Positions 1 through 64,000 of a DNA stretch of 64,000 nt are shown here, in pieces. Within the stretch, counting starts at the first letter, position 1, and each line of letters starts with the position of its first letter. The notes under the pieces were generated by a model. The model was not told where the DNA came from, searched no databases, and saw nothing but the letters and a program-made list of their open reading frames with translations. The position numbers and the translations under genes were made by a program. The stretch is from the NCBI RefSeq assembly GCF_004104415.1, contig NZ_CP034669.1; one strand, given 5' to 3'. The stretch comes from Corallococcus coralloides. Lineage in GTDB: Bacteria > Myxococcota > Myxococcia > Myxococcales > Myxococcaceae.

Positions 1-418
1 TTCGCGGCCCCGTTCTGCGTGGCCCTGGCGCGGATGCTGGGCATGGCGCGCGTGCCCTTCACGGGCGCGTCCGAGAGCGTCGCGGGATCGCCGGGCGGAG
101 GCGTCGCCGCGCGGCGGCCGCTGGTGCTCCGGGCACCGCCCTTGAGCTTCAGCTCGTAGTCGCCCAGCAGCACCTGCGAGGCCGGCGTCAGCGCCGTGGG
201 CCCCTCGATGCGCTCGCCGTCCACGAAGGTGCCGTTCTGGCTGCCTCCGTCCTCGACGTAGACGGCGCCGCCCTCCACGTAGACGCGCGCGTGCTGCCGC
301 GACACGCCGCCTTCCGTGAGGACCAGGTCATTGCCCTGCTGGCGGCCGATCTTCAGCTCGCCCGCGATCTCGTGCTCGTGCTCAGTGCCGTCAGGGTGAC
401 GGACGACCAGGGTAGGCA
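1..418 (-). CDS. FHA domain-containing protein (N-terminal part; C-terminus runs off window start)
   Basis: Own reverse translation from ATG (cat at 416-418): MPTLVVRHPDGTEHEHEIAGELKIGRQQGNDLVLTEGGVSRQHARVYVEGGAVYVEDGGSQNGTFVDGERIEGP... canonical FHA motifs (GR..xxD..L, SRxHA, GSxNGT). Not in ORF track because it is truncated by the window edge. Confidence 0.75.
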
Positions 419-426
419 TGGGCGCG

Positions 427-2196
427 TCAGTCCTCGCGGAAGATGCTCATGTTCACGGGGATGCCCTTGCGCTGGAGCTCGTCGTAGAACTTCGGGACGA
501 AGCCCGACGCCACGTAGCGGCCACGCACCTTGTGGTCTTCCGTGAAGCCGTCCTGCTTGTAATAGAAGATGTCCTGCAGGGTCACGATGTCGACCTCCAT
601 GCCGGACACCTCGGTGATGAAGCAGATCTTGCGGGAGCCGTCGGAGAAGCGCGTCTGCTGCACGATGAGGTGCACGGCGCTGGCGATCTGCTCGCGGATG
701 GCCTTCACCGGCAGCTCCATGCCGGACATGAGCACCATCGTCTCCAGCCGGGCAATCGCGTCGCGCGGCGTGTTCGCGTGCAGCGTGGTGAGCGAACCGT
801 CGTGGCCGGTGTTCATGGCCTGGAGCATGTCCAGCGTCTCGCCGGAGCGGCACTCGCCCACCACGATGCGGTCCGGCCTCATGCGCAGGCAGTTCTTCAC
901 CAGCTCGCGGATGGTGATGGCGCCCTTGCCTTCCAGGTTGGGCGGGCGGCTCTCCAGCTGCACCCAGTGGTCCTGCGGCAGCTGGAGCTCCGCCGCGTCC
1001 TCCACCGTGATGATGCGCTCACCCTCCGGGATGAACGAGCTGATGATGTTCAGCGTCGTCGTCTTCCCGGAGCCCGTGCCGCCGGAGATGACGATGTTGC
1101 GCCGGGCCGTCACGCACATCTCCAGGAACTCGGCCATCTGCGCGGTGACCGTCTTGTATTTGATCAGGTCCTGGATCTTCAGCGCGTCCTTCTTGAACTT
1201 GCGGATGGTGATGCAGGGGCCCTTGAGCGCCAGCGGCGGGATGATGGCGTTCACGCGGCTGCCGTCCTTGAGGCGCGCGTCCACCAGCGGGCTGGATTCG
1301 TCGATGCGGCGGCCAATGGGCGCCACGATGCGCTCGATGACGCCGAGCACCGCCTGGTTGGAGGAGAACGTCTTCTCCGACAGGGTCAGCTTGCCCTTGC
1401 GCTCGATGTAGATCTGGTTGGCGTGGTTCACCATGATCTCGCTGATCTCTTCCGACGCGAGGAACGCTTCCAGGGGCCCCAGGCCCAGCGCCTCGTTGAT
1501 GACGTCGGTGAGCAGCTCCTCCCGGTCCACGTCCCCGGGAAGCTCCTGGTCCGCCTCCATCTGGTCGATGATGTCCCGGATGGCCTTCTCGGTGCGGCGC
1601 CAGAGCTCCTCGTCCCCGAGCCGGTCCATGTCCATGCGGCGCAGGTCCAGGTACTCGATGAGCCGGTCGTGGATCTCCTTCTGGAGCCGCGAGTAGCGCT
1701 CCAGCCGGGGGTCCACCTTGCGCTTGTTCTTCGCCATGGCCGCGGCCATGGACGCGGGCATGCGGCTGGGAGCCGCGGGGGCGGGCGCGGGCTCCTCCTC
1801 CTCGTAGGGCTCCTCTTCTTCGTAGGCCTCTTCCTCGTAGGCCTCTTCGCCCTGCTCCTCGTCGTAGGCCTCTTCCGCGGGCTCTTCCTCCAGCGGCTCC
1901 ACGTTGAGGATGTAGTCGCCGATGGAGACCTGGTCGGTGGGCTTGAGCACCATGGGGCCGGCGATCTTCTTGCCGTTCACGAAGGTGCCGTTCGTGGACT
2001 TCATGTCCACGATGATGAAGCGACCGTCCTTTTCGACGATGCGGGAGTGGGTCTTGGAGACGTTCCCCTTGGCGAGCACGATGTCGTTGCCGGCAATCCG
2101 GCCGATCGTGATCTCGTTCTTGGGGTACTCCCGCTGCTCCGAACCGCCACCCTTCTCCGTCAGCGTGATGAGAAACATGGGGTGGGATGCTACCAA
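427..2196 (-). CDS. CpaF/TadA-family secretion ATPase (T2SS/T4P VirB11-like) with N-terminal FHA domain and acidic linker
   Basis: 589 aa ORF. N-term FHA (IGRIAGNDIVLAKGNVSKTHSRIV...STNGTFVNG), acidic EEAYEEE linker, then Walker A GGTGSGKTT and the rest of the CpaF/TadA-type ATPase core. Real start may be Met7 (MFLITL...). Confidence 0.9.
   Translation of the reverse strand: MVASHPMFLITLTEKGGGSEQREYPKNEITIGRIAGNDIVLAKGNVSKTHSRIVEKDGRFIIVDMKSTNGTFVNGKKIAGPMVLKPTDQVSIGDYILNVEPLEEEPAEEAYDEEQGEEAYEEEAYEEEEPYEEEEPAPAPAAPSRMPASMAAAMAKNKRKVDPRLERYSRLQKEIHDRLIEYLDLRRMDMDRLGDEELWRRTEKAIRDIIDQMEADQELPGDVDREELLTDVINEALGLGPLEAFLASEEISEIMVNHANQIYIERKGKLTLSEKTFSSNQAVLGVIERIVAPIGRRIDESSPLVDARLKDGSRVNAIIPPLALKGPCITIRKFKKDALKIQDLIKYKTVTAQMAEFLEMCVTARRNIVISGGTGSGKTTTLNIISSFIPEGERIITVEDAAELQLPQDHWVQLESRPPNLEGKGAITIRELVKNCLRMRPDRIVVGECRSGETLDMLQAMNTGHDGSLTTLHANTPRDAIARLETMVLMSGMELPVKAIREQIASAVHLIVQQTRFSDGSRKICFITEVSGMEVDIVTLQDIFYYKQDGFTEDHKVRGRYVASGFVPKFYDELQRKGIPVNMSIFRED
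1801..1875 (-). repeat. Imperfect tandem 15-nt repeat (ctcgtaggcctcttc x4) encoding the (EEAYE)n acidic linker of the ATPase
   Basis: Seen directly: ctcgtagggctcctc / cgtaggcctcttc / ctcgtaggcctcttc / gtcgtaggcctcttc on plus strand; in frame with the ATPase ORF. Confidence 0.6.
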
Positions 2197-2327
2197 GCCC
2201 TCCTACGACCTCAAAGACTCCTGCGACGCTCGCCCGCCTGCTGCCCGGAAACGGACGGGCCGGCACCCTCCCCCTCTGAAGCAGGGACGGGCCGGCCCGG
2301 ATCCGACGTGAGGGCGCTGAAGGGCCG

Positions 2328-3776
2328 TCAGTCGAAGATGTTGAAGTTCACCTCGGAGCGGGCCTGCTTGTAGCGGGTCTTCACGTCCTCGATGATGCTG
2401 CGGACCTTGTCCGAGTCCGGGTTCACGATGCGCGGGGTGACGAAGATCACCAGCTCGCGCTTGGTGGAGTCGAACGCGCGGTTCTTGAACAGCTCGCCCA
2501 CGATGGGGATGTGACCCAGGCCGGGCAGCTTCGCGACGGCCTTCTGCTCGTCGTGGCTGAACACGCCGGACAGCACGATGGTCTCACCGTGGCGCACGGT
2601 GACGTTCGTCTTGACCTTGCGGGTGCGGAAGCCGGGGATGGCGGACGAACCACCGAAGGACACGGACACGGAGGTGTCGATTTCGGAGGCCTCGGCCTCC
2701 ACTTCCGTCTGGATGTTGCCGTTGCGGTCCGCGGTGGGGCGGATGTTCAGGATGACGCCGTAGGGCTTGTACTCCACCGTGAACTGCGTGTTGGTGATGA
2801 GGGGGATGGGCACCTCGCCGCCGGCGAGGAACTCCGCCTTCTCACCGCTGGCGCACACCAGCTTGGGCTGCGCCAGCAGGCGGCCGTAACCGTCGTTGGC
2901 CTGGAAGCCGATGCTCAGGTCGGAGCCGCCCGTCGCGCCCAGCACCAGGTTGGAGATGGCGTCGCCGGAGGGGATGAGCGCCTTGTTCAGCGTCGCGGCG
3001 GCGGTCAGCGTGCCGGTGATGTCCGTGGGGTACTTGATGCCGTAGCGGTCGCGGCTGTTGCGGCGGATTTCGACGAACTGGACCTCGGAGAGGATCATCC
3101 GCTTGATGCCGACGACGAGCAGGTTCTCCACCTTCTCACCGATGGCCTTGGTGATGAGCTCCGCCTTCTGGAGGTCCTGCTGGCTCTCCACGGAGCCCTC
3201 CAGGAAGATGGTCGCGCCCACCACGTTGGCCTGCACGTTCTTCAGGCCCGCCTTCTGGAAGGCCGCGTTCAGGTTCTGGGCGACGAGCTTCTTGGCGTTG
3301 GGGGCGATCTTCACGAACGACTTCACGTTCGGGTACAGGCTCACCACCTGCTCGATGCGGTCCGCGTCCTGCGTGGTGTAGGCCTGACCGTCCAGGTAGA
3401 TGCGGTCGCCCACCATGCGCACGGACACGCCTTCGATTTCCCCCAGCAGGCGCTTGATTTCGGAGATGACCTCGTTGGGGTCCTGCTTGCGGACCGTCAC
3501 CAGGTAGCTGATGCGCTGACCGGAGGACTTCCAGACGAGCAGCGTCGTCTTGCCCTCGGCGTTACCGGTGACGAGCAGCTGGCCGGTGCCGAGCGTCTTC
3601 ACCTCGGCGATGGACGGATCTCCCAGCGCGACGCGGCTGAGGCCGGGAATGGTGAGCACCTTCTGGGTACCCACCCCCAGGCTGACGGAGCTGCCCTCCT
3701 GGGCCAGGGCGGGGGCACTGGCCACCAGGGTGACGAGGGCGCCGAGCGCCAGGGCTTGCGTGAAGCGAGTGGACAT
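2328..3776 (-). CDS. Secretin, CpaC/RcpA (Tad/Flp pilus-type) family outer-membrane channel
   Basis: 482 aa, signal peptide (ALALGALVTLVASAPALAQE), N-terminal BON/secretin-N like region, C-terminal secretin domain (…VPGFRTRKVKTNVTVRHGETIVLSGV…PGLGHIPIVGELFKNR…ELVIFVTPRIV). Confidence 0.9.
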   Translation of the reverse strand: MSTRFTQALALGALVTLVASAPALAQEGSSVSLGVGTQKVLTIPGLSRVALGDPSIAEVKTLGTGQLLVTGNAEGKTTLLVWKSSGQRISYLVTVRKQDPNEVISEIKRLLGEIEGVSVRMVGDRIYLDGQAYTTQDADRIEQVVSLYPNVKSFVKIAPNAKKLVAQNLNAAFQKAGLKNVQANVVGATIFLEGSVESQQDLQKAELITKAIGEKVENLLVVGIKRMILSEVQFVEIRRNSRDRYGIKYPTDITGTLTAAATLNKALIPSGDAISNLVLGATGGSDLSIGFQANDGYGRLLAQPKLVCASGEKAEFLAGGEVPIPLITNTQFTVEYKPYGVILNIRPTADRNGNIQTEVEAEASEIDTSVSVSFGGSSAIPGFRTRKVKTNVTVRHGETIVLSGVFSHDEQKAVAKLPGLGHIPIVGELFKNRAFDSTKRELVIFVTPRIVNPDSDKVRSIIEDVKTRYKQARSEVNFNIFD

Positions 3777-3822
3777 CGTGTGAATCCCCTTCTTGCGTGC
3801 GCGCGCCCGGCCTGACGGCGCG

Positions 3823-4359
3823 CTATCCCAGATGTTGTTGCTGCCACCACATGGCCCAGAAAGTCCCGAGCGCGATGGAGACGCCGTAGGGGATGTGTCG
3901 CGCGGGAGCGGGCGAGGTTTCCTCGCGCATCCATTTCATCCGCACCGCCCAGCGACGGGCCACCGCCGCCAGCGTGTCCCAGACGGCCCCCTGCCACAGC
4001 AGCGTGACGATGGCCTGCAGCGCGCCCGTCAGCGAGATGAAGGCCGCCGCGGCGAGCACCGTGGGAAAGCCCAGCACGCAGCCCACGCCCGCCATCAGCT
4101 TGACGTCACCCCACCCCATGCGCCCGCGCAGCGCACCCGGCACCAGCAGCGCCGCGAGTCCCGCGCCCGCCAGAAGCCCGCTCACCACCCCCGACTCCAG
4201 CCCGCCCACCCCTTCGGACACACCGCGCACCCCGAGCCCCAGCACGATGAGCGGATAGGTCACGGCGTTCGGGATGAGCCGGCGCAGCACGTCGGTCACC
4301 ACCGCAATCACCAGGGCCACTCCCAGAATCGTCCACAGCGCGAGCTGAACAGGTGTCAT
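3823..4359 (-). CDS. Prepilin peptidase, A24 family (CpaA/TadV-like)
   Basis: 178 aa polytopic membrane protein; conserved D…IP motif (VVTDVLRRLIPN) and GxGDVKL motif (MGWGDVKLMAGVG) typical of type IV prepilin peptidases. Confidence 0.85.
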   Translation of the reverse strand: MTPVQLALWTILGVALVIAVVTDVLRRLIPNAVTYPLIVLGLGVRGVSEGVGGLESGVVSGLLAGAGLAALLVPGALRGRMGWGDVKLMAGVGCVLGFPTVLAAAAFISLTGALQAIVTLLWQGAVWDTLAAVARRWAVRMKWMREETSPAPARHIPYGVSIALGTFWAMWWQQQHLG

Positions 4360-4471
4360 TCGGCACCTGCTCCCATGGGGAGCAGGCGACCCCCATCAAA
4401 CAATGGAGGCCCTGAGGCCGTCAATTCCTGAACAAGGCCATCGCACCGTGGGGCCCCGCGTCATGCCGGCA

Positions 4472-5329
4472 TCAGTGGATGACGAGGCGGATCTTCTCAC
4501 TGCAGATGAAGTACTCGTCCCCGTCCTCGACCTTGCGGCGCTTGATGCGCTGCTTGTTGAACCAGGTCCCGTTCGAGGAGCCGAGGTCCTCGATGTAGAA
4601 GTCGCCGCCGTCGCGGGCGATGACGGCGTGCTCGCGCGACACCTTGCCGGAGTTGATGACGAAGTCGCAGTGCTTGCCGCGGCCGATGACGTAGCGGTCC
4701 TTGACGATCTTCTCCTGCTCGCCGGACTCCAGGACGAGATAGAGCGAGGCGCCCTCCTCCTCGTCCGGCTCCTCCATCGGCTCTTCTTCTTCGGCCTCCT
4801 CGGGAGGCTCGTCCTGCATGTCGTCGAGCGGCGGCTCCTCCTGCTCCGGCAGGGGCTCCTCCTCGTCCTCGATCATGTCGTCCGCGGAGGGCGGGGGCGG
4901 CTCGTTCTTGCCCTTGATGAGCCGCTCCAGTTCCGCGGCCGTCTCCAGGACGCGCTCGGCGACCTCGCGGCGCACCGGATCATTGTCCAGCCCGTTGGAG
5001 GACGGGCGCTCCTCCGCGTTGCGCGCGGCGGGACGCGCGGCCGGCGCGGGGGCGAGGACTGGAGGACCGCCCTTGGCAGCGGCGGCCGGCGTTGGCGAGG
5101 CGGAGGGACGCGCCGCCGGGGCGGGCGCGGGTGACGGCACCGCCGCCACGGCGGGCTCGCCCTTCGTCTTCACGTCAATGAAGCCGTTGAGACGCGCGAA
5201 CATGAACAGCGCCTGGTTGATGAGCGCGTCGCGATCCGACCCCATCTGCTGGGCCATCTCTTCGTACGTCTCCCACAGGTGCTCGGCGATGCCGACCTTG
5301 CGTGCGGGACGGGAGTTCTGATCGATCAT
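4472..5329 (-). CDS. FHA domain-containing protein (C-terminal FHA, central acidic Pro/Glu-rich disordered region)
   Basis: 285 aa; C-terminal FHA (YVIGRGKHCDFVINSGKVSREHAVIARDGGDFYIEDLGSSNGTWFN); long A/P-rich and E/D-rich low-complexity middle. Confidence 0.8.
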   Translation of the reverse strand: MIDQNSRPARKVGIAEHLWETYEEMAQQMGSDRDALINQALFMFARLNGFIDVKTKGEPAVAAVPSPAPAPAARPSASPTPAAAAKGGPPVLAPAPAARPAARNAEERPSSNGLDNDPVRREVAERVLETAAELERLIKGKNEPPPPSADDMIEDEEEPLPEQEEPPLDDMQDEPPEEAEEEEPMEEPDEEEGASLYLVLESGEQEKIVKDRYVIGRGKHCDFVINSGKVSREHAVIARDGGDFYIEDLGSSNGTWFNKQRIKRRKVEDGDEYFICSEKIRLVIH

Positions 5330-5392
5330 CGGTCTTGGCTCGGGAAATGCTGGACGTGGGGAACGATAGCAGAGCCGGCTGGGCGCGCCCAG

Positions 5393-7546
5393 TTACTGGA
5401 ACGCCCGGAGATACGTGAGGTTGTCCAGGTTGTCGGTGATGGACTCCAGGGCCACCTGGAGCACGCCGTCCGCTGAAGGATAGGCGACGTAGGCCAGGCT
5501 GGCGCCGTCCACGTCCGTGGCCACCACGGAAGCAGGCAGGGTGTAGACCGCCAGGTTGCTCGACTGACTGGTGTCCACGCCGAAGACGTAGCGGCGGAAG
5601 CGCGGCAGCAGCGTCACCACGTAGCGGTCACCCGCCACCAGCCGGCTCCCCGCCCCGATGGTGGGCGTCAGCGTGAGCGTCAACGGCGCGGGCGCGAAGG
5701 TGGTGGGCGACTTGGGCGGCTCCAGGCCCAGGTCGAAGCCGTCCGGGTGGTAGTAGTAGTCCAGGACGCTGGAGACCGTGTACGCCTCGCCGACGTTGAG
5801 CCGCTGCAGGTACGTGTCGCCGGTCTCCGCGCCGGAATAGAGCACGAAGGGCTTCACGTTCGGGCCCGCGCGCACGGAGAACAACGGGTACGACGCGCAG
5901 GGCTCCGCCGCGTCGGCGACCGCCGGGTCCGACAGGTCCGGGTAGAGCCGCGTGAGGCCATTGCCCTGGTCCTCCAGGCGCAGGATGGGGATGACCGCCG
6001 CGCAGGCACCCGCGTTGTTCGCCAGGATGATGGAGTCGCCGGGAATCACGCCGCGGGCCTCCACCAGGGGCGTCTCGATGAGGAGCGCGGGGTCCTCCTG
6101 GGTCAGGTCGCGAGAGAGTCCGACCAGTCCGGGCAGCACGCCCTGGAAGACGAAGCGGTACGTCCCGCCAGGCACCGAGCCGTTGCAGAGGAACGCCGTG
6201 GCGTTGGTCGTATCCGTCACCTGGGGGCAGCCGGGCTGCTCCACGAGGATGCCCTGGAACTGATCCACGCGCGCCACCTCGTTGTTGTCACGCAGCTCCG
6301 CGGACACCGACGAGTTCAGCGCCTTGTTTTCGGAGTCGCGGTCCAGGTTGAACGCGCGCCGCTCGTCCGCGCGGAACAGGGTGATCCGCCCGTCGGACGA
6401 CGGCATGATGCCCAGGAGCGGAATGGGGGTGAGGTAGGGCACGCTGTCCGCCCGGAGCTCGCGGACCTCCAGGCCCGAGCGCAGCGTGAGGCCCGTGGGC
6501 AGACCCGCGGACGGCCGCAGGGTCAGCATGGGCGCGCCGGTGACGTCGCGGGCGAGCACCGGCGCCGCGGACGGCGCCAGCGGATCCGGCCCATTGTCGA
6601 GCGCGATGACGCCCTCGCAGTCAGACGAGTTGCACGTCAGCTCATCCAGCACCACGAACACGTAGCGGCCCGCGGGCTCGGTCACGGTGTCCGACACCTT
6701 GTAGCTGGGGTGCGTGGTCACGAGCCGCGCCGGGATGTCCACCAGGTCCGCGTAGTTGGGCACCGCGTAGGGCGCCGGCCGCGGCCGCTTGTAGGGGATC
6801 TCCACGGAGGCCCCGTCCGCGACGACGCGCACCAGCCGGCTGGTGCCGGACACGTTGCGGATGGCGACCACCAGCGAGTCCGCCACGCCGGCCCGCGCGG
6901 GCAGCGTGACCATGGACATCACCGTGTCCGCCGGCTTGAGGCAGAAGACGGGCAGCGCGGGAGGGAGCCCGGCGGCGTCGAAGCCCTCCGGGCCGGGCAG
7001 GTCCTGGCGCATCACCACCCCGCCGCCGAAGGGGCCGCAGAGCTGCTCGGCGGCCTCCGGGCGCGTCTGGAGCGCGTAGTACAGGACGCTCGGCTCGCCC
7101 TCCGCCACCGGGGCGTGCGCGGCGAAGGCGGTGATGAGCTGGCCGGTCGCCAGGCGCGTCACCTCGTTGAGGCGCGCGCGGTCCGCGGCCACCACGGAGA
7201 TGCCGCGTCCGCCGGAGCTGCGCGCGTAGATGTACGGGCCGGACACGTCCTCGCCCTTGTCGTTGTAGCCCACGTCGCGGGTGAGCGAGTCGGGCCGCGC
7301 GATGACGGGGATGGCCAACGGCTCCAGCGGGTTCGGCGCGGGGATGAACTCACGCGGCGCGCGCGTCAGGTCCAGCACGCGCAGCTCATCCCGGTCCTGC
7401 GAGGTGACGAAGACGAGCTGGTTGGAGAGCACCACGTCGTACGTGCCGGACAGACCGGCGGCGCCCGCGGTGCTGGTGGTGTCGGAGCAGGCGAGCGCGA
7501 GGCTCGCGCCGCTCAGCAACAGGGCAGCAAGAAAGCCGCGCTTCAA
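5393..7546 (-). CDS. Large lipoprotein of unknown function (about 717 aa)
   Basis: Track ORF 5393..7564 (GTG). A TTG at 7544-7546 gives a textbook lipoprotein signal, MKRGFLAALLLSGASLALAC, and sits 4 nt after the upstream gene stop (tgaccttgaag). No recognisable catalytic motifs; no homology call possible by eye. Confidence 0.6.
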   Translation of the reverse strand: MKRGFLAALLLSGASLALACSDTTSTAGAAGLSGTYDVVLSNQLVFVTSQDRDELRVLDLTRAPREFIPAPNPLEPLAIPVIARPDSLTRDVGYNDKGEDVSGPYIYARSSGGRGISVVAADRARLNEVTRLATGQLITAFAAHAPVAEGEPSVLYYALQTRPEAAEQLCGPFGGGVVMRQDLPGPEGFDAAGLPPALPVFCLKPADTVMSMVTLPARAGVADSLVVAIRNVSGTSRLVRVVADGASVEIPYKRPRPAPYAVPNYADLVDIPARLVTTHPSYKVSDTVTEPAGRYVFVVLDELTCNSSDCEGVIALDNGPDPLAPSAAPVLARDVTGAPMLTLRPSAGLPTGLTLRSGLEVRELRADSVPYLTPIPLLGIMPSSDGRITLFRADERRAFNLDRDSENKALNSSVSAELRDNNEVARVDQFQGILVEQPGCPQVTDTTNATAFLCNGSVPGGTYRFVFQGVLPGLVGLSRDLTQEDPALLIETPLVEARGVIPGDSIILANNAGACAAVIPILRLEDQGNGLTRLYPDLSDPAVADAAEPCASYPLFSVRAGPNVKPFVLYSGAETGDTYLQRLNVGEAYTVSSVLDYYYHPDGFDLGLEPPKSPTTFAPAPLTLTLTPTIGAGSRLVAGDRYVVTLLPRFRRYVFGVDTSQSSNLAVYTLPASVVATDVDGASLAYVAYPSADGVLQVALESITDNLDNLTYLRAFQ

Positions 7547-7548
7547 GG

Positions 7549-9078
7549 TCAGTTCTCCTGGCACACGCTGGTGCCCTGGTTCGGATCGCGCTGCTGCTGG
7601 ATGCCCAGCTTCGCCACCAGCCGCGCGTCCTGGGGACGCGCCAGGTCGGGGAGGTCCACGATGGCCACCTGGCTGTCACCGAAGTTGGTCACGAACAGCC
7701 GCGCCGCGTTCGTCCCGGCGGGGTTGTCCACCGTCAGCCCGAAGGCCTGCGACGGGTTGCTGGTCTGGTTGAGTTCGTTGACGAGCGGCACCTGCGCCAC
7801 GACCTGCCCGAGCGCCTCGTCGTAGAGGGACAACGCGCTGTCGCCGGTGCTCGTCACCGCGATGATGTGGGTGTCCGCGTTGGACGTGCCCGGCGTCCGC
7901 GAGAGGATCTGCATGTCGCTCACGCCGTCGGGCATGGGCACCGCGGAGACCACGCGGAAGAAGGGCTGGGTGGCGGGGGTGCCCGGCACCGCGTCGTATT
8001 CGAAGTCCAGGGTGAGCAGCGTGTCCGGGCCGCGCGCCAGCAGGTACAGCCGCTCGCGCACGAGGTTCGGACGCGCCGCCAGCTCCTCCGCCGTCACCGG
8101 ACGGGGCACCACGCGCGCCGCGCGCGCCTCGCGGATGCGGTACTCCGACTGCAGCGAGGGCTCGAGGATGGTGCCGGGGTCGTTCTTGTCCACCAGCCGC
8201 AGCACGAAGTTGCCGCCCACGGTGCCGTTGATGCCGGCCACGAAGTTGCGGCCCGTCACGTAGAGGTAGCCCGCGCCCACCGTCACCGAATCCGAGCCGC
8301 CGTAGAGGTAGCCCTCGGGTGACAGCGAGATGAAGCCCAGCGTGTCGCGCGTGGGGTTGTCCAGCTTCACCGTGGCCAGGTAGTTCTCGAAGTTGCTGCT
8401 GGACTTCGCGGGCGAGTCCGCCGCCTCCGAGTGCGTCACGTACAGGTTGCCGCTCGCCTCATCCACCGTCACGCCGATGGGCGACGGAGCGCGGGGCAGG
8501 CCCGCGCGGCCCTCGTCACTGAGGGACGACGGGATGTCGTCGGAGAGAGACAGCGCGCCGTCGCGGCAGTCCACGCCGCCCTGCACGCAGGTGAGCACCG
8601 GGGCGCCATTGGCCTCCAGGCTCACGTCCACCGCGTTCAGGTTGTTGCCCTCCGCGCGCGAGGGCACGAACAGGCGCGGCAGCCCCGTGGCGGGGTTCAC
8701 CCACATGCCCAGCTCACCCGCGAAGCTGCGGATCTGCACGAGCGACTCGTCCGCGGACGCCAGGTCCTCGAAGGCGAGCGCGGAGTCCGGGAGCACGCTG
8801 CCCAGGTGGGGCACCATGACAGCCTGCCCATCCACCTGCGTGCTCAGCGTGTCCAGGTTCAGCGCCACGACCGAGCCGGAGTCGTAGCAGTTGTCGAAGT
8901 TGGCGTTCGCAACGAAGAGATAGCCGTTGCTCACGGATGGCCCGCCCGCCGCCGGAGGGCGCCAGAACGCCACCCCGCTGGGGTACACGAAGCGGGTGGA
9001 CGGAGGCGGGTTCGGATCGGATTCAATCGAACACGCCCCGAGGAGCAGCAGCGCGGGGGTCAGGAAGTAGAGGCGCAT
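7549..9078 (-). CDS. Lipoprotein of unknown function (about 509 aa)
   Basis: Track ORF 7549..9309 has a junk Arg/Pro-rich N-extension. ATG at 9076-9078 (checked) gives MRLYFLTPALLLLGACSIESD (lipobox LLGAC). No recognisable catalytic motifs; no homology call possible by eye. Confidence 0.6.
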   Translation of the reverse strand: MRLYFLTPALLLLGACSIESDPNPPPSTRFVYPSGVAFWRPPAAGGPSVSNGYLFVANANFDNCYDSGSVVALNLDTLSTQVDGQAVMVPHLGSVLPDSALAFEDLASADESLVQIRSFAGELGMWVNPATGLPRLFVPSRAEGNNLNAVDVSLEANGAPVLTCVQGGVDCRDGALSLSDDIPSSLSDEGRAGLPRAPSPIGVTVDEASGNLYVTHSEAADSPAKSSSNFENYLATVKLDNPTRDTLGFISLSPEGYLYGGSDSVTVGAGYLYVTGRNFVAGINGTVGGNFVLRLVDKNDPGTILEPSLQSEYRIREARAARVVPRPVTAEELAARPNLVRERLYLLARGPDTLLTLDFEYDAVPGTPATQPFFRVVSAVPMPDGVSDMQILSRTPGTSNADTHIIAVTSTGDSALSLYDEALGQVVAQVPLVNELNQTSNPSQAFGLTVDNPAGTNAARLFVTNFGDSQVAIVDLPDLARPQDARLVAKLGIQQQRDPNQGTSVCQEN

Positions 9079-9244
9079 CAGAGGGGGGCGGAGTGTAGGA
9101 ACGCGGCCCTGCCCCGGGCAACTGAATAGGGCTGCCACTATTCCCGGCCGCCCGCCCGCCGACATCCGCCCCCATCCATAGGGCGTGCGCCGCTCCCCTG
9201 GAGGGGGAACGGGCACGCTCCGGCGGTGAAGCGGCGGCCGGGCA

Positions 9245-11353
9245 TCAGGCCGCGGCGAGTTCGGCCTGGATCTTGGAAAAGTCCGCCACCTGGTTGAACA
9301 GGGCGCCAATCTCCGTGAGGAACCGGATGCGGTTCTCCCGCAGGTCCTTGTCCTCGGCCATCACCATCACCTTGTCGAAGAAGGTGTCCACGGCGGGCTT
9401 CAGGCCGGTGATCTCCTTGAGCGCGCCGGCGAAGTCGTCCGCGCGCACATGCTCACCCACCTTGTCGCGCGCCTGGGTGAAGGCGGTGTGGAGGTTCTTC
9501 TCCGGCTCGTCGGTGAAGCGCTGCGGGTTGGTCTGCCCGCCCGCCACGTCCTTGCCCTGCTTCTCCACGATGTTGACCACGCGCTTGAACGCCGCCGCCA
9601 GCGGCTGGAAGTCCGAGTGGCCCACCAGCAGGCTCAGGGCCTCCAGGCGCTTCTTCGCGGCCACCAGGTCGTCGAAGCCCACGGCCAGCACCGCCTCCAC
9701 GACGTCCGTGCGGTGCTGCTCGCCCCACAGCGCCTTGAGGCGGCCGCGGAAGAACTCCAGCACCTGCTCGCGCGGGGCCGCTTCACCCGGCTTGCGCTTC
9801 ACGTTGGCCAGCTTGGGGGCCAGCAGGCGCAGCGCCTCATCCACCGCGGCGGACAGGCTGAAGCGGTAGCCGCGCCCCAGCACGATGCGGATGATGGACA
9901 GGCACGCGCGGCGCAGCGCGAACGGATCCGCCGCGCCGGACGGCGCCTTGCCAATGGCGAAGATGCCGCACAGCGAGTCCAGCCGGTCCGCCAGGCCGAT
10001 GAGCGCGCCCGCGTCCTGGGACGGCAGCGCGTCCTCGGCGCCGCGGGGCAGGTAGTGCTCGAAGATGGCCAGCGCCACCGCGTCGGGCTCGCCGCCCGCT
10101 CTCGCGTACTCGCGGCCCATCACGCCCTGGAGCTCCGGGAACTCGCCCACCATGCCGGTGACCAGGTCCGCCTTGGACAGCGTGGCGGCGCGCTCCACCG
10201 TGGCCGCCTCCCCTGCCCTGTCCGTGGCCTGGGCCAGCCAGCCCGCCAGCGCGCGGAAGCGCTCCACCTTCTCCAGGTACGTGCCCAGCTGGCCCTGCCA
10301 CACCACGCGGCCCAGCTTCTCCACGCGGTCCGCCAGCGGCGTGCGGCGGTCCTCGTCGAAGAAGAAGCGCCCGTCCGCGAGCCGCGCCGCCAGCACGCGC
10401 TGGTAGCCGCGCAGGGACAGCTGCTCGTCGCGCACCGGCGTGTTGGACACGGCGATGAAGCGCGGCAGCAGCTTCCCCTTCGCGTCCGTCAGCGAGAAGT
10501 AGCGCTGGTGGCTCTTCATCTCCTGCACCAGGACTTCCGGGGGCAGGTCCAGGTGGCGCTCCTCGAAGCTGCCCACCACGGGGCTCGGCAGCTCCACCAG
10601 GTTCGTCACTTGGTCCACCAGGCCCTCGTCCTCCAGCAGCCGAGCGCCCGCCGAAGTGGCCGCGGCGTTCACCTTGCGCAGCAGCTCCGCGCGGCGCTTC
10701 GCGATGTCCGGCACCACGTGCGCCTTCTCCAGCGCGGCCTCGTAGTCCGAGGGCGCCTTCAGCGCGATGGCGCCCGGCGCGAGGAAGCGGTGGCCGTAGG
10801 TCGTGCGGCCCGCCTTCACGTCGCCCAGCACCACCGGCAGCTCCGTGTCGCCCAGGAGCGCCACCAGCCACTGCACCGGGCGCGCGAAGGCCGTGTCCAC
10901 GTCACCCCAGCGCATGGACTTCTTGAAGTTGATGCCGTGCACGGCCGCGTGCACCGCGTCCTGGAGGATGGCCTCCGCCGGACGGCCCTTCTCCTCCACG
11001 CGCGCGGAGACGTACTCGCCCTTGGCCGTGGTGGTGCGCCCGAGCGCGTCCACGGACAGCTTGAGGCTTTCGGCGAACTTCTCCGCCGCCTTGGTGGGCT
11101 TGCCCTGCGCGTCGAAGGCGGCCTTGGCGCTGGGGCCCAGCACCTCCTTCGTGATGTCCTCGCCCGCGTCCGCCACGCCGCGGACCAGGACGGCCAGCCG
11201 GCGCGGCGTGCCGAACGTGCGCACCTCGCCGTGCTTCAGGCGGGCGTCGGCCATGCGCTCGGTGAGCACGCGCTTCAGGTCCTCCAGCGCGGGGATGATG
11301 AACGACGCCGGGAGTTCCTCGGCACCGACCTCCAGCAGCAGATCACGCGCCAC
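9245..11353 (-). CDS. glyS: Glycine--tRNA ligase beta subunit
   Basis: 702 aa; [18 protein letters not shown]… characteristic GlyS N-terminus and length; overlaps glyQ stop by 11 nt as usual. Confidence 0.93.
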
Positions 11354-12335
11354 GAGCCACCTCCGCCTTCTCCTTCTTCTCCACCGGCTTGTTGAGCTGC
11401 ACCGTCTTCCAGTAGTCGCTGGCGGGCTTGCCCTCCAGCACCGGCGGCTGCTCGCCCACGGTCCACGGCGTCTTCGTCAGCGGGTAGCCCAGCCGCTCGC
11501 GCATCTGGAGGTAGCCTTCCGCGCACAGGCGCGCGTTGTCACGCACGCGCTTGATGAAGTTGGCGCGCTCGGTGACGGAGATGGCGCCGCGCGCGTCCAG
11601 CAGGTTGAACGTGTGCGAGCACTTCAGCGCGTAGTCGTACGCGGGCATCGGCAGGTGGCGCTCGATGAGCCGCTTGCACTCCTTCTCGTACGCGTCGAAC
11701 ATCGAGAAGAGCATCTGCGGGTCGGACTCGTGGAGGGCGTACTTGCTCATCTCCACTTCGTTCGCGTGGAAGATTTCACGGTACTTCACGCCCTTGACCC
11801 ACTCGATGTCGTAGACGTTCTCCACGTTCTGCAGGTTCATCATCAGGCGCTCGAGCCCGTACGTCAGCTCCGCGGACACGGGGCGGCAGTCGAAGCCGCC
11901 GCACTGCTGGAAGTAGGTGAACTGCGTCACCTCCATCCCGTCGCACCACACCTCCCAGCCCAGGCCCCAGGCGCCCAGCGTGGGGGATTCCCAGTCGTCC
12001 TCGACGAAGCGGATGTCGTGCTCCAGCGGATCCATGCCCACCTTCCGCAGCGACTCCAGGTACAGCTCCTGGACGTTCTTGGGCGCGGGCTTGAGGATGA
12101 CCTGGAACTGGTGGTGCTGGAACAGGCGGTTCGGGTTCTCACCGAAGCGGCCGTCGGCGGGCCGCCGCGAGGGCTGCACATACGCGACGTTCCAGGGCTC
12201 GGGACCGAGCGCGCGCAGGAACGTGTAGGGGGCCATCGTGCCCGCGCCGACTTCCGTGTCGTACGACTGGGTGACGATGCATCCCTGGTCGGCCCAGTGC
12301 TTCTGGAGCGTGAGGATGAGGTCCTGGAAATACAT
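11343..12335 (-). CDS. glyQ: Glycine--tRNA ligase alpha subunit
   Basis: 330 aa; [19 protein letters not shown]…[23 protein letters not shown] highly conserved GlyQ sequence. Confidence 0.95.
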
Positions 12336-12424
12336 GTTGGCGAGTCCTTCTCGCAGTGCGTCGAAGGCGAAGGCGGAACGCGGCGGACCCTAGTGAGGGG
12401 GTCCAGGAGCGTCAAGGACGGCGG

Positions 12425-14698
12425 TCAGTTCGAGTAGGCCGGGAGGTCGGCCAGTCGAATCTGCAGCTTCGTCACTTCGCCGGGACGGATGGGAGCGGAC
12501 AACAGCTTGCTCGTACCGCCGGGGTCCTGCGGGTCCACCACGCGCAAGCGGTACGTCCCGATGGGCAGGGGGAACTTGATCAACGGGGACGTGCCCAGCT
12601 GCGTGGCGCCGTCGAACACCGCCGCGTTCTTCGGCACGGTGTAGAGCGTCAGCCACCCCAGGCCCGCCTTCGCCGCGCCCTTCGAGGTGGTCGTGTCGAG
12701 CACCTCCGGGTTCTCCACCTGGGTGACGGTGGTGACGGGCTCCGGCGGCCGCTCCGAGGGCTCGGGCTTCGCGGGGCGCGGTTCCACCTTCGCCACCGCG
12801 GGCGCGTCCGGCGTGGCGGCCGGTTTCGTCTTGCGGCCTCCCTTGCCGGCGGGGGCCTTCTTCGTGTCCGCGGCGGTCGCTGCCACCACCGGCTCGGGCG
12901 TGGGCGGCGCCTCCACCGGCGCCGGCTCGGGCTCGGGCTCGGGGGTCGTCTTCTGGACGAAGCCCGGCGGAGGACCGGAGGGCTTCGGCGGCCACTGCCC
13001 GTTCGCGGCGGGGTCCACGGGCGGAGCCGGATCCAGCTCCGCCTTCACCCACTGCTTCGCGGAGTCGAACGCCGGCATGAACACGCGGCGCACGGGTTCG
13101 AGCGTCGCCATGTAGGCCACGCCGCCCAGGATGAGGAGCAGGAACAACCGCATGCCCCAGCCGGAGCCCTCGCGAGCGGGCGGGGCCACGGGGGGCGCTT
13201 CAACGGACTCCGCTTCCTCCACCTGGCGTGAGGGCCGCGAGGCGCCGCGCACCGGACGGGCCTTGAAGCGCTGGGTCTGGAGCTCGCTGGGCGGATCCAT
13301 CAGCCCGTCGGACTCGGCCGCGTCGCGGGCCTCGGTGGGCTCGGGCCGCGCGCTGGGACGGGCCCGCGAGGGCCGCACGGCGTCAGCGGGAGGACGGATG
13401 ACCCGGGGAACGGGCGTCCCGTCAGGCCCCGAGGGCCGCTGCGCGCGCGGCGTCACGGCGGGCGTGTTGAGGCGAGAGGCGCGGGCCTCCACGGCTTCAT
13501 TGGCGGGGCGCGGGGTGGCGCGGGGCGCGGGCGCCGTGGACTCGGCCGCGGTGCGACGGACGGGCGTGGGCTTGAAGGACGCCGCGACGTCCGCGGGCGG
13601 GGCCTCCGCGTGCGGCGACTTCACCTGCGCGGTGGCGGCGGAGGCGGCCTGCTCACTGCCCTCCTCCACCTGGAGCGCACCGGCGGCTTCGCTGACGCGG
13701 GCGTCCTCGGCGCGGCTGGCCAGCTCCAGGAGCGTGCGCGTCTTCTGGCGCTTCTCCTCGAAGAGCTCGCCCATGACGGCGGTCATCTGGTCTTCGTCGA
13801 ACAGCTCGGAGCCCAGCGTGGCCTCGATGGCGCGCGCCATCTCCCGGCAGGTCCCGAAGCGCTGGGTGGCATCGCGCGACAGCGCCTTGAGCACCACCGC
13901 TTCCAGGGCCTCCGGCACGGCCGCGTTGAGCGAGCGCGGCGCGGGGATGTCCCCGTCCACGATCTGCATCATCACGGCGGCTTCGCCGGGGGCGTTGAAC
14001 AGGCGCTGTCCCGCCAGCAGCTCGTGGAGCATCACGCCCGTGGAGAACTGGTCGCTGCGGCCATCCAGGTCCTTGTTGCGCACCTGCTCCGGGGACATGT
14101 ACCCGCTGGTCCCCTTCACGGTGCCCACCTGCGTGCGGCCCAGCTTGCCGCGCGCCTTGGCGATGCCGAAGTCGATCACCTTCACGACGCCGTCGTAGGT
14201 GAGCATCACGTTCTTCGGGGACACGTCGCGGTGCACCACCGCCACCGGGCGGCCCGACGGATCCATGAAGTGGTGGGCGTAGTGCAGGCCCAGGCACGTG
14301 TCGCGAATCACGCGCGCGCTGAAGCCCAGCGGCAGCGCGTACTTGCGCCGCTCCGCCATCTTCACCACCTGCTCCAGGTTCTGGCCGGGCAGGAACTCCA
14401 TGGCGAGGTACAGCTCGCCGTCCTCCTCACCCAGGTCGAACACCTGTCCGATGTTCGCGTGCGAGAAGGCCGCGGTGATGCGCGCCTCATCCAGGAACAT
14501 CTTGACGAACTGGTCGTCCTTCTTGATGTCGGGGAGGATCTGCTTCACCGCCACGAACTTGCGGAAGCCACCGGGGCCGGAGGTGTACGCGAGGAACAGC
14601 TCCGCCATCCCGCCCATCGAGAGTCGGGTGAGGATCTCGTACTTTCCAATGCGCCGCCCCCGGTCGGGATCGTCTCCGGCGACTCCCTGCGTGCTCAT
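12425..14698 (-). CDS. Ser/Thr protein kinase with TM segment and C-terminal PEGA domain
   Basis: Hanks kinase motifs (VAVK, HRDVSPKNVML, DFGIAK, GTSGYMSPEQ). Pro-rich linker, TM LFLLLILGGVAYMATL, C-terminal PEGA-like beta domain (LGWLTLYTVPKNAAVFDG…YRLRVV). Track ORF extends to 14935; ATG at 14696-14698 (MSTQGVAGDD…) is the likely real start. Confidence 0.9.
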   Translation of the reverse strand: MSTQGVAGDDPDRGRRIGKYEILTRLSMGGMAELFLAYTSGPGGFRKFVAVKQILPDIKKDDQFVKMFLDEARITAAFSHANIGQVFDLGEEDGELYLAMEFLPGQNLEQVVKMAERRKYALPLGFSARVIRDTCLGLHYAHHFMDPSGRPVAVVHRDVSPKNVMLTYDGVVKVIDFGIAKARGKLGRTQVGTVKGTSGYMSPEQVRNKDLDGRSDQFSTGVMLHELLAGQRLFNAPGEAAVMMQIVDGDIPAPRSLNAAVPEALEAVVLKALSRDATQRFGTCREMARAIEATLGSELFDEDQMTAVMGELFEEKRQKTRTLLELASRAEDARVSEAAGALQVEEGSEQAASAATAQVKSPHAEAPPADVAASFKPTPVRRTAAESTAPAPRATPRPANEAVEARASRLNTPAVTPRAQRPSGPDGTPVPRVIRPPADAVRPSRARPSARPEPTEARDAAESDGLMDPPSELQTQRFKARPVRGASRPSRQVEEAESVEAPPVAPPAREGSGWGMRLFLLLILGGVAYMATLEPVRRVFMPAFDSAKQWVKAELDPAPPVDPAANGQWPPKPSGPPPGFVQKTTPEPEPEPAPVEAPPTPEPVVAATAADTKKAPAGKGGRKTKPAATPDAPAVAKVEPRPAKPEPSERPPEPVTTVTQVENPEVLDTTTSKGAAKAGLGWLTLYTVPKNAAVFDGATQLGTSPLIKFPLPIGTYRLRVVDPQDPGGTSKLLSAPIRPGEVTKLQIRLADLPAYSN

Positions 14699-14790
14699 GC
14701 GGGGGCGGATGTTACCCGCCGAACCCTCCCAGGTCGATGACCGTCTTTCCAGACGGTCCCTCCCGGCCTCCGGAGTCCGGTGAAAGCGGG

Positions 14791-15579
14791 TTAGGCGCCG
14801 AACCGCCGCCGCCGCACGTCGAGCATCCAGGCCTCGAGCGCGGCCACGGCCGCCGGTGGTGGCTCCAGAGGCAACACGGAGGCCGCGTCCGCCGCGTCGA
14901 GCACCGCGAAGGCGCGCGTCACCTCCCGCTGCCACGCTTCGCTGAGCGCGTCGGTCAGCTCGATGCGCTCACCGCTCCGCTTGCGCTCCACCAGCGTGCG
15001 GGCTTCGCCAAAGCCATACGGCTCCAGCAGGACGGTGACGTCCGTCTCCACCTCGCCCGTGCGCAGCGCATGCGTCCCGGTGAGCGTGGTGCGCAGCACG
15101 TACAGCAACTTCTTCACGGAGCGGAATCCGCTCTTCTCCCACTCGCGCAACTGCCCCTGCGCGAAGCCGCGGTAGTGCCGGTGGATGCGCCGCGACAGCA
15201 CGGCCCGCACCAGCGGCCGCAGCGCCTCCAGCTCCGGCAGGGCCCGCACGGTGATGGCCCCCAGCACCCGCTCGATGTAGTTGCCGTTGCCCTGGAGGAT
15301 GCCCAGCAGCACGGGCTGCAGCTCGTTGGACGAGTAGTCCACCTCCACGCCCTCCAGCACCTCCAGCCGCTCCGCCGGCACGTGCCGGGGCTGGAGGCCA
15401 AGCAGCGCGGCGGTGTGCGCGATGTGGATGGCCTTGAGGTCCAGGTCGCTGTCATGCGACGGGAAACCGTACGCATGCGCGCCGGACAGCGAGATGACCA
15501 GGTGCTCGCGCTGGAGGGACTCCGCGTCCAGCACGCGGTCCGCCATGTGCTCCTGATGCTCCGTCACCCTGCCCTTCAT
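14791..15579 (-). CDS. Pol-beta superfamily nucleotidyltransferase, RlaP/YcgL-like
   Basis: 262 aa; N-terminal GS/GA…hDhDh NTase motif (LSGAHAYGFPSHDSDLDLKAIH); size and motif fit PF10127-type minimal NTases. Start ATG overlaps upstream stop (ATGA). Confidence 0.6.
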   Translation of the reverse strand: MKGRVTEHQEHMADRVLDAESLQREHLVISLSGAHAYGFPSHDSDLDLKAIHIAHTAALLGLQPRHVPAERLEVLEGVEVDYSSNELQPVLLGILQGNGNYIERVLGAITVRALPELEALRPLVRAVLSRRIHRHYRGFAQGQLREWEKSGFRSVKKLLYVLRTTLTGTHALRTGEVETDVTVLLEPYGFGEARTLVERKRSGERIELTDALSEAWQREVTRAFAVLDAADAASVLPLEPPPAAVAALEAWMLDVRRRRFGA

Positions 15580-16865
15580 TCCGTCCCTCCTTCCAGCGCC
15601 GGAGCCTCCGGCGCGTCACGGCCCAGCGGGCCGGGCGTCTTCAAGACCCAGCGCCGCGCGACCTCGTCCCCCACGCGCCGCAGCAGCCGGTCCGCGCGGG
15701 CGTAGTCCGGATGCTCCGGCAGCCGGCTCTCGCGGTGCGCGGCCTCCAACGCCGGAGCCATGGCCTCGGCGTCGCGCAGCACGTCCTCCAGTGGCACCTG
15801 TCCGCCCTTGATGTCGAGCAGCCGCGCCTTCAACGCCCCCGTCGCCTCGAAGGAGGGCACACCGTCGCGCAGCCAGCCGGTCGCCAGCGCCACCAGCCGC
15901 AGCAGGTTGTAGGCGTTCTTCGGCCGCAGCTCCCGGGCGGACGGAGGACGCTGACCGCCGCCGCGCGCGTACGCCGTGAGCGCCGCGAAGTCGTTCGACG
16001 CGAGCAGCCCCTGGTCCCAGAGCGAGCGGTAGAGCTGCTTGACGTACGTCTTCGCCGCGAGCACCGCGTCCTCGGGCGTGGGCGCGGCACGAGGCGACAC
16101 GGCGGACAGGCGACGGGCCACTTCGTCCAGGTCCGGCGTGGGCTCCTCGCACAGCCACGCGAGGAGCAGGTCGCGGTGCTCGGCCAGCCGCTGGCTGCGG
16201 GTGAGCTTGTCGAGCTGGCTCATGGCGTAGCGCCCGAAGCTGCCGAAGATGGCCTTGGAGACGAACGCCTCGCGCGCCTCCAGCACCCACGTGCCCAGCT
16301 CGTCCACCGCCGTCGCGCCGGGGACGAAGAGGGTCTCCAGCGTGTTCGGATCCGCGCGCAGCGCCTGCTCCACCGTCTTGCGGACCTCCCAGTACGTGGT
16401 GCTGCCATCCGCGCTCACCAGGTCCTGCGGCGGCTGCCCCAGGCCGAGCGTCCACGGAAGCGGCAGCGCGAACACACCGCGCACGTCCACGTCCGAGCGC
16501 TCATCCGCGAGCCCCCACGCATGACTGCCCACGCGCGTCTCCAGCACCACGCACGGACGCAGCGCGCCCCAGGCCGCCTCGCGCCGCTGGGCGAACTGCA
16601 CCTGTCCCGCGCGCCGGGGCACCAGCTCGTCGCGCGCGAACCACACCTCGCCCACGCCGACGATCTGCACGTCGAAGCCGCCGTCATGCGCGCGCACCAC
16701 GCGGCCCACCACGCCCTGGGGGATGCGGCGTCCCCCGGACGCCACGCGCTCCACGCGGGTCGTGACCTCGGTGCCATGCGGCAGGGGCACCGACAGCCGG
16801 TCGATCTGCTCCAGCCCCCGGACACGCGCCGGAGCGGAGGAAGAAGCCTCACGGGTGTCACTCAT
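15576..16865 (-). CDS. Nucleotidyltransferase domain protein (RlaP-like N-terminal NTase plus about 250 aa C-terminal extension)
   Basis: NTase motif VGSHAWGLADERSDVDVRGVF. Track ORF to 16916; ATG at 16863-16865 (MSDTREASS…) preferred. Confidence 0.6.
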   Translation of the reverse strand: MSDTREASSSAPARVRGLEQIDRLSVPLPHGTEVTTRVERVASGGRRIPQGVVGRVVRAHDGGFDVQIVGVGEVWFARDELVPRRAGQVQFAQRREAAWGALRPCVVLETRVGSHAWGLADERSDVDVRGVFALPLPWTLGLGQPPQDLVSADGSTTYWEVRKTVEQALRADPNTLETLFVPGATAVDELGTWVLEAREAFVSKAIFGSFGRYAMSQLDKLTRSQRLAEHRDLLLAWLCEEPTPDLDEVARRLSAVSPRAAPTPEDAVLAAKTYVKQLYRSLWDQGLLASNDFAALTAYARGGGQRPPSARELRPKNAYNLLRLVALATGWLRDGVPSFEATGALKARLLDIKGGQVPLEDVLRDAEAMAPALEAAHRESRLPEHPDYARADRLLRRVGDEVARRWVLKTPGPLGRDAPEAPALEGGTE

Positions 16866-16943
16866 CGGTCCCTCCTGGATGGGATGGCGGGCCACGCAGG
16901 ACGCAGCGAAGCACACGAGCCTGACCCGGCACGGTGCTTCCCG

Positions 16944-17957
16944 TCAGCGCGCGATGCGTCGCATGGTGGGCCGGGCAGGCAGCAGCCCCTCCACTTCGGA
17001 TGCCAGGGGGAGCGCCGACACCGCGCCCAGCCTCGTCACCACCCGGGCCCCCACGCCCGCCGCGAAGGTCATCAGCGCGACCAACTCCTCGCGGGTCGCC
17101 TCCTCCAGCGAGCGCGCGTCGCCGTACCAGCGCACCAGGCCGCTCAACATGGCGGACACGAAGCCATCACCCGCGCCTGTCGTGTCCACCACCGTCACCT
17201 GGGGCGCGGGGACGGAGAGGACCTCGCCCCGCCAGAGGAACACCGCGCCGCGAGGGCCCAGCGTCACCACGGGCAGCCGCACGCCCTGCGCGGCCAGCAC
17301 GTGCAGGGCGGCCTCGGGCGAGTGCTCACCGGTCGCGAAGCGGATCTCCTCCTCGGACAGCTTCACCACCGTGCACAGCGGGAGCATGCGCCCCAGGAGG
17401 GCTCGCAGCGCCTCGGGCTGGGTCCACATGTGCAGCCGCAGGTTCGGATCACAGCTCACCAGCATCCCGGCCTCACGCGCCAGGGTGAGCATGCGCACCA
17501 TGGCCTCGCGCGCCTCCGGCAGGAGCAGGGAGTTGGAGCCACAGTGCAGCGCCTTCGCGCGCCGCACGAAGCCACCGTCCACGTCGGAGTCGTCCAGCAG
17601 GAACTCCGCGGACCGGGTCCGGAAGTACGTGAAGCTGCGCTCGCCATGCGCGTCCAGCGAGACGAACAACAGGCCCGTGCGCGCGTGGTCCACCTGGCGC
17701 AGGCGGCTGACGTCCACGCCGTCCGCCGCCAGCCGGTCGCGAAGGAAGTGGCCGAACTCGTCGGAGCCCACCACGCCCACCATCGCCGAGCGCAGGCCCA
17801 ACCGCGCGAGCCCCACGGAGACGTTGGCCGGCGAGCCCCCCGGCGATGGCTTCCAGGCCTCCACGTCCCGCACGCGGGTGGCGCCGCCGGCCACGGGAAG
17901 GAAGTCCACCAGCGTTTCGCCGACACACACCACGTCCAGCGGCCCGGCTTCGTGCAT
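16944..17957 (-). CDS. PfkB-family carbohydrate/ribokinase-like kinase
   Basis: 337 aa; N-terminal VVCVGETLVDF and C-terminal DTTGAGDGFVSAM anion-hole/ATP motif of ribokinase superfamily. Confidence 0.85.
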   Translation of the reverse strand: MHEAGPLDVVCVGETLVDFLPVAGGATRVRDVEAWKPSPGGSPANVSVGLARLGLRSAMVGVVGSDEFGHFLRDRLAADGVDVSRLRQVDHARTGLLFVSLDAHGERSFTYFRTRSAEFLLDDSDVDGGFVRRAKALHCGSNSLLLPEAREAMVRMLTLAREAGMLVSCDPNLRLHMWTQPEALRALLGRMLPLCTVVKLSEEEIRFATGEHSPEAALHVLAAQGVRLPVVTLGPRGAVFLWRGEVLSVPAPQVTVVDTTGAGDGFVSAMLSGLVRWYGDARSLEEATREELVALMTFAAGVGARVVTRLGAVSALPLASEVEGLLPARPTMRRIAR

Positions 17958-17989
17958 GACAGCTCCCCCTGGGGACCGCGTGCTGCCCG

Positions 17990-18724
17990 TCAGTCCAGGC
18001 CCACCTGCGCCATGAAGTCCACGCTCTTGAGCTTGCGGCCCACGTGGTGCGCGATGAAGACGTTGAGCAGGCCCCGAGCCCGCGCGCGGAGGTCCGCGGG
18101 CAGCGGCGTGCGCTGGCCCTCCTGAAGCGAGCGCAGCCCGGTCAGCAGCGCCACCGGCACCGGCACCGAGTCACGCGCGCGTCCGCCACACGGCTCGCAC
18201 ACCGCGCCACCGTGGCCCTGGTCGAACCGGGGCCGCTCGCCGGGCAGACCGCCACACAGCGAGCAGGAGTCGAAGCGCGGCATCAAGCCCGCCTGCGCCA
18301 GCGCCGCCAGCTCGAACGCGAGCAGCGACGTGGGCCCGGCCTCCTTCGCGTCCAGCCGGTGCAGGTAGCCCTCCACCAGCTCGAACAGCTCCGGGTGCGG
18401 CTCGTGTTCGCGCGTGAGCTCGCGGCACAGCTCCACCGCGTACAGCGCCCGGGCGATGAGCGACAGGTCCTCGCGCGCGGCATAGAAGCCCGTGACGATG
18501 TCCGCTGAATCAATGCGCACCGTGCTGCCGCGCGTCTCCACGAGCTGCACGCGCAGCCGCATGAACGGCTCCAGCGCCCCCGCGAACCGGCGCTTGCTCT
18601 TGCGCGCGCCCGCGGCGAACGCGGTCAGCTTGCCGTGCTCACGCGTGAGCAGCGTCACCAGCCGGTCGGACTCGCCATAGTCGACCGTGGACAGCACGAA
18701 CGCGTCGTCGGCGTACCGCTCCAT
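17990..18724 (-). CDS. recO: DNA repair protein RecO
   Basis: 244 aa; N-terminal OB fold (AFVLSTVDYGESDRLVTLLTREHGKL) and C-terminal Cys4 zinc motif (CSLCG…CEPCG). Confidence 0.85.
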   Translation of the reverse strand: MERYADDAFVLSTVDYGESDRLVTLLTREHGKLTAFAAGARKSKRRFAGALEPFMRLRVQLVETRGSTVRIDSADIVTGFYAAREDLSLIARALYAVELCRELTREHEPHPELFELVEGYLHRLDAKEAGPTSLLAFELAALAQAGLMPRFDSCSLCGGLPGERPRFDQGHGGAVCEPCGGRARDSVPVPVALLTGLRSLQEGQRTPLPADLRARARGLLNVFIAHHVGRKLKSVDFMAQVGLD

Positions 18725-18733
18725 GATCCCTCT

Positions 18734-19120
18734 TCAACGCGCCGCGGGGGGCGGAAGCTTCCCGGACAGCACCAGGAACAGCCCCGCTCCCAGGAGCAGG
18801 ACCGCCAGCAGCACGGCCAGGATGACGTACGCCCGCTTGCGCCGCGCCATCTCGAGCTGCGCCGGCGAAGGCGCGGGCACCGCCCGGTCCACCTCCTCGT
18901 AGCGCAGCGCCGCTTCCTCCGGCGACAGGCCGATGACCTGCGCGTACGCGCGGATGTAGTTCAGCACGAACACGCGCTCGGGCAGCCGCTCCACCTGCCC
19001 CGCCTCCAGCGCCGCGACGAGGCTGGGAGGAATCTTCGTCTCCCGGGAGACGTCCTCGCGCGACAGGCCGCGAAGCTCGCGCTGCTGGCTGAGGTATTTG
19101 CCGAAGTCGACGTGGTCCAC
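18734..19120 (-). CDS. HTH (XRE-like) domain protein with C-terminal TM anchor, RodZ-like N-terminal module
   Basis: 128 aa; HTH-like LSQQRELRGLSREDVSRETKIP, then TM AYVILAVLLAVLLLGAGLFLVL. Confidence 0.55.
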   Translation of the reverse strand: MDHVDFGKYLSQQRELRGLSREDVSRETKIPPSLVAALEAGQVERLPERVFVLNYIRAYAQVIGLSPEEAALRYEEVDRAVPAPSPAQLEMARRKRAYVILAVLLAVLLLGAGLFLVLSGKLPPPAAR

Positions 19121-19141
19121 GGTCTTTCGGGGCCCCCGCGG

Positions 19142-19900
19142 CTAGAGGTGGTCCAGCAGTGAGCGGCAGTCGTCCTTGAGCACCTGCTCGTTGGGCTGGG
19201 CCTTGGCCTCGCAGCCCGCGAACGCCTTCTTCGCCTCCTCCACCCGCCCGAGCTTCGCCTGGCACACGCCTTCGCGGCGATACGCATCCGCCACGTCCGG
19301 GCACTTCTCACGGTAGTTCCCGAACTGCCGGCACGCCTCCTCCGTCTTGCCCGTCTCGTCGTAGATGATGCCCAGGTTCTTGTAGCCCAGGCAGAAGTCC
19401 GGGTTGGTGGTGACGGCGGACTTGATGTTCTGCAGCGCGTTCGCCGTGTCGCCCTTCTTGTAGAGCGCCCAGCCCAGGTTCCCCTGCGCGGAGTAGCCGT
19501 GGCGGTACTGCATGTCGTTGAGCGACTCTTCGTACAGCTTGATGGCCTCGTCGTAGCGGCCCTGATCCAGGCGCAGGTTGCCCAGGTTGGTGCGCGCGTC
19601 GGAGAAGGACGGCCGCAGCTCCAGCGCCTTCTCGTAGTGGGACGACGCCTCGTCGAGCCGCCGGAAGGACAGGTGCAGCAGCACGCCCACCGCGTTGTGG
19701 GCCTCCGGGTTGCCCGGGTTCTGCTCCAGCGCCTTCTGGTACTCCTGGAGCGCGTCCTGCACGTGGCCGTGCTGCTGCGCCTGGATGCCCAGGTCGTAGT
19801 GGATCTCCGAGCTCTGGCGCTCCTTCTCCGTGGGGACGTGCGCACAGCCCGCCGACGCGAGCGCGAACGCGAGGAAGCAGGAGGAAGTGATGCGGGACAT
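19142..19900 (-). CDS. TPR-repeat lipoprotein
   Basis: Track ORF extends to 20494 with Arg-rich junk; ATG at 19898-19900 (checked) gives MSRITSSCFLAFALASAGC (lipobox) followed by about 5 TPR units. Confidence 0.75.
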   Translation of the reverse strand: MSRITSSCFLAFALASAGCAHVPTEKERQSSEIHYDLGIQAQQHGHVQDALQEYQKALEQNPGNPEAHNAVGVLLHLSFRRLDEASSHYEKALELRPSFSDARTNLGNLRLDQGRYDEAIKLYEESLNDMQYRHGYSAQGNLGWALYKKGDTANALQNIKSAVTTNPDFCLGYKNLGIIYDETGKTEEACRQFGNYREKCPDVADAYRREGVCQAKLGRVEEAKKAFAGCEAKAQPNEQVLKDDCRSLLDHL

Positions 19901-19923
19901 GGGTGCCAATCCAGGGTGGAGGG

Positions 19924-20388
19924 TCAGAACGCGGCCAGGAAGCGGCCCAGGGTGGTGGCGACGTTGCGCTTCTCTTCGGCGCGGGCCTTCACGGCGGGCA
20001 CGAGCGTGGGCTCCCGGAAGAACACGGGCAGCGTCTTCAGCCACTCGTCCTGCTGCGCGGGGGCCGCGGCGCGCCAGTTCGCGTTGTCCATCATGAAGCC
20101 CAGCGACTCCACGAACGCGAGCGCGTCGTCCTCGTCCTCGCGCAGCTCCTCCGCGGACTGGATGCGCCGGCCGGACACGTACACCGCGCAGTCCCCCGCC
20201 TCCACCAGGTACAGGTACACGAAGACGCCCGCGCCCTGCCCGCCGCGCAGCCCCACCACGAAGGCCTGCGCGGGCCCGGCCTGCTTGCCGGGAATGGCCA
20301 CGTGCGGCGTGTTGAGGGACAGGTGCAGCGCGAGCACCTGGTCGCGGTTGGCGGGGAGGCCCCGGTAGCGCTCGTCGATGGTGAACAC
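19924..20388 (-). CDS. Hypothetical protein
   Basis: 154 aa ORF co-oriented and tightly spaced in minus-strand array; no recognisable motif. Confidence 0.45.
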   Translation of the reverse strand: MFTIDERYRGLPANRDQVLALHLSLNTPHVAIPGKQAGPAQAFVVGLRGGQGAGVFVYLYLVEAGDCAVYVSGRRIQSAEELREDEDDALAFVESLGFMMDNANWRAAAPAQQDEWLKTLPVFFREPTLVPAVKARAEEKRNVATTLGRFLAAF

Positions 20389-20411
20389 CGTCGTCTCCCT
20401 TCCCGCGCACC

Positions 20412-21095
20412 CTAACGGGTGGTGAGCGTGAACTCCTCGGTCGCGTCCTGCACGTCCGCAGCCGTCTTCTGGAAGCGGATGAGGGGCGTGTCAATCATCA
20501 CGTTGCCGCCGCCCTCGTTCCCCTCGCCGATGATCACCTTGAAGACGTTCCCGGGCGACGTGCTGCGGCGGCTGCCCGTGTTCTGCTTGCGGGCAATCAG
20601 CGTCACCGCGTTCGCGCCGGGACGCAACTGGCTGGTGATGTCCACCACCACCTGGTCCTCGTTGTTGCGCAAACGGCGCAGCCAGCGCGAGTTCACGTAC
20701 ACGTCGATGTCGAAGTCCGTCATGCCCGGCGTCGTCTGCTCCGTCACCAGCCAGTAGCGCTTGGAGATGCGTCCCGGCACGGCCGGGGAAGCCGCGGGAG
20801 CGGCCGGCGCGGGAGCCTGCGCGACGCCCCCCGCGTCCACCGGCGCGGCTGCCGGAGGCGTGGCGGTGGAGGGCGTCGCGGGCGTGGGCGTCACGTTCGT
20901 CACGCGGGCGGCGTACCCCGGCGCGTCGATGTGGACGTTCCCCTCCGCGTCGATGCGGACGGTGGCCTTCTCGAAGCGCGTGTTCGTCACTCCGTCGATC
21001 TTCACTCCGTTCAGGAAGACCGAGCCGGCCAGGGCCAGCATGGGGACGAGCGAGGCCGCGACGGTGATGGCAATGCGGGCGGACGGACGGGGCAT
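20412..21095 (-). CDS. Hypothetical secreted protein (signal peptide, Pro/Ala/Thr-rich linker)
   Basis: 227 aa; signal-like IAITVAASLVPMLALAGSVF; PAT-rich linker; no catalytic motif recognised. Confidence 0.5.
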   Translation of the reverse strand: MPRPSARIAITVAASLVPMLALAGSVFLNGVKIDGVTNTRFEKATVRIDAEGNVHIDAPGYAARVTNVTPTPATPSTATPPAAAPVDAGGVAQAPAPAAPAASPAVPGRISKRYWLVTEQTTPGMTDFDIDVYVNSRWLRRLRNNEDQVVVDITSQLRPGANAVTLIARKQNTGSRRSTSPGNVFKVIIGEGNEGGGNVMIDTPLIRFQKTAADVQDATEEFTLTTR

Positions 21096-21256
21096 GGGGG
21101 CATTCCTCCTCAGGAATCCTCAACAGTCCCGGGAGCTTGCGAACGACTTAGCGCACCCGGGGGAGCGGGACAAGGCGGGGACGGCCCTCCTTGGAGCGCT
21201 CCGCCGCCCCGAACATTCACCGGGGGGCCCGTCTTCCAGTCCGGCCGCGAACGCCG

Positions 21257-22018
21257 TCAGGGCGCCGCGGTCGGCGGCTCGTCGGGCGCCGGTGGCGGCA
21301 GCTCGCGCTGCGCGAGCGCCCAGTCCCCGCCCAGGCCGTGGCCCTCGCGGAAGCGGCGGAAGTCGCGCCGCACGAGCCGGGGGTAGCGGCGGAACTTCTC
21401 CAGCTCCCCGGCCTTCATGGCGTCCCGGATGCGCGTGGGGCCGGCGTTGTAGGCCATCAGCGCCATGTCCAGGTCGCCGCCGAAGCGGCCCTGCAGGTTG
21501 CGCAGGTAGCGGATGCCCAGGCGCACGCAGACGGCGGGATCCGCTACCACCTCCTCGCGCGACAGCCTCAGGCCCTCCTTCTCCGCCAGGAAGTGCAGCG
21601 TGCTGGGCTTGATCTGCATCAGGCCCCGGGCGCCCTTCTCTGAGACGGACTCCTCCTCGAAGTCGGACTCCACGTCGATGAGGGCCAGCACCAGCAGCGG
21701 GTCATACCCCGTGCGGCGGGACTCCTCGTCGATGGCCTGCCCCAGCCGCCGGCGCAGCGTGAGCCCCAGGTCCGGGGCGCGCTTGGCCAGCACGGCGTCG
21801 ATGAGGGCCGCCTCCTCGGAGACGACCTCCTGCGCCACCACCTCGGGGACCATGGGCTGGGGGGCGGACTCCTCCAGGAGGGGCACCACCCGAGCGGACA
21901 CCACGAGCGCCACGCCCGCGAGCAGCGGGAGCCGGGAGCACCCGCTGCTCAGGGCATGCAGCCCCGCGAAGAACCGCGTTCCCAACGACCTGCCGCCCGA
22001 GGCGGCGGGTCCTCTCAC
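21257..22018 (-). CDS. Lytic transglycosylase (SLT domain) family protein
   Basis: SLT motifs ESDFEEESVSEKGARGLMQI and MAYNAGP. Confidence 0.75.
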   Translation of the reverse strand: MRGPAASGGRSLGTRFFAGLHALSSGCSRLPLLAGVALVVSARVVPLLEESAPQPMVPEVVAQEVVSEEAALIDAVLAKRAPDLGLTLRRRLGQAIDEESRRTGYDPLLVLALIDVESDFEEESVSEKGARGLMQIKPSTLHFLAEKEGLRLSREEVVADPAVCVRLGIRYLRNLQGRFGGDLDMALMAYNAGPTRIRDAMKAGELEKFRRYPRLVRRDFRRFREGHGLGGDWALAQRELPPPAPDEPPTAAP

Positions 22019-22365
22019 TTCCGGTGCTCCAGGGCCTGGATGCGTTCGTTCAGACGCTCCAGGCGGGCACCGAACGCCTGCAGCTCCTCGCGGCGCGGCA
22101 GCTTCAGGAGGCTCAGGGCCGTGCGGACCCGCTCCTCCACGTTGTGCTCCAGGTCCTTGCGGTGCCCCGTCAGCCGCTCCGCGAACTCACGGGCCTGGCG
22201 CTTCACCTCGTCCTGGCTCCAGCCCGCGACGGACGCCACGCGCTGCACGGCGCGGGAAGCCTCCTCCTCCGCCGTGTTCACCGCCAGGAGCGCCTGGCTC
22301 CAGATCCGCTCGAATGCCTCCGCCACGGAGGTCTTCTCTCGGGGGGCCTCGGTGTTGTTGTCCAT
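22015..22365 (-). CDS. Hypothetical coiled-coil protein (phasin-like)
   Basis: Track ORF to 22419; likely start MDNNTEA. Helical, charged; resembles PHA-granule phasin-like small proteins. Weak. Confidence 0.4.
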   Translation of the reverse strand: MDNNTEAPREKTSVAEAFERIWSQALLAVNTAEEEASRAVQRVASVAGWSQDEVKRQAREFAERLTGHRKDLEHNVEERVRTALSLLKLPRREELQAFGARLERLNERIQALEHRK

Positions 22366-22469
22366 GAAGTCGCTCCGGGAGTTACCCCGGGCCCTTCCCG
22401 TGGAAGGAACCCTGGGCATTCAAAGGGGTTTGCGACCTAAGCACACCCCATGGGTGATGGAAACGCTGC

Positions 22470-22931
22470 TCAGGCCCGCGGAGAAGACGCCGCGCCGCCC
22501 GAATTCTTGGTCGACCGGTGGGCCCGGCGGGTGGGCTTCAGGAGCACATCCAGCTTCTTCGAAAGGCGGCTCAGCTCCCGGGTGATCTGCTCCACCTGGG
22601 ACTGGCTGGCAACTCCCACCGCCTCCACGACCTTCGTCTGGAGCCCATCCAACCGCTTGCGCAGCTCCACGCCCGCGGCGTCCACCTTCTTGCCCAGCTC
22701 CTGCACGCGAGGGTCGGCGCGCAGCTCACCGGCCTGGGCCTTCGTCCACAGCTCCTGGACCTCCTTCGCCGCCACCTGGCCCCGCGTCTCCAGCGCACGG
22801 AAGGCCTTGTTCGCCTCCCCTTCCAGGCCCTGGAACCGCTTCTGCGCCTCGGAGAACCGCCCCTTCAGGAAGGCCTCCACGTTCTGCGTCACGCCCGTCT
22901 TCGCGTCAGCCTTCTCAGTCGTCGTCGCCAT
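22470..22931 (-). CDS. Phasin-family-like coiled-coil protein
   Basis: ATG at 22929-22931 (MATTTEKADAKTG…); repetitive helical E/K/A/Q-rich sequence typical of phasins. Confidence 0.45.
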   Translation of the reverse strand: MATTTEKADAKTGVTQNVEAFLKGRFSEAQKRFQGLEGEANKAFRALETRGQVAAKEVQELWTKAQAGELRADPRVQELGKKVDAAGVELRKRLDGLQTKVVEAVGVASQSQVEQITRELSRLSKKLDVLLKPTRRAHRSTKNSGGAASSPRA

Positions 22932-23080
22932 GTCGCGCTCCCCCCCGGGTGTTCCGGGTCTCACAACGTGATGCGTCAAAATAACGCACCGCGACATGCT
23001 GTCAAGCGAACAGGCAACGGAGTGTGCAAAACGAGAAAGCCGCCGCCCCGGCATGACACCAGGGCGACGGCTGACTCAGG

Positions 23081-23099
23081 AAGCGTCAGGGACGCTTCT
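23081..23099 (-). terminator. Putative stem-loop downstream of rpoC (gaagcgtc-aggg-acgcttc)
   Basis: 7-bp perfect inverted repeat read in sequence immediately 3' of the rpoC stop; no clear U-tract, so may be a Rho-dependent or processing element. Confidence 0.3.
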
Positions 23100-23109
23100 T
23101 ACGCAAGCA

Positions 23110-27321
<4,212 letters not shown>

Positions 27322-27453
27322 GTTGCCTCCGAAAACTTATGAGCGCTCAGGGCGCCAAACGTTTCGGGCCCCCGCCCTGCGCCCGGCCAGCCGCTCCCTC
27401 CACGAGGAAGCAGCCAGCCGGTCAGGCGGGCGCACCGGCTTCTTTGAAAAGGC

Positions 27454-31680
<4,227 letters not shown>

Positions 31681-31769
31681 TCGGTCTCCGGGGACGGCTG
31701 CTCGGGCGGGGCAAACTTCAGTAACGCGCGGCGGCGCCGGGAAATTTGGCAAATGTCAAATGGGCAAAG

Positions 31770-31797
31770 CCGGCGCCCCAGCAAAGGGAGCGCCGGC
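31770..31797 (-). promoter_or_regulatory. Putative rplL-rpoB intergenic attenuator hairpin
   Basis: Imperfect 10-bp GC-rich inverted repeat (ccggcgcccc…ggagcgccgg) in the 180-nt rplL-rpoB spacer, followed on the transcript by a partly T-rich stretch; by analogy with the E. coli rplL-rpoB attenuator. Confidence 0.3.
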
Positions 31798-31861
31798 CTG
31801 CTCATCCGATCAGGCGGCTACCCGGGATTTCCCGGAAGAACAGGGTAGCCCCTGTACAGAA

Positions 31862-32233
31862 CTACTTGATCTCGACGGTGGCGCCAGCCGCGACGAGCTG
31901 GTCCTTGATCTTCTTGGCGTCGTCCTTGTTGACGCCTTCCTTGACCGTCTTGGGCGCGCCCTCGACCAGGTCCTTGGCCTCCTTCAGGCCCAGGCCGGTG
32001 ATCGCGCGGATCTCCTTGATGACGTTGATCTTGTTGGCGCCGGCGTTCGCCAGCACCACGTTGAACTCCGTCTTCTCCTCGACAGGAGCGGCGGCGGCGG
32101 CGGGGCCCGCGGCGGCAACGGCCACGGCGGCGGCGGAAACGCCCCACTTGTTCTCCAGCAGCTTCACGAGCTCGCCCGCCTCGAGGACGGTGAGCTTCGA
32201 GAGTTCTTCAGCAATCGCGTTCAAATCGGCCAT
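31862..32233 (-). CDS. rplL: 50S ribosomal protein L7/L12
   Basis: 123 aa; [27 protein letters not shown]…. Confidence 0.97.
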
Positions 32234-32322
32234 GGAACTGTTCCTTCTGGTTGACTAACGGCCGGCGACCCATTTAGGCGGCTCGGCCGAAGAGGTTGCG
32301 GTAGAAAAACTTCTCGGGACGA

Positions 32323-32844
32323 TTACTGACCCTGCGCCTTGTCCGCGTGCGCCTGGATGACGCGCGCGAGCTGCGACCCGGGGGCCGCGATGGTCCGGAC
32401 CAGCTTGCCTGCAGGCTGGTTGAGCATGCCGAGCAACATCCCGCGCAGCTCATTGAGGCCCGGCAGCTTCGCCAGTGCCTTCACGCCGTTGGCGTCGACC
32501 TTGTTACCGGCGACGACGGCGCTACGGACCTTGATGGTCTCCATGTCCTTGATGAAATCCATCAGGATCTTCGCAGGAGCCACCTCGTCGTCGTAGCTGA
32601 TGCACAGCGCCACGGGACCGGTGAAGTCATCCGAGATCGCGGAGACGGTCGTACCCTGAGCGGCACGGCGCGCCAGCGTGTTCTTGATGACCTTGTACTC
32701 GACCTTGCCCTCGCGGAACTTGCGACGCAGCTTGGTAACGGTCTCGACGTTCACCTTGGAGGACTCCACGAGCACCGCGGTCTTGGTCCGGGTGAACTTC
32801 TCGTGAAGCTCCTTGATCATTTCTTCCTTCTCGCTCTTCAGCAC
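32323..32844 (-). CDS. rplJ: 50S ribosomal protein L10
   Basis: 173 aa, conserved L10 sequence. Confidence 0.95.
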   Translation of the reverse strand: MLKSEKEEMIKELHEKFTRTKTAVLVESSKVNVETVTKLRRKFREGKVEYKVIKNTLARRAAQGTTVSAISDDFTGPVALCISYDDEVAPAKILMDFIKDMETIKVRSAVVAGNKVDANGVKALAKLPGLNELRGMLLGMLNQPAGKLVRTIAAPGSQLARVIQAHADKAQGQ

Positions 32845-33240
32845 CTTGACTCACCTCCTTCATGGCCCGACCTGACAGTCGGGCGTGATGCCTGGGCCAA
32901 AGTGGCAGAGCGAGAGAGGAGCCTCCGAGAGGCACCACACCGCACCTCCAGTCTCGGCAGGGCTGACCTTGCGGTCGTTTGAACCAGGAGCGGATGGACG
33001 GCCCGACCGGTTGCCCGGTTCCCAACGGACGCGTCTTCTCCCATCCAGGTCCCTGCTGTCATGAACCAGGTCGGAACGCCGCGTCTCACGACATGGCGCC
33101 CCAATTGCAAAAGCCGGGGGCCTATACCCCCGGCTTTCGCAAAGATCCAGCACTTTCTAACGGACCGACGTTCGCGGGCGACGGGACTGACGCTCCCCGT
33201 CAGGGAGCGCACCCTTCCCGGCCCGTCCTGACAGCCGCGA
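32845..33240 (-). promoter_or_regulatory. rplJ leader region (expected L10 autoregulatory leader plus internal promoter)
   Basis: Unusually long (about 396 nt) rplA-rplJ spacer in an otherwise tightly packed operon; the L10(L12)4-binding leader lies here in other bacteria. Structure not verified by eye. Confidence 0.35.
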
Positions 33241-33954
33241 TTAGCGGTGACGCGCCAGGATTTCCGTGGTGTCGAGCTTGATGCCCGGCCCCATGGTCGT
33301 CGAGATGGCGATGCCCTGCAGGTACACGCCCTTGGCGGTGGCCGGCTTGAGCTTCATCACCAGGTCCACCAGCGCGTTGAAGTTCGCCTCGAGCTTGTCC
33401 GCAGGGAAGGAGGCCTTGCCCATCTTCGCGTGGACGATGCCCGCCTTCTCAGCGCGGAAGTCGACCTTACCGCCCTTGGAGTCGCGGATGGCCTTGGCGA
33501 CGTCCATGGTCACCGTGCCGACCTTCGGGTTCGGCATGAGGCCACGGGGACCGAGCACCTTACCGAGGCGGCCGACGATACCCATCATGTCCGGCGTCGC
33601 GATGACGGTGTCGAAGTCGAGGAAGCCCTCCTCGATGCGCTTCTGGAGGTCCTCGGCGCCGACGATGTCCGCGCCGGCGTTGGCGGCCTCGGTGGCGCGC
33701 TCGCCCTTGGCGAACACGGCCACGCGCACGGTGGCGCCGGTGCCGTGCGGGAGCACCACGGCGCCACGGACCATCTGGTCCGCGTGCTTCGGGTCCACGC
33801 CCAGGTTGATGGCGACGTCGACCGTCTGGTCGTACTTCGTCGCGCGGGCATCCACCGTCTTCTTCAGCAGCGCGAAGCCCTCGGCGACGGCGTAGCGCTT
33901 GTTGCGGTCCACCAGCTCGTTGGACGCGCGGAACTTCTTTCCATTGGTAGCCAT
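33241..33954 (-). CDS. rplA: 50S ribosomal protein L1
   Basis: Track ORF begins at an upstream TTG; ATG at 33952-33954 (checked) gives [23 protein letters not shown]… conserved L1. Confidence 0.95.
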
Positions 33955-33982
33955 GGCAGGAATCCTTGAGAGGTAGGGCGGG

Positions 33983-34429
33983 CTAGCCGACGACGTCGAT
34001 GCCCATGGAGCGCGCGGTGCCGGCAATGGTGTTCATGCAGGCTTCGAGGGACGCGGCGGTGGTGTCCTGGATCTTCTTGTTGGCGATCTCCTCGAGCTGC
34101 TTACGGGTGATCTGCCCCACCTTCTCCTTGCCCGGCTTCTTCGCGCCCGAACCCTTCTTCTTCTCCGTGTGGAGACCCGCGGCCTTCTTGATGAGGATCG
34201 CGGCGGGAGGGGTCTTCAGGATGAAGGTGAAGGAGCGGTCCTGATACACGGTGATGATCACCGGGATGATCAGCCCCTCCTTGGCCTCCGCCTGCGTCTT
34301 GGCGTTGAACTGCTTGCAGAACTCCATGATGTTCACGCCCTGCTGACCGAGCGCGGGACCAATCGGCGGGGCGGGGTTCGCCTTGCCGGCGGGGATCTGC
34401 AACTTGACCTGACCTGTGACCTTCTTCAT
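33983..34429 (-). CDS. rplK: 50S ribosomal protein L11
   Basis: 148 aa; …[31 protein letters not shown]. Confidence 0.97.
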
Positions 34430-34536
34430 CGGCGGACTGCTGCCTTTCGAGAGGGTGGTTCCGACGGGCCGCCAGACGGGGCGGCCCTCCCACCCGTTGA
34501 TCCGCGCCCGTCACCGGGCGCGGAAGAGCTGTGAAA

Positions 34537-35085
34537 CTAGCCGGTGGTCTTCTCCACCTGCATGAAGTCGAGCTCCACGGGGGTCGCACGACCGAAGATG
34601 CTGACGAGCACGCGCACGCGGCCCTTCTCCGGGTTGACCTCTTCCACGGTGCCATTGAAGTTGGCGAACGGACCGTCGATGACGCGCACCGTGTCGCTGG
34701 TCTCGAACTGGACCTTGGGCTTGGCCTTGTGGGCGCCCTCGGTGACCTGCGCGGTGAGGCGCTCGACCTCGCGGTCCGACATGGGCCGGGGCTGCTCGTT
34801 CTGGCCGACGCCCGGGAACCCCGTCACCTTGGAGGTGTTCTTCACCAGGTGGACGGTGGTGTCGCTGAGCTCCATCTGGACGAAGATGTAGCCCGGAAAC
34901 AGCTTGCGGCGGGTGGTCTTCTTCTCGCCGTTCACCATCTCCACGACCTGCTCCATGGGGATGAGGATCTCACCAATCAGATCCTGGTCCTGCAGGCCCT
35001 TGAGGCGCACCTGCTCTTCCAGGTTCTTCTTCGCCTGGTTCTCGTAGTTCGAGTAGGTCTGGACCGTGAACCATTTCTTCGCCAT
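34537..35085 (-). CDS. nusG: Transcription termination/antitermination factor NusG
   Basis: MAKKWFTVQTYSNYENQAKKNLEEQ… NGN and KOW domains; ATG overlaps secE stop by 1 nt. Confidence 0.95.
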   Translation of the reverse strand: MAKKWFTVQTYSNYENQAKKNLEEQVRLKGLQDQDLIGEILIPMEQVVEMVNGEKKTTRRKLFPGYIFVQMELSDTTVHLVKNTSKVTGFPGVGQNEQPRPMSDREVERLTAQVTEGAHKAKPKVQFETSDTVRVIDGPFANFNGTVEEVNPEKGRVRVLVSIFGRATPVELDFMQVEKTTG

Positions 35086-35528
35086 TACAGCTTCCCCCAC
35101 AGGGCAGGCAGCCACTCCACCATCAAGTTGTAGGCGACGGTGTCGATGCAGAAGAGCAGAACGGCCGCCACCAGCGAGGCGACGACCACGGCCATGGTCG
35201 ACGCACGGGTCTCCGACCAGGTAGGCCAGGTGACCTTCATCAATTCGGCCGCCACGTCGATGGAGAGGGCGTGCGTGCGAGGGTGGAAGTAGGTCGCCAG
35301 CACCAGGGCCAGGCCGGCCGCGTAGCCAGCGAGCGTCGACACGCGCCAGCCGAGGCCTTCGAAGAGCTCCACGTCGCTCCAGCCGAACCGGCTCCAGAGC
35401 AACCCGAAGACGTGCTCCAGGAAGAGGGCCAGGACGATGCCGAGGACGAGATAGAAGATGACCACGAGCCGCTTGGGGTCGATGCCCGAACGGTTAGCCT
35501 GCTGGCTGGCCTCAGATGCCGTCGCCAT
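35085..35528 (-). CDS. secE: Preprotein translocase subunit SecE
   Basis: 147 aa, three TM segments, conserved position between tRNA-Trp and nusG. Confidence 0.85.
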   Translation of the reverse strand: MATASEASQQANRSGIDPKRLVVIFYLVLGIVLALFLEHVFGLLWSRFGWSDVELFEGLGWRVSTLAGYAAGLALVLATYFHPRTHALSIDVAAELMKVTWPTWSETRASTMAVVVASLVAAVLLFCIDTVAYNLMVEWLPALWGKL

Positions 35529-35619
35529 GGTGCCTCACGAGGGACTGCGGAAGCGGGACTGCGAAAAGGCAGGGACCCCCGGCACCGCTCGGTACCGGGG
35601 GTCCCTGTACTGAAGCTGG

Positions 35620-35692
35620 CAGGCCAGGAGGGATTCGAACCCCCAACACGCGGATTTGGAGACCGCTGCTCTACCGTTGGAGCTACTGGCCT
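35620..35692 (-). tRNA. tRNA-Trp (CCA)
   Basis: Reverse complement AGGCCAGTAGCTCCAACGGTAGAGCAGCGGTCTCCAAATCCGC…GGTTCGAATCCC…; anticodon loop cuCCAaa. Confidence 0.85.
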
Positions 35693-35714
35693 AAATCTTC
35701 ATGAAACCGACGAC

Positions 35715-35879
35715 CTAGACCTTGCCTTCCTTGTGGTCCGTGTGCTTGCGGCAGCGAGGGCAGAACTTGCTCAGCTCGAGCTTGTCCTGGCTCTTCCGCT
35801 TGTTCTTCGTGGTCGTGTAGTTCCGCTCTTTGCACGTGGTGCACTCGAGCGAGATGATGGAGCGATTACCCTTAGGCAT
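35715..35879 (-). CDS. rpmG: 50S ribosomal protein L33
   Basis: Own translation: [54 protein letters not shown] (54 aa, Cys4 zinc ribbon); too short for the ORF track. Confidence 0.9.
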
Positions 35880-35973
35880 GGTTCATTTCACCAGATGCGA
35901 GAAGGGAAGGCTACAAAAGCAGCCCTCCCCTCCGCAACTCAGTGCCCGTGAAAGCCGGTCGGCGGGAAGCCGA

Positions 35974-37164
<1,191 letters not shown>

Positions 37165-37180
37165 GACACTCCTCGAAAAA

Positions 37181-37256
37181 TGGAGCCCTGAACCAGGATT
37201 GAACTGGTGACCTCATCCTTACCAAGGATGCGCTCTGCCAACTGAGCTATCAGGGC
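37181..37256 (-). tRNA. tRNA-Thr (GGT)
   Basis: Revcomp GCCCTGATAGCTCAGTTGGCAGAGCGCATCCTTGGTAAGGATG…TTCAATCCTGGTTCAGGGCTCCA; anticodon GGT; CCA encoded. Confidence 0.85.
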
Positions 37257-37277
37257 TTGGCGATTCACTACAACGGT

Positions 37278-37353
<76 letters not shown>

Positions 37354-37362
37354 ATTGCCGAG

Positions 37363-37446
37363 TGGAGAGAGGTGGATTCGAACCACCGTAGGCGTAGAGC
37401 CGGCAGATTTACAGTCTGCTCCCTTTGGCCGCTCGGGCATCTCTCC
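37363..37446 (-). tRNA. tRNA-Tyr (GTA)
   Basis: Revcomp GGAGAGATGCCCGAGCGGCCAAAGGGAGCAGACTGTAAATCTGCCGGCTCTACGCCTACGGTGGTTCGAATCCACCTCTCTCCACT; long variable arm. Confidence 0.85.
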
Positions 37447-37527
37447 AGATATTCGCTTGTGGTGCTGCGTGCTGCTCTCTACACCATCCTGCTGCGTCCC
37501 GGGCCCTTATCCGCGGCCCGTCCTACC

Positions 37528-37601
37528 TGGCCGGCGGCGGGATTTGAACCCGCGACCTACTGATTACAAATCAGTTGCTCTACCGACTGAGCTACACCGG
37601 C
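37528..37601 (-). tRNA. tRNA-Thr (TGT)
   Basis: Revcomp GCCGGTGTAGCTCAGTCGGTAGAGCAACTGATTTGTAATCAGTAGGTCGCGGGTTCAAATCCCGCCGCCGGCCA. Confidence 0.85.
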
Positions 37602-37727
37602 ATCCATCCAGCAACTGCCCCGCCCTACCTCATCCCGAGCGGACCGTCAACCTCTCGGCAGCGGCTTGAGAGGCGCGACCTTTTAAAAGCCCCCACTCTC
37701 CAAGTCAAGGAGATTGATCCGGAGTCG

Positions 37728-38528
37728 TCAGCGGGAAGGACGGCCCCGCTGACGGGCGACCTCGTATAGCAGAATCGCGGCGGAAACCGACGCATTCAAT
37801 GAACCGACCTGACCGCCCATGGGAATCCGGAGGCGGAAGTCGCAGTGCTTGAGGACGCCTTCCCTCACGCCCGCCCCCTCGGCCCCCACCACCAACGCCA
37901 GGGGCCCGTCCAGACGGGCGCTCCACAGAGGCTCGGCGCCCTCCACGTCCGCGGCCGCGACCCAGAGGCCCGCTTCCTTCAGCTGCTCCAAGGCGCGGGA
38001 GATGTTGGTGACGCGCGCGATCGGGCAGTACTCGACGGCGCCCGCGGAGGCCTTGGCCACCGTGCCCGTCACCTGCACGGCGCGGTCCTTGGCCAGGACG
38101 ACGCCGTGGGCCCCGAGCGCGTGGGCCGAGCGGATGATGGCGCCCAGGTTGTGCGGATCCTGGATGCCGTCGAGCACGACGACGAGCGCGGGCTGCTTCC
38201 TGGCCTTCGCCGCGTCCAGCACGTCCTCCAGCTCGACGTACTGGAAGCCGCGCAGCTCGGCGACGACGCCCTGGTGCACGCCGCCCTCGGCCATGGACGT
38301 CAGCCGCTCGCGGCCGACCTTCTCCACCCGGACGCCCGCGTCACGCGCGCGGCTGAGCAGCTCGCCCGCGGCCTTGGCGCCGACCTGCCCGTCGACGATG
38401 AAGAGGCGCTCCACCGCGTCGGGATGGGCCCGCAGGGCCTCCAGCACGGGGTTGACGCCATGGACGTAGCGCGGGGCTTCGTGGCCGCCGCGTTCACCAC
38501 TGGAAGGCTTGGGGGAGCGCTCGCGCAT
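37728..38528 (-). CDS. rlmB: 23S rRNA (guanosine-2'-O)-methyltransferase RlmB (SpoU/TrmH family)
   Basis: 266 aa; SpoU motifs LDGIQDPHNLGAIIRSA, LVVGAEGAGV, IPMGGQVGSLNASVSAAILLYE. Confidence 0.85.
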   Translation of the reverse strand: MRERSPKPSSGERGGHEAPRYVHGVNPVLEALRAHPDAVERLFIVDGQVGAKAAGELLSRARDAGVRVEKVGRERLTSMAEGGVHQGVVAELRGFQYVELEDVLDAAKARKQPALVVVLDGIQDPHNLGAIIRSAHALGAHGVVLAKDRAVQVTGTVAKASAGAVEYCPIARVTNISRALEQLKEAGLWVAAADVEGAEPLWSARLDGPLALVVGAEGAGVREGVLKHCDFRLRIPMGGQVGSLNASVSAAILLYEVARQRGRPSR

Positions 38529-38533
38529 GGGGG

Positions 38534-38980
38534 CTACTGGACCTCCACGGGCAGCGAGAAGGTCTTCTTCTGACGGGCGCAGATCTTCTCCGTGCAGATG
38601 AAGAAGGTCAGCGTCGCGTCCAGCGTGCCCTTTCCGGCGGACACCGCGGTGAAGGGGACCTCGAAGCGCGGATCCACGAACTGCTGGCCGTCCGCCTTCT
38701 TCGCCACCGACTGTTCACGGGTCAGCGTCTTCTGGGCGGGCGTCAGCTGCTTGCCCGTCAGCTCCAGCTTCAGCGGGGCCTCGTCGGAGACGTGGGCGCC
38801 GGGCTTCGACTTGATGGCGAGCACGAACGTGCCCTGCCCTCCGGCCTTCACCTGCGTCGACGTCCCCTCGGTGGTGACTTCGTAGAGGGTGGCGGGGTCC
38901 ACGTCCTGGGCCAGCACCGGCGCGCCGACGAGCGTCAGCAGCAGGGGGGCCAGGGTCGGGAGGCGGCGGGTGCTGGGCAT
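38534..38980 (-). CDS. Hypothetical secreted protein
   Basis: 148 aa; signal peptide LPTLAPLLLTLVGAPVLAQD; no motif recognised. Confidence 0.5.
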   Translation of the reverse strand: MPSTRRLPTLAPLLLTLVGAPVLAQDVDPATLYEVTTEGTSTQVKAGGQGTFVLAIKSKPGAHVSDEAPLKLELTGKQLTPAQKTLTREQSVAKKADGQQFVDPRFEVPFTAVSAGKGTLDATLTFFICTEKICARQKKTFSLPVEVQ

Positions 38981-39045
38981 GGGTGTCTCCAGGAAGGCGG
39001 CGTTCGTATACCGGGGCTTCGGACGCGCGGGGAGCGCTTTCTCTT

Positions 39046-40023
39046 CTAACTCCGCGGCGCGTTCACCTTCACGGCGCCCTTGCGCCCCGGAGGCGGCGGG
39101 GGCAGGGCCAGGGGCGTCTCCAGGGCGGCGGTCCAGACAGGGGCGGCGCCGGCGACGAGGGCCTCCGCCCGCTGGATGATGGGCGTGGCCAGGTCCAGGC
39201 CCGTCGCGGCCTCCATCTCCAGGAGCGCGGGCGAGCTGTTCACTTCGAAGACCTTGGGGTGCCCCTGGACGTCCAGGATGTCCACCGCGGCCACCTCCAG
39301 GCCCACGAGCCGGGCGACCTTCTCCGCCATGGCGCGATGGCTGGGGGACAGCGGCAGGGCCTCCAGGCGGGCGCCCCGGTTCAGCGTGTGCGTGAGGCGA
39401 CCGGGGCGCGGCTTGCGCAGCACGCCGGCGATGGCGTCACCGCCCACCACGAGCACACGCACGTCCTGGCCGGTGCTCCGCACGTACTCCTGCATGACGA
39501 GGTTGTGCCCCAGGCCGAGCACCGCCTCGAGCGCGGCCTCCAGGGACTGGAGGCTTTCGCAGACCATCACGCCGTGCTTCTCCTGGCCCTGGAGGAGCTT
39601 CACCAGCACGGGCACCCCGCCCACCAGGCCGACCATCTCCTTGAGGTGGGCCGCGTCCCGGGCCATCACCGTGGCGGGGATGTCGATGCCGTGGGCGGAC
39701 AGGAGCTGGAGCGCGCGCATCTTGTTGCGCGACTGCGCGATGGCCTGGGCGTGGTTCACCAGGGGCACGCGCGCCAGGCCGAACTGGTTCACCACCGCGA
39801 GCCCGTAGGTGCTGATGGACAGGGCGATGCGCGGGATGACGACGTCGGTGGGCGTGAGCTTCTTGCGGTCGTAGAACAGGGTCGCCTGGCTGCCCCCGTC
39901 CAGATGCATCTGCACCCGGAGCGGGTTGAGCACGCGGACCTTGTGTCCCCTCGCGCGGCCTGCTTCGACGATCCGCCGCGTGGACGAGATGGAAGCGGAG
40001 CGCGAGAGGACAGTGATTTTCAT
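39046..40023 (-). CDS. RimK-family ATP-grasp alpha-L-glutamate ligase
   Basis: 325 aa; ATP-grasp fold with RimK-like motifs (PVLVKLLQGQEKHGVMV…MQEYV…DVRVLVVGG…FEVNSSPAL). Confidence 0.75.
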   Translation of the reverse strand: MKITVLSRSASISSTRRIVEAGRARGHKVRVLNPLRVQMHLDGGSQATLFYDRKKLTPTDVVIPRIALSISTYGLAVVNQFGLARVPLVNHAQAIAQSRNKMRALQLLSAHGIDIPATVMARDAAHLKEMVGLVGGVPVLVKLLQGQEKHGVMVCESLQSLEAALEAVLGLGHNLVMQEYVRSTGQDVRVLVVGGDAIAGVLRKPRPGRLTHTLNRGARLEALPLSPSHRAMAEKVARLVGLEVAAVDILDVQGHPKVFEVNSSPALLEMEAATGLDLATPIIQRAEALVAGAAPVWTAALETPLALPPPPPGRKGAVKVNAPRS

Positions 40024-40101
40024 GGCGGAGGCGACCGGCCCGGCGAGGACCCTATAATCCCCGCCTCCGCCCGCGTAAAGCCGCCTCCGCCTGCCTGCCA
40101 G

Positions 40102-41358
40102 CTACAGCTGGCGGATGGCGCGCACTTCGACGCTGACCGGGGCTTCCGGACGCGACGCTTCGAGCTTGGCGCAGGCGCTGCCCGTGAACCGCACGCCACC
40201 GCTCTCCAGCGACCAGGTGTCGGGGCCCGCGAGCGTGCGCTCGCCGTCGATGTAGACGACGATGAGCTTCTCATCGGAAGGCAGCTGGCTCTGCTCGAGC
40301 GGCGTGAAGCACGGCTCGCCCGGCTGGATCGCCTCGCTGATCGACTTCAGCGCGGCCGCCAGCTCTTCGCGGTTGCCCGCCTGGTAGAAGGAGCGGCCGC
40401 AGAAGCCGGTGCCGACGTCGCAGGTGTCACCCGTGCCGCAGTCGATGCTGGCCTTGCAGGTGCGCGCGAAGCCGCCCTCACGGGCCATCTCGTTGAGGAC
40501 GCTGGGGCCGTCACCCGCCGACGTCTCCGCGCCGAAGCCGATGACGATGGTGGAGATCTTGCTCGCCTTCAGCGCCGACACCGCGGTCACGGAGGCGTTC
40601 TTGTCGAGGCAGCCGCGCTTGAAGTACGGGCTGAAACTGTCCGTGCACTGCGACAGCGTTTCGAGCGTGCAGCGGCACTCAGCGCTGGTGCCATCGTATT
40701 CGTTCTTGTCGTTGCAGTTGGGCAGACCGTCGGTCAGCAGGATGATGATCTGGTCGCGATCCTCGGAGTTGGGCGTCAGGAGCGTACTGGCGAACTGCAG
40801 GCTCGCGCTCGTCGGCGTACCGCCCTGGGGCCGGCCCACGCCGCCGTTGGGGATGGCCTGCAGCTCGGCGTTGACCTCATTCGCGTAGTCTTGGAGAGCG
40901 TCGTCCGAATCCAGGTCCTTCGGGATCAAGGCGCGGACGCTCCCATCCTCGAGGCTGGCGGCAGGCGCGCAGAGCTGAGCCGGGGTGACGGTTCCCGTCG
41001 AAGGGGGAGGCGCCGGGTAGGTCGTCAGGCCGAAGCGGACCAGCTTGCCGCTCTCCGCGAGGAACGGGCCCATGGCGCCCTGGAGTTCCGACCAGCGCGT
41101 GGGGCACTTCGAAGTATCGCAGGGATACTTGTCCTCACACATGAAGGGCGTGCCGTCGTCGTCTCGGAGGTCACACACGCGCGTGCCGTTGACGACCAGG
41201 TCCTTGTTGACCGGCTTCGTCATCGAGGCGGAGATGTCCACGAGGAGCATCACGTCCGGCTTGCTCTTGCGGGCGGCGATCACCGTCTCCTTCGTCGTCT
41301 GGGCAATCGCGAGCGGATCCACCGGCTCGAAGTCATAGGTCTGGCAGCCGGCCATCAC
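40102..41358 (-). CDS. Cys-rich von Willebrand factor type A (VWA) domain protein, probably a lipoprotein whose true start (ATG 41407-41409) is separated by a frameshift
   Basis: VWA MIDAS motif DISASM…; about 24 Cys. Upstream out-of-frame ATG encodes MRATLTP; adding one base to the G5 run at 41389-41393 gives MRATLTPLSALLAGTLGVAVMAGCQ (a perfect lipobox signal). Confidence 0.7.
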   Translation of the reverse strand: MMAGCQTYDFEPVDPLAIAQTTKETVIAARKSKPDVMLLVDISASMTKPVNKDLVVNGTRVCDLRDDDGTPFMCEDKYPCDTSKCPTRWSELQGAMGPFLAESGKLVRFGLTTYPAPPPSTGTVTPAQLCAPAASLEDGSVRALIPKDLDSDDALQDYANEVNAELQAIPNGGVGRPQGGTPTSASLQFASTLLTPNSEDRDQIIILLTDGLPNCNDKNEYDGTSAECRCTLETLSQCTDSFSPYFKRGCLDKNASVTAVSALKASKISTIVIGFGAETSAGDGPSVLNEMAREGGFARTCKASIDCGTGDTCDVGTGFCGRSFYQAGNREELAAALKSISEAIQPGEPCFTPLEQSQLPSDEKLIVVYIDGERTLAGPDTWSLESGGVRFTGSACAKLEASRPEAPVSVEVRAIRQL

Positions 41359-41630
41359 GGCAACACCGAGGGTGCCGGCCAGCAGTGCGCTCAGGGGGTC
41401 AACGTGGCGCGCATAGGCTTTGAGGGTTCCTTCCAGGGGGGAACGACGAACTGCGAATGCCCCAGCGTAACGCGTGGACGCCTACCGAGGCTACAGCGAC
41501 GCGCGGCAGGCAGGTTCCATTCAGGTAATGCTGCCAAGTTGCAACGACAGGCGATCCACGAGGGCTGGTTGGGTTCCCCTGTCGGACATCCGCCTCCTTC
41601 CGGAGGGTGGGGGCCGGCTCGGCGGGCCGC

Positions 41631-42023
41631 TCAAAGCGTGAGGACGCGCGCGCCGTCGGTCAGCCTCCAGATGGAGGCCAGGCCCATGACTTCGTCCAGC
41701 GTGCCGTGCAGTTCCTGGGGCGACAGGCCACAGATGCGCACCGTGGTGTCGCAGGCCACGAGCTTCGCGCCCAGGGCGCGCGCCTCCTCCAGCATGCGGG
41801 CCGGCGTGGGGACATTGAGCCCTTCGGCCCGGGCCGCCTCGGTGCGCTCCCGCTCGCTGTGCGCCAGGCCGAAGCCGCCGCGGACCAGCTGGCGCAGGGC
41901 CTCGAAGGCGAAGACGAAGTAGACGTCGTCGCCCATCGCGGCGGCGGTGATGCCCATGGAGGCCGCCTGATAGGCGGGCTCGTACGTGGCGTGCTGGAGG
42001 AAGAAGAAGACGCGTCCGGCCAT
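41631..42023 (-). CDS. DsrE/DsrF(YchN)-like family protein
   Basis: 130 aa MAGRVFFFLQHATYEPAYQAASMGITAAAMGDDVYFVFAFEAL…VACDTTVRICGL; pattern resembles DsrE-like sulfur-relay/peroxiredoxin-like small proteins. Hidden beneath longer spurious ORFs. Confidence 0.45.
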   Translation of the reverse strand: MAGRVFFFLQHATYEPAYQAASMGITAAAMGDDVYFVFAFEALRQLVRGGFGLAHSERERTEAARAEGLNVPTPARMLEEARALGAKLVACDTTVRICGLSPQELHGTLDEVMGLASIWRLTDGARVLTL

Positions 42024-42104
42024 GGTGGGCCGACCTTAGCGTTATCGAGTCCGGACCGGCAGCCGTCGTATAACGGGGCTCCCCTTCCCCACCGGGAGCC
42101 CCGA

Positions 42105-42758
42105 ATGCCGAGCCAGCCGTCCCGCCCCCGCGGTGTTCGTCCCTCGCCGGTCCTGTTCCGTTCCGCCTCCTCGCGATGGGTGGCGCTGGCCGGTCTCGCC
42201 TTGCTCGCGGGCGTGGGGCCCGTGTCCGAAGCGGCTCCTGTCCCCACGAAGGCACCGACAGCGGCTTCCGTGCCGCCCGCCGCCGTTCCCGGGCCGCTGC
42301 GCACGGAGGCCCTGGGATTGCTCTCTCAACCGGCCGTGGCGCCCGAGGCGGCGTGGCGCAGGTTCGGGCCAGAGGTCGTGCCCGTGCTCGCGGCGCTGGC
42401 GGAGGACACGAGCGTCCCGGATGCGCAGCGGATGCGGGCCGTGACGGCGCTGGCTCGCGTGGAGTCGCCCGAGGCGGGACAGACGCTCCAGGCGATACTG
42501 GAGGATCCGCACCGGCCTTCGGATGTCCGCTCCCAGGCCGCGGCCGCGCTGAGCCAGCGGCTGGGGTTCGAGGCCGTGAAGACGCTGCAGGCCCGGTTGG
42601 AGGACCGCGACCTGCGGTTGCGTGAAGCCGTCGCCCAGGCGCTTGGCCGGCTGGGTGGTCAGCGGGTGCGCGAGGTGCTGGAGGAGCGGATCCCCCTGGA
42701 GGAGGTTCCCCAGGTGCGCGAGGCGCTCCAGCAGGGCCTCACGCTCGCGGAGCCCTGA
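42105..42758 (+). CDS. HEAT-repeat (PBS-lyase type) secreted protein
   Basis: ATG at 42105 (MPSQPSRPRGV…), signal peptide WVALAGLALLAGVGPVSEA, repeated …AA.ALG.LG… HEAT-like units. Confidence 0.6.
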   Translation: MPSQPSRPRGVRPSPVLFRSASSRWVALAGLALLAGVGPVSEAAPVPTKAPTAASVPPAAVPGPLRTEALGLLSQPAVAPEAAWRRFGPEVVPVLAALAEDTSVPDAQRMRAVTALARVESPEAGQTLQAILEDPHRPSDVRSQAAAALSQRLGFEAVKTLQARLEDRDLRLREAVAQALGRLGGQRVREVLEERIPLEEVPQVREALQQGLTLAEP

Positions 42759-42845
42759 GCCGGGCGCCAGGCATGGCGGGGGCGGCCGTTCTGGTGGGCT
42801 GCTCGGGGCTCGCGTCGGGCGGAGCCTTCCGTTAGATGGGAGGCC

Positions 42846-43541
42846 ATGCGCCCCACCGTCCTCCTTTTCGATATCGATGGCACCCTCGTCACCACCGGTG
42901 GTGCCGGCCGCCGAGCCATGGGCCTGGCTTTCGAGCAGCTCCACCGGCGGCGCGACGCGTGCGACGGCTTCAGCATGTCCGGGATGACGGACCGGGCCAT
43001 CGTCCGCAAGGGGCTGGGCGTCATCGGGCAGCCCGACACCGAGGACACCATCAGCGCGGTCATCGACGCGTACGTCGCCCACCTGGGGCTGGAGGTTCCC
43101 AAGGTCGATGCGCGCGAGTACCGGCTGCACCCGGGCATGCGTGAGGCCGTGATGGAGGCTCGCTCGCGGCAGGGCTTCGCGGTGGGCCTGGGCACCGGCA
43201 ACGTGCGCGCGGGCGCCAAGGTGAAGCTGGACCGCGTGGAGATCCACGACCAGTTCGCCTTCGGTGGTTTTGGCTGCGACTTCGAGGACCGCGTGGCGCT
43301 CATCCGGCACGGCGCCCAGGCCGGAGCGGCGCGGCTGGGGCATCCGCTGGAGGCGTGCCGGGTGGTGATCATCGGCGACACGCCGAAGGACGTCGCGGCC
43401 GCCAAGGGCATTGGCGCGGAGACGATTGGCGTGGGCACGGGCAACTTCACGCCCCAGGCGCTGCGCGACGCTGGCGCCGAGTGGGCCTTCGCGGATTTCG
43501 CCGCCCCTGGAGCCATGGAGGCCCTGCTCGTCGGACGGTGA
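42846..43541 (+). CDS. HAD-superfamily hydrolase (phosphoglycolate phosphatase-like)
   Basis: 231 aa; motif I LLFDIDGTLV, motif III/IV …GDTPKDVAAAKG. Confidence 0.8.
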   Translation: MRPTVLLFDIDGTLVTTGGAGRRAMGLAFEQLHRRRDACDGFSMSGMTDRAIVRKGLGVIGQPDTEDTISAVIDAYVAHLGLEVPKVDAREYRLHPGMREAVMEARSRQGFAVGLGTGNVRAGAKVKLDRVEIHDQFAFGGFGCDFEDRVALIRHGAQAGAARLGHPLEACRVVIIGDTPKDVAAAKGIGAETIGVGTGNFTPQALRDAGAEWAFADFAAPGAMEALLVGR

Positions 43542-43583
43542 AGGTGTGGTATCTCCGCCGCCCCTCCGAGGAGTCGTCCACCC

Positions 43584-44705
43584 ATGTCGTCCACGCTCGA
43601 ATCCTATGAGCTGATCCGCTTCGCCGAGGCCTTCGAGGCCCGACTCGCCACGGCGGAGGAGATGGTCATCGGCAGGCCGGGGTTGGAGGCCGAGAAGCAG
43701 TGGCTGGCCTCCGCGCTGGAGCGCCTGCGCGAGGCCCGTGAGCCCGCGGGCGGTCTGCTGGAACAGGTGAAGGACCTGCCGGAGCTCGACGAGGCTCGCG
43801 AGGAGTTCTCGTTCGATCAGCAGGGCCGCTGGGTGGATGCGCTGGAGAAGCTGCACGCAGGCATCACCTTCACCGCCAGCAGCCGCGCCCCCGTCATCGA
43901 GGCCCTCTTCCCCCACCTCAAGTTCCCGCAGCTGCGCCGGGCCCCCTTGGAGCTGGTCAACGAGTACGCCTTGTCGTACGACCGGCGGCTCAAGAGCGCC
44001 TACGTCACGCGCATCTTCTCCCGCGATGACTTCGCCATGGTCCGCCCCGTCGTGGATCAGGTCGCCGCGACGTTCGCGGCGTGGACCGCGAGCCTGTCCC
44101 CCACTCCCCTGCCCCCGGATCAGGAGGCGGCCCTGCGCGAGGCGCTGGTGTCGCTGGGACGGCGCCTGGACGTGGCGCTGCGGCAGGGGCGGCTGCTCGC
44201 CGAGGCCGCGCTCGTTCCCGTGCCTGGGGTCTTCGAGGCCGCGGGCCTCACCCTCAAGCCCCGGAAGCGCGCGGGCAAGTCGCTCGCGCTCTCCGCCGAG
44301 GAGGGTGCTTCAGACCTCTTCGGTGAGGAGGGCGACGCCGGCCAGGAGGAGGCGTTCGAGGGGTCCGAGGAGGCTTCCGGGGATGACTCGCTGGAGGCGG
44401 CTCCCGACGAGCCGGAGGCCGAGGTTCCTCCTCCGGAGGAGACGGTGGCGGAGGCTGGCGGCTCCGAGCCCCAGGCTTCGGACAGTGGCTCCGAGGAGGC
44501 CGCCGCTGCATCCGAACCCGTCGCCGCGGAGGCTCCCGTCGCGGCGCGTCCCGCTCGGCGGGGCCGGCCTCCGAAGAACGCCCCACCGGCCGCCGAGACC
44601 GCGCAGGCCGATGCTCCTTCGGATGCTCCGGCTTCCGGTGCTCCGGCGGCCGTGCGCCCCAAGCGACGCAAGAAGACCGACCCGTCCGAGGCTGGCACGC
44701 CTTGA
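43584..44705 (+). CDS. Hypothetical protein with acidic Ser/Glu/Ala-rich C-terminal half and AT-hook-like RRGRPPK
   Basis: 373 aa; ordered helical N-terminal half, then disordered E/A/S-rich tail ending in basic GRP motif. Confidence 0.5.
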   Translation: MSSTLESYELIRFAEAFEARLATAEEMVIGRPGLEAEKQWLASALERLREAREPAGGLLEQVKDLPELDEAREEFSFDQQGRWVDALEKLHAGITFTASSRAPVIEALFPHLKFPQLRRAPLELVNEYALSYDRRLKSAYVTRIFSRDDFAMVRPVVDQVAATFAAWTASLSPTPLPPDQEAALREALVSLGRRLDVALRQGRLLAEAALVPVPGVFEAAGLTLKPRKRAGKSLALSAEEGASDLFGEEGDAGQEEAFEGSEEASGDDSLEAAPDEPEAEVPPPEETVAEAGGSEPQASDSGSEEAAAASEPVAAEAPVAARPARRGRPPKNAPPAAETAQADAPSDAPASGAPAAVRPKRRKKTDPSEAGTP

Positions 44706-44750
44706 GACCCGACGCGCGGTGAGGCCCCCGCAGTGAAGAGGAACCCGGAC

Positions 44751-47315
44751 ATGGCGGACGTCGCCCTTCCCATCGATCCCCTCCTGCCCGACATCGTCTC
44801 CACGCTCCGGAGCTCGCGGTCGCTCGTCTTGGAGGCGCCGCCTGGCGCGGGCAAGACGACCCGCGTTCCCCGCGCGCTGCTGGAGGCAGGGCTGGGCGCG
44901 GGCAAGGAGATCGTCGTCCTCCAGCCCCGGCGGCTGCCCACCCGGCTCGCCGCGCAGCGCGTGTCCGAGGAGATTGGCGAGCGCGTGGGCGAGACCGTGG
45001 GCTACCAGGTCCGCTTCGAGGACGTCCGCGGTCCCAAGACGCGCATGTCCTTCGTCACCGAAGGCGTGCTCGGACGCCGCCTGCTCACCGACCCCACGCT
45101 TCGTGACGTGGGCATCGTCGTGCTCGACGAGTTCCACGAGCGGCACCTGTCCGCGGACATCTCGCTGGCGCTCCTGCGGCGGCTGCAGGAGACGGCCCGC
45201 CCGGACCTCAAGCTCGTGGTGATGTCCGCGACCCTGGAGGCCGAGCCCGTCCGCGCGTACCTGGGCGGCGCCCCTTCCCTGCGCTCCGAGGGCCGCCGCT
45301 TCGACGTCAGCGTCGAGTACCTCTCCGCCCCGGATGAGCGGCACCTGGATCAGCAGGTCCTCTCCGCGCTCAAGCGCCTGTTCACCCAGGGCGTCGACGG
45401 CGACGTGCTCGTGTTCCTTCCCGGGGCCGGGGAGATCCGCCGCGCGCGCGACACCTGCGCGGAGTTCGCCGAGCGCCACGACGCCGACGTGCTCCCGCTC
45501 CACGGCGACCTCTCTCCCGCGGAGCAGGACCGCGCCGTGCGCCGCAGCTCGCGCCGGAAGATCATCCTGTCCACCAACGTCGCGGAGACGTCCGTCACCA
45601 TCGACGGCGTGGCGGTCGTCATCGACAGCGGGCTTGCTCGCGTGGCGTCCCACTCGCCCTGGTCCGGGCTGCCGCAGCTCAAGCTGGGCAAGGTGAGCCG
45701 GGCCTCCGCCGTGCAGCGCGCCGGCCGCGCGGGCCGCACCCGCGCCGGGCACTGCGTGCGCCTCTACACCCAGCACGACTTCGACGGCCGGCCTGATCAG
45801 GAGGCCCCGGAGATCCGCCGCACCGACCTGGCCGAAACGGTCCTCTCCCTGCGCGCGTCGGGCGTGAAGGACCTGACGGCGTTCCCGTTCTTCGAGCCTC
45901 CCCCCGCCCCTGCCCTGGAGGCCGCGGAGACGCTGCTGCGCCGGCTGGGCGCGGTGGACGCGAAGGGCCAGGTGACGGACGTGGGCCAGCGGCTCTTGCG
46001 CTTCCCCGTCCACCCGCGCCAGGCGCGCGTCATCGTCGAGGGCGAGCGCCGGGGCGTGGGCGGTGATGCCGCCGTGCTCGCGGCCCTCATGGGCGAACGC
46101 GACATCCGCCGCGAAGCCCGCGCCAACCTGGGCGGTGGAGGCCGCGCGTCCGCGCTCGTCAGTGGGCCTTCCGACCTGCTGGAGCTCCTGGAGCGCTTCC
46201 GCGAAGCCGGCCGTTCGGGCTTCGCCTCCGGCCGCATGCAGTCGCTGTCACTGGACTCGGGCGCGGTGCAGTCCGTGGAGCGCGTGCAGAAGCAGCTGCG
46301 CCGCACGGTGCGGGAACAGGGCTCCCGCCCCGGCCGCCCCGAGGACGTGGAGCAGGCGTTGATGCTCAGCGTGCTCGCGGGCTACCCGGACCGCGTGGCC
46401 CGCAGGCGGCGGCCCCGCTCCCCGGAGCTGCTCATGTTCGGCGGCGGCACCACCAGCCTGTCCGAGTCCAGCGTCGTCCAGGACGCGGAGCTGATGGTCG
46501 CCGTGGACGCGGAGGAGCGCCCCGGCCGCGGCGCCGTCGTGCGGCTCGCCAGCACCGTGGAGGCCGAGTGGCTGCTGGACCTCTACCCGGACGCGCTGGA
46601 GGAGGTGGACGCCCTCCAGTGGAACGCGGACTCGCGCCGCGTGGAGCGCCTCACCCGGCTGGCCTACGGAAACCTCGTGCTGGAGGAGACGCGCACGCCC
46701 GCGCCCCCGTCCGAGGAGGCCGCGCGCGTGCTGGCCGCGGCGGCGCTGGCCGCGGGCCCGGAGCGCTTCGCGGAGCCCGAGGCGCTGGAGCAGTGGCGCA
46801 CCCGCGTGGAGCTCCTGGGCAAGGCGTTCCCCGAGGCGGGCTTCCCCTCCGTGGACGCGGACTTCATGCGCGACGCGCTGGCGTCCCTGTGCGTGGGCGC
46901 GCGCAGCTTCTCCGACCTGGAGGGCGTGTCCCTGCTGGATGCGCTCTACGCGCGGCTCACCTCCGAGCAGCAGCGCCTGCTGGCGAACCACGCCCCCGAG
47001 CGCGTCACCCTGCCCGGCGGGCGCGGCGTGAAGGTGCACTACGAGCCCAACAAGCCACCCTGGGTGGAGTCACGGCTGCAGGACTTCTTCGGGATGGCGC
47101 AGGGGCCCAGCGTGGGCGCGGGCCGCGTGCCGCTGGTGCTGCACCTGCTGGCCCCCAACATGCGCGCCGTGCAGGTGACCACGGACCTGGCGGGCTTCTG
47201 GGAGCGGCACTACCCGGCGATCCGCAAGGAGCTGTGCCGCAAGTATCCCCGGCACTCGTGGCCGGAGGATCCACGCCACGCCGAGCCGCCCGCGCCCCGT
47301 CCTCCGAGGCGCTGA
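44751..47315 (+). CDS. hrpB: ATP-dependent RNA helicase HrpB (DEAH-box)
   Basis: Motifs LEAPPGAGKTT, VVLDEFHER, SATL, QRAGRAGR plus HrpB-specific C-terminal domain; ATG at 44751 (MADVALPIDPLL…). Confidence 0.9.
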   Translation: MADVALPIDPLLPDIVSTLRSSRSLVLEAPPGAGKTTRVPRALLEAGLGAGKEIVVLQPRRLPTRLAAQRVSEEIGERVGETVGYQVRFEDVRGPKTRMSFVTEGVLGRRLLTDPTLRDVGIVVLDEFHERHLSADISLALLRRLQETARPDLKLVVMSATLEAEPVRAYLGGAPSLRSEGRRFDVSVEYLSAPDERHLDQQVLSALKRLFTQGVDGDVLVFLPGAGEIRRARDTCAEFAERHDADVLPLHGDLSPAEQDRAVRRSSRRKIILSTNVAETSVTIDGVAVVIDSGLARVASHSPWSGLPQLKLGKVSRASAVQRAGRAGRTRAGHCVRLYTQHDFDGRPDQEAPEIRRTDLAETVLSLRASGVKDLTAFPFFEPPPAPALEAAETLLRRLGAVDAKGQVTDVGQRLLRFPVHPRQARVIVEGERRGVGGDAAVLAALMGERDIRREARANLGGGGRASALVSGPSDLLELLERFREAGRSGFASGRMQSLSLDSGAVQSVERVQKQLRRTVREQGSRPGRPEDVEQALMLSVLAGYPDRVARRRRPRSPELLMFGGGTTSLSESSVVQDAELMVAVDAEERPGRGAVVRLASTVEAEWLLDLYPDALEEVDALQWNADSRRVERLTRLAYGNLVLEETRTPAPPSEEAARVLAAAALAAGPERFAEPEALEQWRTRVELLGKAFPEAGFPSVDADFMRDALASLCVGARSFSDLEGVSLLDALYARLTSEQQRLLANHAPERVTLPGGRGVKVHYEPNKPPWVESRLQDFFGMAQGPSVGAGRVPLVLHLLAPNMRAVQVTTDLAGFWERHYPAIRKELCRKYPRHSWPEDPRHAEPPAPRPPRR

Positions 47316-47331
47316 AGCGAGCGGCGCGGGA

Positions 47332-47832
47332 CTACAGCCGCTTGTGCATCTCCAGGTGGTCGATGCCTGCCTCGTCGAAGACGGCGCCGACGGGCTGGTA
47401 GCCGTGCTTCTTGTAGAAGTCGAGCGCGTAGAGCTGGGCGTGCAGCATGATGCCGTTCACGTTGCGGCGGCGCGCCTCCTCCTCCAGCGACGTGAGGAGC
47501 AGCGAACCCACGCGGGCCTTGCGGTGTGCCTGGAGCACCGCCATGCGGCCAATCTGGCCCCACGTCCCGGTCTGCCCCGCGGGCGGCTCCGGCAGCTTCA
47601 CCAGCCGGCCAGTGCCGATGGCGTGGCCCCCCTGGTAGGCGATGACGTGGTAGGCGTGGGCGTCCTCGGCGTCGCGCTCGATGCCCTCGGGCACGTGCTG
47701 CTCCTCGATGAACACCACCTCGCGGATGGCGAGGGCCTGCATGAGCTCCGCCTCGTCCTTGATGTGGGCGACGGTGACGGGTGCCGGGGAAGTCTCGGGA
47801 GGCGTCGGCATGGCTCCGGGCAAGGTACACAA
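47332..47832 (-). CDS. GNAT-family N-acetyltransferase
   Basis: 166 aa; acetyl-CoA motif RMAVLQAHRKARVGSLLL. Confidence 0.8.
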   Translation of the reverse strand: MCTLPGAMPTPPETSPAPVTVAHIKDEAELMQALAIREVVFIEEQHVPEGIERDAEDAHAYHVIAYQGGHAIGTGRLVKLPEPPAGQTGTWGQIGRMAVLQAHRKARVGSLLLTSLEEEARRRNVNGIMLHAQLYALDFYKKHGYQPVGAVFDEAGIDHLEMHKRL

Positions 47833-48056
47833 AAGCCCGCGCCGCCAACAGGCGGAAAAAGACCACCGCCTGCCGACCCGGCATGCCCCCCGCGCGGTCG
47901 GCGGTTCCCTGCCCCCTGCCCTCGAAAGGGCTTGTCGCGAAAGCCCCGCCGCATCGGGTCATCCGGTTGCAATTGCCCTCTCACGTTGGGAGTCGTGGCG
48001 GGTTCCACTCCGCGCGTGGGCGGGTCCGCTCGGGGGAGGATCATCCCGGGGAGGGC

Positions 48057-49127
48057 ATGGTAGGGTTCAGGCCGATGCGTACCCGTGCCCTCTTCGCCCT
48101 GTCCGTGGGCCTGCTGTCGACGCCCGCGCTCGCCCAGAAGGAGTTCTTTTTTGGAACGGGAGAGCCGCCCGTGTTCCGCGAAGCGGACATGGACAAGCGG
48201 TTCCTCCGCTCCCGCGTCAATCAGGCCCTGGTCCAGGGGACGAGCGACGCGAACTGCGCGCAGCTCGTGGGCGCGCTGCTCACCATCGTGGGCGAGTCCG
48301 CGCCGTACCTGCACAAGCGCGACGAGAACTTCTACCTGGACCCCGTGCTGATCCAGGCGCTGGGCACGCAGCTGTCCACCCCGCGCTTCCCCGCCAACAT
48401 GTACCTGGTGTCGATGATGCGCCGGGTGCTCATCGACAAGCGGCTGCCGCCCGAGTGGATGCAGACGGCGGTGGCGCTCGCGCCGTACTACCCGCCGCTG
48501 GATTTGAGCAAGCTGCGCTTCATCGCGGATGGCGTGAAGCCCGCGGACAGCTTCTTCTTCACGCTGCCCGCGATGCTGGAGCGCTACGACCTGGAGGTCC
48601 TCAAGGCCAACACCACCGCGGCCAGCGTGGCGGACGCGAAGTTCCGCGACGACTACCTCGACAAGGAGGTGGCCTTCGCGGGGCTGGAGTTCATCGACGC
48701 GAAGCTGGAGAAGCCCAAGAAGAAGAAGAGCAAGAAGGGCCCTCCGCCGGAGCCTCCCGCGCTGGTGGCCCGCCTCGTCTACTACCTGCCGGATCCGGGC
48801 AATGACGGCCTGCTGACGGGGCTCAACTACGGCAAGCCCAAGGCGCGGCCCGCCGTCACCATCACGGCGCGCCTGAAGGAAGACCAGTACACGCCGCTGA
48901 CGCAGCTGCCGAAGGGCGCGCGCGTGCTCCTGCGCGGCCGCTTCTGGGAGTACCGCAAGCAGCTCAAGGAGCTGGAGGTGCGCGACGCGTACCTCTTCCA
49001 GGACCGCGACTGGGCCCAGAACCCCGCGCTCGCGGATCCCAACGCCGTGGCGTCCTGTCCGCTCGCGTTCAACGACCTGACGGGCACCGCGCCCGTGCAG
49101 CCGGGCGGCTTCGGCGGCAAGCGCTGA
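48057..49127 (+). CDS. Hypothetical secreted protein
   Basis: ATG 48057 (MVGFRPMRTRALFALSVGLLSTPALAQ…); no motif recognised. Confidence 0.55.
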   Translation: MVGFRPMRTRALFALSVGLLSTPALAQKEFFFGTGEPPVFREADMDKRFLRSRVNQALVQGTSDANCAQLVGALLTIVGESAPYLHKRDENFYLDPVLIQALGTQLSTPRFPANMYLVSMMRRVLIDKRLPPEWMQTAVALAPYYPPLDLSKLRFIADGVKPADSFFFTLPAMLERYDLEVLKANTTAASVADAKFRDDYLDKEVAFAGLEFIDAKLEKPKKKKSKKGPPPEPPALVARLVYYLPDPGNDGLLTGLNYGKPKARPAVTITARLKEDQYTPLTQLPKGARVLLRGRFWEYRKQLKELEVRDAYLFQDRDWAQNPALADPNAVASCPLAFNDLTGTAPVQPGGFGGKR

Positions 49128-49276
49128 AGCGCGCCGTCCCGCGTCCCGCACACCCATCCCGGGGGCGGCACCCTGCCGTGCCGCCTCCGCTGCGCGCCGT
49201 CCTCCCGGGAGCGCGCCCCGCCTGACTGGCACGGCCGCTGCTCATGCCCGCGCATCCCTTGCGCGCGAGGCATGCC

Positions 49277-50104
49277 ATGAAGGTCGAAGGTCAGGACGCC
49301 CCTTCCGGAAACGAGCAGGTCCCCCCGGAGAAGGACGCGTTCAAACAGGTCCTCCAGCGGACCTCCGGACGGTCCGACACCCCACCCCGTCCCGGGGCCC
49401 GCCGAGAGCCGGTGACTCCAGGGCTCCTCCCGAAGCCCGGCCTGCTCCGTGCCGGTGGGCAGGGGCCGGGGCCAGCGGCGCGGGCCACTCCGGCGCTTCC
49501 CGGTGTCCGCGCGGCGGGGGCCCTCTTCGCGACGACGCGCAGCGCGCTGGGGAGCCCGGAGACGCTCCGCCAGGCCCGGCAGGGCATGCACGTGGAGGCT
49601 CAGCGGCTGGGGGCGGTGCGCCAGGAGGCGCTCGTGGAAGGCGGGACGCAGGCCTCCCACCGTGCGACGGAGTTGCTGGCCCGCGAGGTGGAGCGCTCCT
49701 TCCGCGCGGAACCCCGTCCGCCGCCGAGCAGCCCCCTTCCGTCGCCCACGCGGGACGACCGTTCCTCGGATGGCCTGTCGCGCGGCTCCCCGCCCGAAGG
49801 TGCTCGCGCGGCGAGCGGACCAACGGAGGGTGCCACTCCGCCCAGCCCTCCCGTCGCGCAGGTCGAGTCCACCCTGGCGCTCATCGAGAAGATCGAGGTC
49901 TTCGTGAAGTCACAGCGGCCGGCGCTGGGCCTCAGCCTGCGCGGGGCGCTGGAGGCCACCGTGGAGGTGGAGCGCACGGGGCCCCGGGAGGTGGCGCTGC
50001 GCATCCAGGGCCGCCATGGGCCCGTTCCCTCCGAGGACGTGGCGCGGCTGCGCGACGCGTTGGAGGCGCGGGGACTGCGGCTCAGCGTCCTCCAGGCGGG
50101 GTGA
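49277..50104 (+). CDS. Hypothetical protein with C-terminal FliK-like (Flg_hook) hook-length-control domain
   Basis: ATG 49277 (MKVEGQDAPSG…). Pro/Arg-rich disordered N-half; C-terminal LGLSLRGALEATVEVERTGPREVALRIQGRHGPVPSEDVARLRDALEARGLRLSVLQ resembles the FliK/YscP C-terminal substrate-specificity-switch domain. Confidence 0.45.
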   Translation: MKVEGQDAPSGNEQVPPEKDAFKQVLQRTSGRSDTPPRPGARREPVTPGLLPKPGLLRAGGQGPGPAARATPALPGVRAAGALFATTRSALGSPETLRQARQGMHVEAQRLGAVRQEALVEGGTQASHRATELLAREVERSFRAEPRPPPSSPLPSPTRDDRSSDGLSRGSPPEGARAASGPTEGATPPSPPVAQVESTLALIEKIEVFVKSQRPALGLSLRGALEATVEVERTGPREVALRIQGRHGPVPSEDVARLRDALEARGLRLSVLQAG

Positions 50105-50216
50105 GCGTCCGACGATGCCCTGCCCCCGCCAGACTCCAGGAACGACGAAGGCCCTCACGCCAGGGGGCGCGAGGGCCTGCATCACGACGGGCGCGCTCGG
50201 GCGACTCGGCCCGCGG

Positions 50217-50552
50217 TTACTTCCCGCCGGCGGGGTCCAGCTCCGCGCGCTTGCCCTTCTTGTCCTTGTACTCCTCGGCCTCGGGCAGGGCGGACTTCTT
50301 CTCCGCGATATTGGGCCACTTGGAGGCGAAGTCGGTGTTGAGCTTCTTGTACTCCGACCACTCCGCGGGCAGCTCGGACTCGGGGAAGATCGCCTTGGTC
50401 GGGCAGACGGGCTCGCAAGCGCCGCAGTCGATGCACTCGTCCGGGTGGATCACGAGGAAGTTCGCCCCCTCGTAGAAGCAGTTGACCGGGCACACCTCGA
50501 CACAGTCGGTGTACTTGCACTTGATGCAAGGCTCGGCGACGACGTAGGCCAT
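50217..50552 (-). CDS. fdxA: 7Fe ferredoxin (FdxA-type)
   Basis: ATG 50550-50552: [51 protein letters not shown]. Confidence 0.9.
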
Positions 50553-50663
50553 GTGGATGTCTCCTCTGTGCGGAATTCCGCGCGTCCGTGGCCGCGCACA
50601 GTAGATGGTTGCGGCCGGGGTTGGCACCTTGAATTTAGGGCCCCACCCGGCCCCGTTTCCCGG

Positions 50664-51752
50664 TCAGCCCAGCAAGCCCTGCGCCCGCAGCAGCTCGGCG
50701 ACGAGGATGGCGCCCTTCGCGGCCCCCATCTTCGTGTTGTGGGAGACGAGCACGTACTTGAAGCCGTTCTCCAGCACCTCGTCCTCGCGGATGCGGCCCA
50801 CCGTGGTGGCCATGCCGCCGTGGGTGTCCCGGTCCATGCGGGGCTGGGGGCGGAACGGGTCGTCCAGCACTTCAATCCACCGGGGCGGAGCGGACGGCAG
50901 GTCCTTCGCCACCTGGGCGCCCTGCCACTCGCGCATCGCCTGGGTGACCTCCGCCACGGTGGCCTTCTTCCCGAGCGACACGAAGACGGACTCGGTGTGG
51001 CCTTCCAGGACGGCGACGCGGGTGCAGGTGCAGGAGACGCGCACGTCGTGTGGGGTGAGCGCCGCGCCCGCGGGGTTGAGCGCCCCGAGGATCTTCTTCG
51101 TCTCCACCTCGACCTTGTGCTCCTCCTTGGGGATGTAGGGCACGACGTTGTCGAGGATGTCCAGGCCGATGACGCCGGGCGAACGTCCGGCGCCGGACAT
51201 GGCCTGGAGGCTGGTCATCAGCACGGCCTTCACGCCGAAGCGCTCGGCCAGGGGGGCCAGCGTCACGGCGAGGCCGGTGGTGGTGCAGTTGGGGATGGGG
51301 ACGATGAAGCCCTTCCACCCGCGCTGCCGGCGCTGCTCGTTGATGAGCGGGGCGTGGGCGGCGTTCACGGGGGGGATGAGCAGGGGCACGTCCGCGTCGT
51401 AGCGGAAGGCGCTCGCGGCGGAGAACACCGGGATGTCCCGGGCCAGACGCGGCTCGATTTCACGGGCGACGTCCGCCTCCACGGCGGAGAAGGCGATGTC
51501 GTAGTCCTTCGCCTGGACGGCGTCGCCGCTGACCACCGTCATGCGGGCGATGGACTCCGGGAGCGGCTCCGGGACGAACCAGGCCAGCATGCCGTTGGAG
51601 GCGCGCAGGGCGTCCGCGTACGTTTTCCCAGCGGAGCGGGGCGAAGCGGCGAGCCCGGTCAGCTCGATGAACGGGTGGTCCTTCAGGGCAGCGATGAACT
51701 GCTGGCCCGCGAGTCCGGTGGCGCCAATGAGCACGGCGCGAAGCTTGGCCAT
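50664..51752 (-). CDS. asd: Aspartate-semialdehyde dehydrogenase family protein
   Basis: 362 aa; N-terminal Rossmann fold AVLIGATGLAGQ and active-site SGAG Cys region typical of Asd. Confidence 0.75.
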   Translation of the reverse strand: MAKLRAVLIGATGLAGQQFIAALKDHPFIELTGLAASPRSAGKTYADALRASNGMLAWFVPEPLPESIARMTVVSGDAVQAKDYDIAFSAVEADVAREIEPRLARDIPVFSAASAFRYDADVPLLIPPVNAAHAPLINEQRRQRGWKGFIVPIPNCTTTGLAVTLAPLAERFGVKAVLMTSLQAMSGAGRSPGVIGLDILDNVVPYIPKEEHKVEVETKKILGALNPAGAALTPHDVRVSCTCTRVAVLEGHTESVFVSLGKKATVAEVTQAMREWQGAQVAKDLPSAPPRWIEVLDDPFRPQPRMDRDTHGGMATTVGRIREDEVLENGFKYVLVSHNTKMGAAKGAILVAELLRAQGLLG

Positions 51753-51821
51753 CGTGGGGGTTCTCCAGTGGGAGCGGCAGGGCGCTCCTTACACCGTTTC
51801 ACGACGCGCTGCATCCGCCGC

Positions 51822-52172
51822 TCAACGGTGGGCGTGGGAGGGGGCGCGTGCGTGGCGCTCCGTGGGGTAGCCCCCCGTCACCCAGGCATGGAGCCCGCCG
51901 GCGAGGCACACGGCGTTGCGCCCCCTCAGGCGCAACACGCGGCAGATGCGGCGGATGTCCGCGCAGTCCTGGGTGGTGCCGCACAGGACGATGAGCTCGT
52001 CGTCCGGCAGCATCGACAGGTCCCGGGCAATCTCCGAGGCCGTCATGCGCAGCGCGCCGGGGATGTGGATCTCGAACCGCTCCCAGTCCATCGCGTCGCG
52101 GCAATCCAGGACGAGGACCTCCTCGTCCCCCAGACGCATGAACAGCTCATCACAGACGATGGTGGGCTCCAC
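51822..52172 (-). CDS. Rhodanese-like domain protein
   Basis: 116 aa; active-site loop LVLCGTTQDCADI (CxxxxxR-type cysteine). Confidence 0.7.
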   Translation of the reverse strand: MEPTIVCDELFMRLGDEEVLVLDCRDAMDWERFEIHIPGALRMTASEIARDLSMLPDDELIVLCGTTQDCADIRRICRVLRLRGRNAVCLAGGLHAWVTGGYPTERHARAPSHAHR

Positions 52173-52274
52173 CGGGACCTCCCCAGGCGACTGGCTCCAT
52201 CGAACATGAACCGGAGGGCTTTTTCCCCTCTTCCCGCCTGTCCGCCCGCCTGCTTCCCGGTGGGCCCGCGGGCG

Positions 52275-53426
52275 CTAGAGGCCCAGCTGCTTGGCGATGA
52301 TTTCGTTCATCACCTCGCTGGTGCCGCCACCGATGGGCCCCAGCCGCGCGTCGCGCCAGTGGCGCTGGATGTCGTACTCCATCATGTAGCCCGCGCCGCC
52401 GTGGAGCTGGAGGCACTCGTCGGCCACGCGGCAGCACGTCTCCGTGGCGACCTTCTTGGCCATGGAGGTCTGCGCGACGGCGTACTCGCCGGACACGTGC
52501 AGGCGCAGCGCGTGGTAGGTGAGCTGCCGCGCGCATTCGCGGGCGGTGTACAGGTCCGCCAGCTTGTGGCGCACCACCTGGAAGCCGGCCAGCGTCTGAT
52601 TGAAGGCGCGGCGCTGCTTCACGTGCTCGAGCACCGTCTCCAGCATGTCGTCCATGGCGCCCACCGCGCCCAGCGCGAGCGACAGGCGCTCCCACTGGAA
52701 GTTGCCCATGATCTGCGAGAAGCCCTGATTCTCCACGCCCAGCAGGTTCTCCGCGGGCACGCGGCAGTCCTCGAAGAAGAGCTCCGCCGTGTCGGACGCG
52801 CGCCAGCCCACCTTCTGGAGCTTGCGCCCCACGCTGAAGCCCGGCGTGCCCCGCTCCACCACCAGCATGGACAGGCCCTTGTGGCCGCGCGACGGGTCGG
52901 TCTTCACCGCCAGCACCACGAAGTCCGCCCGCACCCCGTTGGTGATGTACGTCTTGGAGCCGTTGACGATGTAGTGGTCGCCGTCGCGGCGGGCGGTGGT
53001 GCGCAGGCCCGCCACGTCCGAGCCGGCGTCCGGTTCGGTGATGCCCAGGGCGCCAATCTTCTCCCCCCGGATGGCGGGGGCCAGCCAGCGCTGCTTCTGG
53101 GCCTCCGTGCCGAACAGGTGCAGGGGGCCGGTGGCGATGGTGAACTGACCGCCCAACCCCGCGGCCACGCCGCCGGAGCCGCAGCGGCCCAGCTCCTCCA
53201 GGAGCACCGCCTCGTACAGCTCCCCGGCCGCCGTGCCCCCGTAGGCCTCCGGGTACTTCAGGCCCAGGAAGCCCAGCTCGCCGAAGCGGGTGAAGAGCTC
53301 CCGGGGGAACTCCTCGCGGGCCTCCCAGTCCGCCGCGAACGGGCGCAGCTCCTTGTCCACCACCGCCCGGACGGTGCGGCGGAAGGCTTCGTGCTCTTCC
53401 TGGAAGACGCCTTGGCCGTGCAACAT
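52275..53426 (-). CDS. Acyl-CoA dehydrogenase
   Basis: 383 aa with canonical ACAD domains. Confidence 0.9.
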   Translation of the reverse strand: MLHGQGVFQEEHEAFRRTVRAVVDKELRPFAADWEAREEFPRELFTRFGELGFLGLKYPEAYGGTAAGELYEAVLLEELGRCGSGGVAAGLGGQFTIATGPLHLFGTEAQKQRWLAPAIRGEKIGALGITEPDAGSDVAGLRTTARRDGDHYIVNGSKTYITNGVRADFVVLAVKTDPSRGHKGLSMLVVERGTPGFSVGRKLQKVGWRASDTAELFFEDCRVPAENLLGVENQGFSQIMGNFQWERLSLALGAVGAMDDMLETVLEHVKQRRAFNQTLAGFQVVRHKLADLYTARECARQLTYHALRLHVSGEYAVAQTSMAKKVATETCCRVADECLQLHGGAGYMMEYDIQRHWRDARLGPIGGGTSEVMNEIIAKQLGL

Positions 53427-53558
53427 CGTGTGCTCCCTCGCTTGTCAGGGCCTGACACCCCGCGCCGTATGGTAGCGGGACGAGAAGCGGGGCTGGATGG
53501 TGTTGCTTCCTTGACCGGCTCCTGCCGGGCTGCGTATAACCCCGGCCCCAATCGCTGC

Positions 53559-53630
53559 GGCGCCATAGCCAAGTGGTAAGGCAAAGGTCTGCAAAACCTT
53601 CATTCCCCGGTTCGAATCCGGGTGGCGCCT
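53559..53630 (+). tRNA. tRNA-Cys (GCA)
   Basis: GGCGCCATAGCCAAGTGGTAAGGCAAAGGTCTGCAAAACCTTCATTCCCCGGTTCGAATCCGGGTGGCGCCT; anticodon loop cuGCAaa. Confidence 0.8.
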
Positions 53631-53707
53631 CATGGACAAAAGGCCCGATGCGGAAGTCTCCGCATCGGGCCTTCTGCTTTTCCGGGGGGTGCCTTCCCGG
53701 GTGGGGC

Positions 53708-55297
53708 CTAGCAGCCCAGCTCCACCGCGCCGATGTCCGGGGCCGCGCCGCAGAAGGGCTGGCCCTCGTCCAGGCCCTTGTCCTGGGCGGCCGGAGACGG
53801 GGCGAAGGTGTCCGACACCGTCACGTCACCGCCGTTGGAGGTGGTGTCCTGCGTGGCGGCCTTGAAGGCGTCCAGGGCCTGGGGCTGACCGTTGCTCTTG
53901 AACTGCGCGCCAGGGGGATAGAGGTTGTTGCTCATCTGGAGGCCGGGGGCCTGGCCGCCCACATCCACGCTGACGGGCGCGTCCACGATGTTGTTCGCCA
54001 CGCGCAGCGACTCCGTGGGGCCGCCCGTGCCGTGGCCCAGGATGATGCCGGCCTTGGCGCGGGTGATGGTGTTGTTCACCACCACGGTGCCCTTGGAGTT
54101 CTCCAGGCGGATGGCGGTGCCTTCGCCGCCGCCCGCGTCGGTGATGTCGTGCACGCGGTTGCGGCGCACGACGACGGCCTGGGGCACGGGGCCCTCGTGG
54201 TTGCCGCCGACGGAGATGCCCTTGGCGGCGTCATACAGCTCGTTGTCCTCCACCAGCACGTTGTTGGCGGAGTAGTGGATGACGAGCGCATCGCCCTTCG
54301 CCGTCTCCGACGGCAGGAACTTGTGCATCCGGTTGTTGCGGATGATGACGTCGTGGCACGTCTTGATGTCCACGGCGTTCTCCCGGTTGTTGAAGAAGTG
54401 GTTGTTCTCCACCAGCAGGCCCGTGGCGGGCGGCAGGTCGCTGAAGCCCTCGGGCCCCAGGCACTGCACGGAGTCACCCGAGTTGTCGTGGATGTCGTTG
54501 TTGCGCACCGTCACGTCGTAGGACGCGGGCTGCATCACGATGCCGTGCGAGTCCTTGTTGCCGGTGGTGCGCACGAAGCCGTGGATGTTGTTGTTCTCGA
54601 TGGTGGCGCCCCTGGCGTTGTTGAACAGGGTGACGCCCGCGCCGCCGGTGCCGTTGTGCAGCTCCGAGTTGGCCAGCATCGAGCCCTGCACGTCGCCCTC
54701 GAAGGTGACGCCGAAGATGGGCTGTCCCTCCACGTCGATGTCGAACCCGTCGATGACCCAGTTCGCGCGGCGCACCTGCACCGCCGGGCCGGAGCCGCTG
54801 CCCGGGGTGAGCTTGGGACGGCCCTCGCCCTGGAGGGTGATTCTCGCTTCGGGCGTGCCGGCGCGGGTGTTGTCGCCCAGCACCACGCGCTCGGCGTAGG
54901 TGCCCGCGAGCACGCGGATGCGGTCGCCGGGGCCGGCCTTGCTCACCGCCATGGCGATGGTGCGCAGCGGCGCGGCCTCCGTGCCCTGGGCGCCGTCATC
55001 GCCGTTGGGCGACACCACCCACTCATGGGCGGGCGTGGTGGCGGGGGCCTCCTGCATCGCCTGCGCGCGGAGGGCGGGCTGGGGACCGGGCTCCGCGATG
55101 GGCGCGTGGTCCGCGTGCTCCGGCATCTGCGCGGCGGGCGTGTTCGCCACCGGCTGCATGCCGATGGGGGGGCCTTGCCCGGAGCGGTGGGCGTCTTCCC
55201 GGCCTGGGTGGGGGTGCCCGTGTTCGTCGCGGGGGCCTGGGTGCCGGCGCCCGACGAGCCGCCGGTGCCTCCGCCTGAGCCACCGCCGCCGCCACAA
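53708..55297 (-). CDS. Right-handed parallel beta-helix (pectate-lyase-like) repeat protein; lipoprotein signal peptide encoded in a different frame (54943..55398), separated by a frameshift in a G7 run
   Basis: Repeated NN..H.N/…VENN..… beta-helix units. Signal peptide ORF MRILEGNGLKTRQTLVASLAACTLALGLTACGGGGGS…; adding one base to the run at 55165-55171 joins it to …IGMQPVANTP…beta-helix. Confidence 0.7.
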   Translation of the reverse strand: MWRRRWLRRRHRRLVGRRHPGPRDEHGHPHPGREDAHRSGQGPPIGMQPVANTPAAQMPEHADHAPIAEPGPQPALRAQAMQEAPATTPAHEWVVSPNGDDGAQGTEAAPLRTIAMAVSKAGPGDRIRVLAGTYAERVVLGDNTRAGTPEARITLQGEGRPKLTPGSGSGPAVQVRRANWVIDGFDIDVEGQPIFGVTFEGDVQGSMLANSELHNGTGGAGVTLFNNARGATIENNNIHGFVRTTGNKDSHGIVMQPASYDVTVRNNDIHDNSGDSVQCLGPEGFSDLPPATGLLVENNHFFNNRENAVDIKTCHDVIIRNNRMHKFLPSETAKGDALVIHYSANNVLVEDNELYDAAKGISVGGNHEGPVPQAVVVRRNRVHDITDAGGGEGTAIRLENSKGTVVVNNTITRAKAGIILGHGTGGPTESLRVANNIVDAPVSVDVGGQAPGLQMSNNLYPPGAQFKSNGQPQALDAFKAATQDTTSNGGDVTVSDTFAPSPAAQDKGLDEGQPFCGAAPDIGAVELGC

Positions 55298-55507
55298 GCG
55301 GTCAGCCCAAGGGCCAGGGTGCAGGCAGCCAGGGAGGCCACCAGGGTCTGTCGCGTCTTCAAGCCGTTGCCTTCAAGAATTCGCATGAGCAGGGGCAACG
55401 CGCGGCGTTGGGCGTTCTATTCACTGTCGGTCATCCAGGCCGAGACGCGCCGCAGCGGGAGGGAGAACCGTGACGCTCGGCCCCATGGCGGCTACGGTGC
55501 CGCCGCC

Positions 55508-57250
55508 GTGTCCAAAGCCGTCCTGCTCCTGACCGCCCTGCTGTTCGCCTCCTGCGCCACGCCGGCGCCCTCCCCTGTCCCCGTCACGCGGGGCCTGGGC
55601 GAGCCGGAGGTCTCCGTCCCCACCAGGCCCGCCGACGCGGGCGTGACGCCCCCTGCCCCGGGTGGCCTGGAGGATCCGCTCACGTCGGGCCTGCCCGGGC
55701 CGCAGGACCTGAAGCGCCTGGACTTCCGCAACGGCGAGCCGCGCCTCCCCATCAAGCTGATGGAGGGGCGCGACGCGGTGACGTTCTCGCCGCGCGCGCG
55801 GATGCGGCTGCGCTTTGGCGGGCCGGGCGACAAGGTGCTGGATGCGCCCGCGGGCTCGCGCTGGACGGTGCGGGTGACGCAGGGCGAACCGGCCCAGTGG
55901 AGCGCGCGGCTGCAGCTGGGCGAGTTCCGCTTCGCGGACAAGGCGGGGCTCGCGGAGGCGCAGGAGACGTGGCGCGCGCGGGGGCTCGCGGTGCGCACGC
56001 ACACGCTGGGCTCCGTGTACGGCATCGCGGGGAAGGTCATCGACAACCGGCGCTACCTCCTCCTGGTCGAGGAGGCGCTGACGCCCGAGGCCGCGGCGAA
56101 ACAGCAGGCGGAGCTGCTGCGCCGCTACGGCCTGCGCACCACGCTCTTCGAGGAGGTCCGCAAGCCCTCCCGCGCCATCCTGGAGCTGAAGGACGAGAAC
56201 GACGCCGTGGTGGGCCTGGCGCAGGACCGGCTGGACGCGGAGACGCCGGACGGCAGCGGCTTCGACGTGCGGCAGGTGGAGTACGGCGTGGGCTACGACT
56301 TCCACGCCTTCGAGGACCGCAGCTTCCGGGGCGCGCTCCAGTTCGCGGTGGACCGGAGCGGCAAGCTCGCGGTGGTGAACGTGGTGGGCCTGGAGGACCT
56401 GCTCAAGGGGCTGGTGCCGTCCGAAATCTTCGCGCGCGCGCACCCGGAGGCGCTCAAGGCCCAGGCCGTCACCGCGCGCGGCGAGGTGCTGGCGAAGGTG
56501 GGCATCAAGCACCTGGCGGATCCGTACCTCCTCTGTTCGGAGCAGCACTGCGCGGTGTACCGGGGCCGCACCGGCGAGGCGGCCAGCACCACCGCCGCCG
56601 TGGAGGCCACCCGGGGGCAGGCCCTCTTCAGCCAGGACGGCCGGCTGGTGGACTCCGTCTACAGCGCCGTGTGCGGAGGCCACACCGAGGACAACGACGT
56701 CGTATGGGGCGGCCCGCCCGATGCCAGCCTGCGCGGGCGGCCGGACCTGCTGGAGCCCGCGCCGGACGTGCCCGGGCCGTCCCACCTCAAGGCGTGGCTG
56801 GCGACGGCGGACGTGCCGGCCGCGTGCAAGCGGTCCAGCTTCGCGCAGCCCACGAAGTTCCGGTGGGAGAAGCGCTTCACGCAGGGCCAGGTGGACGCGC
56901 TCACGGAGAAGCTGGGTGTGGGCGCCATCCAGGGGCTCGCCCTGTCCGAGCGCGGGGTGTCCGGGCGCGCCCGGCTGCTCACCGTGTCGGGCACGAAGGG
57001 CGCCACCCAGGTGCGCGGGGAGCTGAACATCCGGCGGCTCTTCGGGATGCTCAACAGCAGCATGGCCACCGTGGAGGCCGAGCGGGACGCCGAGGGCCGG
57101 CTCACCGGATGGCTGTTCCGGGGCGGCGGCTGGGGCCACGGCGTGGGCATGTGTCAGACAGGCGCCATCGGCCGGGCGGAGGCCGGGCAGCGCTATCCGG
57201 ACATCCTTCGCTTCTACTTCAATGGGGCGGAGGTGGCCCCCATCTACTGA
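55508..57250 (+). CDS. SpoIID/LytB-domain lipoprotein
   Basis: Lies in the 3' part of a giant spurious plus-strand ORF (53573..57250). GTG 55508 gives (M)SKAVLLLTALLFASCATP; SpoIID motifs VYSAVCGGHTED and GWGHGVGMCQTGAIG. Confidence 0.75.
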   Translation: MSKAVLLLTALLFASCATPAPSPVPVTRGLGEPEVSVPTRPADAGVTPPAPGGLEDPLTSGLPGPQDLKRLDFRNGEPRLPIKLMEGRDAVTFSPRARMRLRFGGPGDKVLDAPAGSRWTVRVTQGEPAQWSARLQLGEFRFADKAGLAEAQETWRARGLAVRTHTLGSVYGIAGKVIDNRRYLLLVEEALTPEAAAKQQAELLRRYGLRTTLFEEVRKPSRAILELKDENDAVVGLAQDRLDAETPDGSGFDVRQVEYGVGYDFHAFEDRSFRGALQFAVDRSGKLAVVNVVGLEDLLKGLVPSEIFARAHPEALKAQAVTARGEVLAKVGIKHLADPYLLCSEQHCAVYRGRTGEAASTTAAVEATRGQALFSQDGRLVDSVYSAVCGGHTEDNDVVWGGPPDASLRGRPDLLEPAPDVPGPSHLKAWLATADVPAACKRSSFAQPTKFRWEKRFTQGQVDALTEKLGVGAIQGLALSERGVSGRARLLTVSGTKGATQVRGELNIRRLFGMLNSSMATVEAERDAEGRLTGWLFRGGGWGHGVGMCQTGAIGRAEAGQRYPDILRFYFNGAEVAPIY

Positions 57251-57369
57251 GATGAAGCGGACAATTCGAGCGCCCCCACGCACGCGCTCGCGAATCTCTT
57301 CCATGTCCCGGCTGTTACGGGCCGCACGTTCGGGACTGTAGAAGCGGTCCGGAGGTTTATCATCAGGCC

Positions 57370-58617
57370 GTGGGCACGGGTTCCTCGACAGACTGGCGTC
57401 AGCGGCGCGCGCGCAGGCAGCGTGGGCCCTTGCGCTATCTGGTGGCGGGCATCCTGGCGCTCCTGGCCCAGGCCGCCTTCGTGGGCTTCGTGCTCCTGGT
57501 GTCGGCCGTGCAGGGGAACCTCCCGCATGAGAAGCGCCCCGCGCGGCCCACGTCCGTGGCGGTGAGGCCGCTCACGTCGGACCAGTGGGCGAAGAACCGG
57601 GGGGCGGTGTCCCCGCGGCAGCAGACGAAGCCCCGCCCCACGGAGAAGCGCGAGCCGAAGGAAGAGAAGAAGCCGGACGAGACGAAGCCCCAGGGCCAGG
57701 TGGTGGACGTGGCGCCGGGGAATGATCAGCAGTCCCCGGACGCGAAGTACCTGGCCGAGCACAACAACACGGTGGAGAAGGAGACGCGCGCGCGCGACCA
57801 GACGGCCTTCTACCGCAACGCCATGCCCCAGAAGACCGCGCCCCAGAAGCAGGAGGGCGCGGCGCAGGACCAGGTGCAGCCCCCGCGCGTGTCCGGCAAC
57901 AACGGCACGGGCGCGGACGACCGGGCCCAGTCCCAGGGTGGCAAGAAGCCCGTCTTCGAGATGCCGGAGACGCGCCGCAAGCAGGAGATCGCCATGAAGA
58001 CGGATCCGCGCGAGCGCGGCCCGGGCATGGCGGTGGAGAACCAGTCGGAGAGCGACGCCACGCAAGGCAACGCCAAGCGCCTGCGCATCCAGCCCGGCCA
58101 GGGAGAGGAGAGCGAGCAGGAGGGCTCCACGGGCCGCGTGGGTTCCCCGGGCCTGGCCACGCTGATGCCGTCGCAGGCGGCCATGGACAAGGTCGTGGGC
58201 GCGGCGCCCAACGACATGCTCCAGGACCAGGAGGAGGGCGACGGCACCTTCCTCAACACGCGCGAGTGGAAGTACGCCAGCTTCTTCAATCGCGTGAAGC
58301 AGAGCGTGGGGATGCACTGGAACCCCAACGAGCAGCTGCGCATGCGCGACCCGACGGGGGACATCTACTCCGGACGCGACCGCCAGACGCTGCTCACCAT
58401 CACCCTGGACGAGCGCGGCGCGGTGAAGGACATCCAGGTGGAGAAGAGCAGCGGCCTGGACTTCCTGGACATGGAGGCCGTGGCGTCCTTCAAGCGCGCG
58501 CAGCCCTTCCCCAACCCGCCGTCCGGCCTGTTGAGCCAGGACGCGACGGTGCGCTTCCAGTTCGGCTTCTTCCTGGAGATGGGCGGCGGCCCCCGGATGC
58601 GGCTGTTCCGACAGTAG
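57370..58617 (+). CDS. TonB-family protein (C-terminal TonB domain)
   Basis: 415 aa; N-terminal TM anchor, Pro/Lys/Glu-rich spacer, C-terminal TonB-C. Confidence 0.75.
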   Translation: MGTGSSTDWRQRRARRQRGPLRYLVAGILALLAQAAFVGFVLLVSAVQGNLPHEKRPARPTSVAVRPLTSDQWAKNRGAVSPRQQTKPRPTEKREPKEEKKPDETKPQGQVVDVAPGNDQQSPDAKYLAEHNNTVEKETRARDQTAFYRNAMPQKTAPQKQEGAAQDQVQPPRVSGNNGTGADDRAQSQGGKKPVFEMPETRRKQEIAMKTDPRERGPGMAVENQSESDATQGNAKRLRIQPGQGEESEQEGSTGRVGSPGLATLMPSQAAMDKVVGAAPNDMLQDQEEGDGTFLNTREWKYASFFNRVKQSVGMHWNPNEQLRMRDPTGDIYSGRDRQTLLTITLDERGAVKDIQVEKSSGLDFLDMEAVASFKRAQPFPNPPSGLLSQDATVRFQFGFFLEMGGGPRMRLFRQ

Positions 58618-58636
58618 GCCCCACGGAGTCCTCGCG

Positions 58637-59569
58637 GTGGACGGCGCGGAGGCACTACCCTGCCCCGCCGTGGAAGCCTCTCTTGTCGACCGTAGCGCCG
58701 CGCTCCAGGAGCGCAACCGGAAGGTCCGCTTCGTCCTGTTGGCCATCCTCGTGGCCAACTGGGTGGTGGCCGTGGCCAAGCTCGTCTTCGGCCTCATGGC
58801 CCAGTCCGCGTCGGTGACGGCGGACGGGTTGCACTCGTTCATTGACGGCAGCTCCAACGTGCTGGGCCTGGTCGCCATGGGCGTCGCGTCGCAGCCGGCG
58901 GACGCGGACCACCCCTACGGCCACGGCAAGTTCGAGGCGCTCGCGTCGCTGGGCATCGGCGCGATGATTGGCGTGGGCATGCTGGAGCTGGGGCGCATGG
59001 CGTTCGACTCGCTCCTGCACGACAAGCACCCCACGGTGTCCGTGACGATGGCCGCGGTGATGGGCTTCACCCTCGTCATCAACCTCATCGTCACCCGCGT
59101 GGAGCGGCACTACGGGCAGAAGTACAAGAGCTCGCTGCTACTCGCGGACGCGCAGCACACGCTGTCGGACGTGTTCGTGACCATCGCCGTGCTCGGCTCC
59201 ATTGGGCTGGTGGCGCTGGGCTTCCCGCGCGCGGACGGGCTGGTGGCCCTGGCCGTGATGGTCTTCGTGGCGCGGGTGGCCTACGGCATCGTCCGGCAGG
59301 CGGTGGGCATCCTCTCCGACACCGCGCGCCTGGACCCGGCGCAGGTGTCCCAGCACACGCTGGCGGTGGCCGGCGTGCGCTCCTGCCGCGACGTGCGCAG
59401 CCGGGGCATGGAGGAGAGCGTCTACGTGGACCTGAAGATTGAAGTCGACCCGCAGCTCACCACCGCGCAGGCCCACGAAGTGGCCGACAAGGTGGAGGAG
59501 ACGCTGCACGGCGCCTATCCGCAGGTGGTGGACGTGGTGGTCCACGTGGAGCCCACGAGGGCTCACTAG
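58637..59569 (+). CDS. Cation diffusion facilitator (CDF) family metal efflux transporter
   Basis: 310 aa; 6 TM, HSF.DG signature and C-terminal cytoplasmic domain. Confidence 0.85.
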   Translation: MDGAEALPCPAVEASLVDRSAALQERNRKVRFVLLAILVANWVVAVAKLVFGLMAQSASVTADGLHSFIDGSSNVLGLVAMGVASQPADADHPYGHGKFEALASLGIGAMIGVGMLELGRMAFDSLLHDKHPTVSVTMAAVMGFTLVINLIVTRVERHYGQKYKSSLLLADAQHTLSDVFVTIAVLGSIGLVALGFPRADGLVALAVMVFVARVAYGIVRQAVGILSDTARLDPAQVSQHTLAVAGVRSCRDVRSRGMEESVYVDLKIEVDPQLTTAQAHEVADKVEETLHGAYPQVVDVVVHVEPTRAH

Positions 59570-59636
59570 AAACACGAGGGCCGCCTTCCGATGCGCTGGA
59601 AGACGGCCCCGGTGCTGCGTCAGTGAATCGCGAGCG

Positions 59637-62540
59637 TCACGCGACCTTCTGCGCGGGCGTGTCGTAGTCCTCGATGGGAGGGCACGAGCACACGAGCTTG
59701 CGGTCGCCGAGCACGTTGTTCAGGCGTCCCACGGACGGCCAGAACTTGTTGTCCCGGACCCACGGCGTGGGGAACACGGCCTGCTCGCGGGTGTACGGGC
59801 GGTTCCACTCCGGCGCGGTGAGCGTGCGCGCGGTGTGCGGCGCGTTCTTCAGGACGTTGTTGTCCTTGGGCACGCGGCCCTCCTCCACGTCGCGGATCTC
59901 CTGGCGGATGGCGATCATCGCGTCGCAGAAGCGATCCAGCTCCGCCTTGGACTCGGACTCCGTGGGCTCGATCATCAGCGTGCCCGCCACCGGGAACGAC
60001 ACGGTGGGCGCGTGGAAGCCGTAGTCCATCAGGCGCTTGGCCACGTCCTCCACCTCCACGCCCGCGGTCTTCTTGAGCGGGCGCAGGTCCACGATGCACT
60101 CGTGGGCCACCCGGCCGCGCTTGCCCCGGTAGAGCACCGGGTAGTGCGGCTGGAGCCGCTCCGCGACGTAGTTGGCGTTGAGGATGGCCATCTTCGTGGC
60201 CTGCGTCAGGCCCTCGCCGCCCATCATCTGGATGTACATCCAGGAGATGAGCAGGATGCTCGCGCTGCCCCACGGCGCCGCGGAGATGGCGCCGATGGCG
60301 TCCGCCCCGCCCGTCTGGATGACGGGGTGCCCGGGGAGGAACTTCACCAGGTGGGACGCGACGCAGATGGGGCCCATGCCCGGGCCGCCACCGCCGTGCG
60401 GGATGCAGAACGTCTTGTGCAGGTTGATGTGGCAGACGTCCGCGCCCACCAGGCCCGGCGCGGTGAGGCCCACCTGCGCGTTGAGGTTGGCGCCGTCCAT
60501 GTACACCTGGCCGCCGCGCTCGTGGATGGTGGAGCAGATCTCCCGGATCTCCTCCTCGAACACGCCGTGCGTGGAGGGGTACGTCACCATCAGCGCGGCC
60601 AGGTTGTCCTTGTGCTGGTCCGCCTTGGCGCGCAGGTCGCTCAGGTCGATGTTGCCGTTCTCGTCGCACTTCGTGACGACGACGCGGTAGCCGGCCATCA
60701 CCGCGGAGGCCGGGTTGGTGCCGTGCGCGGAGGACGGGATGAGGCACACGTCGCGGTGCCCCTGCCCGCGCGCCTGGTGGTAGGCGCGAATCACGAGCAG
60801 GCCCGTGTACTCACCCTGGCTGCCCGCGTTGGGCTGCAGCGAGCACCCGGCGAAGCCCGTCACCTGCGACAGCGCGTTCTCCAGCTGCTCGAAGACGACC
60901 TTGTAGCCGGCCGCCTGCGAGGTGGGCGCGAACGGGTGCAGCTTGCTGAACTGGGGCCACGTCACCGGGATCATCTCCGCGGTGGCGTTGAGCTTCATGG
61001 TGCAGCTGCCCAGCGGAATCATGGAGTGCGTGAGGGACAGGTCCTTCGCCTCCAGCCGGCGCACGTACCGCAGCATCTCCGTCTCGGAGTGGTAGCGGTT
61101 GAAGACGGGGTGCGTGAGGTACGCGCTCGTGCGGCGCAGCTCGGGGGCGAGCGGGCTCTCCAGGCCTTCGGCGACCTCGTCCAGGTTCACCGGGGACGCG
61201 GACTTGTTCGCGCCCTGGATGAAGGCCGCGAGGATGTCCTCCACGTCCCTGGCGCGCGTCGTCTCGTCCAGCGACAGGCCGAGCGTCTTCTCGTCGATGC
61301 GGCGGAAGTTCATCTTCGCGCCTTCCGCGGCGGCCAGCACGCCCCGCACCTGCGCGGCCGTCAGCTCCACGCGCAGCGTGTCGAAGAACTGCTCGTGCTT
61401 CGGCTTGAAGCCCAGCTTCGCCAGGCCGCGCGACAGCACCACGGTGAGCCCGTGCACGCGCTCCGCGATGGCCTTGAGCCCCTGGGGCCCGTGGTAGACG
61501 GCGTACATGCCGGCCATCACGGCCAGCAGCACCTGCGCGGTGCAGATGTTGCTCGTGGCCTTCTCACGGCGGATGTGCTGCTCGCGCGTCTGCAGCGCCA
61601 TGCGCAGCGCGGGCCGGCCCCCCGAGTCCTCGGACACGCCGATGAGGCGGCCCGGCATCACGCGGGTGTAGGCGTGCTTCGTGGCGAAGTAGGCGGCGTG
61701 CGGGCCGCCGTAGCCCAGCGGCACGCCGAAGCGCTGCGCGCTGCCCACCACCGCGTCCGCGCCGAACTCGCCCGGCGCCGCGAGCAGCGTGAGGGACAGC
61801 AGGTCCGCCGCGACGACGAGCAGGCCGCCCGCCGCGTGCACCTTCTCACCGAAGGCGCGGTAGTCGTGCACCACGCCGTCCGTGGCCGGGTACTGCACCA
61901 GCGCGCCGAAGAACTTCTTCTGGGACAGGTCCACCGTGCGGTGGTCGCCCACGACGACCTCCACGCCCAGCGGGAGGGCGCGCGTGCGCACCACCTCCAC
62001 CGTCTGCGGGTGGCAGCCGTCGGAGACGAAGAACGCGCCCCCGTCGCCTGTGCCCTTGGCGTGCAGCGCGAGCCCCATGGCCTCCGCCGCGGCGGTGCCT
62101 TCATCCAGCATGGAGGCGTTGGCCACCTCCATGCCGGTGAGGTCCGTCACCATCGTCTGGTAGTTGAGCAGCGCTTCCAGCCGGCCCTGGGCGATCTCCG
62201 CCTGGTAGGGCGTGTACTGGGTGTACCAGCCCGGGTTCTGGAAGATGTTGCGCAGGATGACGTTGGGGACGTGGGTGTCGCTGTAGCCCATGCCGATGAA
62301 GGACCGGAACACCTGGTTCTTCGCGGCGATGGCCTCCAGCTGCGCCAGCACCTCGTTCTCACCCTTGCCCGCGGGCAGCCGCAGGGGCTCCGGGGAGCGG
62401 ATGACGGACGGCACGGTGGACTCCACGAAGGCGTCCAGCGAGTCCACGCCCAGCGTGGACAGCATCTGCTTCACTTCAGGGGTCTCCGGGCCGATGTGCC
62501 GGCCGGCGAAGGACTCCTGGTACTTCCAGTTGAGGGACAT
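59637..62540 (-). CDS. gcvP: Glycine dehydrogenase (decarboxylating), glycine cleavage P protein
   Basis: Single-chain P-protein. Track ORF 988 aa from 62603; conserved start [18 protein letters not shown] at residue 22, position by ORF arithmetic. Confidence 0.93.
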
Positions 62541-62650
62541 GGTCGAAGGGCTCGCGTGAGGTGCGTTGGGAAGTTCGGCGTCCGAGCGGGCTCGGCACTC
62601 CATGGAGCGTCTCTAACAACCGGGACGCCCGACTTCTTGCGCGCGCGGAA

Positions 62651-63037
62651 CTACTCCTTGATGAGCTTCTCGTAGGCGGCGGCGTCCAGCAGGTTGCTCA
62701 GCTGCCCGGCGTCCGAGAGCTCGATCTCCACGATCCACCCGTCCCCGTACGGCTCCGTGTTGATGAGCTCCGGCTCCCCCACGAGCGCGTCGTTCACCTT
62801 CACCACCTTGCCGGAGATGGGGGCGAACAGATCCGACACGGCCTTGACGGACTCGACGGCGCCGAACGAGCCGCCGGCCTTCACCTCGGCGCCCAGCTTG
62901 GGCAGCTCCACGTAGACGATGTCGCCCAGCGTGCTCTGGGCGTGGTGGGTGATGCCCACCGTCACGATCTTGCCCGAGACGCGGGCCCACTCGTGCTCCT
63001 CGGTGTACTTCAGGTCCTGCGGGACGTTGTCGGACAT
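62651..63037 (-). CDS. gcvH: Glycine cleavage system H protein
   Basis: 128 aa; lipoyl-lysine motif ESVKAVSDLFAP. Confidence 0.95.
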   Translation of the reverse strand: MSDNVPQDLKYTEEHEWARVSGKIVTVGITHHAQSTLGDIVYVELPKLGAEVKAGGSFGAVESVKAVSDLFAPISGKVVKVNDALVGEPELINTEPYGDGWIVEIELSDAGQLSNLLDAAAYEKLIKE

Positions 63038-63077
63038 GGGGTTTCAGCTCCTCACAACAGGTGTGGAAGGAAGGAAA

Positions 63078-64000
63078 TCAGGACTTCTTGAGGAAGGGGG
63101 TCTTCACGACGACGGCGGGCACGGCGCGGCCGCGGATGTCCACGTCGAAGGTGGAGCCTTCCGCGGCGAGGTTCGCCGGCACGTAGGCCATGCCGATGGA
63201 CTTCTTCACCGAGGGGCCCATGGTGCCGCTCGTCACCTCGCCCACGCGCTCGCCGTTCTTGAGGACGGGGTAGCCGTGGCGGGGGATGCCCTTGTCGGTG
63301 AGCTCGAAGCCCACCAGCTTGCGCGGCACGCCCGCGGCCTTCTGCGCGGCGAGCGCGTCCTTGCCGATGAAGCCGCCCGCCTTGTCCAGCTTGACGATCC
63401 ACCCCAGGCCCGCCTCCAGGGCGGTGTGCGAGTCGTCGATGTCGTTGCCGTACAGCGCGTACTTCATCTCCGTGCGCAGCGAGTCACGCGCGCCCAGGCC
63501 GCAGGGCTTCACGCCGTCCGGCTGCCCGGCCTCCAGGAGCGCGTCCCAGAGCTTCACGGCGTCGCCCGCGGCGCAGTACAGCTCGAAGCCGTCCTCACCG
63601 GTGTAGCCCGTGCGGGAGATGATGGCCTTCACGCCGGCCACCTCCCCTTCCGTGAAGCGGTAGGTGCCCACCTGGGACAGGTCCGACTTCGTCAGGCGCT
63701 GCACCAGCCCCACGGCCTTGGGGCCCTGGACGGCGATCTGCGCGTACTCGTCGCTCCTGTCCACGGGCTTGACGCCCTCCGCGCGCGCGCTCATCCAGGC
63801 GAAGTCCTTCTCGCGGTTGCTGGAGTTGACGCAGATGAGGATGCGCTCGGGGCTGAAGCGGTAGGCGACGACGTCATCCACGAAGCCGCCCAGGTCGTTG
63901 AGCAGGCCCGCGTAGACGGCCTGGCCGTCCTGGATGCGGGAGAGGTCGTTGGAGATGAGCCGGTTCACGGTCTCCAGGGCGCCCGGGCCGGTGAACTCGA
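63078..64000 (-). CDS. gcvT: Aminomethyltransferase (glycine cleavage T protein), N-terminus beyond window end
   Basis: C-terminal about 300 aa of GcvT; ORF has no stop before the window end. Confidence 0.9.
   Translation of the reverse strand, partial: EFTGPGALETVNRLISNDLSRIQDGQAVYAGLLNDLGGFVDDVVAYRFSPERILICVNSSNREKDFAWMSARAEGVKPVDRSDEYAQIAVQGPKAVGLVQRLTKSDLSQVGTYRFTEGEVAGVKAIISRTGYTGEDGFELYCAAGDAVKLWDALLEAGQPDGVKPCGLGARDSLRTEMKYALYGNDIDDSHTALEAGLGWIVKLDKAGGFIGKDALAAQKAAGVPRKLVGFELTDKGIPRHGYPVLKNGERVGEVTSGTMGPSVKKSIGMAYVPANLAAEGSTFDVDIRGRAVPAVVVKTPFLKKS

Follow-up and report, generated by a model that had tools for sequence, protein, structure and literature searches.

Which machine is encoded by the secretion-type genes downstream of glyQS in Corallococcus coralloides, and how many of their neighbours belong to it? 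The window analyzed here, a 64-kb stretch of assembly GCF_004104415.1, carries at positions 1-9309, on the minus strand, a seven-gene block that follows glyQS and encodes a pair of lipoproteins, a protein with an FHA domain, a prepilin peptidase of the A24 family, a short secretin, a CpaF ATPase fused to FHA and the beginning of a protein with several FHA domains. The proteins match C. coralloides QAT86256-61 exactly and have generic product names in GenBank. With a probability of about 93%, judged from the comparisons below, the region is the C. coralloides kil gene cluster 1, the positional orthologue of Myxococcus xanthus MXAN_3102-3108. This cluster is one half of a Tad-like pilus machine with which Myxococcus kills prey on contact. 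The genes of the block, and a kinase gene on its glyQS side, are as follows.

3..419, minus strand: kilD (MXAN_3108 orthologue), N-terminal 139 codons, FHA domain (E=8e-18); the gene runs past the window start
427..2178, minus strand: kilF (MXAN_3107 orthologue), FHA-CpaF/TadA-type ATPase, 583 aa from its most likely start (Pfam FHA and T2SSE)
2328..3776, minus strand: kilC (MXAN_3106 orthologue), short secretin, 482 aa (Pfam T2SS-T3SS_pil_N, BON and Secretin)
3823..4359, minus strand: kilA (MXAN_3105 orthologue), short A24 prepilin peptidase, 178 aa (Pfam Peptidase_A24)
4472..5329, minus strand: MXAN_3104 orthologue, 285-aa FHA protein (FHA E=1e-19)
5393..7546, minus strand: Lip2 (MXAN_3103 orthologue), 717-aa outer-membrane lipoprotein with a beta-propeller
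7549..9078, minus strand: Lip1 (MXAN_3102 orthologue), 509-aa lipoprotein, YncE-like seven-bladed beta-propeller
12425..14935, minus strand: Ser/Thr protein kinase gene directly upstream of glyQS (Pkinase E=8e-35)

All the genes listed in a preliminary description of this DNA were found on the minus strand, and Pfam agrees, with T2SSE, Secretin, Peptidase_A24 and FHA each detected on the expected ORFs. The kilF ORF (427-2196) matches FHA (E=3e-17) and T2SSE (E=1e-65), its top NCBIfam match is a TadA-family ATPase model, and its Walker A motif reads GGTGSGKTT. Translation of kilF most likely begins at the ATG at position 2178 (MFLITL...), because this start is annotated in L001, a locus with 99.6% identity, and fits the published M. 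xanthus kilF primer; the ATPase start proposed previously is accordingly moved 18 nt further in. Locus L001, 99.57% identical over 13 kb, also served as the reference for the DNA past the window start. There, the full KilD has 737 aa with two FHA domains and is followed by polA; in the part of KilD within the window, the phosphothreonine (pThr)-binding motifs G-R, S-x-x-H and N-G are readable.

The comparison with M. xanthus kil cluster 1 (Seef et al. 2021, eLife 10:e72409) found the same seven genes in the same order, on the same strand and with the same flanks (glyQS upstream, polA downstream), and the published description fits gene for gene. Both loci encode an FHA-fused CpaF ATPase, a multi-FHA KilD, a short secretin (pil_N, BON and Secretin) and a short A24 peptidase; they differ in host genus and in the accessory genes, which are much more diverged. 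Identity to the M. xanthus locus is 90% for KilF, 88% for KilC, 74% for KilA and 56% for KilD, compared to 70% for the FHA protein, 46% for Lip1 and 42% for Lip2. The primers with which Seef et al. deleted or complemented MXAN_3106, 3107 and 3108 land on the M. xanthus best matches of the window proteins, that is, the published kilC, kilF and kilD primers map to the corresponding genes of the M. xanthus locus. Those for kilF flank the orthologue on both sides, and the M. xanthus counterpart of KilD has a start that fits the NG-kilD primer. Among 80 related loci from Myxococcaceae and Archangiaceae, the order glyQ-glyS-Lip1-Lip2-FHA-kilA-kilC-kilF-kilD-polA is common to nearly all that are long enough, M. 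xanthus included; the exceptions are three metagenome-assembled genomes (MAGs) that lack kilA and some partial matches. The same synteny is kept around the most distant homologues of the lipoproteins. Synteny, Pfam domains and published kil primers all agree with the earlier proposal of a Kil-like machine whose orthologous first half is encoded here.

The identification of the cluster is correct but is not new, because a 2025 paper already gives the genes as kil orthologues. Supplementary Data 1 of that paper (Herrou et al. 2025, Nat Commun 16:4425) tabulates KilA, KilC, KilF and KilD of GCF_004104415.1 under these exact accessions, so that the expectation that the locus was probably unannotated as such does not hold. 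The KilC sequence is identical to WP_128797878.1/QAT86256.1 and that of KilA to WP_120619328.1, tabulated there as KilC and KilA, respectively; KilB/G/H, KilP and tip pilins are tabulated for the same assembly. What the present analysis contributes beyond the published assignment are small additions: propeller folds, a CopG-like N-terminus, promoter-like boxes, a covarying hairpin and the upstream kinase.

As generic components of Tad/Cpa systems, the secretin, ATPase and A24 peptidase are homologous to the CpaC/RcpA-type, CpaF/TadA-family and CpaA/TadV-type proteins of Caulobacter crescentus Cpa and Aggregatibacter Tad, and could by themselves come from an ordinary Tad/Flp adhesion pilus locus with its pilin and platform genes just outside the window. 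Classical Tad/Cpa loci, however, are contiguous, include flp and tadB/C (and TadZ), and are devoid of FHA domains, whereas the C. coralloides locus lacks pilin and platform genes and encodes an FHA-fused ATPase, three more FHA domains and two propeller lipoproteins. An FHA domain on the ATPase and four such domains in the cluster are Kil-specific departures from Tad (Seef et al. 2021). Just past the window start, where flp or tadBC genes would point to an ordinary Tad pilus, lie the remainder of kilD and then polA; the opposite flank consists of glyS, glyQ and the kinase gene. The platform genes are some 78 genes away according to the Herrou et al. table, which places KilD/F/C/A at gene indexes 4689-4692 and KilB/G/H at 4609-4611, the second locus that had been predicted. 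An ordinary adhesion pilus locus is ruled out by the flanking sequence and is the least probable of the readings considered here. The same table gives a distance between clusters 1 and 2 of about 80-90 genes in Corallococcus genomes versus about 1,500 in M. xanthus DK1622.

Within the 64-kb window, T2SSF (TadB/C), Flp and TadZ domains were not found in any sizeable ORF (at least about 60 aa), which bears out, for the ORFs scanned, the reported absence of Flp pilin, TadB/TadC and TadZ. Given the size limit of the scan, a small Flp pilin gene (below about 60 aa) might be present outside the cluster. Inside the cluster, where the gaps measure 46-166 nt, a pilin gene would have little or no space.

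The lack of a pilin gene among the scanned ORFs would also fit a T2SS-like module that exports toxins via the secretin without building a pilus, given that Seef et al. 2021 left open toxin secretion or the recruitment of another delivery system and that killing fell only in part when the pilin KilK was deleted. Such a module is nonetheless very improbable: Herrou et al. 2025 report direct evidence of a Kil-dependent KilP pilus polymerised at the site of prey contact, with tip minor pilins needed for killing, and their table includes a KilP orthologue for GCF_004104415.1. The previous designation of a secretion module without pilin applies to the locus alone, and not to the machine, which polymerises the KilP pilus.

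Under the kil assignment, KilC would be the outer-membrane channel of the Tad-like pilus machine and KilF the cytoplasmic motor. KilA would act as the prepilin peptidase, the enzyme that processes a subset of the tip minor pilins in M. xanthus, and KilD as an FHA/TPR scaffold, which in that species marks the sites of prey contact. According to the published table, other places in the genome encode KilG/H (the inner-membrane platform), KilB, KilP (the major pilin) and the tip pilins. By analogy with the M. xanthus experiments, prey contact would trigger local assembly of the machine and extension of a KilP pilus with variable tips, and the Kil machine would kill prey together with a needleless T3SS*. 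The experimental work on Kil was performed in M. xanthus; for Corallococcus, the analysis shows identity, synteny, domain content and the absence of platform genes in the window, and predation by Kil there would be an extrapolation.

The membership of the accessory genes is less certain. The two lipoproteins, the FHA protein with a ribbon-helix-helix-like N-terminus and the kinase could be conserved neighbours from a housekeeping region (glyQS to polA) rather than Kil parts, a possibility that we consider unlikely but real. The whole kinase-glyQ-glyS-...-polA order is conserved; because synteny extends over the entire block, it does not tell members from bystanders, and adjacency alone is weak support in the case of the lipoproteins and the kinase. 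The strain and plasmid lists of Seef et al. 2021, as far as available, contain constructs for MXAN_3105-3108 and cluster 2, and no deletions of MXAN_3102-3104, so that the membership of these three genes in the machine is argued from position. The survey of Herrou et al. 2025 followed 22 genes (kil and tip), and the columns in the accessible part of its table are KilA, B, C, D, F, G, H, P and Tip, the accessory genes not being among them. Against a bystander role, Lip1 and Lip2, separated by 2 nt, keep their place between the FHA gene and glyS at all phylogenetic depths covered, even at 27-30% identity, whereas kilA can be lost. Outer-membrane proteomics data for MXAN3103, MXAN3106 and MXAN4652 place MXAN3103 in the outer-membrane fraction together with KilC and KilB, and a Bradymonas homologue of MXAN_3102 is recorded in the Seef et al. 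2021 table. With 431 representatives among 1.84 billion proteins, Lip2 forms a small family; every named member is myxobacterial, and all homologues with an examined genomic context lie within the kil cluster 1 block.

Neither lipoprotein has a Pfam match, but the statement that they lack recognisable domains needs to be amended: a beta-propeller fold is present and is merely unscored by Pfam and NCBIfam, and cd1-like and YWTD propeller signatures of the M. xanthus lipoproteins are already in the Seef et al. 2021 table. Each has a signal peptide and a lipobox Cys, which is invariant in the Lip2 alignments and a 29-sequence Lip1 alignment and nearly invariant (>= 90%) in a 58-sequence Lip1 alignment. 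The Lip2 ORF spans 5393-7546/7564. These are the fastest-evolving genes of the block, Lip2 the fastest. Escherichia coli YncE and Leptospira Lp49 are seven-bladed YVTN-type beta-propellers with just 13-16% identity to Lip1, which differs from them in being lipidated, in having extra insertions (509 aa against 321) and in its conserved Cys pairs; the fold alone supports no shared function. We infer that the two proteins may be accessory parts of the Kil machine, located in the outer membrane or the periplasm.

In the FHA protein, an acidic/Pro-rich linker connects a CopG-like N-terminus with an FHA domain at the C-terminal end. Its N-terminal 50 aa include 26 columns that are invariant across 20 genera, and their sole PDB sequence matches are CopG proteins, marginal (E=0.04) but aligned in register. 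Because the four FHA domains of the cluster keep the canonical pThr-binding residues, they probably read a Ser/Thr-kinase signal, and the kinase encoded upstream is a possible source of the phosphothreonine. In five or six divergent relatives, glyQ has a Ser/Thr kinase gene upstream of it; in loci L001, L024, L053, L058, L062, L065 and L083, the position directly upstream of glyQ is occupied either by a kinase gene or by a match to the C-terminal domain of the kinase. Pseudomonas aeruginosa T6SS PpkA/Fha1 similarly combines a contact-triggered envelope machine, FHA proteins that retain the pThr-binding residues and a nearby Ser/Thr kinase gene, an analogy to T6SS threonine phosphorylation also made by Seef et al. 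2021; however, the two machines are not homologous, and the candidate kinase on the Kil side is separated from the cluster by glyQS.

Several conserved non-coding elements accompany the genes.

9079..9145, minus strand: promoter-like block upstream of Lip1 (cross-locus conservation)
5363..5373, minus strand: box TCTGCTATCGT, extended -10-like, in the 63-nt spacer upstream of the FHA gene (cross-genus alignment)
4395..4426, minus strand: promoter-like box upstream of kilA, AATTGACGG (4426-4418), ~18 nt, TTTGAT (4400-4395) (cross-genus alignment, conservation only)
2187..2214, minus strand: promoter-like box upstream of kilF, TTGAGG (2214-2209), 16 nt, TAGCAT (2192-2187) (cross-genus alignment)
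2252..2305, minus strand: stable hairpin directly after the kilC stop (folding and covariation)

With glyS ending at 9245 and Lip1 starting at 9078, the gap between them is 166 nt, the length originally given. The last ~70 nt of this spacer are nearly invariant in 18 loci and the distal part is unalignable between genera; the conserved block comprises GGAAT (9144-9140), TTGCCC (9121-9116), 18 nt, TACACT (9097-9092) and a C-rich stretch up to the ATG. Scans of the spacer yielded no consensus sigma-70, sigma-54 or terminator match, and the promoter-like boxes of the cluster score below the consensus scan threshold. This includes the kilF box for sigma-70; its putative promoter role is suggested by conservation, and its -10-like hexamer ends 8 nt ahead of the ATG. 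The box TCTGCTATCGT is near-invariant in 11 genera or species, with two single-base variants and an invariant ATCGT core. The cluster may be read as several units, namely, lip1-lip2, the FHA gene, kilA-kilC up to the hairpin, and kilF-kilD, each presumably behind its own conserved promoter-like box. The hairpin after kilC (MFE -40.3 kcal/mol, z = -2.8 versus shuffles) is a candidate terminator, attenuator or transcript-end stabiliser, and it covaries across 17 genera or species, with 7 of its 19 pairs keeping their pairing through two-sided changes.

In the window (G+C 62-74%), the first 12.3 kb are occupied by a single series of co-directional genes on the minus strand. The gene content of the preliminary description, namely, an FHA-fused CpaF/TadA-type ATPase, a secretin, an A24 prepilin peptidase, two further FHA proteins and two large lipoproteins, was borne out, by Pfam matches ORF by ORF for all but the lipoproteins, and 166 nt were likewise found to separate glyS from the first lipoprotein gene.

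Genes at the start of the window (coordinates; strand; gene and database match)
12425-14935; minus; Ser/Thr protein kinase gene, directly upstream of glyQ
11343-12335; minus; glyQ (Pfam)
9245-11353; minus; glyS (Pfam)
7549-9078; minus; ORF of the first lipoprotein, Lip1, without Pfam match
5393-7546 or 5393-7564; minus; ORF of the second lipoprotein, Lip2, without Pfam match
4472-5329; minus; 285-aa FHA protein (Pfam FHA)
3823-4359; minus; kilA, A24 peptidase (Pfam)
2328-3776; minus; kilC, secretin (Pfam T2SS-T3SS_pil_N, BON and Secretin)
427-2196 (ORF); minus; kilF, ATPase (Pfam FHA and T2SSE)
419 down to 3; minus; kilD, FHA protein leaving the window start (Pfam FHA)

The list and order of these genes are those of MXAN_3102-3108 of Myxococcus xanthus, which encode two predicted outer-membrane lipoproteins, an FHA protein, the prepilin peptidase KilA, the short, N0-less secretin KilC, the CpaF ATPase KilF with its N-terminal FHA fusion, and the cytoplasmic FHA/TPR protein KilD (Seef et al. 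2021, eLife 10:e72409). As in M. xanthus, two predicted outer-membrane lipoproteins and an FHA protein precede kilA. A KilF-based scan of species-representative genomes yielded 80 loci from Corallococcus, Myxococcus, Pyxidicoccus, Citreicoccus, Hyalangium, Archangium, Cystobacter and Vitiosangium, together with many MAGs; in the tblastn table of these loci, the order glyQ-glyS-Lip1-Lip2-FHA-kilA-kilC-kilF-kilD-polA is retained in nearly all that are sufficiently long, the exceptions being three MAGs in which kilA is absent and some partial matches. With the M. xanthus AM003 locus as the reference, identity of the core proteins is 90% for KilF, 88% for KilC, 74% for KilA and 56% for KilD; that of the accessory proteins is 70% for the FHA protein, 46% for Lip1 and 42% for Lip2; and that of the neighbours is 85% for GlyS and 73% for PolA. 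To tie the AM003 locus to the MXAN numbers, the primers published for deletion and complementation were placed on it; those for kilC, kilF and NG-kilD fall exactly at the starts and ends of the genes that best match the window proteins. Gene order, identity and primer mapping together support the earlier proposal that the cluster is the orthologous first half of a Kil-like machine; its predatory function in Corallococcus would be an extrapolation from M. xanthus.

The cluster is already known. Four of six window proteins exactly match C. coralloides entries within QAT86256-QAT86261 (9.59-Mb chromosome), the window secretin and peptidase are identical in sequence to WP_128797878.1 and WP_120619328.1, respectively, and these two accessions stand in a published table as KilC and KilA. 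The Kil system itself has been described since 2021, and a comparative survey recorded Tad-like (kil) homologues across the whole order Myxococcales. Literature searches for work on Kil, or genetics, in Corallococcus returned nothing beyond the papers cited here. As a discovery, the cluster therefore carries little weight: the system is known and surveyed, and the KilA, KilC, KilF and KilD accessions of this very genome are published.

The four core proteins have the domain composition of Kil components. KilF combines an FHA domain (residues 29-93) with T2SSE (237-515; Pfam). Its start is most likely the ATG at 2178, giving 583 aa, because a near-identical strain (L001) is annotated with 583 aa and the primer used for complementation of M. 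xanthus kilF opens with the same MFLITL codons; an exact look-up of the 589-aa ORF found no match because the real start lies six codons further in. KilC (482 aa), encoded next to the ATPase gene, consists of exactly pil_N, BON and Secretin in Pfam, a domain list which indicates that it probably lacks N0. KilD is encoded directly downstream of kilF, and the window holds its first 139 codons, including an FHA domain; the full protein in L001 has 737 aa and two FHA domains, and a TPR part was reported by Seef et al. 2021. KilA (178 aa, Peptidase_A24 in Pfam) is encoded upstream of kilC and, in M. xanthus, is required for three of the four tip complexes (Herrou et al. 2025, Nat Commun 16:4425). 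Several uncultured relatives have an otherwise intact cluster in which kilA is missing (L055, L069, L077) or cut down to a 45-codon ORF (L083:13892-14029 and L084:5917-6054), in agreement with the dispensability of KilA for KilP processing in M. xanthus.

The classical Tad/Flp tight-adherence locus is contiguous and contains flp and tadB/tadC (and TadZ), unlike the window cluster: no T2SSF (TadB/TadC), Flp or TadZ was detected in any sizeable ORF of the 64-kb window. The preliminary description would have given way to an ordinary Tad pilus locus had such genes lain just beyond the window start. The L001 Logan contig, which matches 13 kb of the window at 99.57% identity and reaches 7.7 kb beyond the window start, contains the rest of kilD there, then polA and unrelated genes, with no pilin or platform genes in these 7.7 kb. 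The missing components, including the second locus anticipated earlier, are found elsewhere in the same genome according to the GCF_004104415.1 row of Supplementary Data 1 of Herrou et al. 2025, which also includes tip genes.

Kil proteins in the GCF_004104415.1 row of Herrou et al. 2025, Supplementary Data 1 (protein; accession; gene index)
KilA; WP_120619328; 4692
KilC; WP_128797878; 4691
KilF; WP_128797877; 4690
KilD; WP_128797876; 4689
KilB; WP_120622540; 4611
KilG; WP_120622539; 4610
KilH; WP_120622538; 4609
KilP; WP_128795931; 2247

By these indices, the platform proteins KilG and KilH, together with KilB and the pilins, are encoded outside the window, in the split architecture of Kil, with the second cluster some 78 genes distant in the polA direction. 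When 89 aa of M. xanthus KilH (a block from the Seef supermatrix) served as the query, only short metagenomic fragments and no full-length Corallococcus protein were retrieved. Since a KilP pilus is reported to be polymerised at the prey contact site (Herrou et al. 2025), the phrase "without pilin" in the preliminary description is true of the locus but not of the machine. The same supplementary table places one kil cluster only some 80-90 genes from the other in three Corallococcus genomes (4609-4611 and 4689-4692, for example) and about 1,500 genes from it in M. xanthus DK1622 (3014-3017 and 4528-4530), so that the split is much narrower in Corallococcus.

The lipoproteins are the most variable members of the cluster in our comparisons. 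The lipobox Cys is invariant in Lip2 alignments and invariant or present in at least 90% of the sequences in Lip1 alignments, and both proteins have further conserved Cys residues. Neither matches Pfam or NCBIfam. The earlier statement that they have no recognisable domains fails at the level of structure, where the predicted propeller folds are consistent with the cd1-like and YWTD annotations already made by Seef et al. 2021. A seven-bladed beta-propeller superposing on YncE was obtained for Lip1 only; the Lip2 profile found no sequence relative in the PDB, and Foldseek gave no full-length structural match for Lip2. The two were considered as possible paralogues and rejected as such, similarity between them being undetectable by BLASTP. 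The genes of even the most distant homologues that we looked up (27-30% identity) keep this place in the block, with glyS on one side and the FHA gene on the other. In M. xanthus, MXAN3103, the secretin MXAN3106 and the CpaB homologue MXAN4652 were all detected in the outer-membrane fraction by LC-MS/MS.

Rough Nei-Gojobori (NG86) estimates for seven species pairs, a method that is crude at such G+C, gave dN/dS values of 0.33-0.88 for Lip2, 0.25-0.55 for Lip1, 0.34-0.59 for KilD and 0.08-0.22 for KilC and KilF, so that gene-wide dN/dS varies several-fold inside one locus (Lip2, 5393-7546, versus kilF and kilC, 427-3776). The variability of Lip2 is mostly confined to residues 160-640, between conserved N-terminal (41-160) and C-terminal (641-717) parts. 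In the alignments, this pattern fits an exposed, rapidly changing surface upon a conserved anchor; relaxed constraint could also account for the variable part.

The phosphothreonine-binding G-R, S-x-x-H and N-G motifs, read from the translations, are kept in each of the three FHA modules that the window shows, one of them in the 285-aa FHA protein. The most conserved part of the 285-aa protein is its first ~50 residues (window 5150-5329, minus strand), with 26 invariant columns in 20 taxa and a strand-helix-G-S-D-helix pattern. A profile of this N-terminus across orthologues, compared with the PDB, matched only CopG repressor sequences, in register and at a marginal E-value of 0.04; no RHH match was found there with Pfam. 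We treat a ribbon-helix-helix module at this position as a lead and not as a finding. Its M. xanthus orthologue, MXAN_3104, carries only the label "FHA domain" in Seef et al. 2021.

In the kinase, a long linker rich in Pro is accompanied by a conserved C-terminal domain. Besides L001, a near-identical strain of the same species, at least five or six divergent relatives have such a gene immediately upstream of glyQS: L083 (4714-6780) and, within their first few hundred bases, L024, L053, L058, L062 and L065. The kinase is an obvious candidate partner of the cluster's four FHA domains and a possible source of the phosphothreonine that they read; its position alone proves nothing, because the whole block is syntenic. 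On a link between KilD and a kinase, or on MXAN_3102-3104, literature searches returned nothing beyond Seef et al. 2021, Herrou et al. 2025 and the other papers cited.

All intergenic gaps of the cluster contain boxes that resemble -35 and -10 hexamers and are nearly invariant across genera. In the spacer between glyS and lip1, the distal part is unalignable across genera, and the last ~70 nt are nearly invariant in 18 loci.

Conserved intergenic boxes (coordinates; strand; position and motif)
9079-9145; minus; block before lip1, with GGAAT (9144-9140), then TTGCCC (9121-9116), 18 nt and TACACT (9097-9092)
5363-5373; minus; box before the FHA gene, TCTGCTATCGT
4395-4426; minus; box before kilA, TTGACG-N18-TTTGAT
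2187-2214; minus; box before kilF, TTGAGG-N16-TAGCAT

This footprint supports the promoter that had been placed in the glyS-lip1 gap, and the other gaps carry boxes too. From the lip1 block, a C-rich run extends up to the lip1 ATG. The -10-like boxes end 13 nt (lip1) and 8 nt (kilF) before the ATG, a spacing that suggests very short or absent leaders for these two genes. A scan for sigma-70 sites found no promoter-like site in the intergenic gaps of the cluster, the conserved boxes scoring below the consensus threshold, and a scan for sigma-54 sites found none with correct spacing in any of these gaps; a TGGCA-N11-TTGC string between glyS and lip1 was rejected as a sigma-54 site for its wrong spacing. 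The terminator scan returned no intergenic site and three terminator-like matches inside coding regions, fewer than expected by chance. The only Rfam families matched in the window were tRNAs, so that known riboswitches and leaders are absent from the cluster. A hairpin that immediately follows the kilC stop (2252-2305, minus strand; -40.3 kcal/mol, z=-2.8) is conserved in 17 taxa, and 7 of its 19 pairs show compensatory changes; it is a candidate for a terminator or attenuator separating kilC from kilF. From these sequence features we infer that the genes may form several transcription units, some with very short leaders, and not one operon.

In one relative, Corallococcus sp. RDP092CA (L007), an insert of 1.35 kb separates the glyS stop codon from the conserved block before lip1, and this promoter-like block next to lip1 is intact. 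Inverted repeats (GGGCGTGAGAAAAAAT ... ATTTTTTCTCACGCCC) bound the insert, which resembles an insertion sequence.

The uncharacterised members of cluster 1, namely, the lipoproteins and the FHA protein, might together with the kinase form the layer by which the Kil machine senses prey contact and is controlled, a tentative reading to which we assign roughly one chance in five. Under such a scheme, the two lipoproteins, as rapidly evolving beta-propellers of the outer membrane, would associate with the N0-less secretin and sense the prey surface or an envelope perturbation; Lip2 has a conserved N- and C-terminal core around a hypervariable middle, with a gene-wide dN/dS of up to about 0.9. The neighbouring Ser/Thr kinase would write phosphothreonine marks, the four FHA domains would read them, and the RHH-like FHA protein would couple the phospho-signal to DNA binding at the conserved kil intergenic boxes. 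The residual value of the analysis is as a pointer to the least-studied Kil genes, the orthologues of MXAN_3102-3104 and the adjacent kinase gene. For the question of how prey contact triggers local Kil assembly, the targets are the propeller folds and outer-membrane location of the lipoproteins and the unusual speed of Lip2 evolution, together with the CopG-like N-terminus of the FHA protein, the promoter-like boxes conserved between the genes and the hairpin that follows kilC.

Elsewhere in the window are housekeeping genes, among them an rpoBC-sized ORF pair, gcvPH, tRNAs and genes for ribosomal proteins. Two adjacent genes (14791-16943, minus strand), flanked by the kinase gene and a PfkB sugar-kinase gene, match Pfam RlaP (PF10127), an RNA-repair-pathway nucleotidyltransferase of the polymerase-beta family. 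Among the relatives, contigs of 8.76-9.0 kb that start inside kilA and end just past polA recur in many draft assemblies made independently of one another (L002, L004, L005, L009-L012, L017, L018 and L022). A repeat or mobile unit was rejected as their cause; because kilA is the local GC maximum (0.72-0.76), they are likely an assembly effect of an Illumina coverage drop at this gene. Finally, a contig assigned to "Comamonas sp. KCTC 72670" (L014, BNCN01000010.1) contains the complete myxobacterial block in full synteny (GlyQ 92%, KilF 87% and KilC 87% identical), and this assembly is probably mislabelled or contaminated by a Myxococcus-like genome.

Follow-up and report, generated by a model that had tools for sequence, protein, structure and literature searches.

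The gene found at 427..2178 on the minus strand of the window (by which we mean the whole 64,000-nucleotide stretch of Corallococcus coralloides DNA analysed here) is, judging from its sequence, the Corallococcus orthologue of Myxococcus xanthus KilF (MXAN_3107), and the reading that best explains the evidence jointly is, on balance, that its product would work as a phosphothreonine-recruited motor of the Kil system. The protein is built from an FHA domain, a disordered acidic stretch of about 45 residues, a conserved basic motif, a three-helix bundle, an N-terminal domain and an ATPase, which is the layout of a 'class III' CpaF. This FHA-ATPase architecture, which the earlier note had presented as noteworthy, is already in the literature both for KilF and for class III CpaF and is not new; the only undescribed detail is the Glu/Tyr-rich make-up of the linker, which is clade-specific.

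The open reading frame listed at 427..2196 (minus strand) is present in the window and encodes 589 aa when read from an upstream TTG at 2196, six residues more than from the ATG at 2178, which gives 583 aa down to a TGA stop at 427-429. This ATG is probably the true start of the KilF orthologue, because the residues M1-F2-L3 that it provides are invariant in an alignment of 53 KilF orthologues (alignment A1), and residues are numbered from it except where the 589-aa frame is indicated. The identification as KilF relies on the identity over the full length of the protein (89% with 100% coverage against P0013 of M. xanthus DK1622, the locus lying in CP000113.1), on the common gene order, on the HMM cut-offs that it passes and on its alignment to CpaF. 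In M. xanthus, MXAN_3107 has been tabulated as KilF with the description 'FHA domain; P-loop NTPase' (Seef et al. 2021, PMC8460266; Nat Commun 2025, PMC12075869). An antisense open reading frame (418..2373, plus strand) and the other plus-strand frames lying over kilF were discarded as high-GC artefacts, the GC3/GC2 pattern of coding DNA being found only in the minus frame. Furthermore, a promoter and terminator scan of 300..2500 gave nothing above shuffled sequences, so that neither the kilC-kilF interval nor the linker shows signs of harboring a regulatory element of its own.

The locus has the gene order of kil cluster 1 (MXAN_3102-3108). The succession glyQ, glyS, two unknowns, FHA protein, A24 peptidase, secretin, KilF and FHA/TPR protein is identical in the window and in M. 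xanthus, whose KilF has the FHA-linker-ATPase layout in common with the protein described here and whose kilA, kilC, kilD, MXAN_3102-3104 homologues and glyQS neighbours are alike. The Tad components kilA (an A24 prepilin peptidase, Peptidase_A24; 3823..4359) and kilC (a CpaC-type secretin with BON and pilus N-terminal domains; 2328..3776), the latter matching its M. xanthus counterpart in position and in its length of 482 aa, lie directly upstream of kilF on the same minus strand. Farther upstream, also on the minus strand, are the gene for an MXAN_3104-like protein (4472..5329), assigned by synteny, which carries a C-terminal FHA domain (71 bits) preceded by an acidic, Tyr-free linker of its own, and two ORFs at the MXAN_3103 and MXAN_3102 positions (5393..9309), with no Pfam match and with uncertain starts. 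On the other side, the ATG of the kilD orthologue lies 7 nt past the kilF stop; its 5' part (1..419, minus strand), cut by the window edge, encodes an N-terminal FHA domain (64.9 bits). The M. xanthus protein at this position is a 743-aa FHA+FHA+TPR protein, named KilD in the published gene table (PMC8460266; PMC12075869). The cluster encodes three FHA proteins, and the canonical GR, SxxH and NG residues are kept in all three. A Ser/Thr kinase gene (12425..14968), which would favor a phosphothreonine mark, is found 10 kb away, but glyQS stands between it and the cluster and it is one among many in such genomes. In M. xanthus, MXAN_4648 is likewise kinase-like.

According to its sequence, the protein is a CpaF/TadA-type Tad pilus ATPase of the PilT/VirB11 superfamily. 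The PilT/VirB11-type ATPase (T2SSE) occupies residues 231-509 (652..1488, minus strand) and matches PF00437 at residues 237-515 of the 589-aa frame (222.3 bits; cut-off 24.9), and the phmmer alignment to the class II CpaF of Caulobacter crescentus (PDB 9e24; also 8rkd) reaches E=3.1e-128 between residues 128-573 of the query and 39-489 of the 9e24 chain, the 3HB, NTD and CAD being collinear and the catalytic motifs alike. These results confirm the VirB11/CpaF core that had been recognized before. Walker A (GGTGSGKTT, 1057..1083), the Asp box (VEDAAEL, 985..1005), Walker B (RPDRIVVGECR, 847..879) and the His box (GHDGSLTTLHAN, 772..807), all on the minus strand, are intact, aligned to the CpaF motifs and invariant in A1. 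The best NCBIfam match was TIGR03819 (TadA, conjugal transfer-associated), with 324 bits, below its cut-off of 373, and the protein was not filed there; in fact, the NCBIfam names for conjugal TadA, VirB11, TrbB, FlaI, GltG and TagH all fell below their cut-offs.

Ahead of the ATPase, residues about 160-234 (1477..1701, minus strand) align to the three-helix bundle of C. crescentus CpaF 9e24 and are its NTD1/3HB equivalent, the domain names being those of PMC11300603 and PMC12019362. An AlphaFold2 model made on the 53-orthologue alignment places helices at 157-179, 189-209 and 219-230; its low confidence (mean pLDDT 44, pTM 0.25) is due to the shallowness of the alignment (at least 88% identity), and it was used for a secondary-structure outline only. 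The bundle is preceded by the conserved basic/Ala motif MPASMAAAMAKNKRKVDPR (residues 140-158; 1705..1761, minus strand; net charge +4), which is predicted to form a short helix, placed at 142-150 by the same low-confidence model. In this motif M140, P141, A142, S143, A145, D156, P157 and R158 are invariant in A1, and the motif was found in 120/120 of the homologues listed.

The FHA domain covers residues 1-95 (1894..2178, minus strand), with a Pfam core at 23-87 (1918..2112). The earlier note had proposed such a domain at the N-terminus and an HMM search as the check on it, and PF00498 does match residues 29-93 of the 589-aa frame (63.2 bits; cut-off 20.7). From the alignment to the EmbR and Rv1747 FHA structures, the putative phosphothreonine-contact residues are G26-R27 (2098..2103), S41 and H44 (2047..2058) and N63-G64 (within 1984..1995), all on the minus strand and all invariant across the 53 orthologues. 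R27, S41, H44 and N63 align with R312, S326, H329 and N348 of EmbR, which we take to be the residues that contact phosphothreonine in that protein. As the contact residues are invariant in the 53 orthologues, phosphothreonine-dependent recruitment of KilF is plausible, and the idea of phospho-dependent recruitment or gating also fits the clustering of M. xanthus KilF on prey contact and the three FHA proteins of the cluster. Among the papers found, none reports phosphorylation, binding or mutants for the FHA domain of KilF, and in a 2025 review the FHA proteins encoded by the kil clusters are still no more than 'promising candidates'. An N-terminal NeonGreen fusion, at the FHA end of KilF, is fully functional (Seef et al., PMC8460266), which shows that the N-terminus tolerates bulk and is still compatible with a role for the FHA domain. 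KilF is not a member of the T6SS TagH/Fha1 family (TIGR03354, VI_FHA), for which it scored 46.9 bits against a cut-off of 120.25.

The Kil system is a Tad-like pilus machine, built where the cell touches its prey and needed for contact-dependent killing (PMC8460266; PMC12075869). It has a single ATPase, KilF (Seef et al., PMC8460266), which in M. xanthus is required for pilus polymerisation and killing on genetic evidence (PMC8460266; PMC12075869), and the NG-KilF fusion stays diffuse in the cytoplasm until the cell meets prey, when it gathers into clusters at the contact site (Seef et al., PMC8460266). KilD clusters arise without a functional Tad machine, from which the authors propose an upstream signalling cascade (PMC8460266; PMC12075869). 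We suggest that the hexameric core of KilF would power both pilin polymerisation and depolymerisation, like that of Caulobacter CpaF, and that the six tethered FHA domains would read a phosphothreonine mark placed by a Ser/Thr kinase once prey is contacted. This mark could be carried by a membrane-proximal or scaffold partner, be it a Kil platform protein, KilD or some other FHA-cluster protein, and its capture would bring a motor that is otherwise diffuse to the place of contact. The acidic linker would be a flexible, self-repelling tether that leaves the FHA domains free to search as the ring docks onto the platform. A similar logic is known from the PpkA/PppA/Fha1 pathway of the Pseudomonas aeruginosa T6SS, an analogy made by Seef et al. 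(PMC8460266), in which an FHA protein links a contact or membrane-perturbation signal to local machine assembly, although that FHA protein is separate from the ATPase, unlike in KilF.

The domain order of KilF is that of class III CpaF proteins (FHA-IDR-3HB-NTD-CAD) such as E3HIW0 of Achromobacter xylosoxidans (PMC12019362), which was likened to KilF by its description only. Yen et al. 2025 place class III CpaF mostly in betaproteobacteria and myxobacteria go unmentioned (PMC12019362). Among the best 150 50%-cluster representatives, an N-terminal FHA domain in this layout is present in 54 and a CpaE/MinD-like module in 43, and none has both. The CpaE/MinD-CpaF fusions, found in Bdellovibrionota/Bacteriovoracia, which are likewise predatory lineages, have a motor core that is 55-62% identical and an accessory module fused at the same N-terminal position, but this is a ParA/MinD-type ATPase module instead of FHA. 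Caulobacter CpaF also has a disordered N-terminal region, but no FHA domain, and it is localised via a separate CpaE-type factor. The FHA domain of KilF would then occupy an N-terminal 'localisation slot' that in close relatives is taken by the CpaE/MinD-like module.

It could be argued that the FHA domain is instead a phosphorylation-independent structural adaptor, like those of T3SS YscD/PrgH, docking the motor to the inner-membrane platform or to the FHA proteins of the cluster, and we consider this unlikely. The region does pass PF16697 (Yop-YscD_cpl; 37.7 bits against a cut-off of 33.2), and this counts against phospho-dependent reading because YscD-type members of that family function without phosphopeptides. 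Moreover, a PrgH-like FHA protein, MXAN_4649, has been tabulated in kil cluster 2 (PMC8460266; PMC12075869), and Kil brings a needle-less T3SS to the contact site (PMC12075869). However, the generic FHA model scores far higher (63 bits), the pocket residues are kept, and the phosphothreonine set of Arg, Ser, His and Asn is invariant in the 53 orthologues and present in both neighbouring FHA proteins. Against the YscD/PrgH background, an invariant phosphate pocket is unexpected if it is not used.

Less likely still, the FHA-linker module might gate the motor in cis instead of localising it: the FHA domain, the acidic linker or both would fold back on the ATPase ring or on the basic motif MPAS...KNKRK and keep it inactive until a phospho-ligand releases it, by analogy with the self-inhibition of GarA/OdhI. 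The linker, with its charge of -20, abuts the conserved +4 motif, and when the IDR of Caulobacter CpaF is removed, pilus activity drops but is not lost and ATPase activity tends to increase (PMC12019362), a result that, by analogy, would fit gating as well as recruitment. The linkers of Myxococcus, Pyxidicoccus, Archangium and Cystobacter also contain a conserved Thr (xMTR[AT]x; GPxMTRAGQ in M. xanthus KilF), a candidate cis phospho-site, but this segment is missing in the window and in 12/12 Corallococcus genomes, and so a cis-phosphothreonine switch cannot be general. In addition, the published re-localisation of KilF on contact is not explained by gating alone (Seef et al., PMC8460266), and Yen et al. 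argue that motor direction is not set by the IDR (PMC12019362).

Recruitment through phosphothreonine bears on the question of how myxobacteria build a killing machine within minutes at prey contact, a question in which the field looks first to the FHA domains of the kil clusters, that of the motor included, as candidates for the link between contact and assembly. The window adds no new principle to it; it gives a compact comparative picture, formed by the invariant phosphothreonine pocket of KilF, the FHA-or-CpaE/MinD slot among the best 150 representatives and the conserved acidic-Tyr signature of the linker. From these comparisons, groups studying KilF could choose particular point mutants and linker swaps.

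The disordered linker PLEEEPAEEAYDEEQGEEAYEEEAYEEEEPYEEEEPAPAPAAPSR comprises residues 95-139 (1762..1896, minus strand) and has a net charge of -20; in its acidic/Tyr core (residues 97-129; 1792..1890, minus strand) 21 of the 33 residues are acidic and four are Tyr. In the charge-hydropathy analysis its mean H of 0.30, against a boundary of 0.57, lies far on the disordered side, and the AlphaFold2 model, of low confidence throughout, gives it no secondary structure. The earlier note had described about 60 residues rich in Glu, Ala, Tyr and Pro, and the composition was right, but the length is about 41-45, the last 19 residues being the basic/Ala motif MPASMAAAMAKNKRKVDPR. In the same way, the imperfect 15-nt tandem repeat proposed at 1801..1875 was well located, but it is not a clean 15-nt array: four copies of the 14-nt unit GAAGAGGCCTACGA (encoding E-E-A/P-Y-D/E; 1802..1875, minus strand) are spaced by 27, 15 and 18 nt. 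Three of them are exact (1820-1833, 1835-1848 and 1862-1875, minus strand) and the fourth (1802-1815) has two mismatches; TRF reported overlapping arrays with periods of 15, 18 and 27. Four GAAGAGGCCTACGA matches were reached in 0/100 shuffles, and the EEAY repetition goes beyond that of composition-only protein shuffles (p about 0.013). The exact DNA repetition, however, adds little over protein sequence and codon bias (p about 0.11): three exact 14-mers appeared in 11% of the resamplings that kept the protein sequence and the codon usage of the gene, so that a recent duplication by slippage is not demonstrated. Close relatives have GAG at sites where the window has GAA.

As anticipated in the earlier note, the linker is polymorphic in length among orthologues, the difference between close strains being small (about one Glu codon); within Corallococcus it measures 45-51 residues and always has four Tyr units, and over 75 related loci it ranges from 37 to 99 residues. 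Between this protein and M. xanthus KilF it goes from 45 to 57 residues and from 4 to 5 Tyr. Among relatives it is indel-rich and barely alignable beyond the genus. The changes by single Glu codons, the poor alignability and a DNA repeat no stronger than predicted all favor a neutral low-complexity spacer, in which GAG/GAA runs would change length by replication slippage and the Tyr would have no function, and we regard this as a real possibility, if somewhat short of an even chance. Against it, the acidic and Tyr character is retained across the 75 loci (median acidic fraction 0.40), Tyr makes up 6.4% of linker residues across genera, with a mode of 4 per linker, and its context, [ED]-E-[APG]-Y-[ED]-[ED]-E, is stereotyped at 280 Tyr sites taken from 76 unique linkers; Y114 is at least 90% conserved in A1. 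Moreover, the linkers of the 54 other class III-like (FHA-CpaF) representatives (16-255 residues) do not have this character, as they are weakly acidic (0.04-0.30) and mostly Tyr-free. It is conceivable, but we hold it doubtful, that the array is a selected functional motif specific to the KilF of Myxococcaceae/Archangiaceae, driving or tuning with the FHA domain the rapid clustering of the motor at prey contacts. Such an array might serve for multivalent acidic-aromatic docking or offer several sites for Tyr phosphorylation, and if this were true the linker of KilF would be a second regulatory input and not a passive tether. Most linkers contain 2-6 copies of [ED]-E-[APG]-Y-[ED]-[ED]-E, and one MAG has 11.

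The open reading frame at 427..2196 on the minus strand has 589 aa when counted from TTG; read from the ATG at 2178, the protein has 583 aa and the N-terminus MFLITL. Because M1, F2 and L3 are unchanged in all 53 aligned orthologues (53/53), we number residues from this ATG. The closest database matches are Corallococcus proteins (96-99% identity), and a protein of M. xanthus DK1622 is 89% identical to it over the full length. In DK1622 this gene is preceded by glyQ, glyS and genes for two unknown proteins, a 288-aa FHA protein, an A24 prepilin peptidase and a 482-aa secretin, and is followed by those for a 743-aa FHA/TPR protein and polA. The gene order on the minus strand of the window is identical, with an ORF that opens with FHA starting 7 nt past the stop and cut by the window edge. 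The DK1622 cluster genes are named MXAN_3102-3108 (Seef et al. 2021, PMC8460266, Supplementary table 1), and MXAN_3107 is KilF, listed as 'FHA domain; P-loop NTPase' (Seef et al. 2021, PMC8460266). Sequence identity, gene order and this assignment therefore identify the window gene as the Corallococcus kilF orthologue.

The earlier note had described an FHA domain attached to a VirB11/CpaF ATPase, and Pfam models bear this out, with 63.2 bits for FHA (PF00498, cut-off 20.7) and 222 bits for the T2SSE secretion ATPase (PF00437). In a search against solved structures, Caulobacter crescentus CpaF matched residues 128-573 (E=3e-128) and the N-terminus alone matched the FHA domains of Mycobacterium Rv1747 and EmbR (about 3e-8); the protein has all four ATPase motifs, Walker A, Asp box, Walker B and His box. 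This architecture is already in the literature independently as KilF (Seef et al. 2021, PMC8460266) and as class III CpaF (Yen et al. 2025, PMC12019362). The latter work, whose text does not include myxobacteria, divides CpaF orthologues into class I, without an N-terminal disordered region (IDR), class II, with it, and class III, with FHA-IDR-3HB-NTD-CAD, in which 3HB is a three-helix bundle, NTD the N-terminal domain and CAD the C-terminal ATPase domain. The domain observation was thus accurate and soundly reasoned, and concerns the orthologue of a named protein in a published architectural class; only the conserved acidic and Tyr-bearing composition of its linker had not been described before, a modest comparative detail.

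This linker (residues 95-139, PLEEEPAEEAYDEEQGEEAYEEEAYEEEEPYEEEEPAPAPAAPSR) has a net charge of -20, and the charge-hydropathy boundary places its mean hydropathy far into the disordered range. A 15-nt tandem repeat had been placed at 1801..1875, and the location is right because four copies of the 14-mer GAAGAGGCCTACGA lie within 1802-1875, three of them exact (1820-1833, 1835-1848 and 1862-1875) and a degenerate one at 1802-1815, but their spacing of 15, 27 and 18 nt is not that of a regular array. Four matches were reached in 0 of 100 shuffles. The EEAY repetition in the protein exceeded that of composition shuffles (p about 0.013), and by resampling the exact DNA repeat identity adds little beyond protein sequence and codon bias (p about 0.11). 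Of the roughly 60 low-complexity residues proposed, about 45 are of this kind, but the remainder is a conserved 19-residue motif, MPASMAAAMAKNKRKVDPR, immediately ahead of the three-helix bundle.

Linkers taken from 75 related genomic loci display the predicted length polymorphism, with 45-51 residues in Corallococcus (12 genomes and the window) and 37-99 residues (median 56) over all loci. Length thus varies between orthologues, but the number of units is stable at short evolutionary range: the Corallococcus linkers keep four Tyr units and differ by single Glu codons, A/P/G exchanges ahead of Tyr and a short insertion at the N-terminal end. A single residue separates the linkers of two C. exercitus strains, and one Glu those of M. 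xanthus strains. Composition is kept at long range, with a median acidic fraction of 0.40, a mode of four Tyr per linker and the Tyr context [ED]-E-[A/P/G]-Y-[E/D]-[E/D]-E (280 Tyr sites in 76 unique linkers). Linkers of Myxococcus, Pyxidicoccus, Archangium and Cystobacter include a segment with a Thr, xMTR[AT]x, that occurs in none of those from the 12 Corallococcus genomes and the window. The clearest repeat expansion in the family is the kilF linker of a Myxococcaceae MAG (L066, SMAG_U10425, DATGQN010000021.1), with eleven tandem [DE][DE]GYA units, AYDEGYADEGYADDGYADDGHDAGYADEGYADEGYADDGYAEDGYADDGYEDGYDE.

We also examined the best 150 matches, as 50%-identity cluster representatives, of an exhaustive HMMER search for wider CpaF relatives. 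An FHA domain lies directly upstream of the core in at least 54 of these 150, a lower bound because the FHA model was built from KilF orthologues only. Linkers of these 54 have 16-255 residues and an acidic fraction of 0.04-0.30, mostly without Tyr, compared with 0.34 for the equivalent span of the window linker, whose 33-residue core reaches 0.64; since they are so weakly acidic and mostly Tyr-free, the acidic-Tyr signature is specific to the Myxococcaceae/Archangiaceae clade. In another 43 representatives (P0139, P0146 and P0151 included) a CpaE/MinD-like domain takes the place of FHA. Such CpaE/MinD-CpaF fusions, about 720 aa long, make up many of the non-myxobacterial proteins nearest to the KilF core, and one of these clusters includes a Bacteriovoracia MAG protein. 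None of the 150 carries both, and this mutual exclusion suggests that the N-terminal position of CpaF is a slot for localisation or recruitment. The highest-scoring representatives (P0121-P0124 and P0126; 876-1605 aa) have two to four tandem T2SSE domains and may be genuine concatenated motors or gene-call or assembly fusions.

In M. xanthus, pilus polymerisation and killing depend on KilF (Seef et al. 2021, PMC8460266; Nat Commun 2025, PMC12075869), and imaging found NG-KilF diffuse before prey contact and afterwards clustered at the contact site, an FHA-based signalling cascade having been proposed by analogy with the T6SS (Seef et al. 2021, PMC8460266). We found no published test of the KilF FHA domain in the literature, and reviews of 2023 and 2025 still treat the kil-cluster FHA proteins only as candidates. 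KilF R27, S41, H44 and N63 align with EmbR R312, S326, H329 and N348, which we take to be the positions contacting the phosphopeptide. These four residues, together with G26 and G64, are invariant in the 53 orthologues, and the same pocket residues are kept in the FHA domains of both neighbouring proteins. The main rival to phosphothreonine reading is a phospho-independent docking adaptor, consistent with the FHA region also passing the threshold of a YscD-type model; however, that model scores lower than the FHA model and the pocket is conserved, so a phospho-dependent reader is favoured from sequence.

Domain content, orthology, synteny, conserved pocket residues and linker properties are established directly. 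In the inferred mechanism, prey contact would lead a Ser/Thr kinase to mark a Kil-associated partner, six tethered FHA domains would bind this partner and thereby gather the motor where the prey is touched, and the acidic linker would hold these domains extended and mobile. The FHA-linker module could instead gate the ATPase in cis, and the linker alone might be either neutral low complexity or a functional motif. A Ser/Thr kinase gene at 12425..14968 on the minus strand adjoins glyQ about 10 kb from kilF. Its product, of about 847 aa, matches Pkinase at 121 bits and has no Pfam match in its long C-terminal region. This kinase might write the mark that the cluster's three FHA proteins would read, its proximity alone being weak evidence because these genomes encode many such kinases. 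In the MXAN_3104-like protein (4472..5329, minus strand) a strongly acidic, Pro-rich, Tyr-free stretch, DDMIEDEEEPLPEQEEPPLDDMQDEPPEEAEEEEPMEEPDEEE, adjoins the FHA domain, and acidic disordered FHA-flanking segments therefore recur in the cluster.

Ten draft assemblies from three genera (L001, L003, L004, L008-L012, L018 and L025) carry the 3' part of kilA, kilC, kilF, kilD and polA as a single contig of 8.76-9.0 kb. The shared break inside kilA (window about 4116..4210; GC 0.76-0.77, GC skew about -0.4) probably reflects bias in sequencing or assembly and not a biological feature. The record titled 'Comamonas sp. KCTC 72670' (L015, BNCN01000010.1) is probably mislabelled, because its 361-kb contig bears a Myxococcus-type kilF (87% identity) with a linker similar to the one in M. 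hansupus P0028. The linker at the locus from 'Corallococcus terminator BB12-2' (L027, JBLZWL010000118.1) is of the Myxococcus type and in this differs from that of C. terminator CA054A (L008). The window at 23110..37601 is unremarkable housekeeping context, with two very long ORFs of 1409 and 1434 aa (23110..31755), tuf (35974..37212), a tRNA-Thr/Gly/Tyr/Thr cluster and tRNA-Trp.

Follow-up and report, generated by a model that had tools for sequence, protein, structure and literature searches.

Two adjacent genes for predicted outer-membrane beta-propeller lipoproteins between glyQ-glyS and the kil genes of Corallococcus coralloides

The closest described relatives of the two proteins considered here are MXAN_3102 (cd1-type propeller) and MXAN_3103 (YWTD propeller) of Myxococcus xanthus, which were reported as 'two predicted OM lipoproteins' of unassigned function, were already given propeller-type InterPro domains and were included in the co-expressed kil 'cluster 1' (Seef 2021, PMC8460266). 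They are the sole outer-membrane (OM) lipoproteins listed in that cluster, a point of interest for prey recognition by the Kil/Tad-like machine and for its anchorage in the outer membrane. In the Kil literature that we found, no deletion or fusion of MXAN_3102 or MXAN_3103 is reported, and the supplements of Herrou 2025 hold no entries for them. LC-MS/MS of the outer-membrane fraction identified MXAN_3103, and Lys at position +2 was described as the inner-membrane retention signal of M. xanthus lipoproteins (PMC3222651). TadD and the PilF/Tgl pilotins are likewise OM lipoproteins whose genes lie close to that of a secretin; TadD, at about 27 kDa, adopts a PilF-like fold, comprises five TPR repeats and binds the secretin C-terminus (PMC10499894). 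A further point of comparison is BamB of the BAM complex, an OM-anchored beta-propeller lipoprotein that serves as a non-catalytic scaffold.

Gene coordinates and the A-B junction

The window, a stretch of 64,000 nucleotides of C. coralloides DNA, contains both genes (hereafter A and B; Table 1) in the order glyQ-glyS-A-B-FHA-kilA-kilC-kilF, which it shares with M. xanthus. The encoded proteins are 46% (A) and 41–42% (B) identical to MXAN_3102 and MXAN_3103 (MXAN_RS15035/RS15040), respectively. An earlier, sequence-only reading of this DNA had presented the pair as the novel part of the system; given the description by Seef 2021 (PMC8460266), A and B as such are not new but are the Corallococcus orthologues of described M. 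xanthus proteins. The GC3 of both ORFs (0.91–0.92) resembles that of their neighbours and pairwise dN/dS is below 1 for each, from which we conclude that A and B are real genes.

Gene A runs from an ATG at 9078 to a TGA at 7551..7549, with the N-terminus MRLYFLTPALLLLGAC and the C-terminus ...SVCQEN, in agreement with the earlier reading (about 509 aa, lipobox LLGAC, end CQEN-TGA). Gene B extends from a TTG at 7546..7544 to a stop codon at 5395..5393 and begins with MKRGFLAALLLSGASLALAC. The GTG that opens the longest ORF of B lies at 7564 and would overlap A by 16 nt, as previously noted. The TTG start, in turn, is backed by comparison with homologous loci: in the family alignment (A2) K2, R3 and C20 of B are nearly invariant, the N-termini of all B homologues follow the pattern [M/V/L]KR...C, and a GGAG-type Shine-Dalgarno motif is situated within the last codons of A in 71 of 75 loci. 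Hence, the conserved N-termini, the geometry of the junction and the placement of the Shine-Dalgarno sequence together argue for the TTG proposed by the sequence-only reading, although not for its distance, since the gap between the TGA of A and this codon is 2 nt rather than 4. At the equivalent position, 62 loci carry GTG (36), TTG (22) or ATG (4). M. xanthus has a 4-nt GTGA overlap, whereas the Corallococcus clade has the 2-nt gap and a TTG start; across the 62 loci, the stop of A and the start of B share a 4-nt xTGA overlap in 49 and are set apart by the 2-nt gap in 9. Together with the Shine-Dalgarno motif, this arrangement supports the earlier suggestion that A and B are translationally coupled, as judged from the junctions.

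Table 1. Features of the glyQ-kilF region in the window
Feature	Position	Strand	Remarks
glyQ, glycyl-tRNA synthetase alpha	11343..12335	minus	first gene of array; 330-aa ORF; homologues carry PF02091
glyS, glycyl-tRNA synthetase beta	9245..11353	minus	702-aa ORF; homologues carry PF02092/PF05746
glyS-A spacer	9079..9244	minus	166 nt, from sequence
Gene A, lipoprotein, MXAN_3102 orthologue	7549..9078	minus	509 aa; predicted 7-bladed YncE-like beta-propeller with insertions
Signal peptide and lipobox LLGAC of A	9031..9078	minus	residues 1–16, predicted lipidated Cys16, +2 Ser
Shine-Dalgarno AGGAG of B	7555..7559	minus	inside A codons Gln-Glu
Gene B, lipoprotein, MXAN_3103 orthologue	5393..7546	minus	717 aa; predicted 7-bladed beta-propeller and additional all-beta region(s)
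Signal peptide and lipobox of B	7487..7546	minus	residues 1–20, Cys20, +2 Ser
Fast-evolving C-terminal half of B	5396..6349	minus	residues about 400–717; sliding-window identity
FHA-domain protein, MXAN_3104 orthologue	4472..5329	minus	PF00498 and PF16697 at residues 201–273
kilA	3823..4359	minus	Pfam/NCBIfam matches; within kil block 427..4359
kilC, secretin	2328..3776	minus	Pfam/NCBIfam matches
kilF, FHA-CpaF ATPase	427..2196	minus	Pfam/NCBIfam matches

Predicted location, fold and evolutionary rate

The lipobox cysteine of A is kept in nearly all full-length homologues, and the conserved lipoboxes of both proteins are followed by Ser, with no Lys at +2. Taken with the recovery of the B orthologue MXAN_3103 in the OM fraction, this bears out the previous assignment of A and B as lipoproteins, which are probably lipidated at the conserved cysteine and sorted to the outer membrane. 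Apart from the lipobox residue, A contains four cysteines and B eight, and the conserved cysteine pairs would fit an oxidising, extracytoplasmic setting. In composition the two were earlier called Gly/Asp/Asn-rich, which applies only weakly (G about 8%, D about 7%, N 3–6%); a very low Lys content (about 1%) and high Ser/Thr/Pro are clearer features.

The structure models of A and B are all-beta, 7-bladed propellers, in line with their earlier description as beta-type proteins without catalytic motifs. Neither protein gave a Pfam or NCBIfam match at E<=0.1, and PDB sequence and profile searches returned nothing below E 0.1. In a Foldseek comparison with the PDB, B retrieved generic propellers and poor multi-propeller matches, and its extra domain had no assignable match. 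Paralogy of A and B could not be demonstrated, as hhalign of the two families aligned only the signal peptide and the first blade, with a probability of 41%. Among the propellers of known structure, E. coli YncE (PDB 3vgz) and the Leptospira antigen lipoprotein Lp49 (3bws) share 7–16% identity with A and B and the seven-bladed fold, with no relationship at the HMM level, including to the YncE family. A exceeds YncE in length by about 190 aa, with about 300 of its 509 residues in the alignment, and B exceeds it by about 400 aa; unlike YncE and Lp49, A and B form a coupled pair. Binding of ssDNA has been reported for YncE.

A and/or B might be periplasmic or surface enzymes of a propeller class, for instance a lactonase or a lyase, unrelated to secretion. 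We find this highly improbable: the structural matches are generic 7-bladed propellers at 7–13% identity interspersed with non-enzymatic WD40 proteins, enzyme-family HMMs gave no match, and the conserved positions recur with each blade motif instead of gathering in a single catalytic cluster. Moreover, the dN/dS of A (0.32–0.52) and B (0.41–0.72) is unusually high for enzymes.

The corresponding values for KilC (0.08–0.21) and KilF (0.08–0.25) are lower, and Kimura distances relative to GlyQS amount to 3.8x for A, 5.2x for B, 0.8x for KilC and 0.65x for KilF; A and B thus evolve at 4–8 times the rate of KilC/KilF. The variation within B is uneven: family-wide sliding-window identity is 0.17–0.41 in the C-terminal half vs 0.44–0.63 at residues 30–135, and among Corallococcus the same regions reach 0.54–0.82 and 0.83–0.96, respectively. 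In mirror-tree comparisons, in which lineage rate effects dominate, the partial r was 0.40 for A-B, 0.26 for A-KilC, -0.06 for B-KilC and 0.49 for B and the cytoplasmic KilF, so that no co-evolution specific to KilC emerged.

Linkage to glyQ-glyS and to the kil genes

Among the loci with enough sequence, all 71 from genomes and all 12 from metagenomes show the order glyQ-glyS-A-B-FHA. In the window, the last 11 nt of glyQ are shared with glyS; glyS always immediately precedes A, and related loci that hold glyQ gave tblastn matches 71–99% identical. The FHA gene always follows B, also in loci devoid of kil genes; the N-terminus of its product shows a weak CopG-like (RHH) match (E 0.18). In crown Myxococcaceae the glyS-A spacer measures 105–193 nt. 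Nine deep-lineage loci (L058, L060, L062, L067, L069, L070, L072, L073 and L080) have a spacer of only -4 to 8 nt, so that A abuts or overlaps glyS, and the majority of the remaining deep-lineage loci have one of 38–73 nt. A scan of the spacer in the window for a sigma-70-like promoter or an intrinsic terminator was empty or at background level. From this arrangement, the A-B pair looks like the downstream end of a transcription unit that begins with glyQ-glyS, with the small FHA gene next. A 2026 preprint (DiscOperon) predicted glyQ-glyS-RS15035-RS15040 as one operon, apart from kilA-C-F-D-polA, whereas Seef 2021 reported co-expression of the pair with kil; the linkage to glyQS bears directly on this conflict.

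A general role in envelope biogenesis, BamB- or TolB-like in function, would explain co-transcription with housekeeping genes, and would suit OM lipoprotein propellers that lie between glyQS and polA, are retained in every sampled lineage and have a representative (MXAN_3103) in the OM fraction. By analogy, A and B may work in a manner similar to BamB. The BamB propeller is 8-bladed. A and B differ from it in their 7-bladed best structural matches, in giving no match to its PQQ-type repeats, in their fast evolution and in their narrow taxonomic range; neither protein gave a PQQ/BamB or TolB Pfam match, the rates are far too high for a core factor, and the family does not extend beyond a single clade of Myxococcota. 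Hence, we consider such a general function quite unlikely.

The alternative raised by the sequence-only reading is that A and B are OM partners of the secretin (pilotin or scaffold) or prey-contact components. In the window and in related loci of Myxococcaceae and Archangiaceae, about 50 in all, kilA-kilC-kilF-kilD directly follows A-B-FHA in the same orientation and with short gaps, so that transcription might read through and the two might be functionally linked. As accessory Kil parts, A and B could serve the KilC secretin, with which they share a compartment, as its pilotin, scaffold or dock, or as a surface prey-recognition module, for which dN/dS up to 0.7 and the hypervariable C-terminal half of B would be suitable; their inclusion in the co-expressed cluster 1 (Seef 2021, PMC8460266) points the same way. 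Since pilotin architecture varies between systems (PMC10499894), a propeller pilotin would be compatible on fold alone. However, A and B (52–75 kDa) differ from TadD, PilF and Tgl, as their 7-bladed models of 509 and 717 aa do not correspond to a TPR (PilF-like) fold of about 25–30 kDa, and they are also found without a neighbouring secretin gene. Furthermore, the Caulobacter-related candidate tabulated by Seef 2021 is MXAN_4639, a TPR protein, and that study did not include MXAN_3102/3103 among the genes deleted and named Kil components.

The comparison of loci also argues against this alternative. The kil block is variably present between the FHA gene and polA, and four distinct lineages (L065, L073, L074/75 and L081/82) have the order glyQ-glyS-A-B-FHA-polA with intact A and B and no kilA/C/F/D; A and B are thus not confined to loci with the kil core genes, as scored at the locus. 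These kil-less loci stem from MAGs or metagenomes, in which the absence of kilA/C/F/D was read at the locus only, and the M. xanthus Kil genes are split over several loci. A homology search with the B homologue of one such locus (P0320) returned the self match only. In a GlyQ+GlyS tree (NJ, two proteins, midpoint rooting), L074, which has a GC content of 75.5%, is nested among kil-positive lineages; this suggests that kil was lost there and A-B-FHA kept. An Anaeromyxobacter-like identity of L074 was considered in view of this GC content and set aside as unconfirmed; that genus is without Kil-specific genes in the matrix of Herrou 2025. Absence of the two genes from kil-like loci of other genomes, which the sequence-only reading had named as evidence against itself, applies in part: Supplementary Table 2 of Seef 2021 gives no MXAN_3102/3103 homologue for the Bdellovibrio and Bradymonas kil-like loci, while Table 1 of the same paper (PMC8460266) lists a proteome-BLAST match for MXAN_3102 in Bradymonas. 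Given this retention without kil genes, the tight coupling of A to glyS in deep lineages and the operon prediction that separates the pair from kilA-C-F-D, the proposed role as secretin partner or prey-contact component is not supported, and we regard even an accessory place in the Kil machine as rather doubtful. By these locus comparisons, a large clade of Myxococcales inherited the glyQ-glyS-A-B-FHA array from its ancestor, and the array persists also where kilA-kilC-kilF-kilD is absent, which suggests that kilA-C-F-D is a cassette between an older glyQS-linked module and polA.

Proposed role of the A-B pair

Our preferred reading, to which we assign a probability of about 60%, is that A and B are a stoichiometric, non-enzymatic pair of OM beta-propellers that constitutes a lineage-specific envelope module, with a positional link to Kil. 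Each protein is made with a Sec/lipoprotein signal peptide, and coupling at the junction would lead to their co-production, probably at 1:1. The two may then assemble on the outer membrane, at its periplasmic face or on the cell surface, into a heteromer that binds ligands or acts as a scaffold without catalysis; next to its propeller, B has a rapidly diverging all-beta C-terminal half. Since the pair appears to lie at the tail of the glyQS operon and persists where Kil genes are missing, A and B probably do not belong to the obligatory parts of Kil. We consider it unlikely that they form an obligatory structural element of the machine or act as its pilotin or effector, and their link to the Kil/Tad-like apparatus is most likely positional and at most accessory. 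In Kil-positive species an accessory role is possible. One bolder version of it, which we offer as an unlikely speculation, is that in Kil-positive myxobacteria the Kil secretin or pilus has a fast-evolving, surface-exposed A-B heterodimer as its OM partner for docking or for prey recognition. Contact would then be made by the hypervariable C-terminal half of B, whereas its conserved N-terminal propeller would face the machine, and the kil-less lineages would reflect relocation of kil or a second, ancestral role of the pair.

If the preferred reading of a positional link is true, models of the Kil machine should drop A and B, and what remains is a clade-wide pair of propeller lipoproteins without a family model. 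If it is wrong, no other proteins would be better candidates than A and B for the outer-membrane partner that Kil still lacks.

Gene order and the A/B junction

The array in the window is orthologous to the M. xanthus genes MXAN_3102-3108, described as 'kil cluster 1' (Seef et al., 2021, PMC8460266), with gene A the counterpart of MXAN_3102 and gene B that of MXAN_3103; the two genes, which the sequence-only reading had presented as the novel part of the Tad-like system, are thus already on record. Gene A encodes 509 aa (N-terminus MRLYFLTPALLLLGAC, C-terminus ...CQEN followed by TGA), and gene B, read from TTG, encodes 717 aa (N-terminus MKRGFLAALLLSGASLALAC). This TTG lies downstream of the A stop codon, as had been proposed, at a distance of 2 rather than 4 nt, and the longest-ORF GTG at 7564 indeed overlaps A by 16 nt. 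The TTG has good support: K2, R3 and C20 are almost invariant among 85 aligned B sequences; the homologues begin with the pattern [M/V/L]KR...C, in which V or L as first letter reveals GTG/TTG starts; the equivalent start in 62 related loci is GTG (36), TTG (22) or ATG (4); and a GGAG-type Shine-Dalgarno sequence lies within the last A codons in 71 of 75 loci. Moreover, start and stop codons share a 4-nt xTGA overlap in 49 of the 62 loci, with the 2-nt gap of the window's clade in nine. Given that junction, starts and Shine-Dalgarno sequence are conserved across loci, the translational coupling of A and B suspected earlier is ancient and conserved. The GC3 of both genes (0.91-0.92), together with dN/dS below 1, indicates that they are real genes under selection.

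Features of the window, with dN/dS computed within Corallococcus
Feature	Coordinates	Strand	dN/dS
SpoIID-domain gene, then TonB-C-domain gene	53573..58614	plus	
housekeeping block	37164..23110	minus	
tuf	37164..35977	minus	
rpoB	31752..27457	minus	
rpoC	27321..23113	minus	
Ser/Thr protein kinase	14935..12425	minus	
glyQ	12335..11343	minus	0.05-0.23
glyS	11353..9245	minus	
gene A	9078..7549	minus	0.32-0.52
AGGAG Shine-Dalgarno, inside last codons of A	7559..7555	minus	
gene B	7546..5393	minus	0.41-0.72
FHA-domain gene (MXAN_3104 orthologue)	5329..4472	minus	
kilA-kilC-kilF part of the kil block	4359..427	minus	
prepilin peptidase (kilA)	4359..3823	minus	
secretin (kilC)	3776..2328	minus	0.08-0.21
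FHA-CpaF ATPase (kilF)	2196..427	minus	0.08-0.25

The window has a G+C content of about 70%, and its proteins share 94-98% identity with Corallococcus proteins. The Pfam-confirmed rpoC, rpoB and tuf genes show that the Kil cluster-1 region belongs to the chromosome's core, where synteny is high. Directly upstream of glyQ lies a gene for an 836-aa Ser/Thr kinase (Pkinase, E 7.5e-35), which could be relevant for the many FHA-domain proteins encoded downstream; a Pkinase gene occupies this place in locus L079 too. The 1225-aa SpoIID-domain protein (GC3 lower, 0.82) has a TonB-C-domain neighbour, and the presence of a SpoIID-TonB pair just upstream of glyQ in L073 suggests that neighbourhoods are recurrent though rearranged.

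Folds, localization and evolutionary rates

Neither protein matched Pfam, NCBIfam or PDB sequences, and paralogy between the two families could not be demonstrated. AlphaFold2, run on alignments of each family, predicted all-beta structures with high confidence (A, pLDDT 90, pTM 0.90; B, 87.5 and 0.84), bearing out the expected beta-type nature; both models show propeller folds. The fold is shared with YncE, but A and B fall outside the YncE sequence family; BamB and Lp49 offer analogies as non-catalytic propeller lipoproteins. Conserved positions are spread over the repeated blade motifs and form no single catalytic cluster. An enzymatic function and a role as envelope-biogenesis scaffold share between them the probability left by the readings weighed below.

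The lipoboxes of both families are conserved, confirming lipoprotein status, and position +2 is Ser, Thr or Asp, never the Lys carried by inner-membrane lipoproteins in M. xanthus (PMC3222651). A and B are therefore probably anchored in the outer membrane; direct evidence, solely for the B orthologue, is the finding of MXAN3103 in the outer-membrane fraction by LC-MS/MS (PMC3222651). Besides the lipobox residue, A has four and B eight cysteines, mostly conserved, which fits an oxidising extracytoplasmic setting.

Mean Kimura distances, scaled to those of GlyQ/GlyS, are 3.8x for A, 5.2x for B, 1.6x for the FHA protein, 0.8x for KilC and 0.65x for KilF; within B, residues 30-165 are most conserved and the C-terminal half most variable. 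Such fast evolution suits an exposed, ligand-facing envelope protein and does not fit tight structural partnering of the secretin, which is very conserved. No signal specific to A/B and KilC emerged from a mirror-tree test, which lineage rate effects dominate and render uninformative.

The glyQS-A-B-FHA array and the kil block

In species-representative genomes, a pattern scan recovered a B relative at 71 loci, each in a Myxococcaceae or Archangiaceae genome or MAG. Every sufficiently long one has glyQ-glyS-A-B-FHA, in most followed by kilA-kilC-kilF-kilD-polA; within this set glyQS linkage cannot be separated from kil linkage. An exhaustive HMM search with the B profile extended the family to 425 clusters at 50% identity (209 with E<=1e-30). 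Among distant members sampled for context, five are kil-positive (L076, L077, L079, L080, L083), while L073 (a 2.6-Mb MAG contig), L074/L075 and L081/L082 (NCBI MAG GCA_022615785.1) read glyQ-glyS-A-B-FHA-polA without kilA/C/F/D, as does L065, a locus of the genome scan. All of these retain intact A and B, lipoboxes included; the array persists without an adjacent kil block. The deepest branch of a GlyQ+GlyS NJ tree with midpoint rooting consists of L065 and L073, and L074 is nested among kil-positive lineages; hence, at least one lineage lost the locus's kil block and kept A-B-FHA.

The kilA-kilC-kilF-kilD block behaves as a presence/absence cassette that fills precisely the interval from the FHA gene to polA, absent from L065, L073, L074 and L081 in comparison with about 50 other loci; the FHA-polA spacer there is ~30-130 nt, with no gene remnants. 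B homologues of the kil-less L074/L081 lineage are ~100 aa longer than those elsewhere (L074 10001-12505, 834 aa; L081 6077-8506, 809 aa). The FHA protein always follows A-B, kil-less loci included; its N-terminal ~50 residues are ribbon-helix-helix-like (best PDB match CopG, E 0.18, residues 12-44) and precede an acidic, Pro-rich linker. The protein may act as a regulator that binds DNA in a phospho-dependent manner.

In the window, 166 nt separate glyS from A. Nine loci of deep lineages (L058, L060, L062, L067, L069, L070, L072, L073, L080) have a spacer of -4 to 8 nt, and most other deep-lineage loci one of 38-73 nt, so that A-B there lie within the glyQS operon. This agrees with a 2026 preprint which, from transcriptome and synteny data, predicts one M. 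xanthus operon of glyQ-glyS-RS15035-RS15040 and another of kilA-C-F-D-polA, with the FHA gene monocistronic. In Corallococcus sp. RDP092CA (L012, 6947-8469), a 1.5-kb insertion separates glyS from A (~167 nt in relatives).

Role of the lipoprotein pair

A role as Kil accessory (pilotin, dock or prey recognition) would accord with the co-expression of the cluster genes under starvation, which Seef et al. (2021, PMC8460266) reported in contrast to the operon prediction; their deletions were confined to the recognisable Tad components and kilD, and none of the papers found describes a mutant of MXAN_3102 or MXAN_3103. However, TadD/PilF-type pilotins are TPR proteins (PMC10499894), unlike A and B, and the retention of A-B-FHA in kil-less loci and the glyQS linkage do not support the secretin partnership first suggested. 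The expected tie to kil-like loci holds only in part, as the homologue table of Seef et al. (PMC8460266) has no A/B entries for the kil loci of Bdellovibrio or Bradymonas. We thus consider an accessory role unlikely, and favour, with a probability of about 0.6, an outer-membrane propeller pair of a glyQS-linked module that is not an obligatory Kil component. Such a pair, both members anchored in the outer membrane, would be co-produced in equimolar amounts, assemble into a heteromer that binds or scaffolds without catalysis, and act independently of Kil. New here are the model-derived fold assignment, the coupling conserved to deep lineages, the size of the family, and the loci that have A-B-FHA without the kil block.
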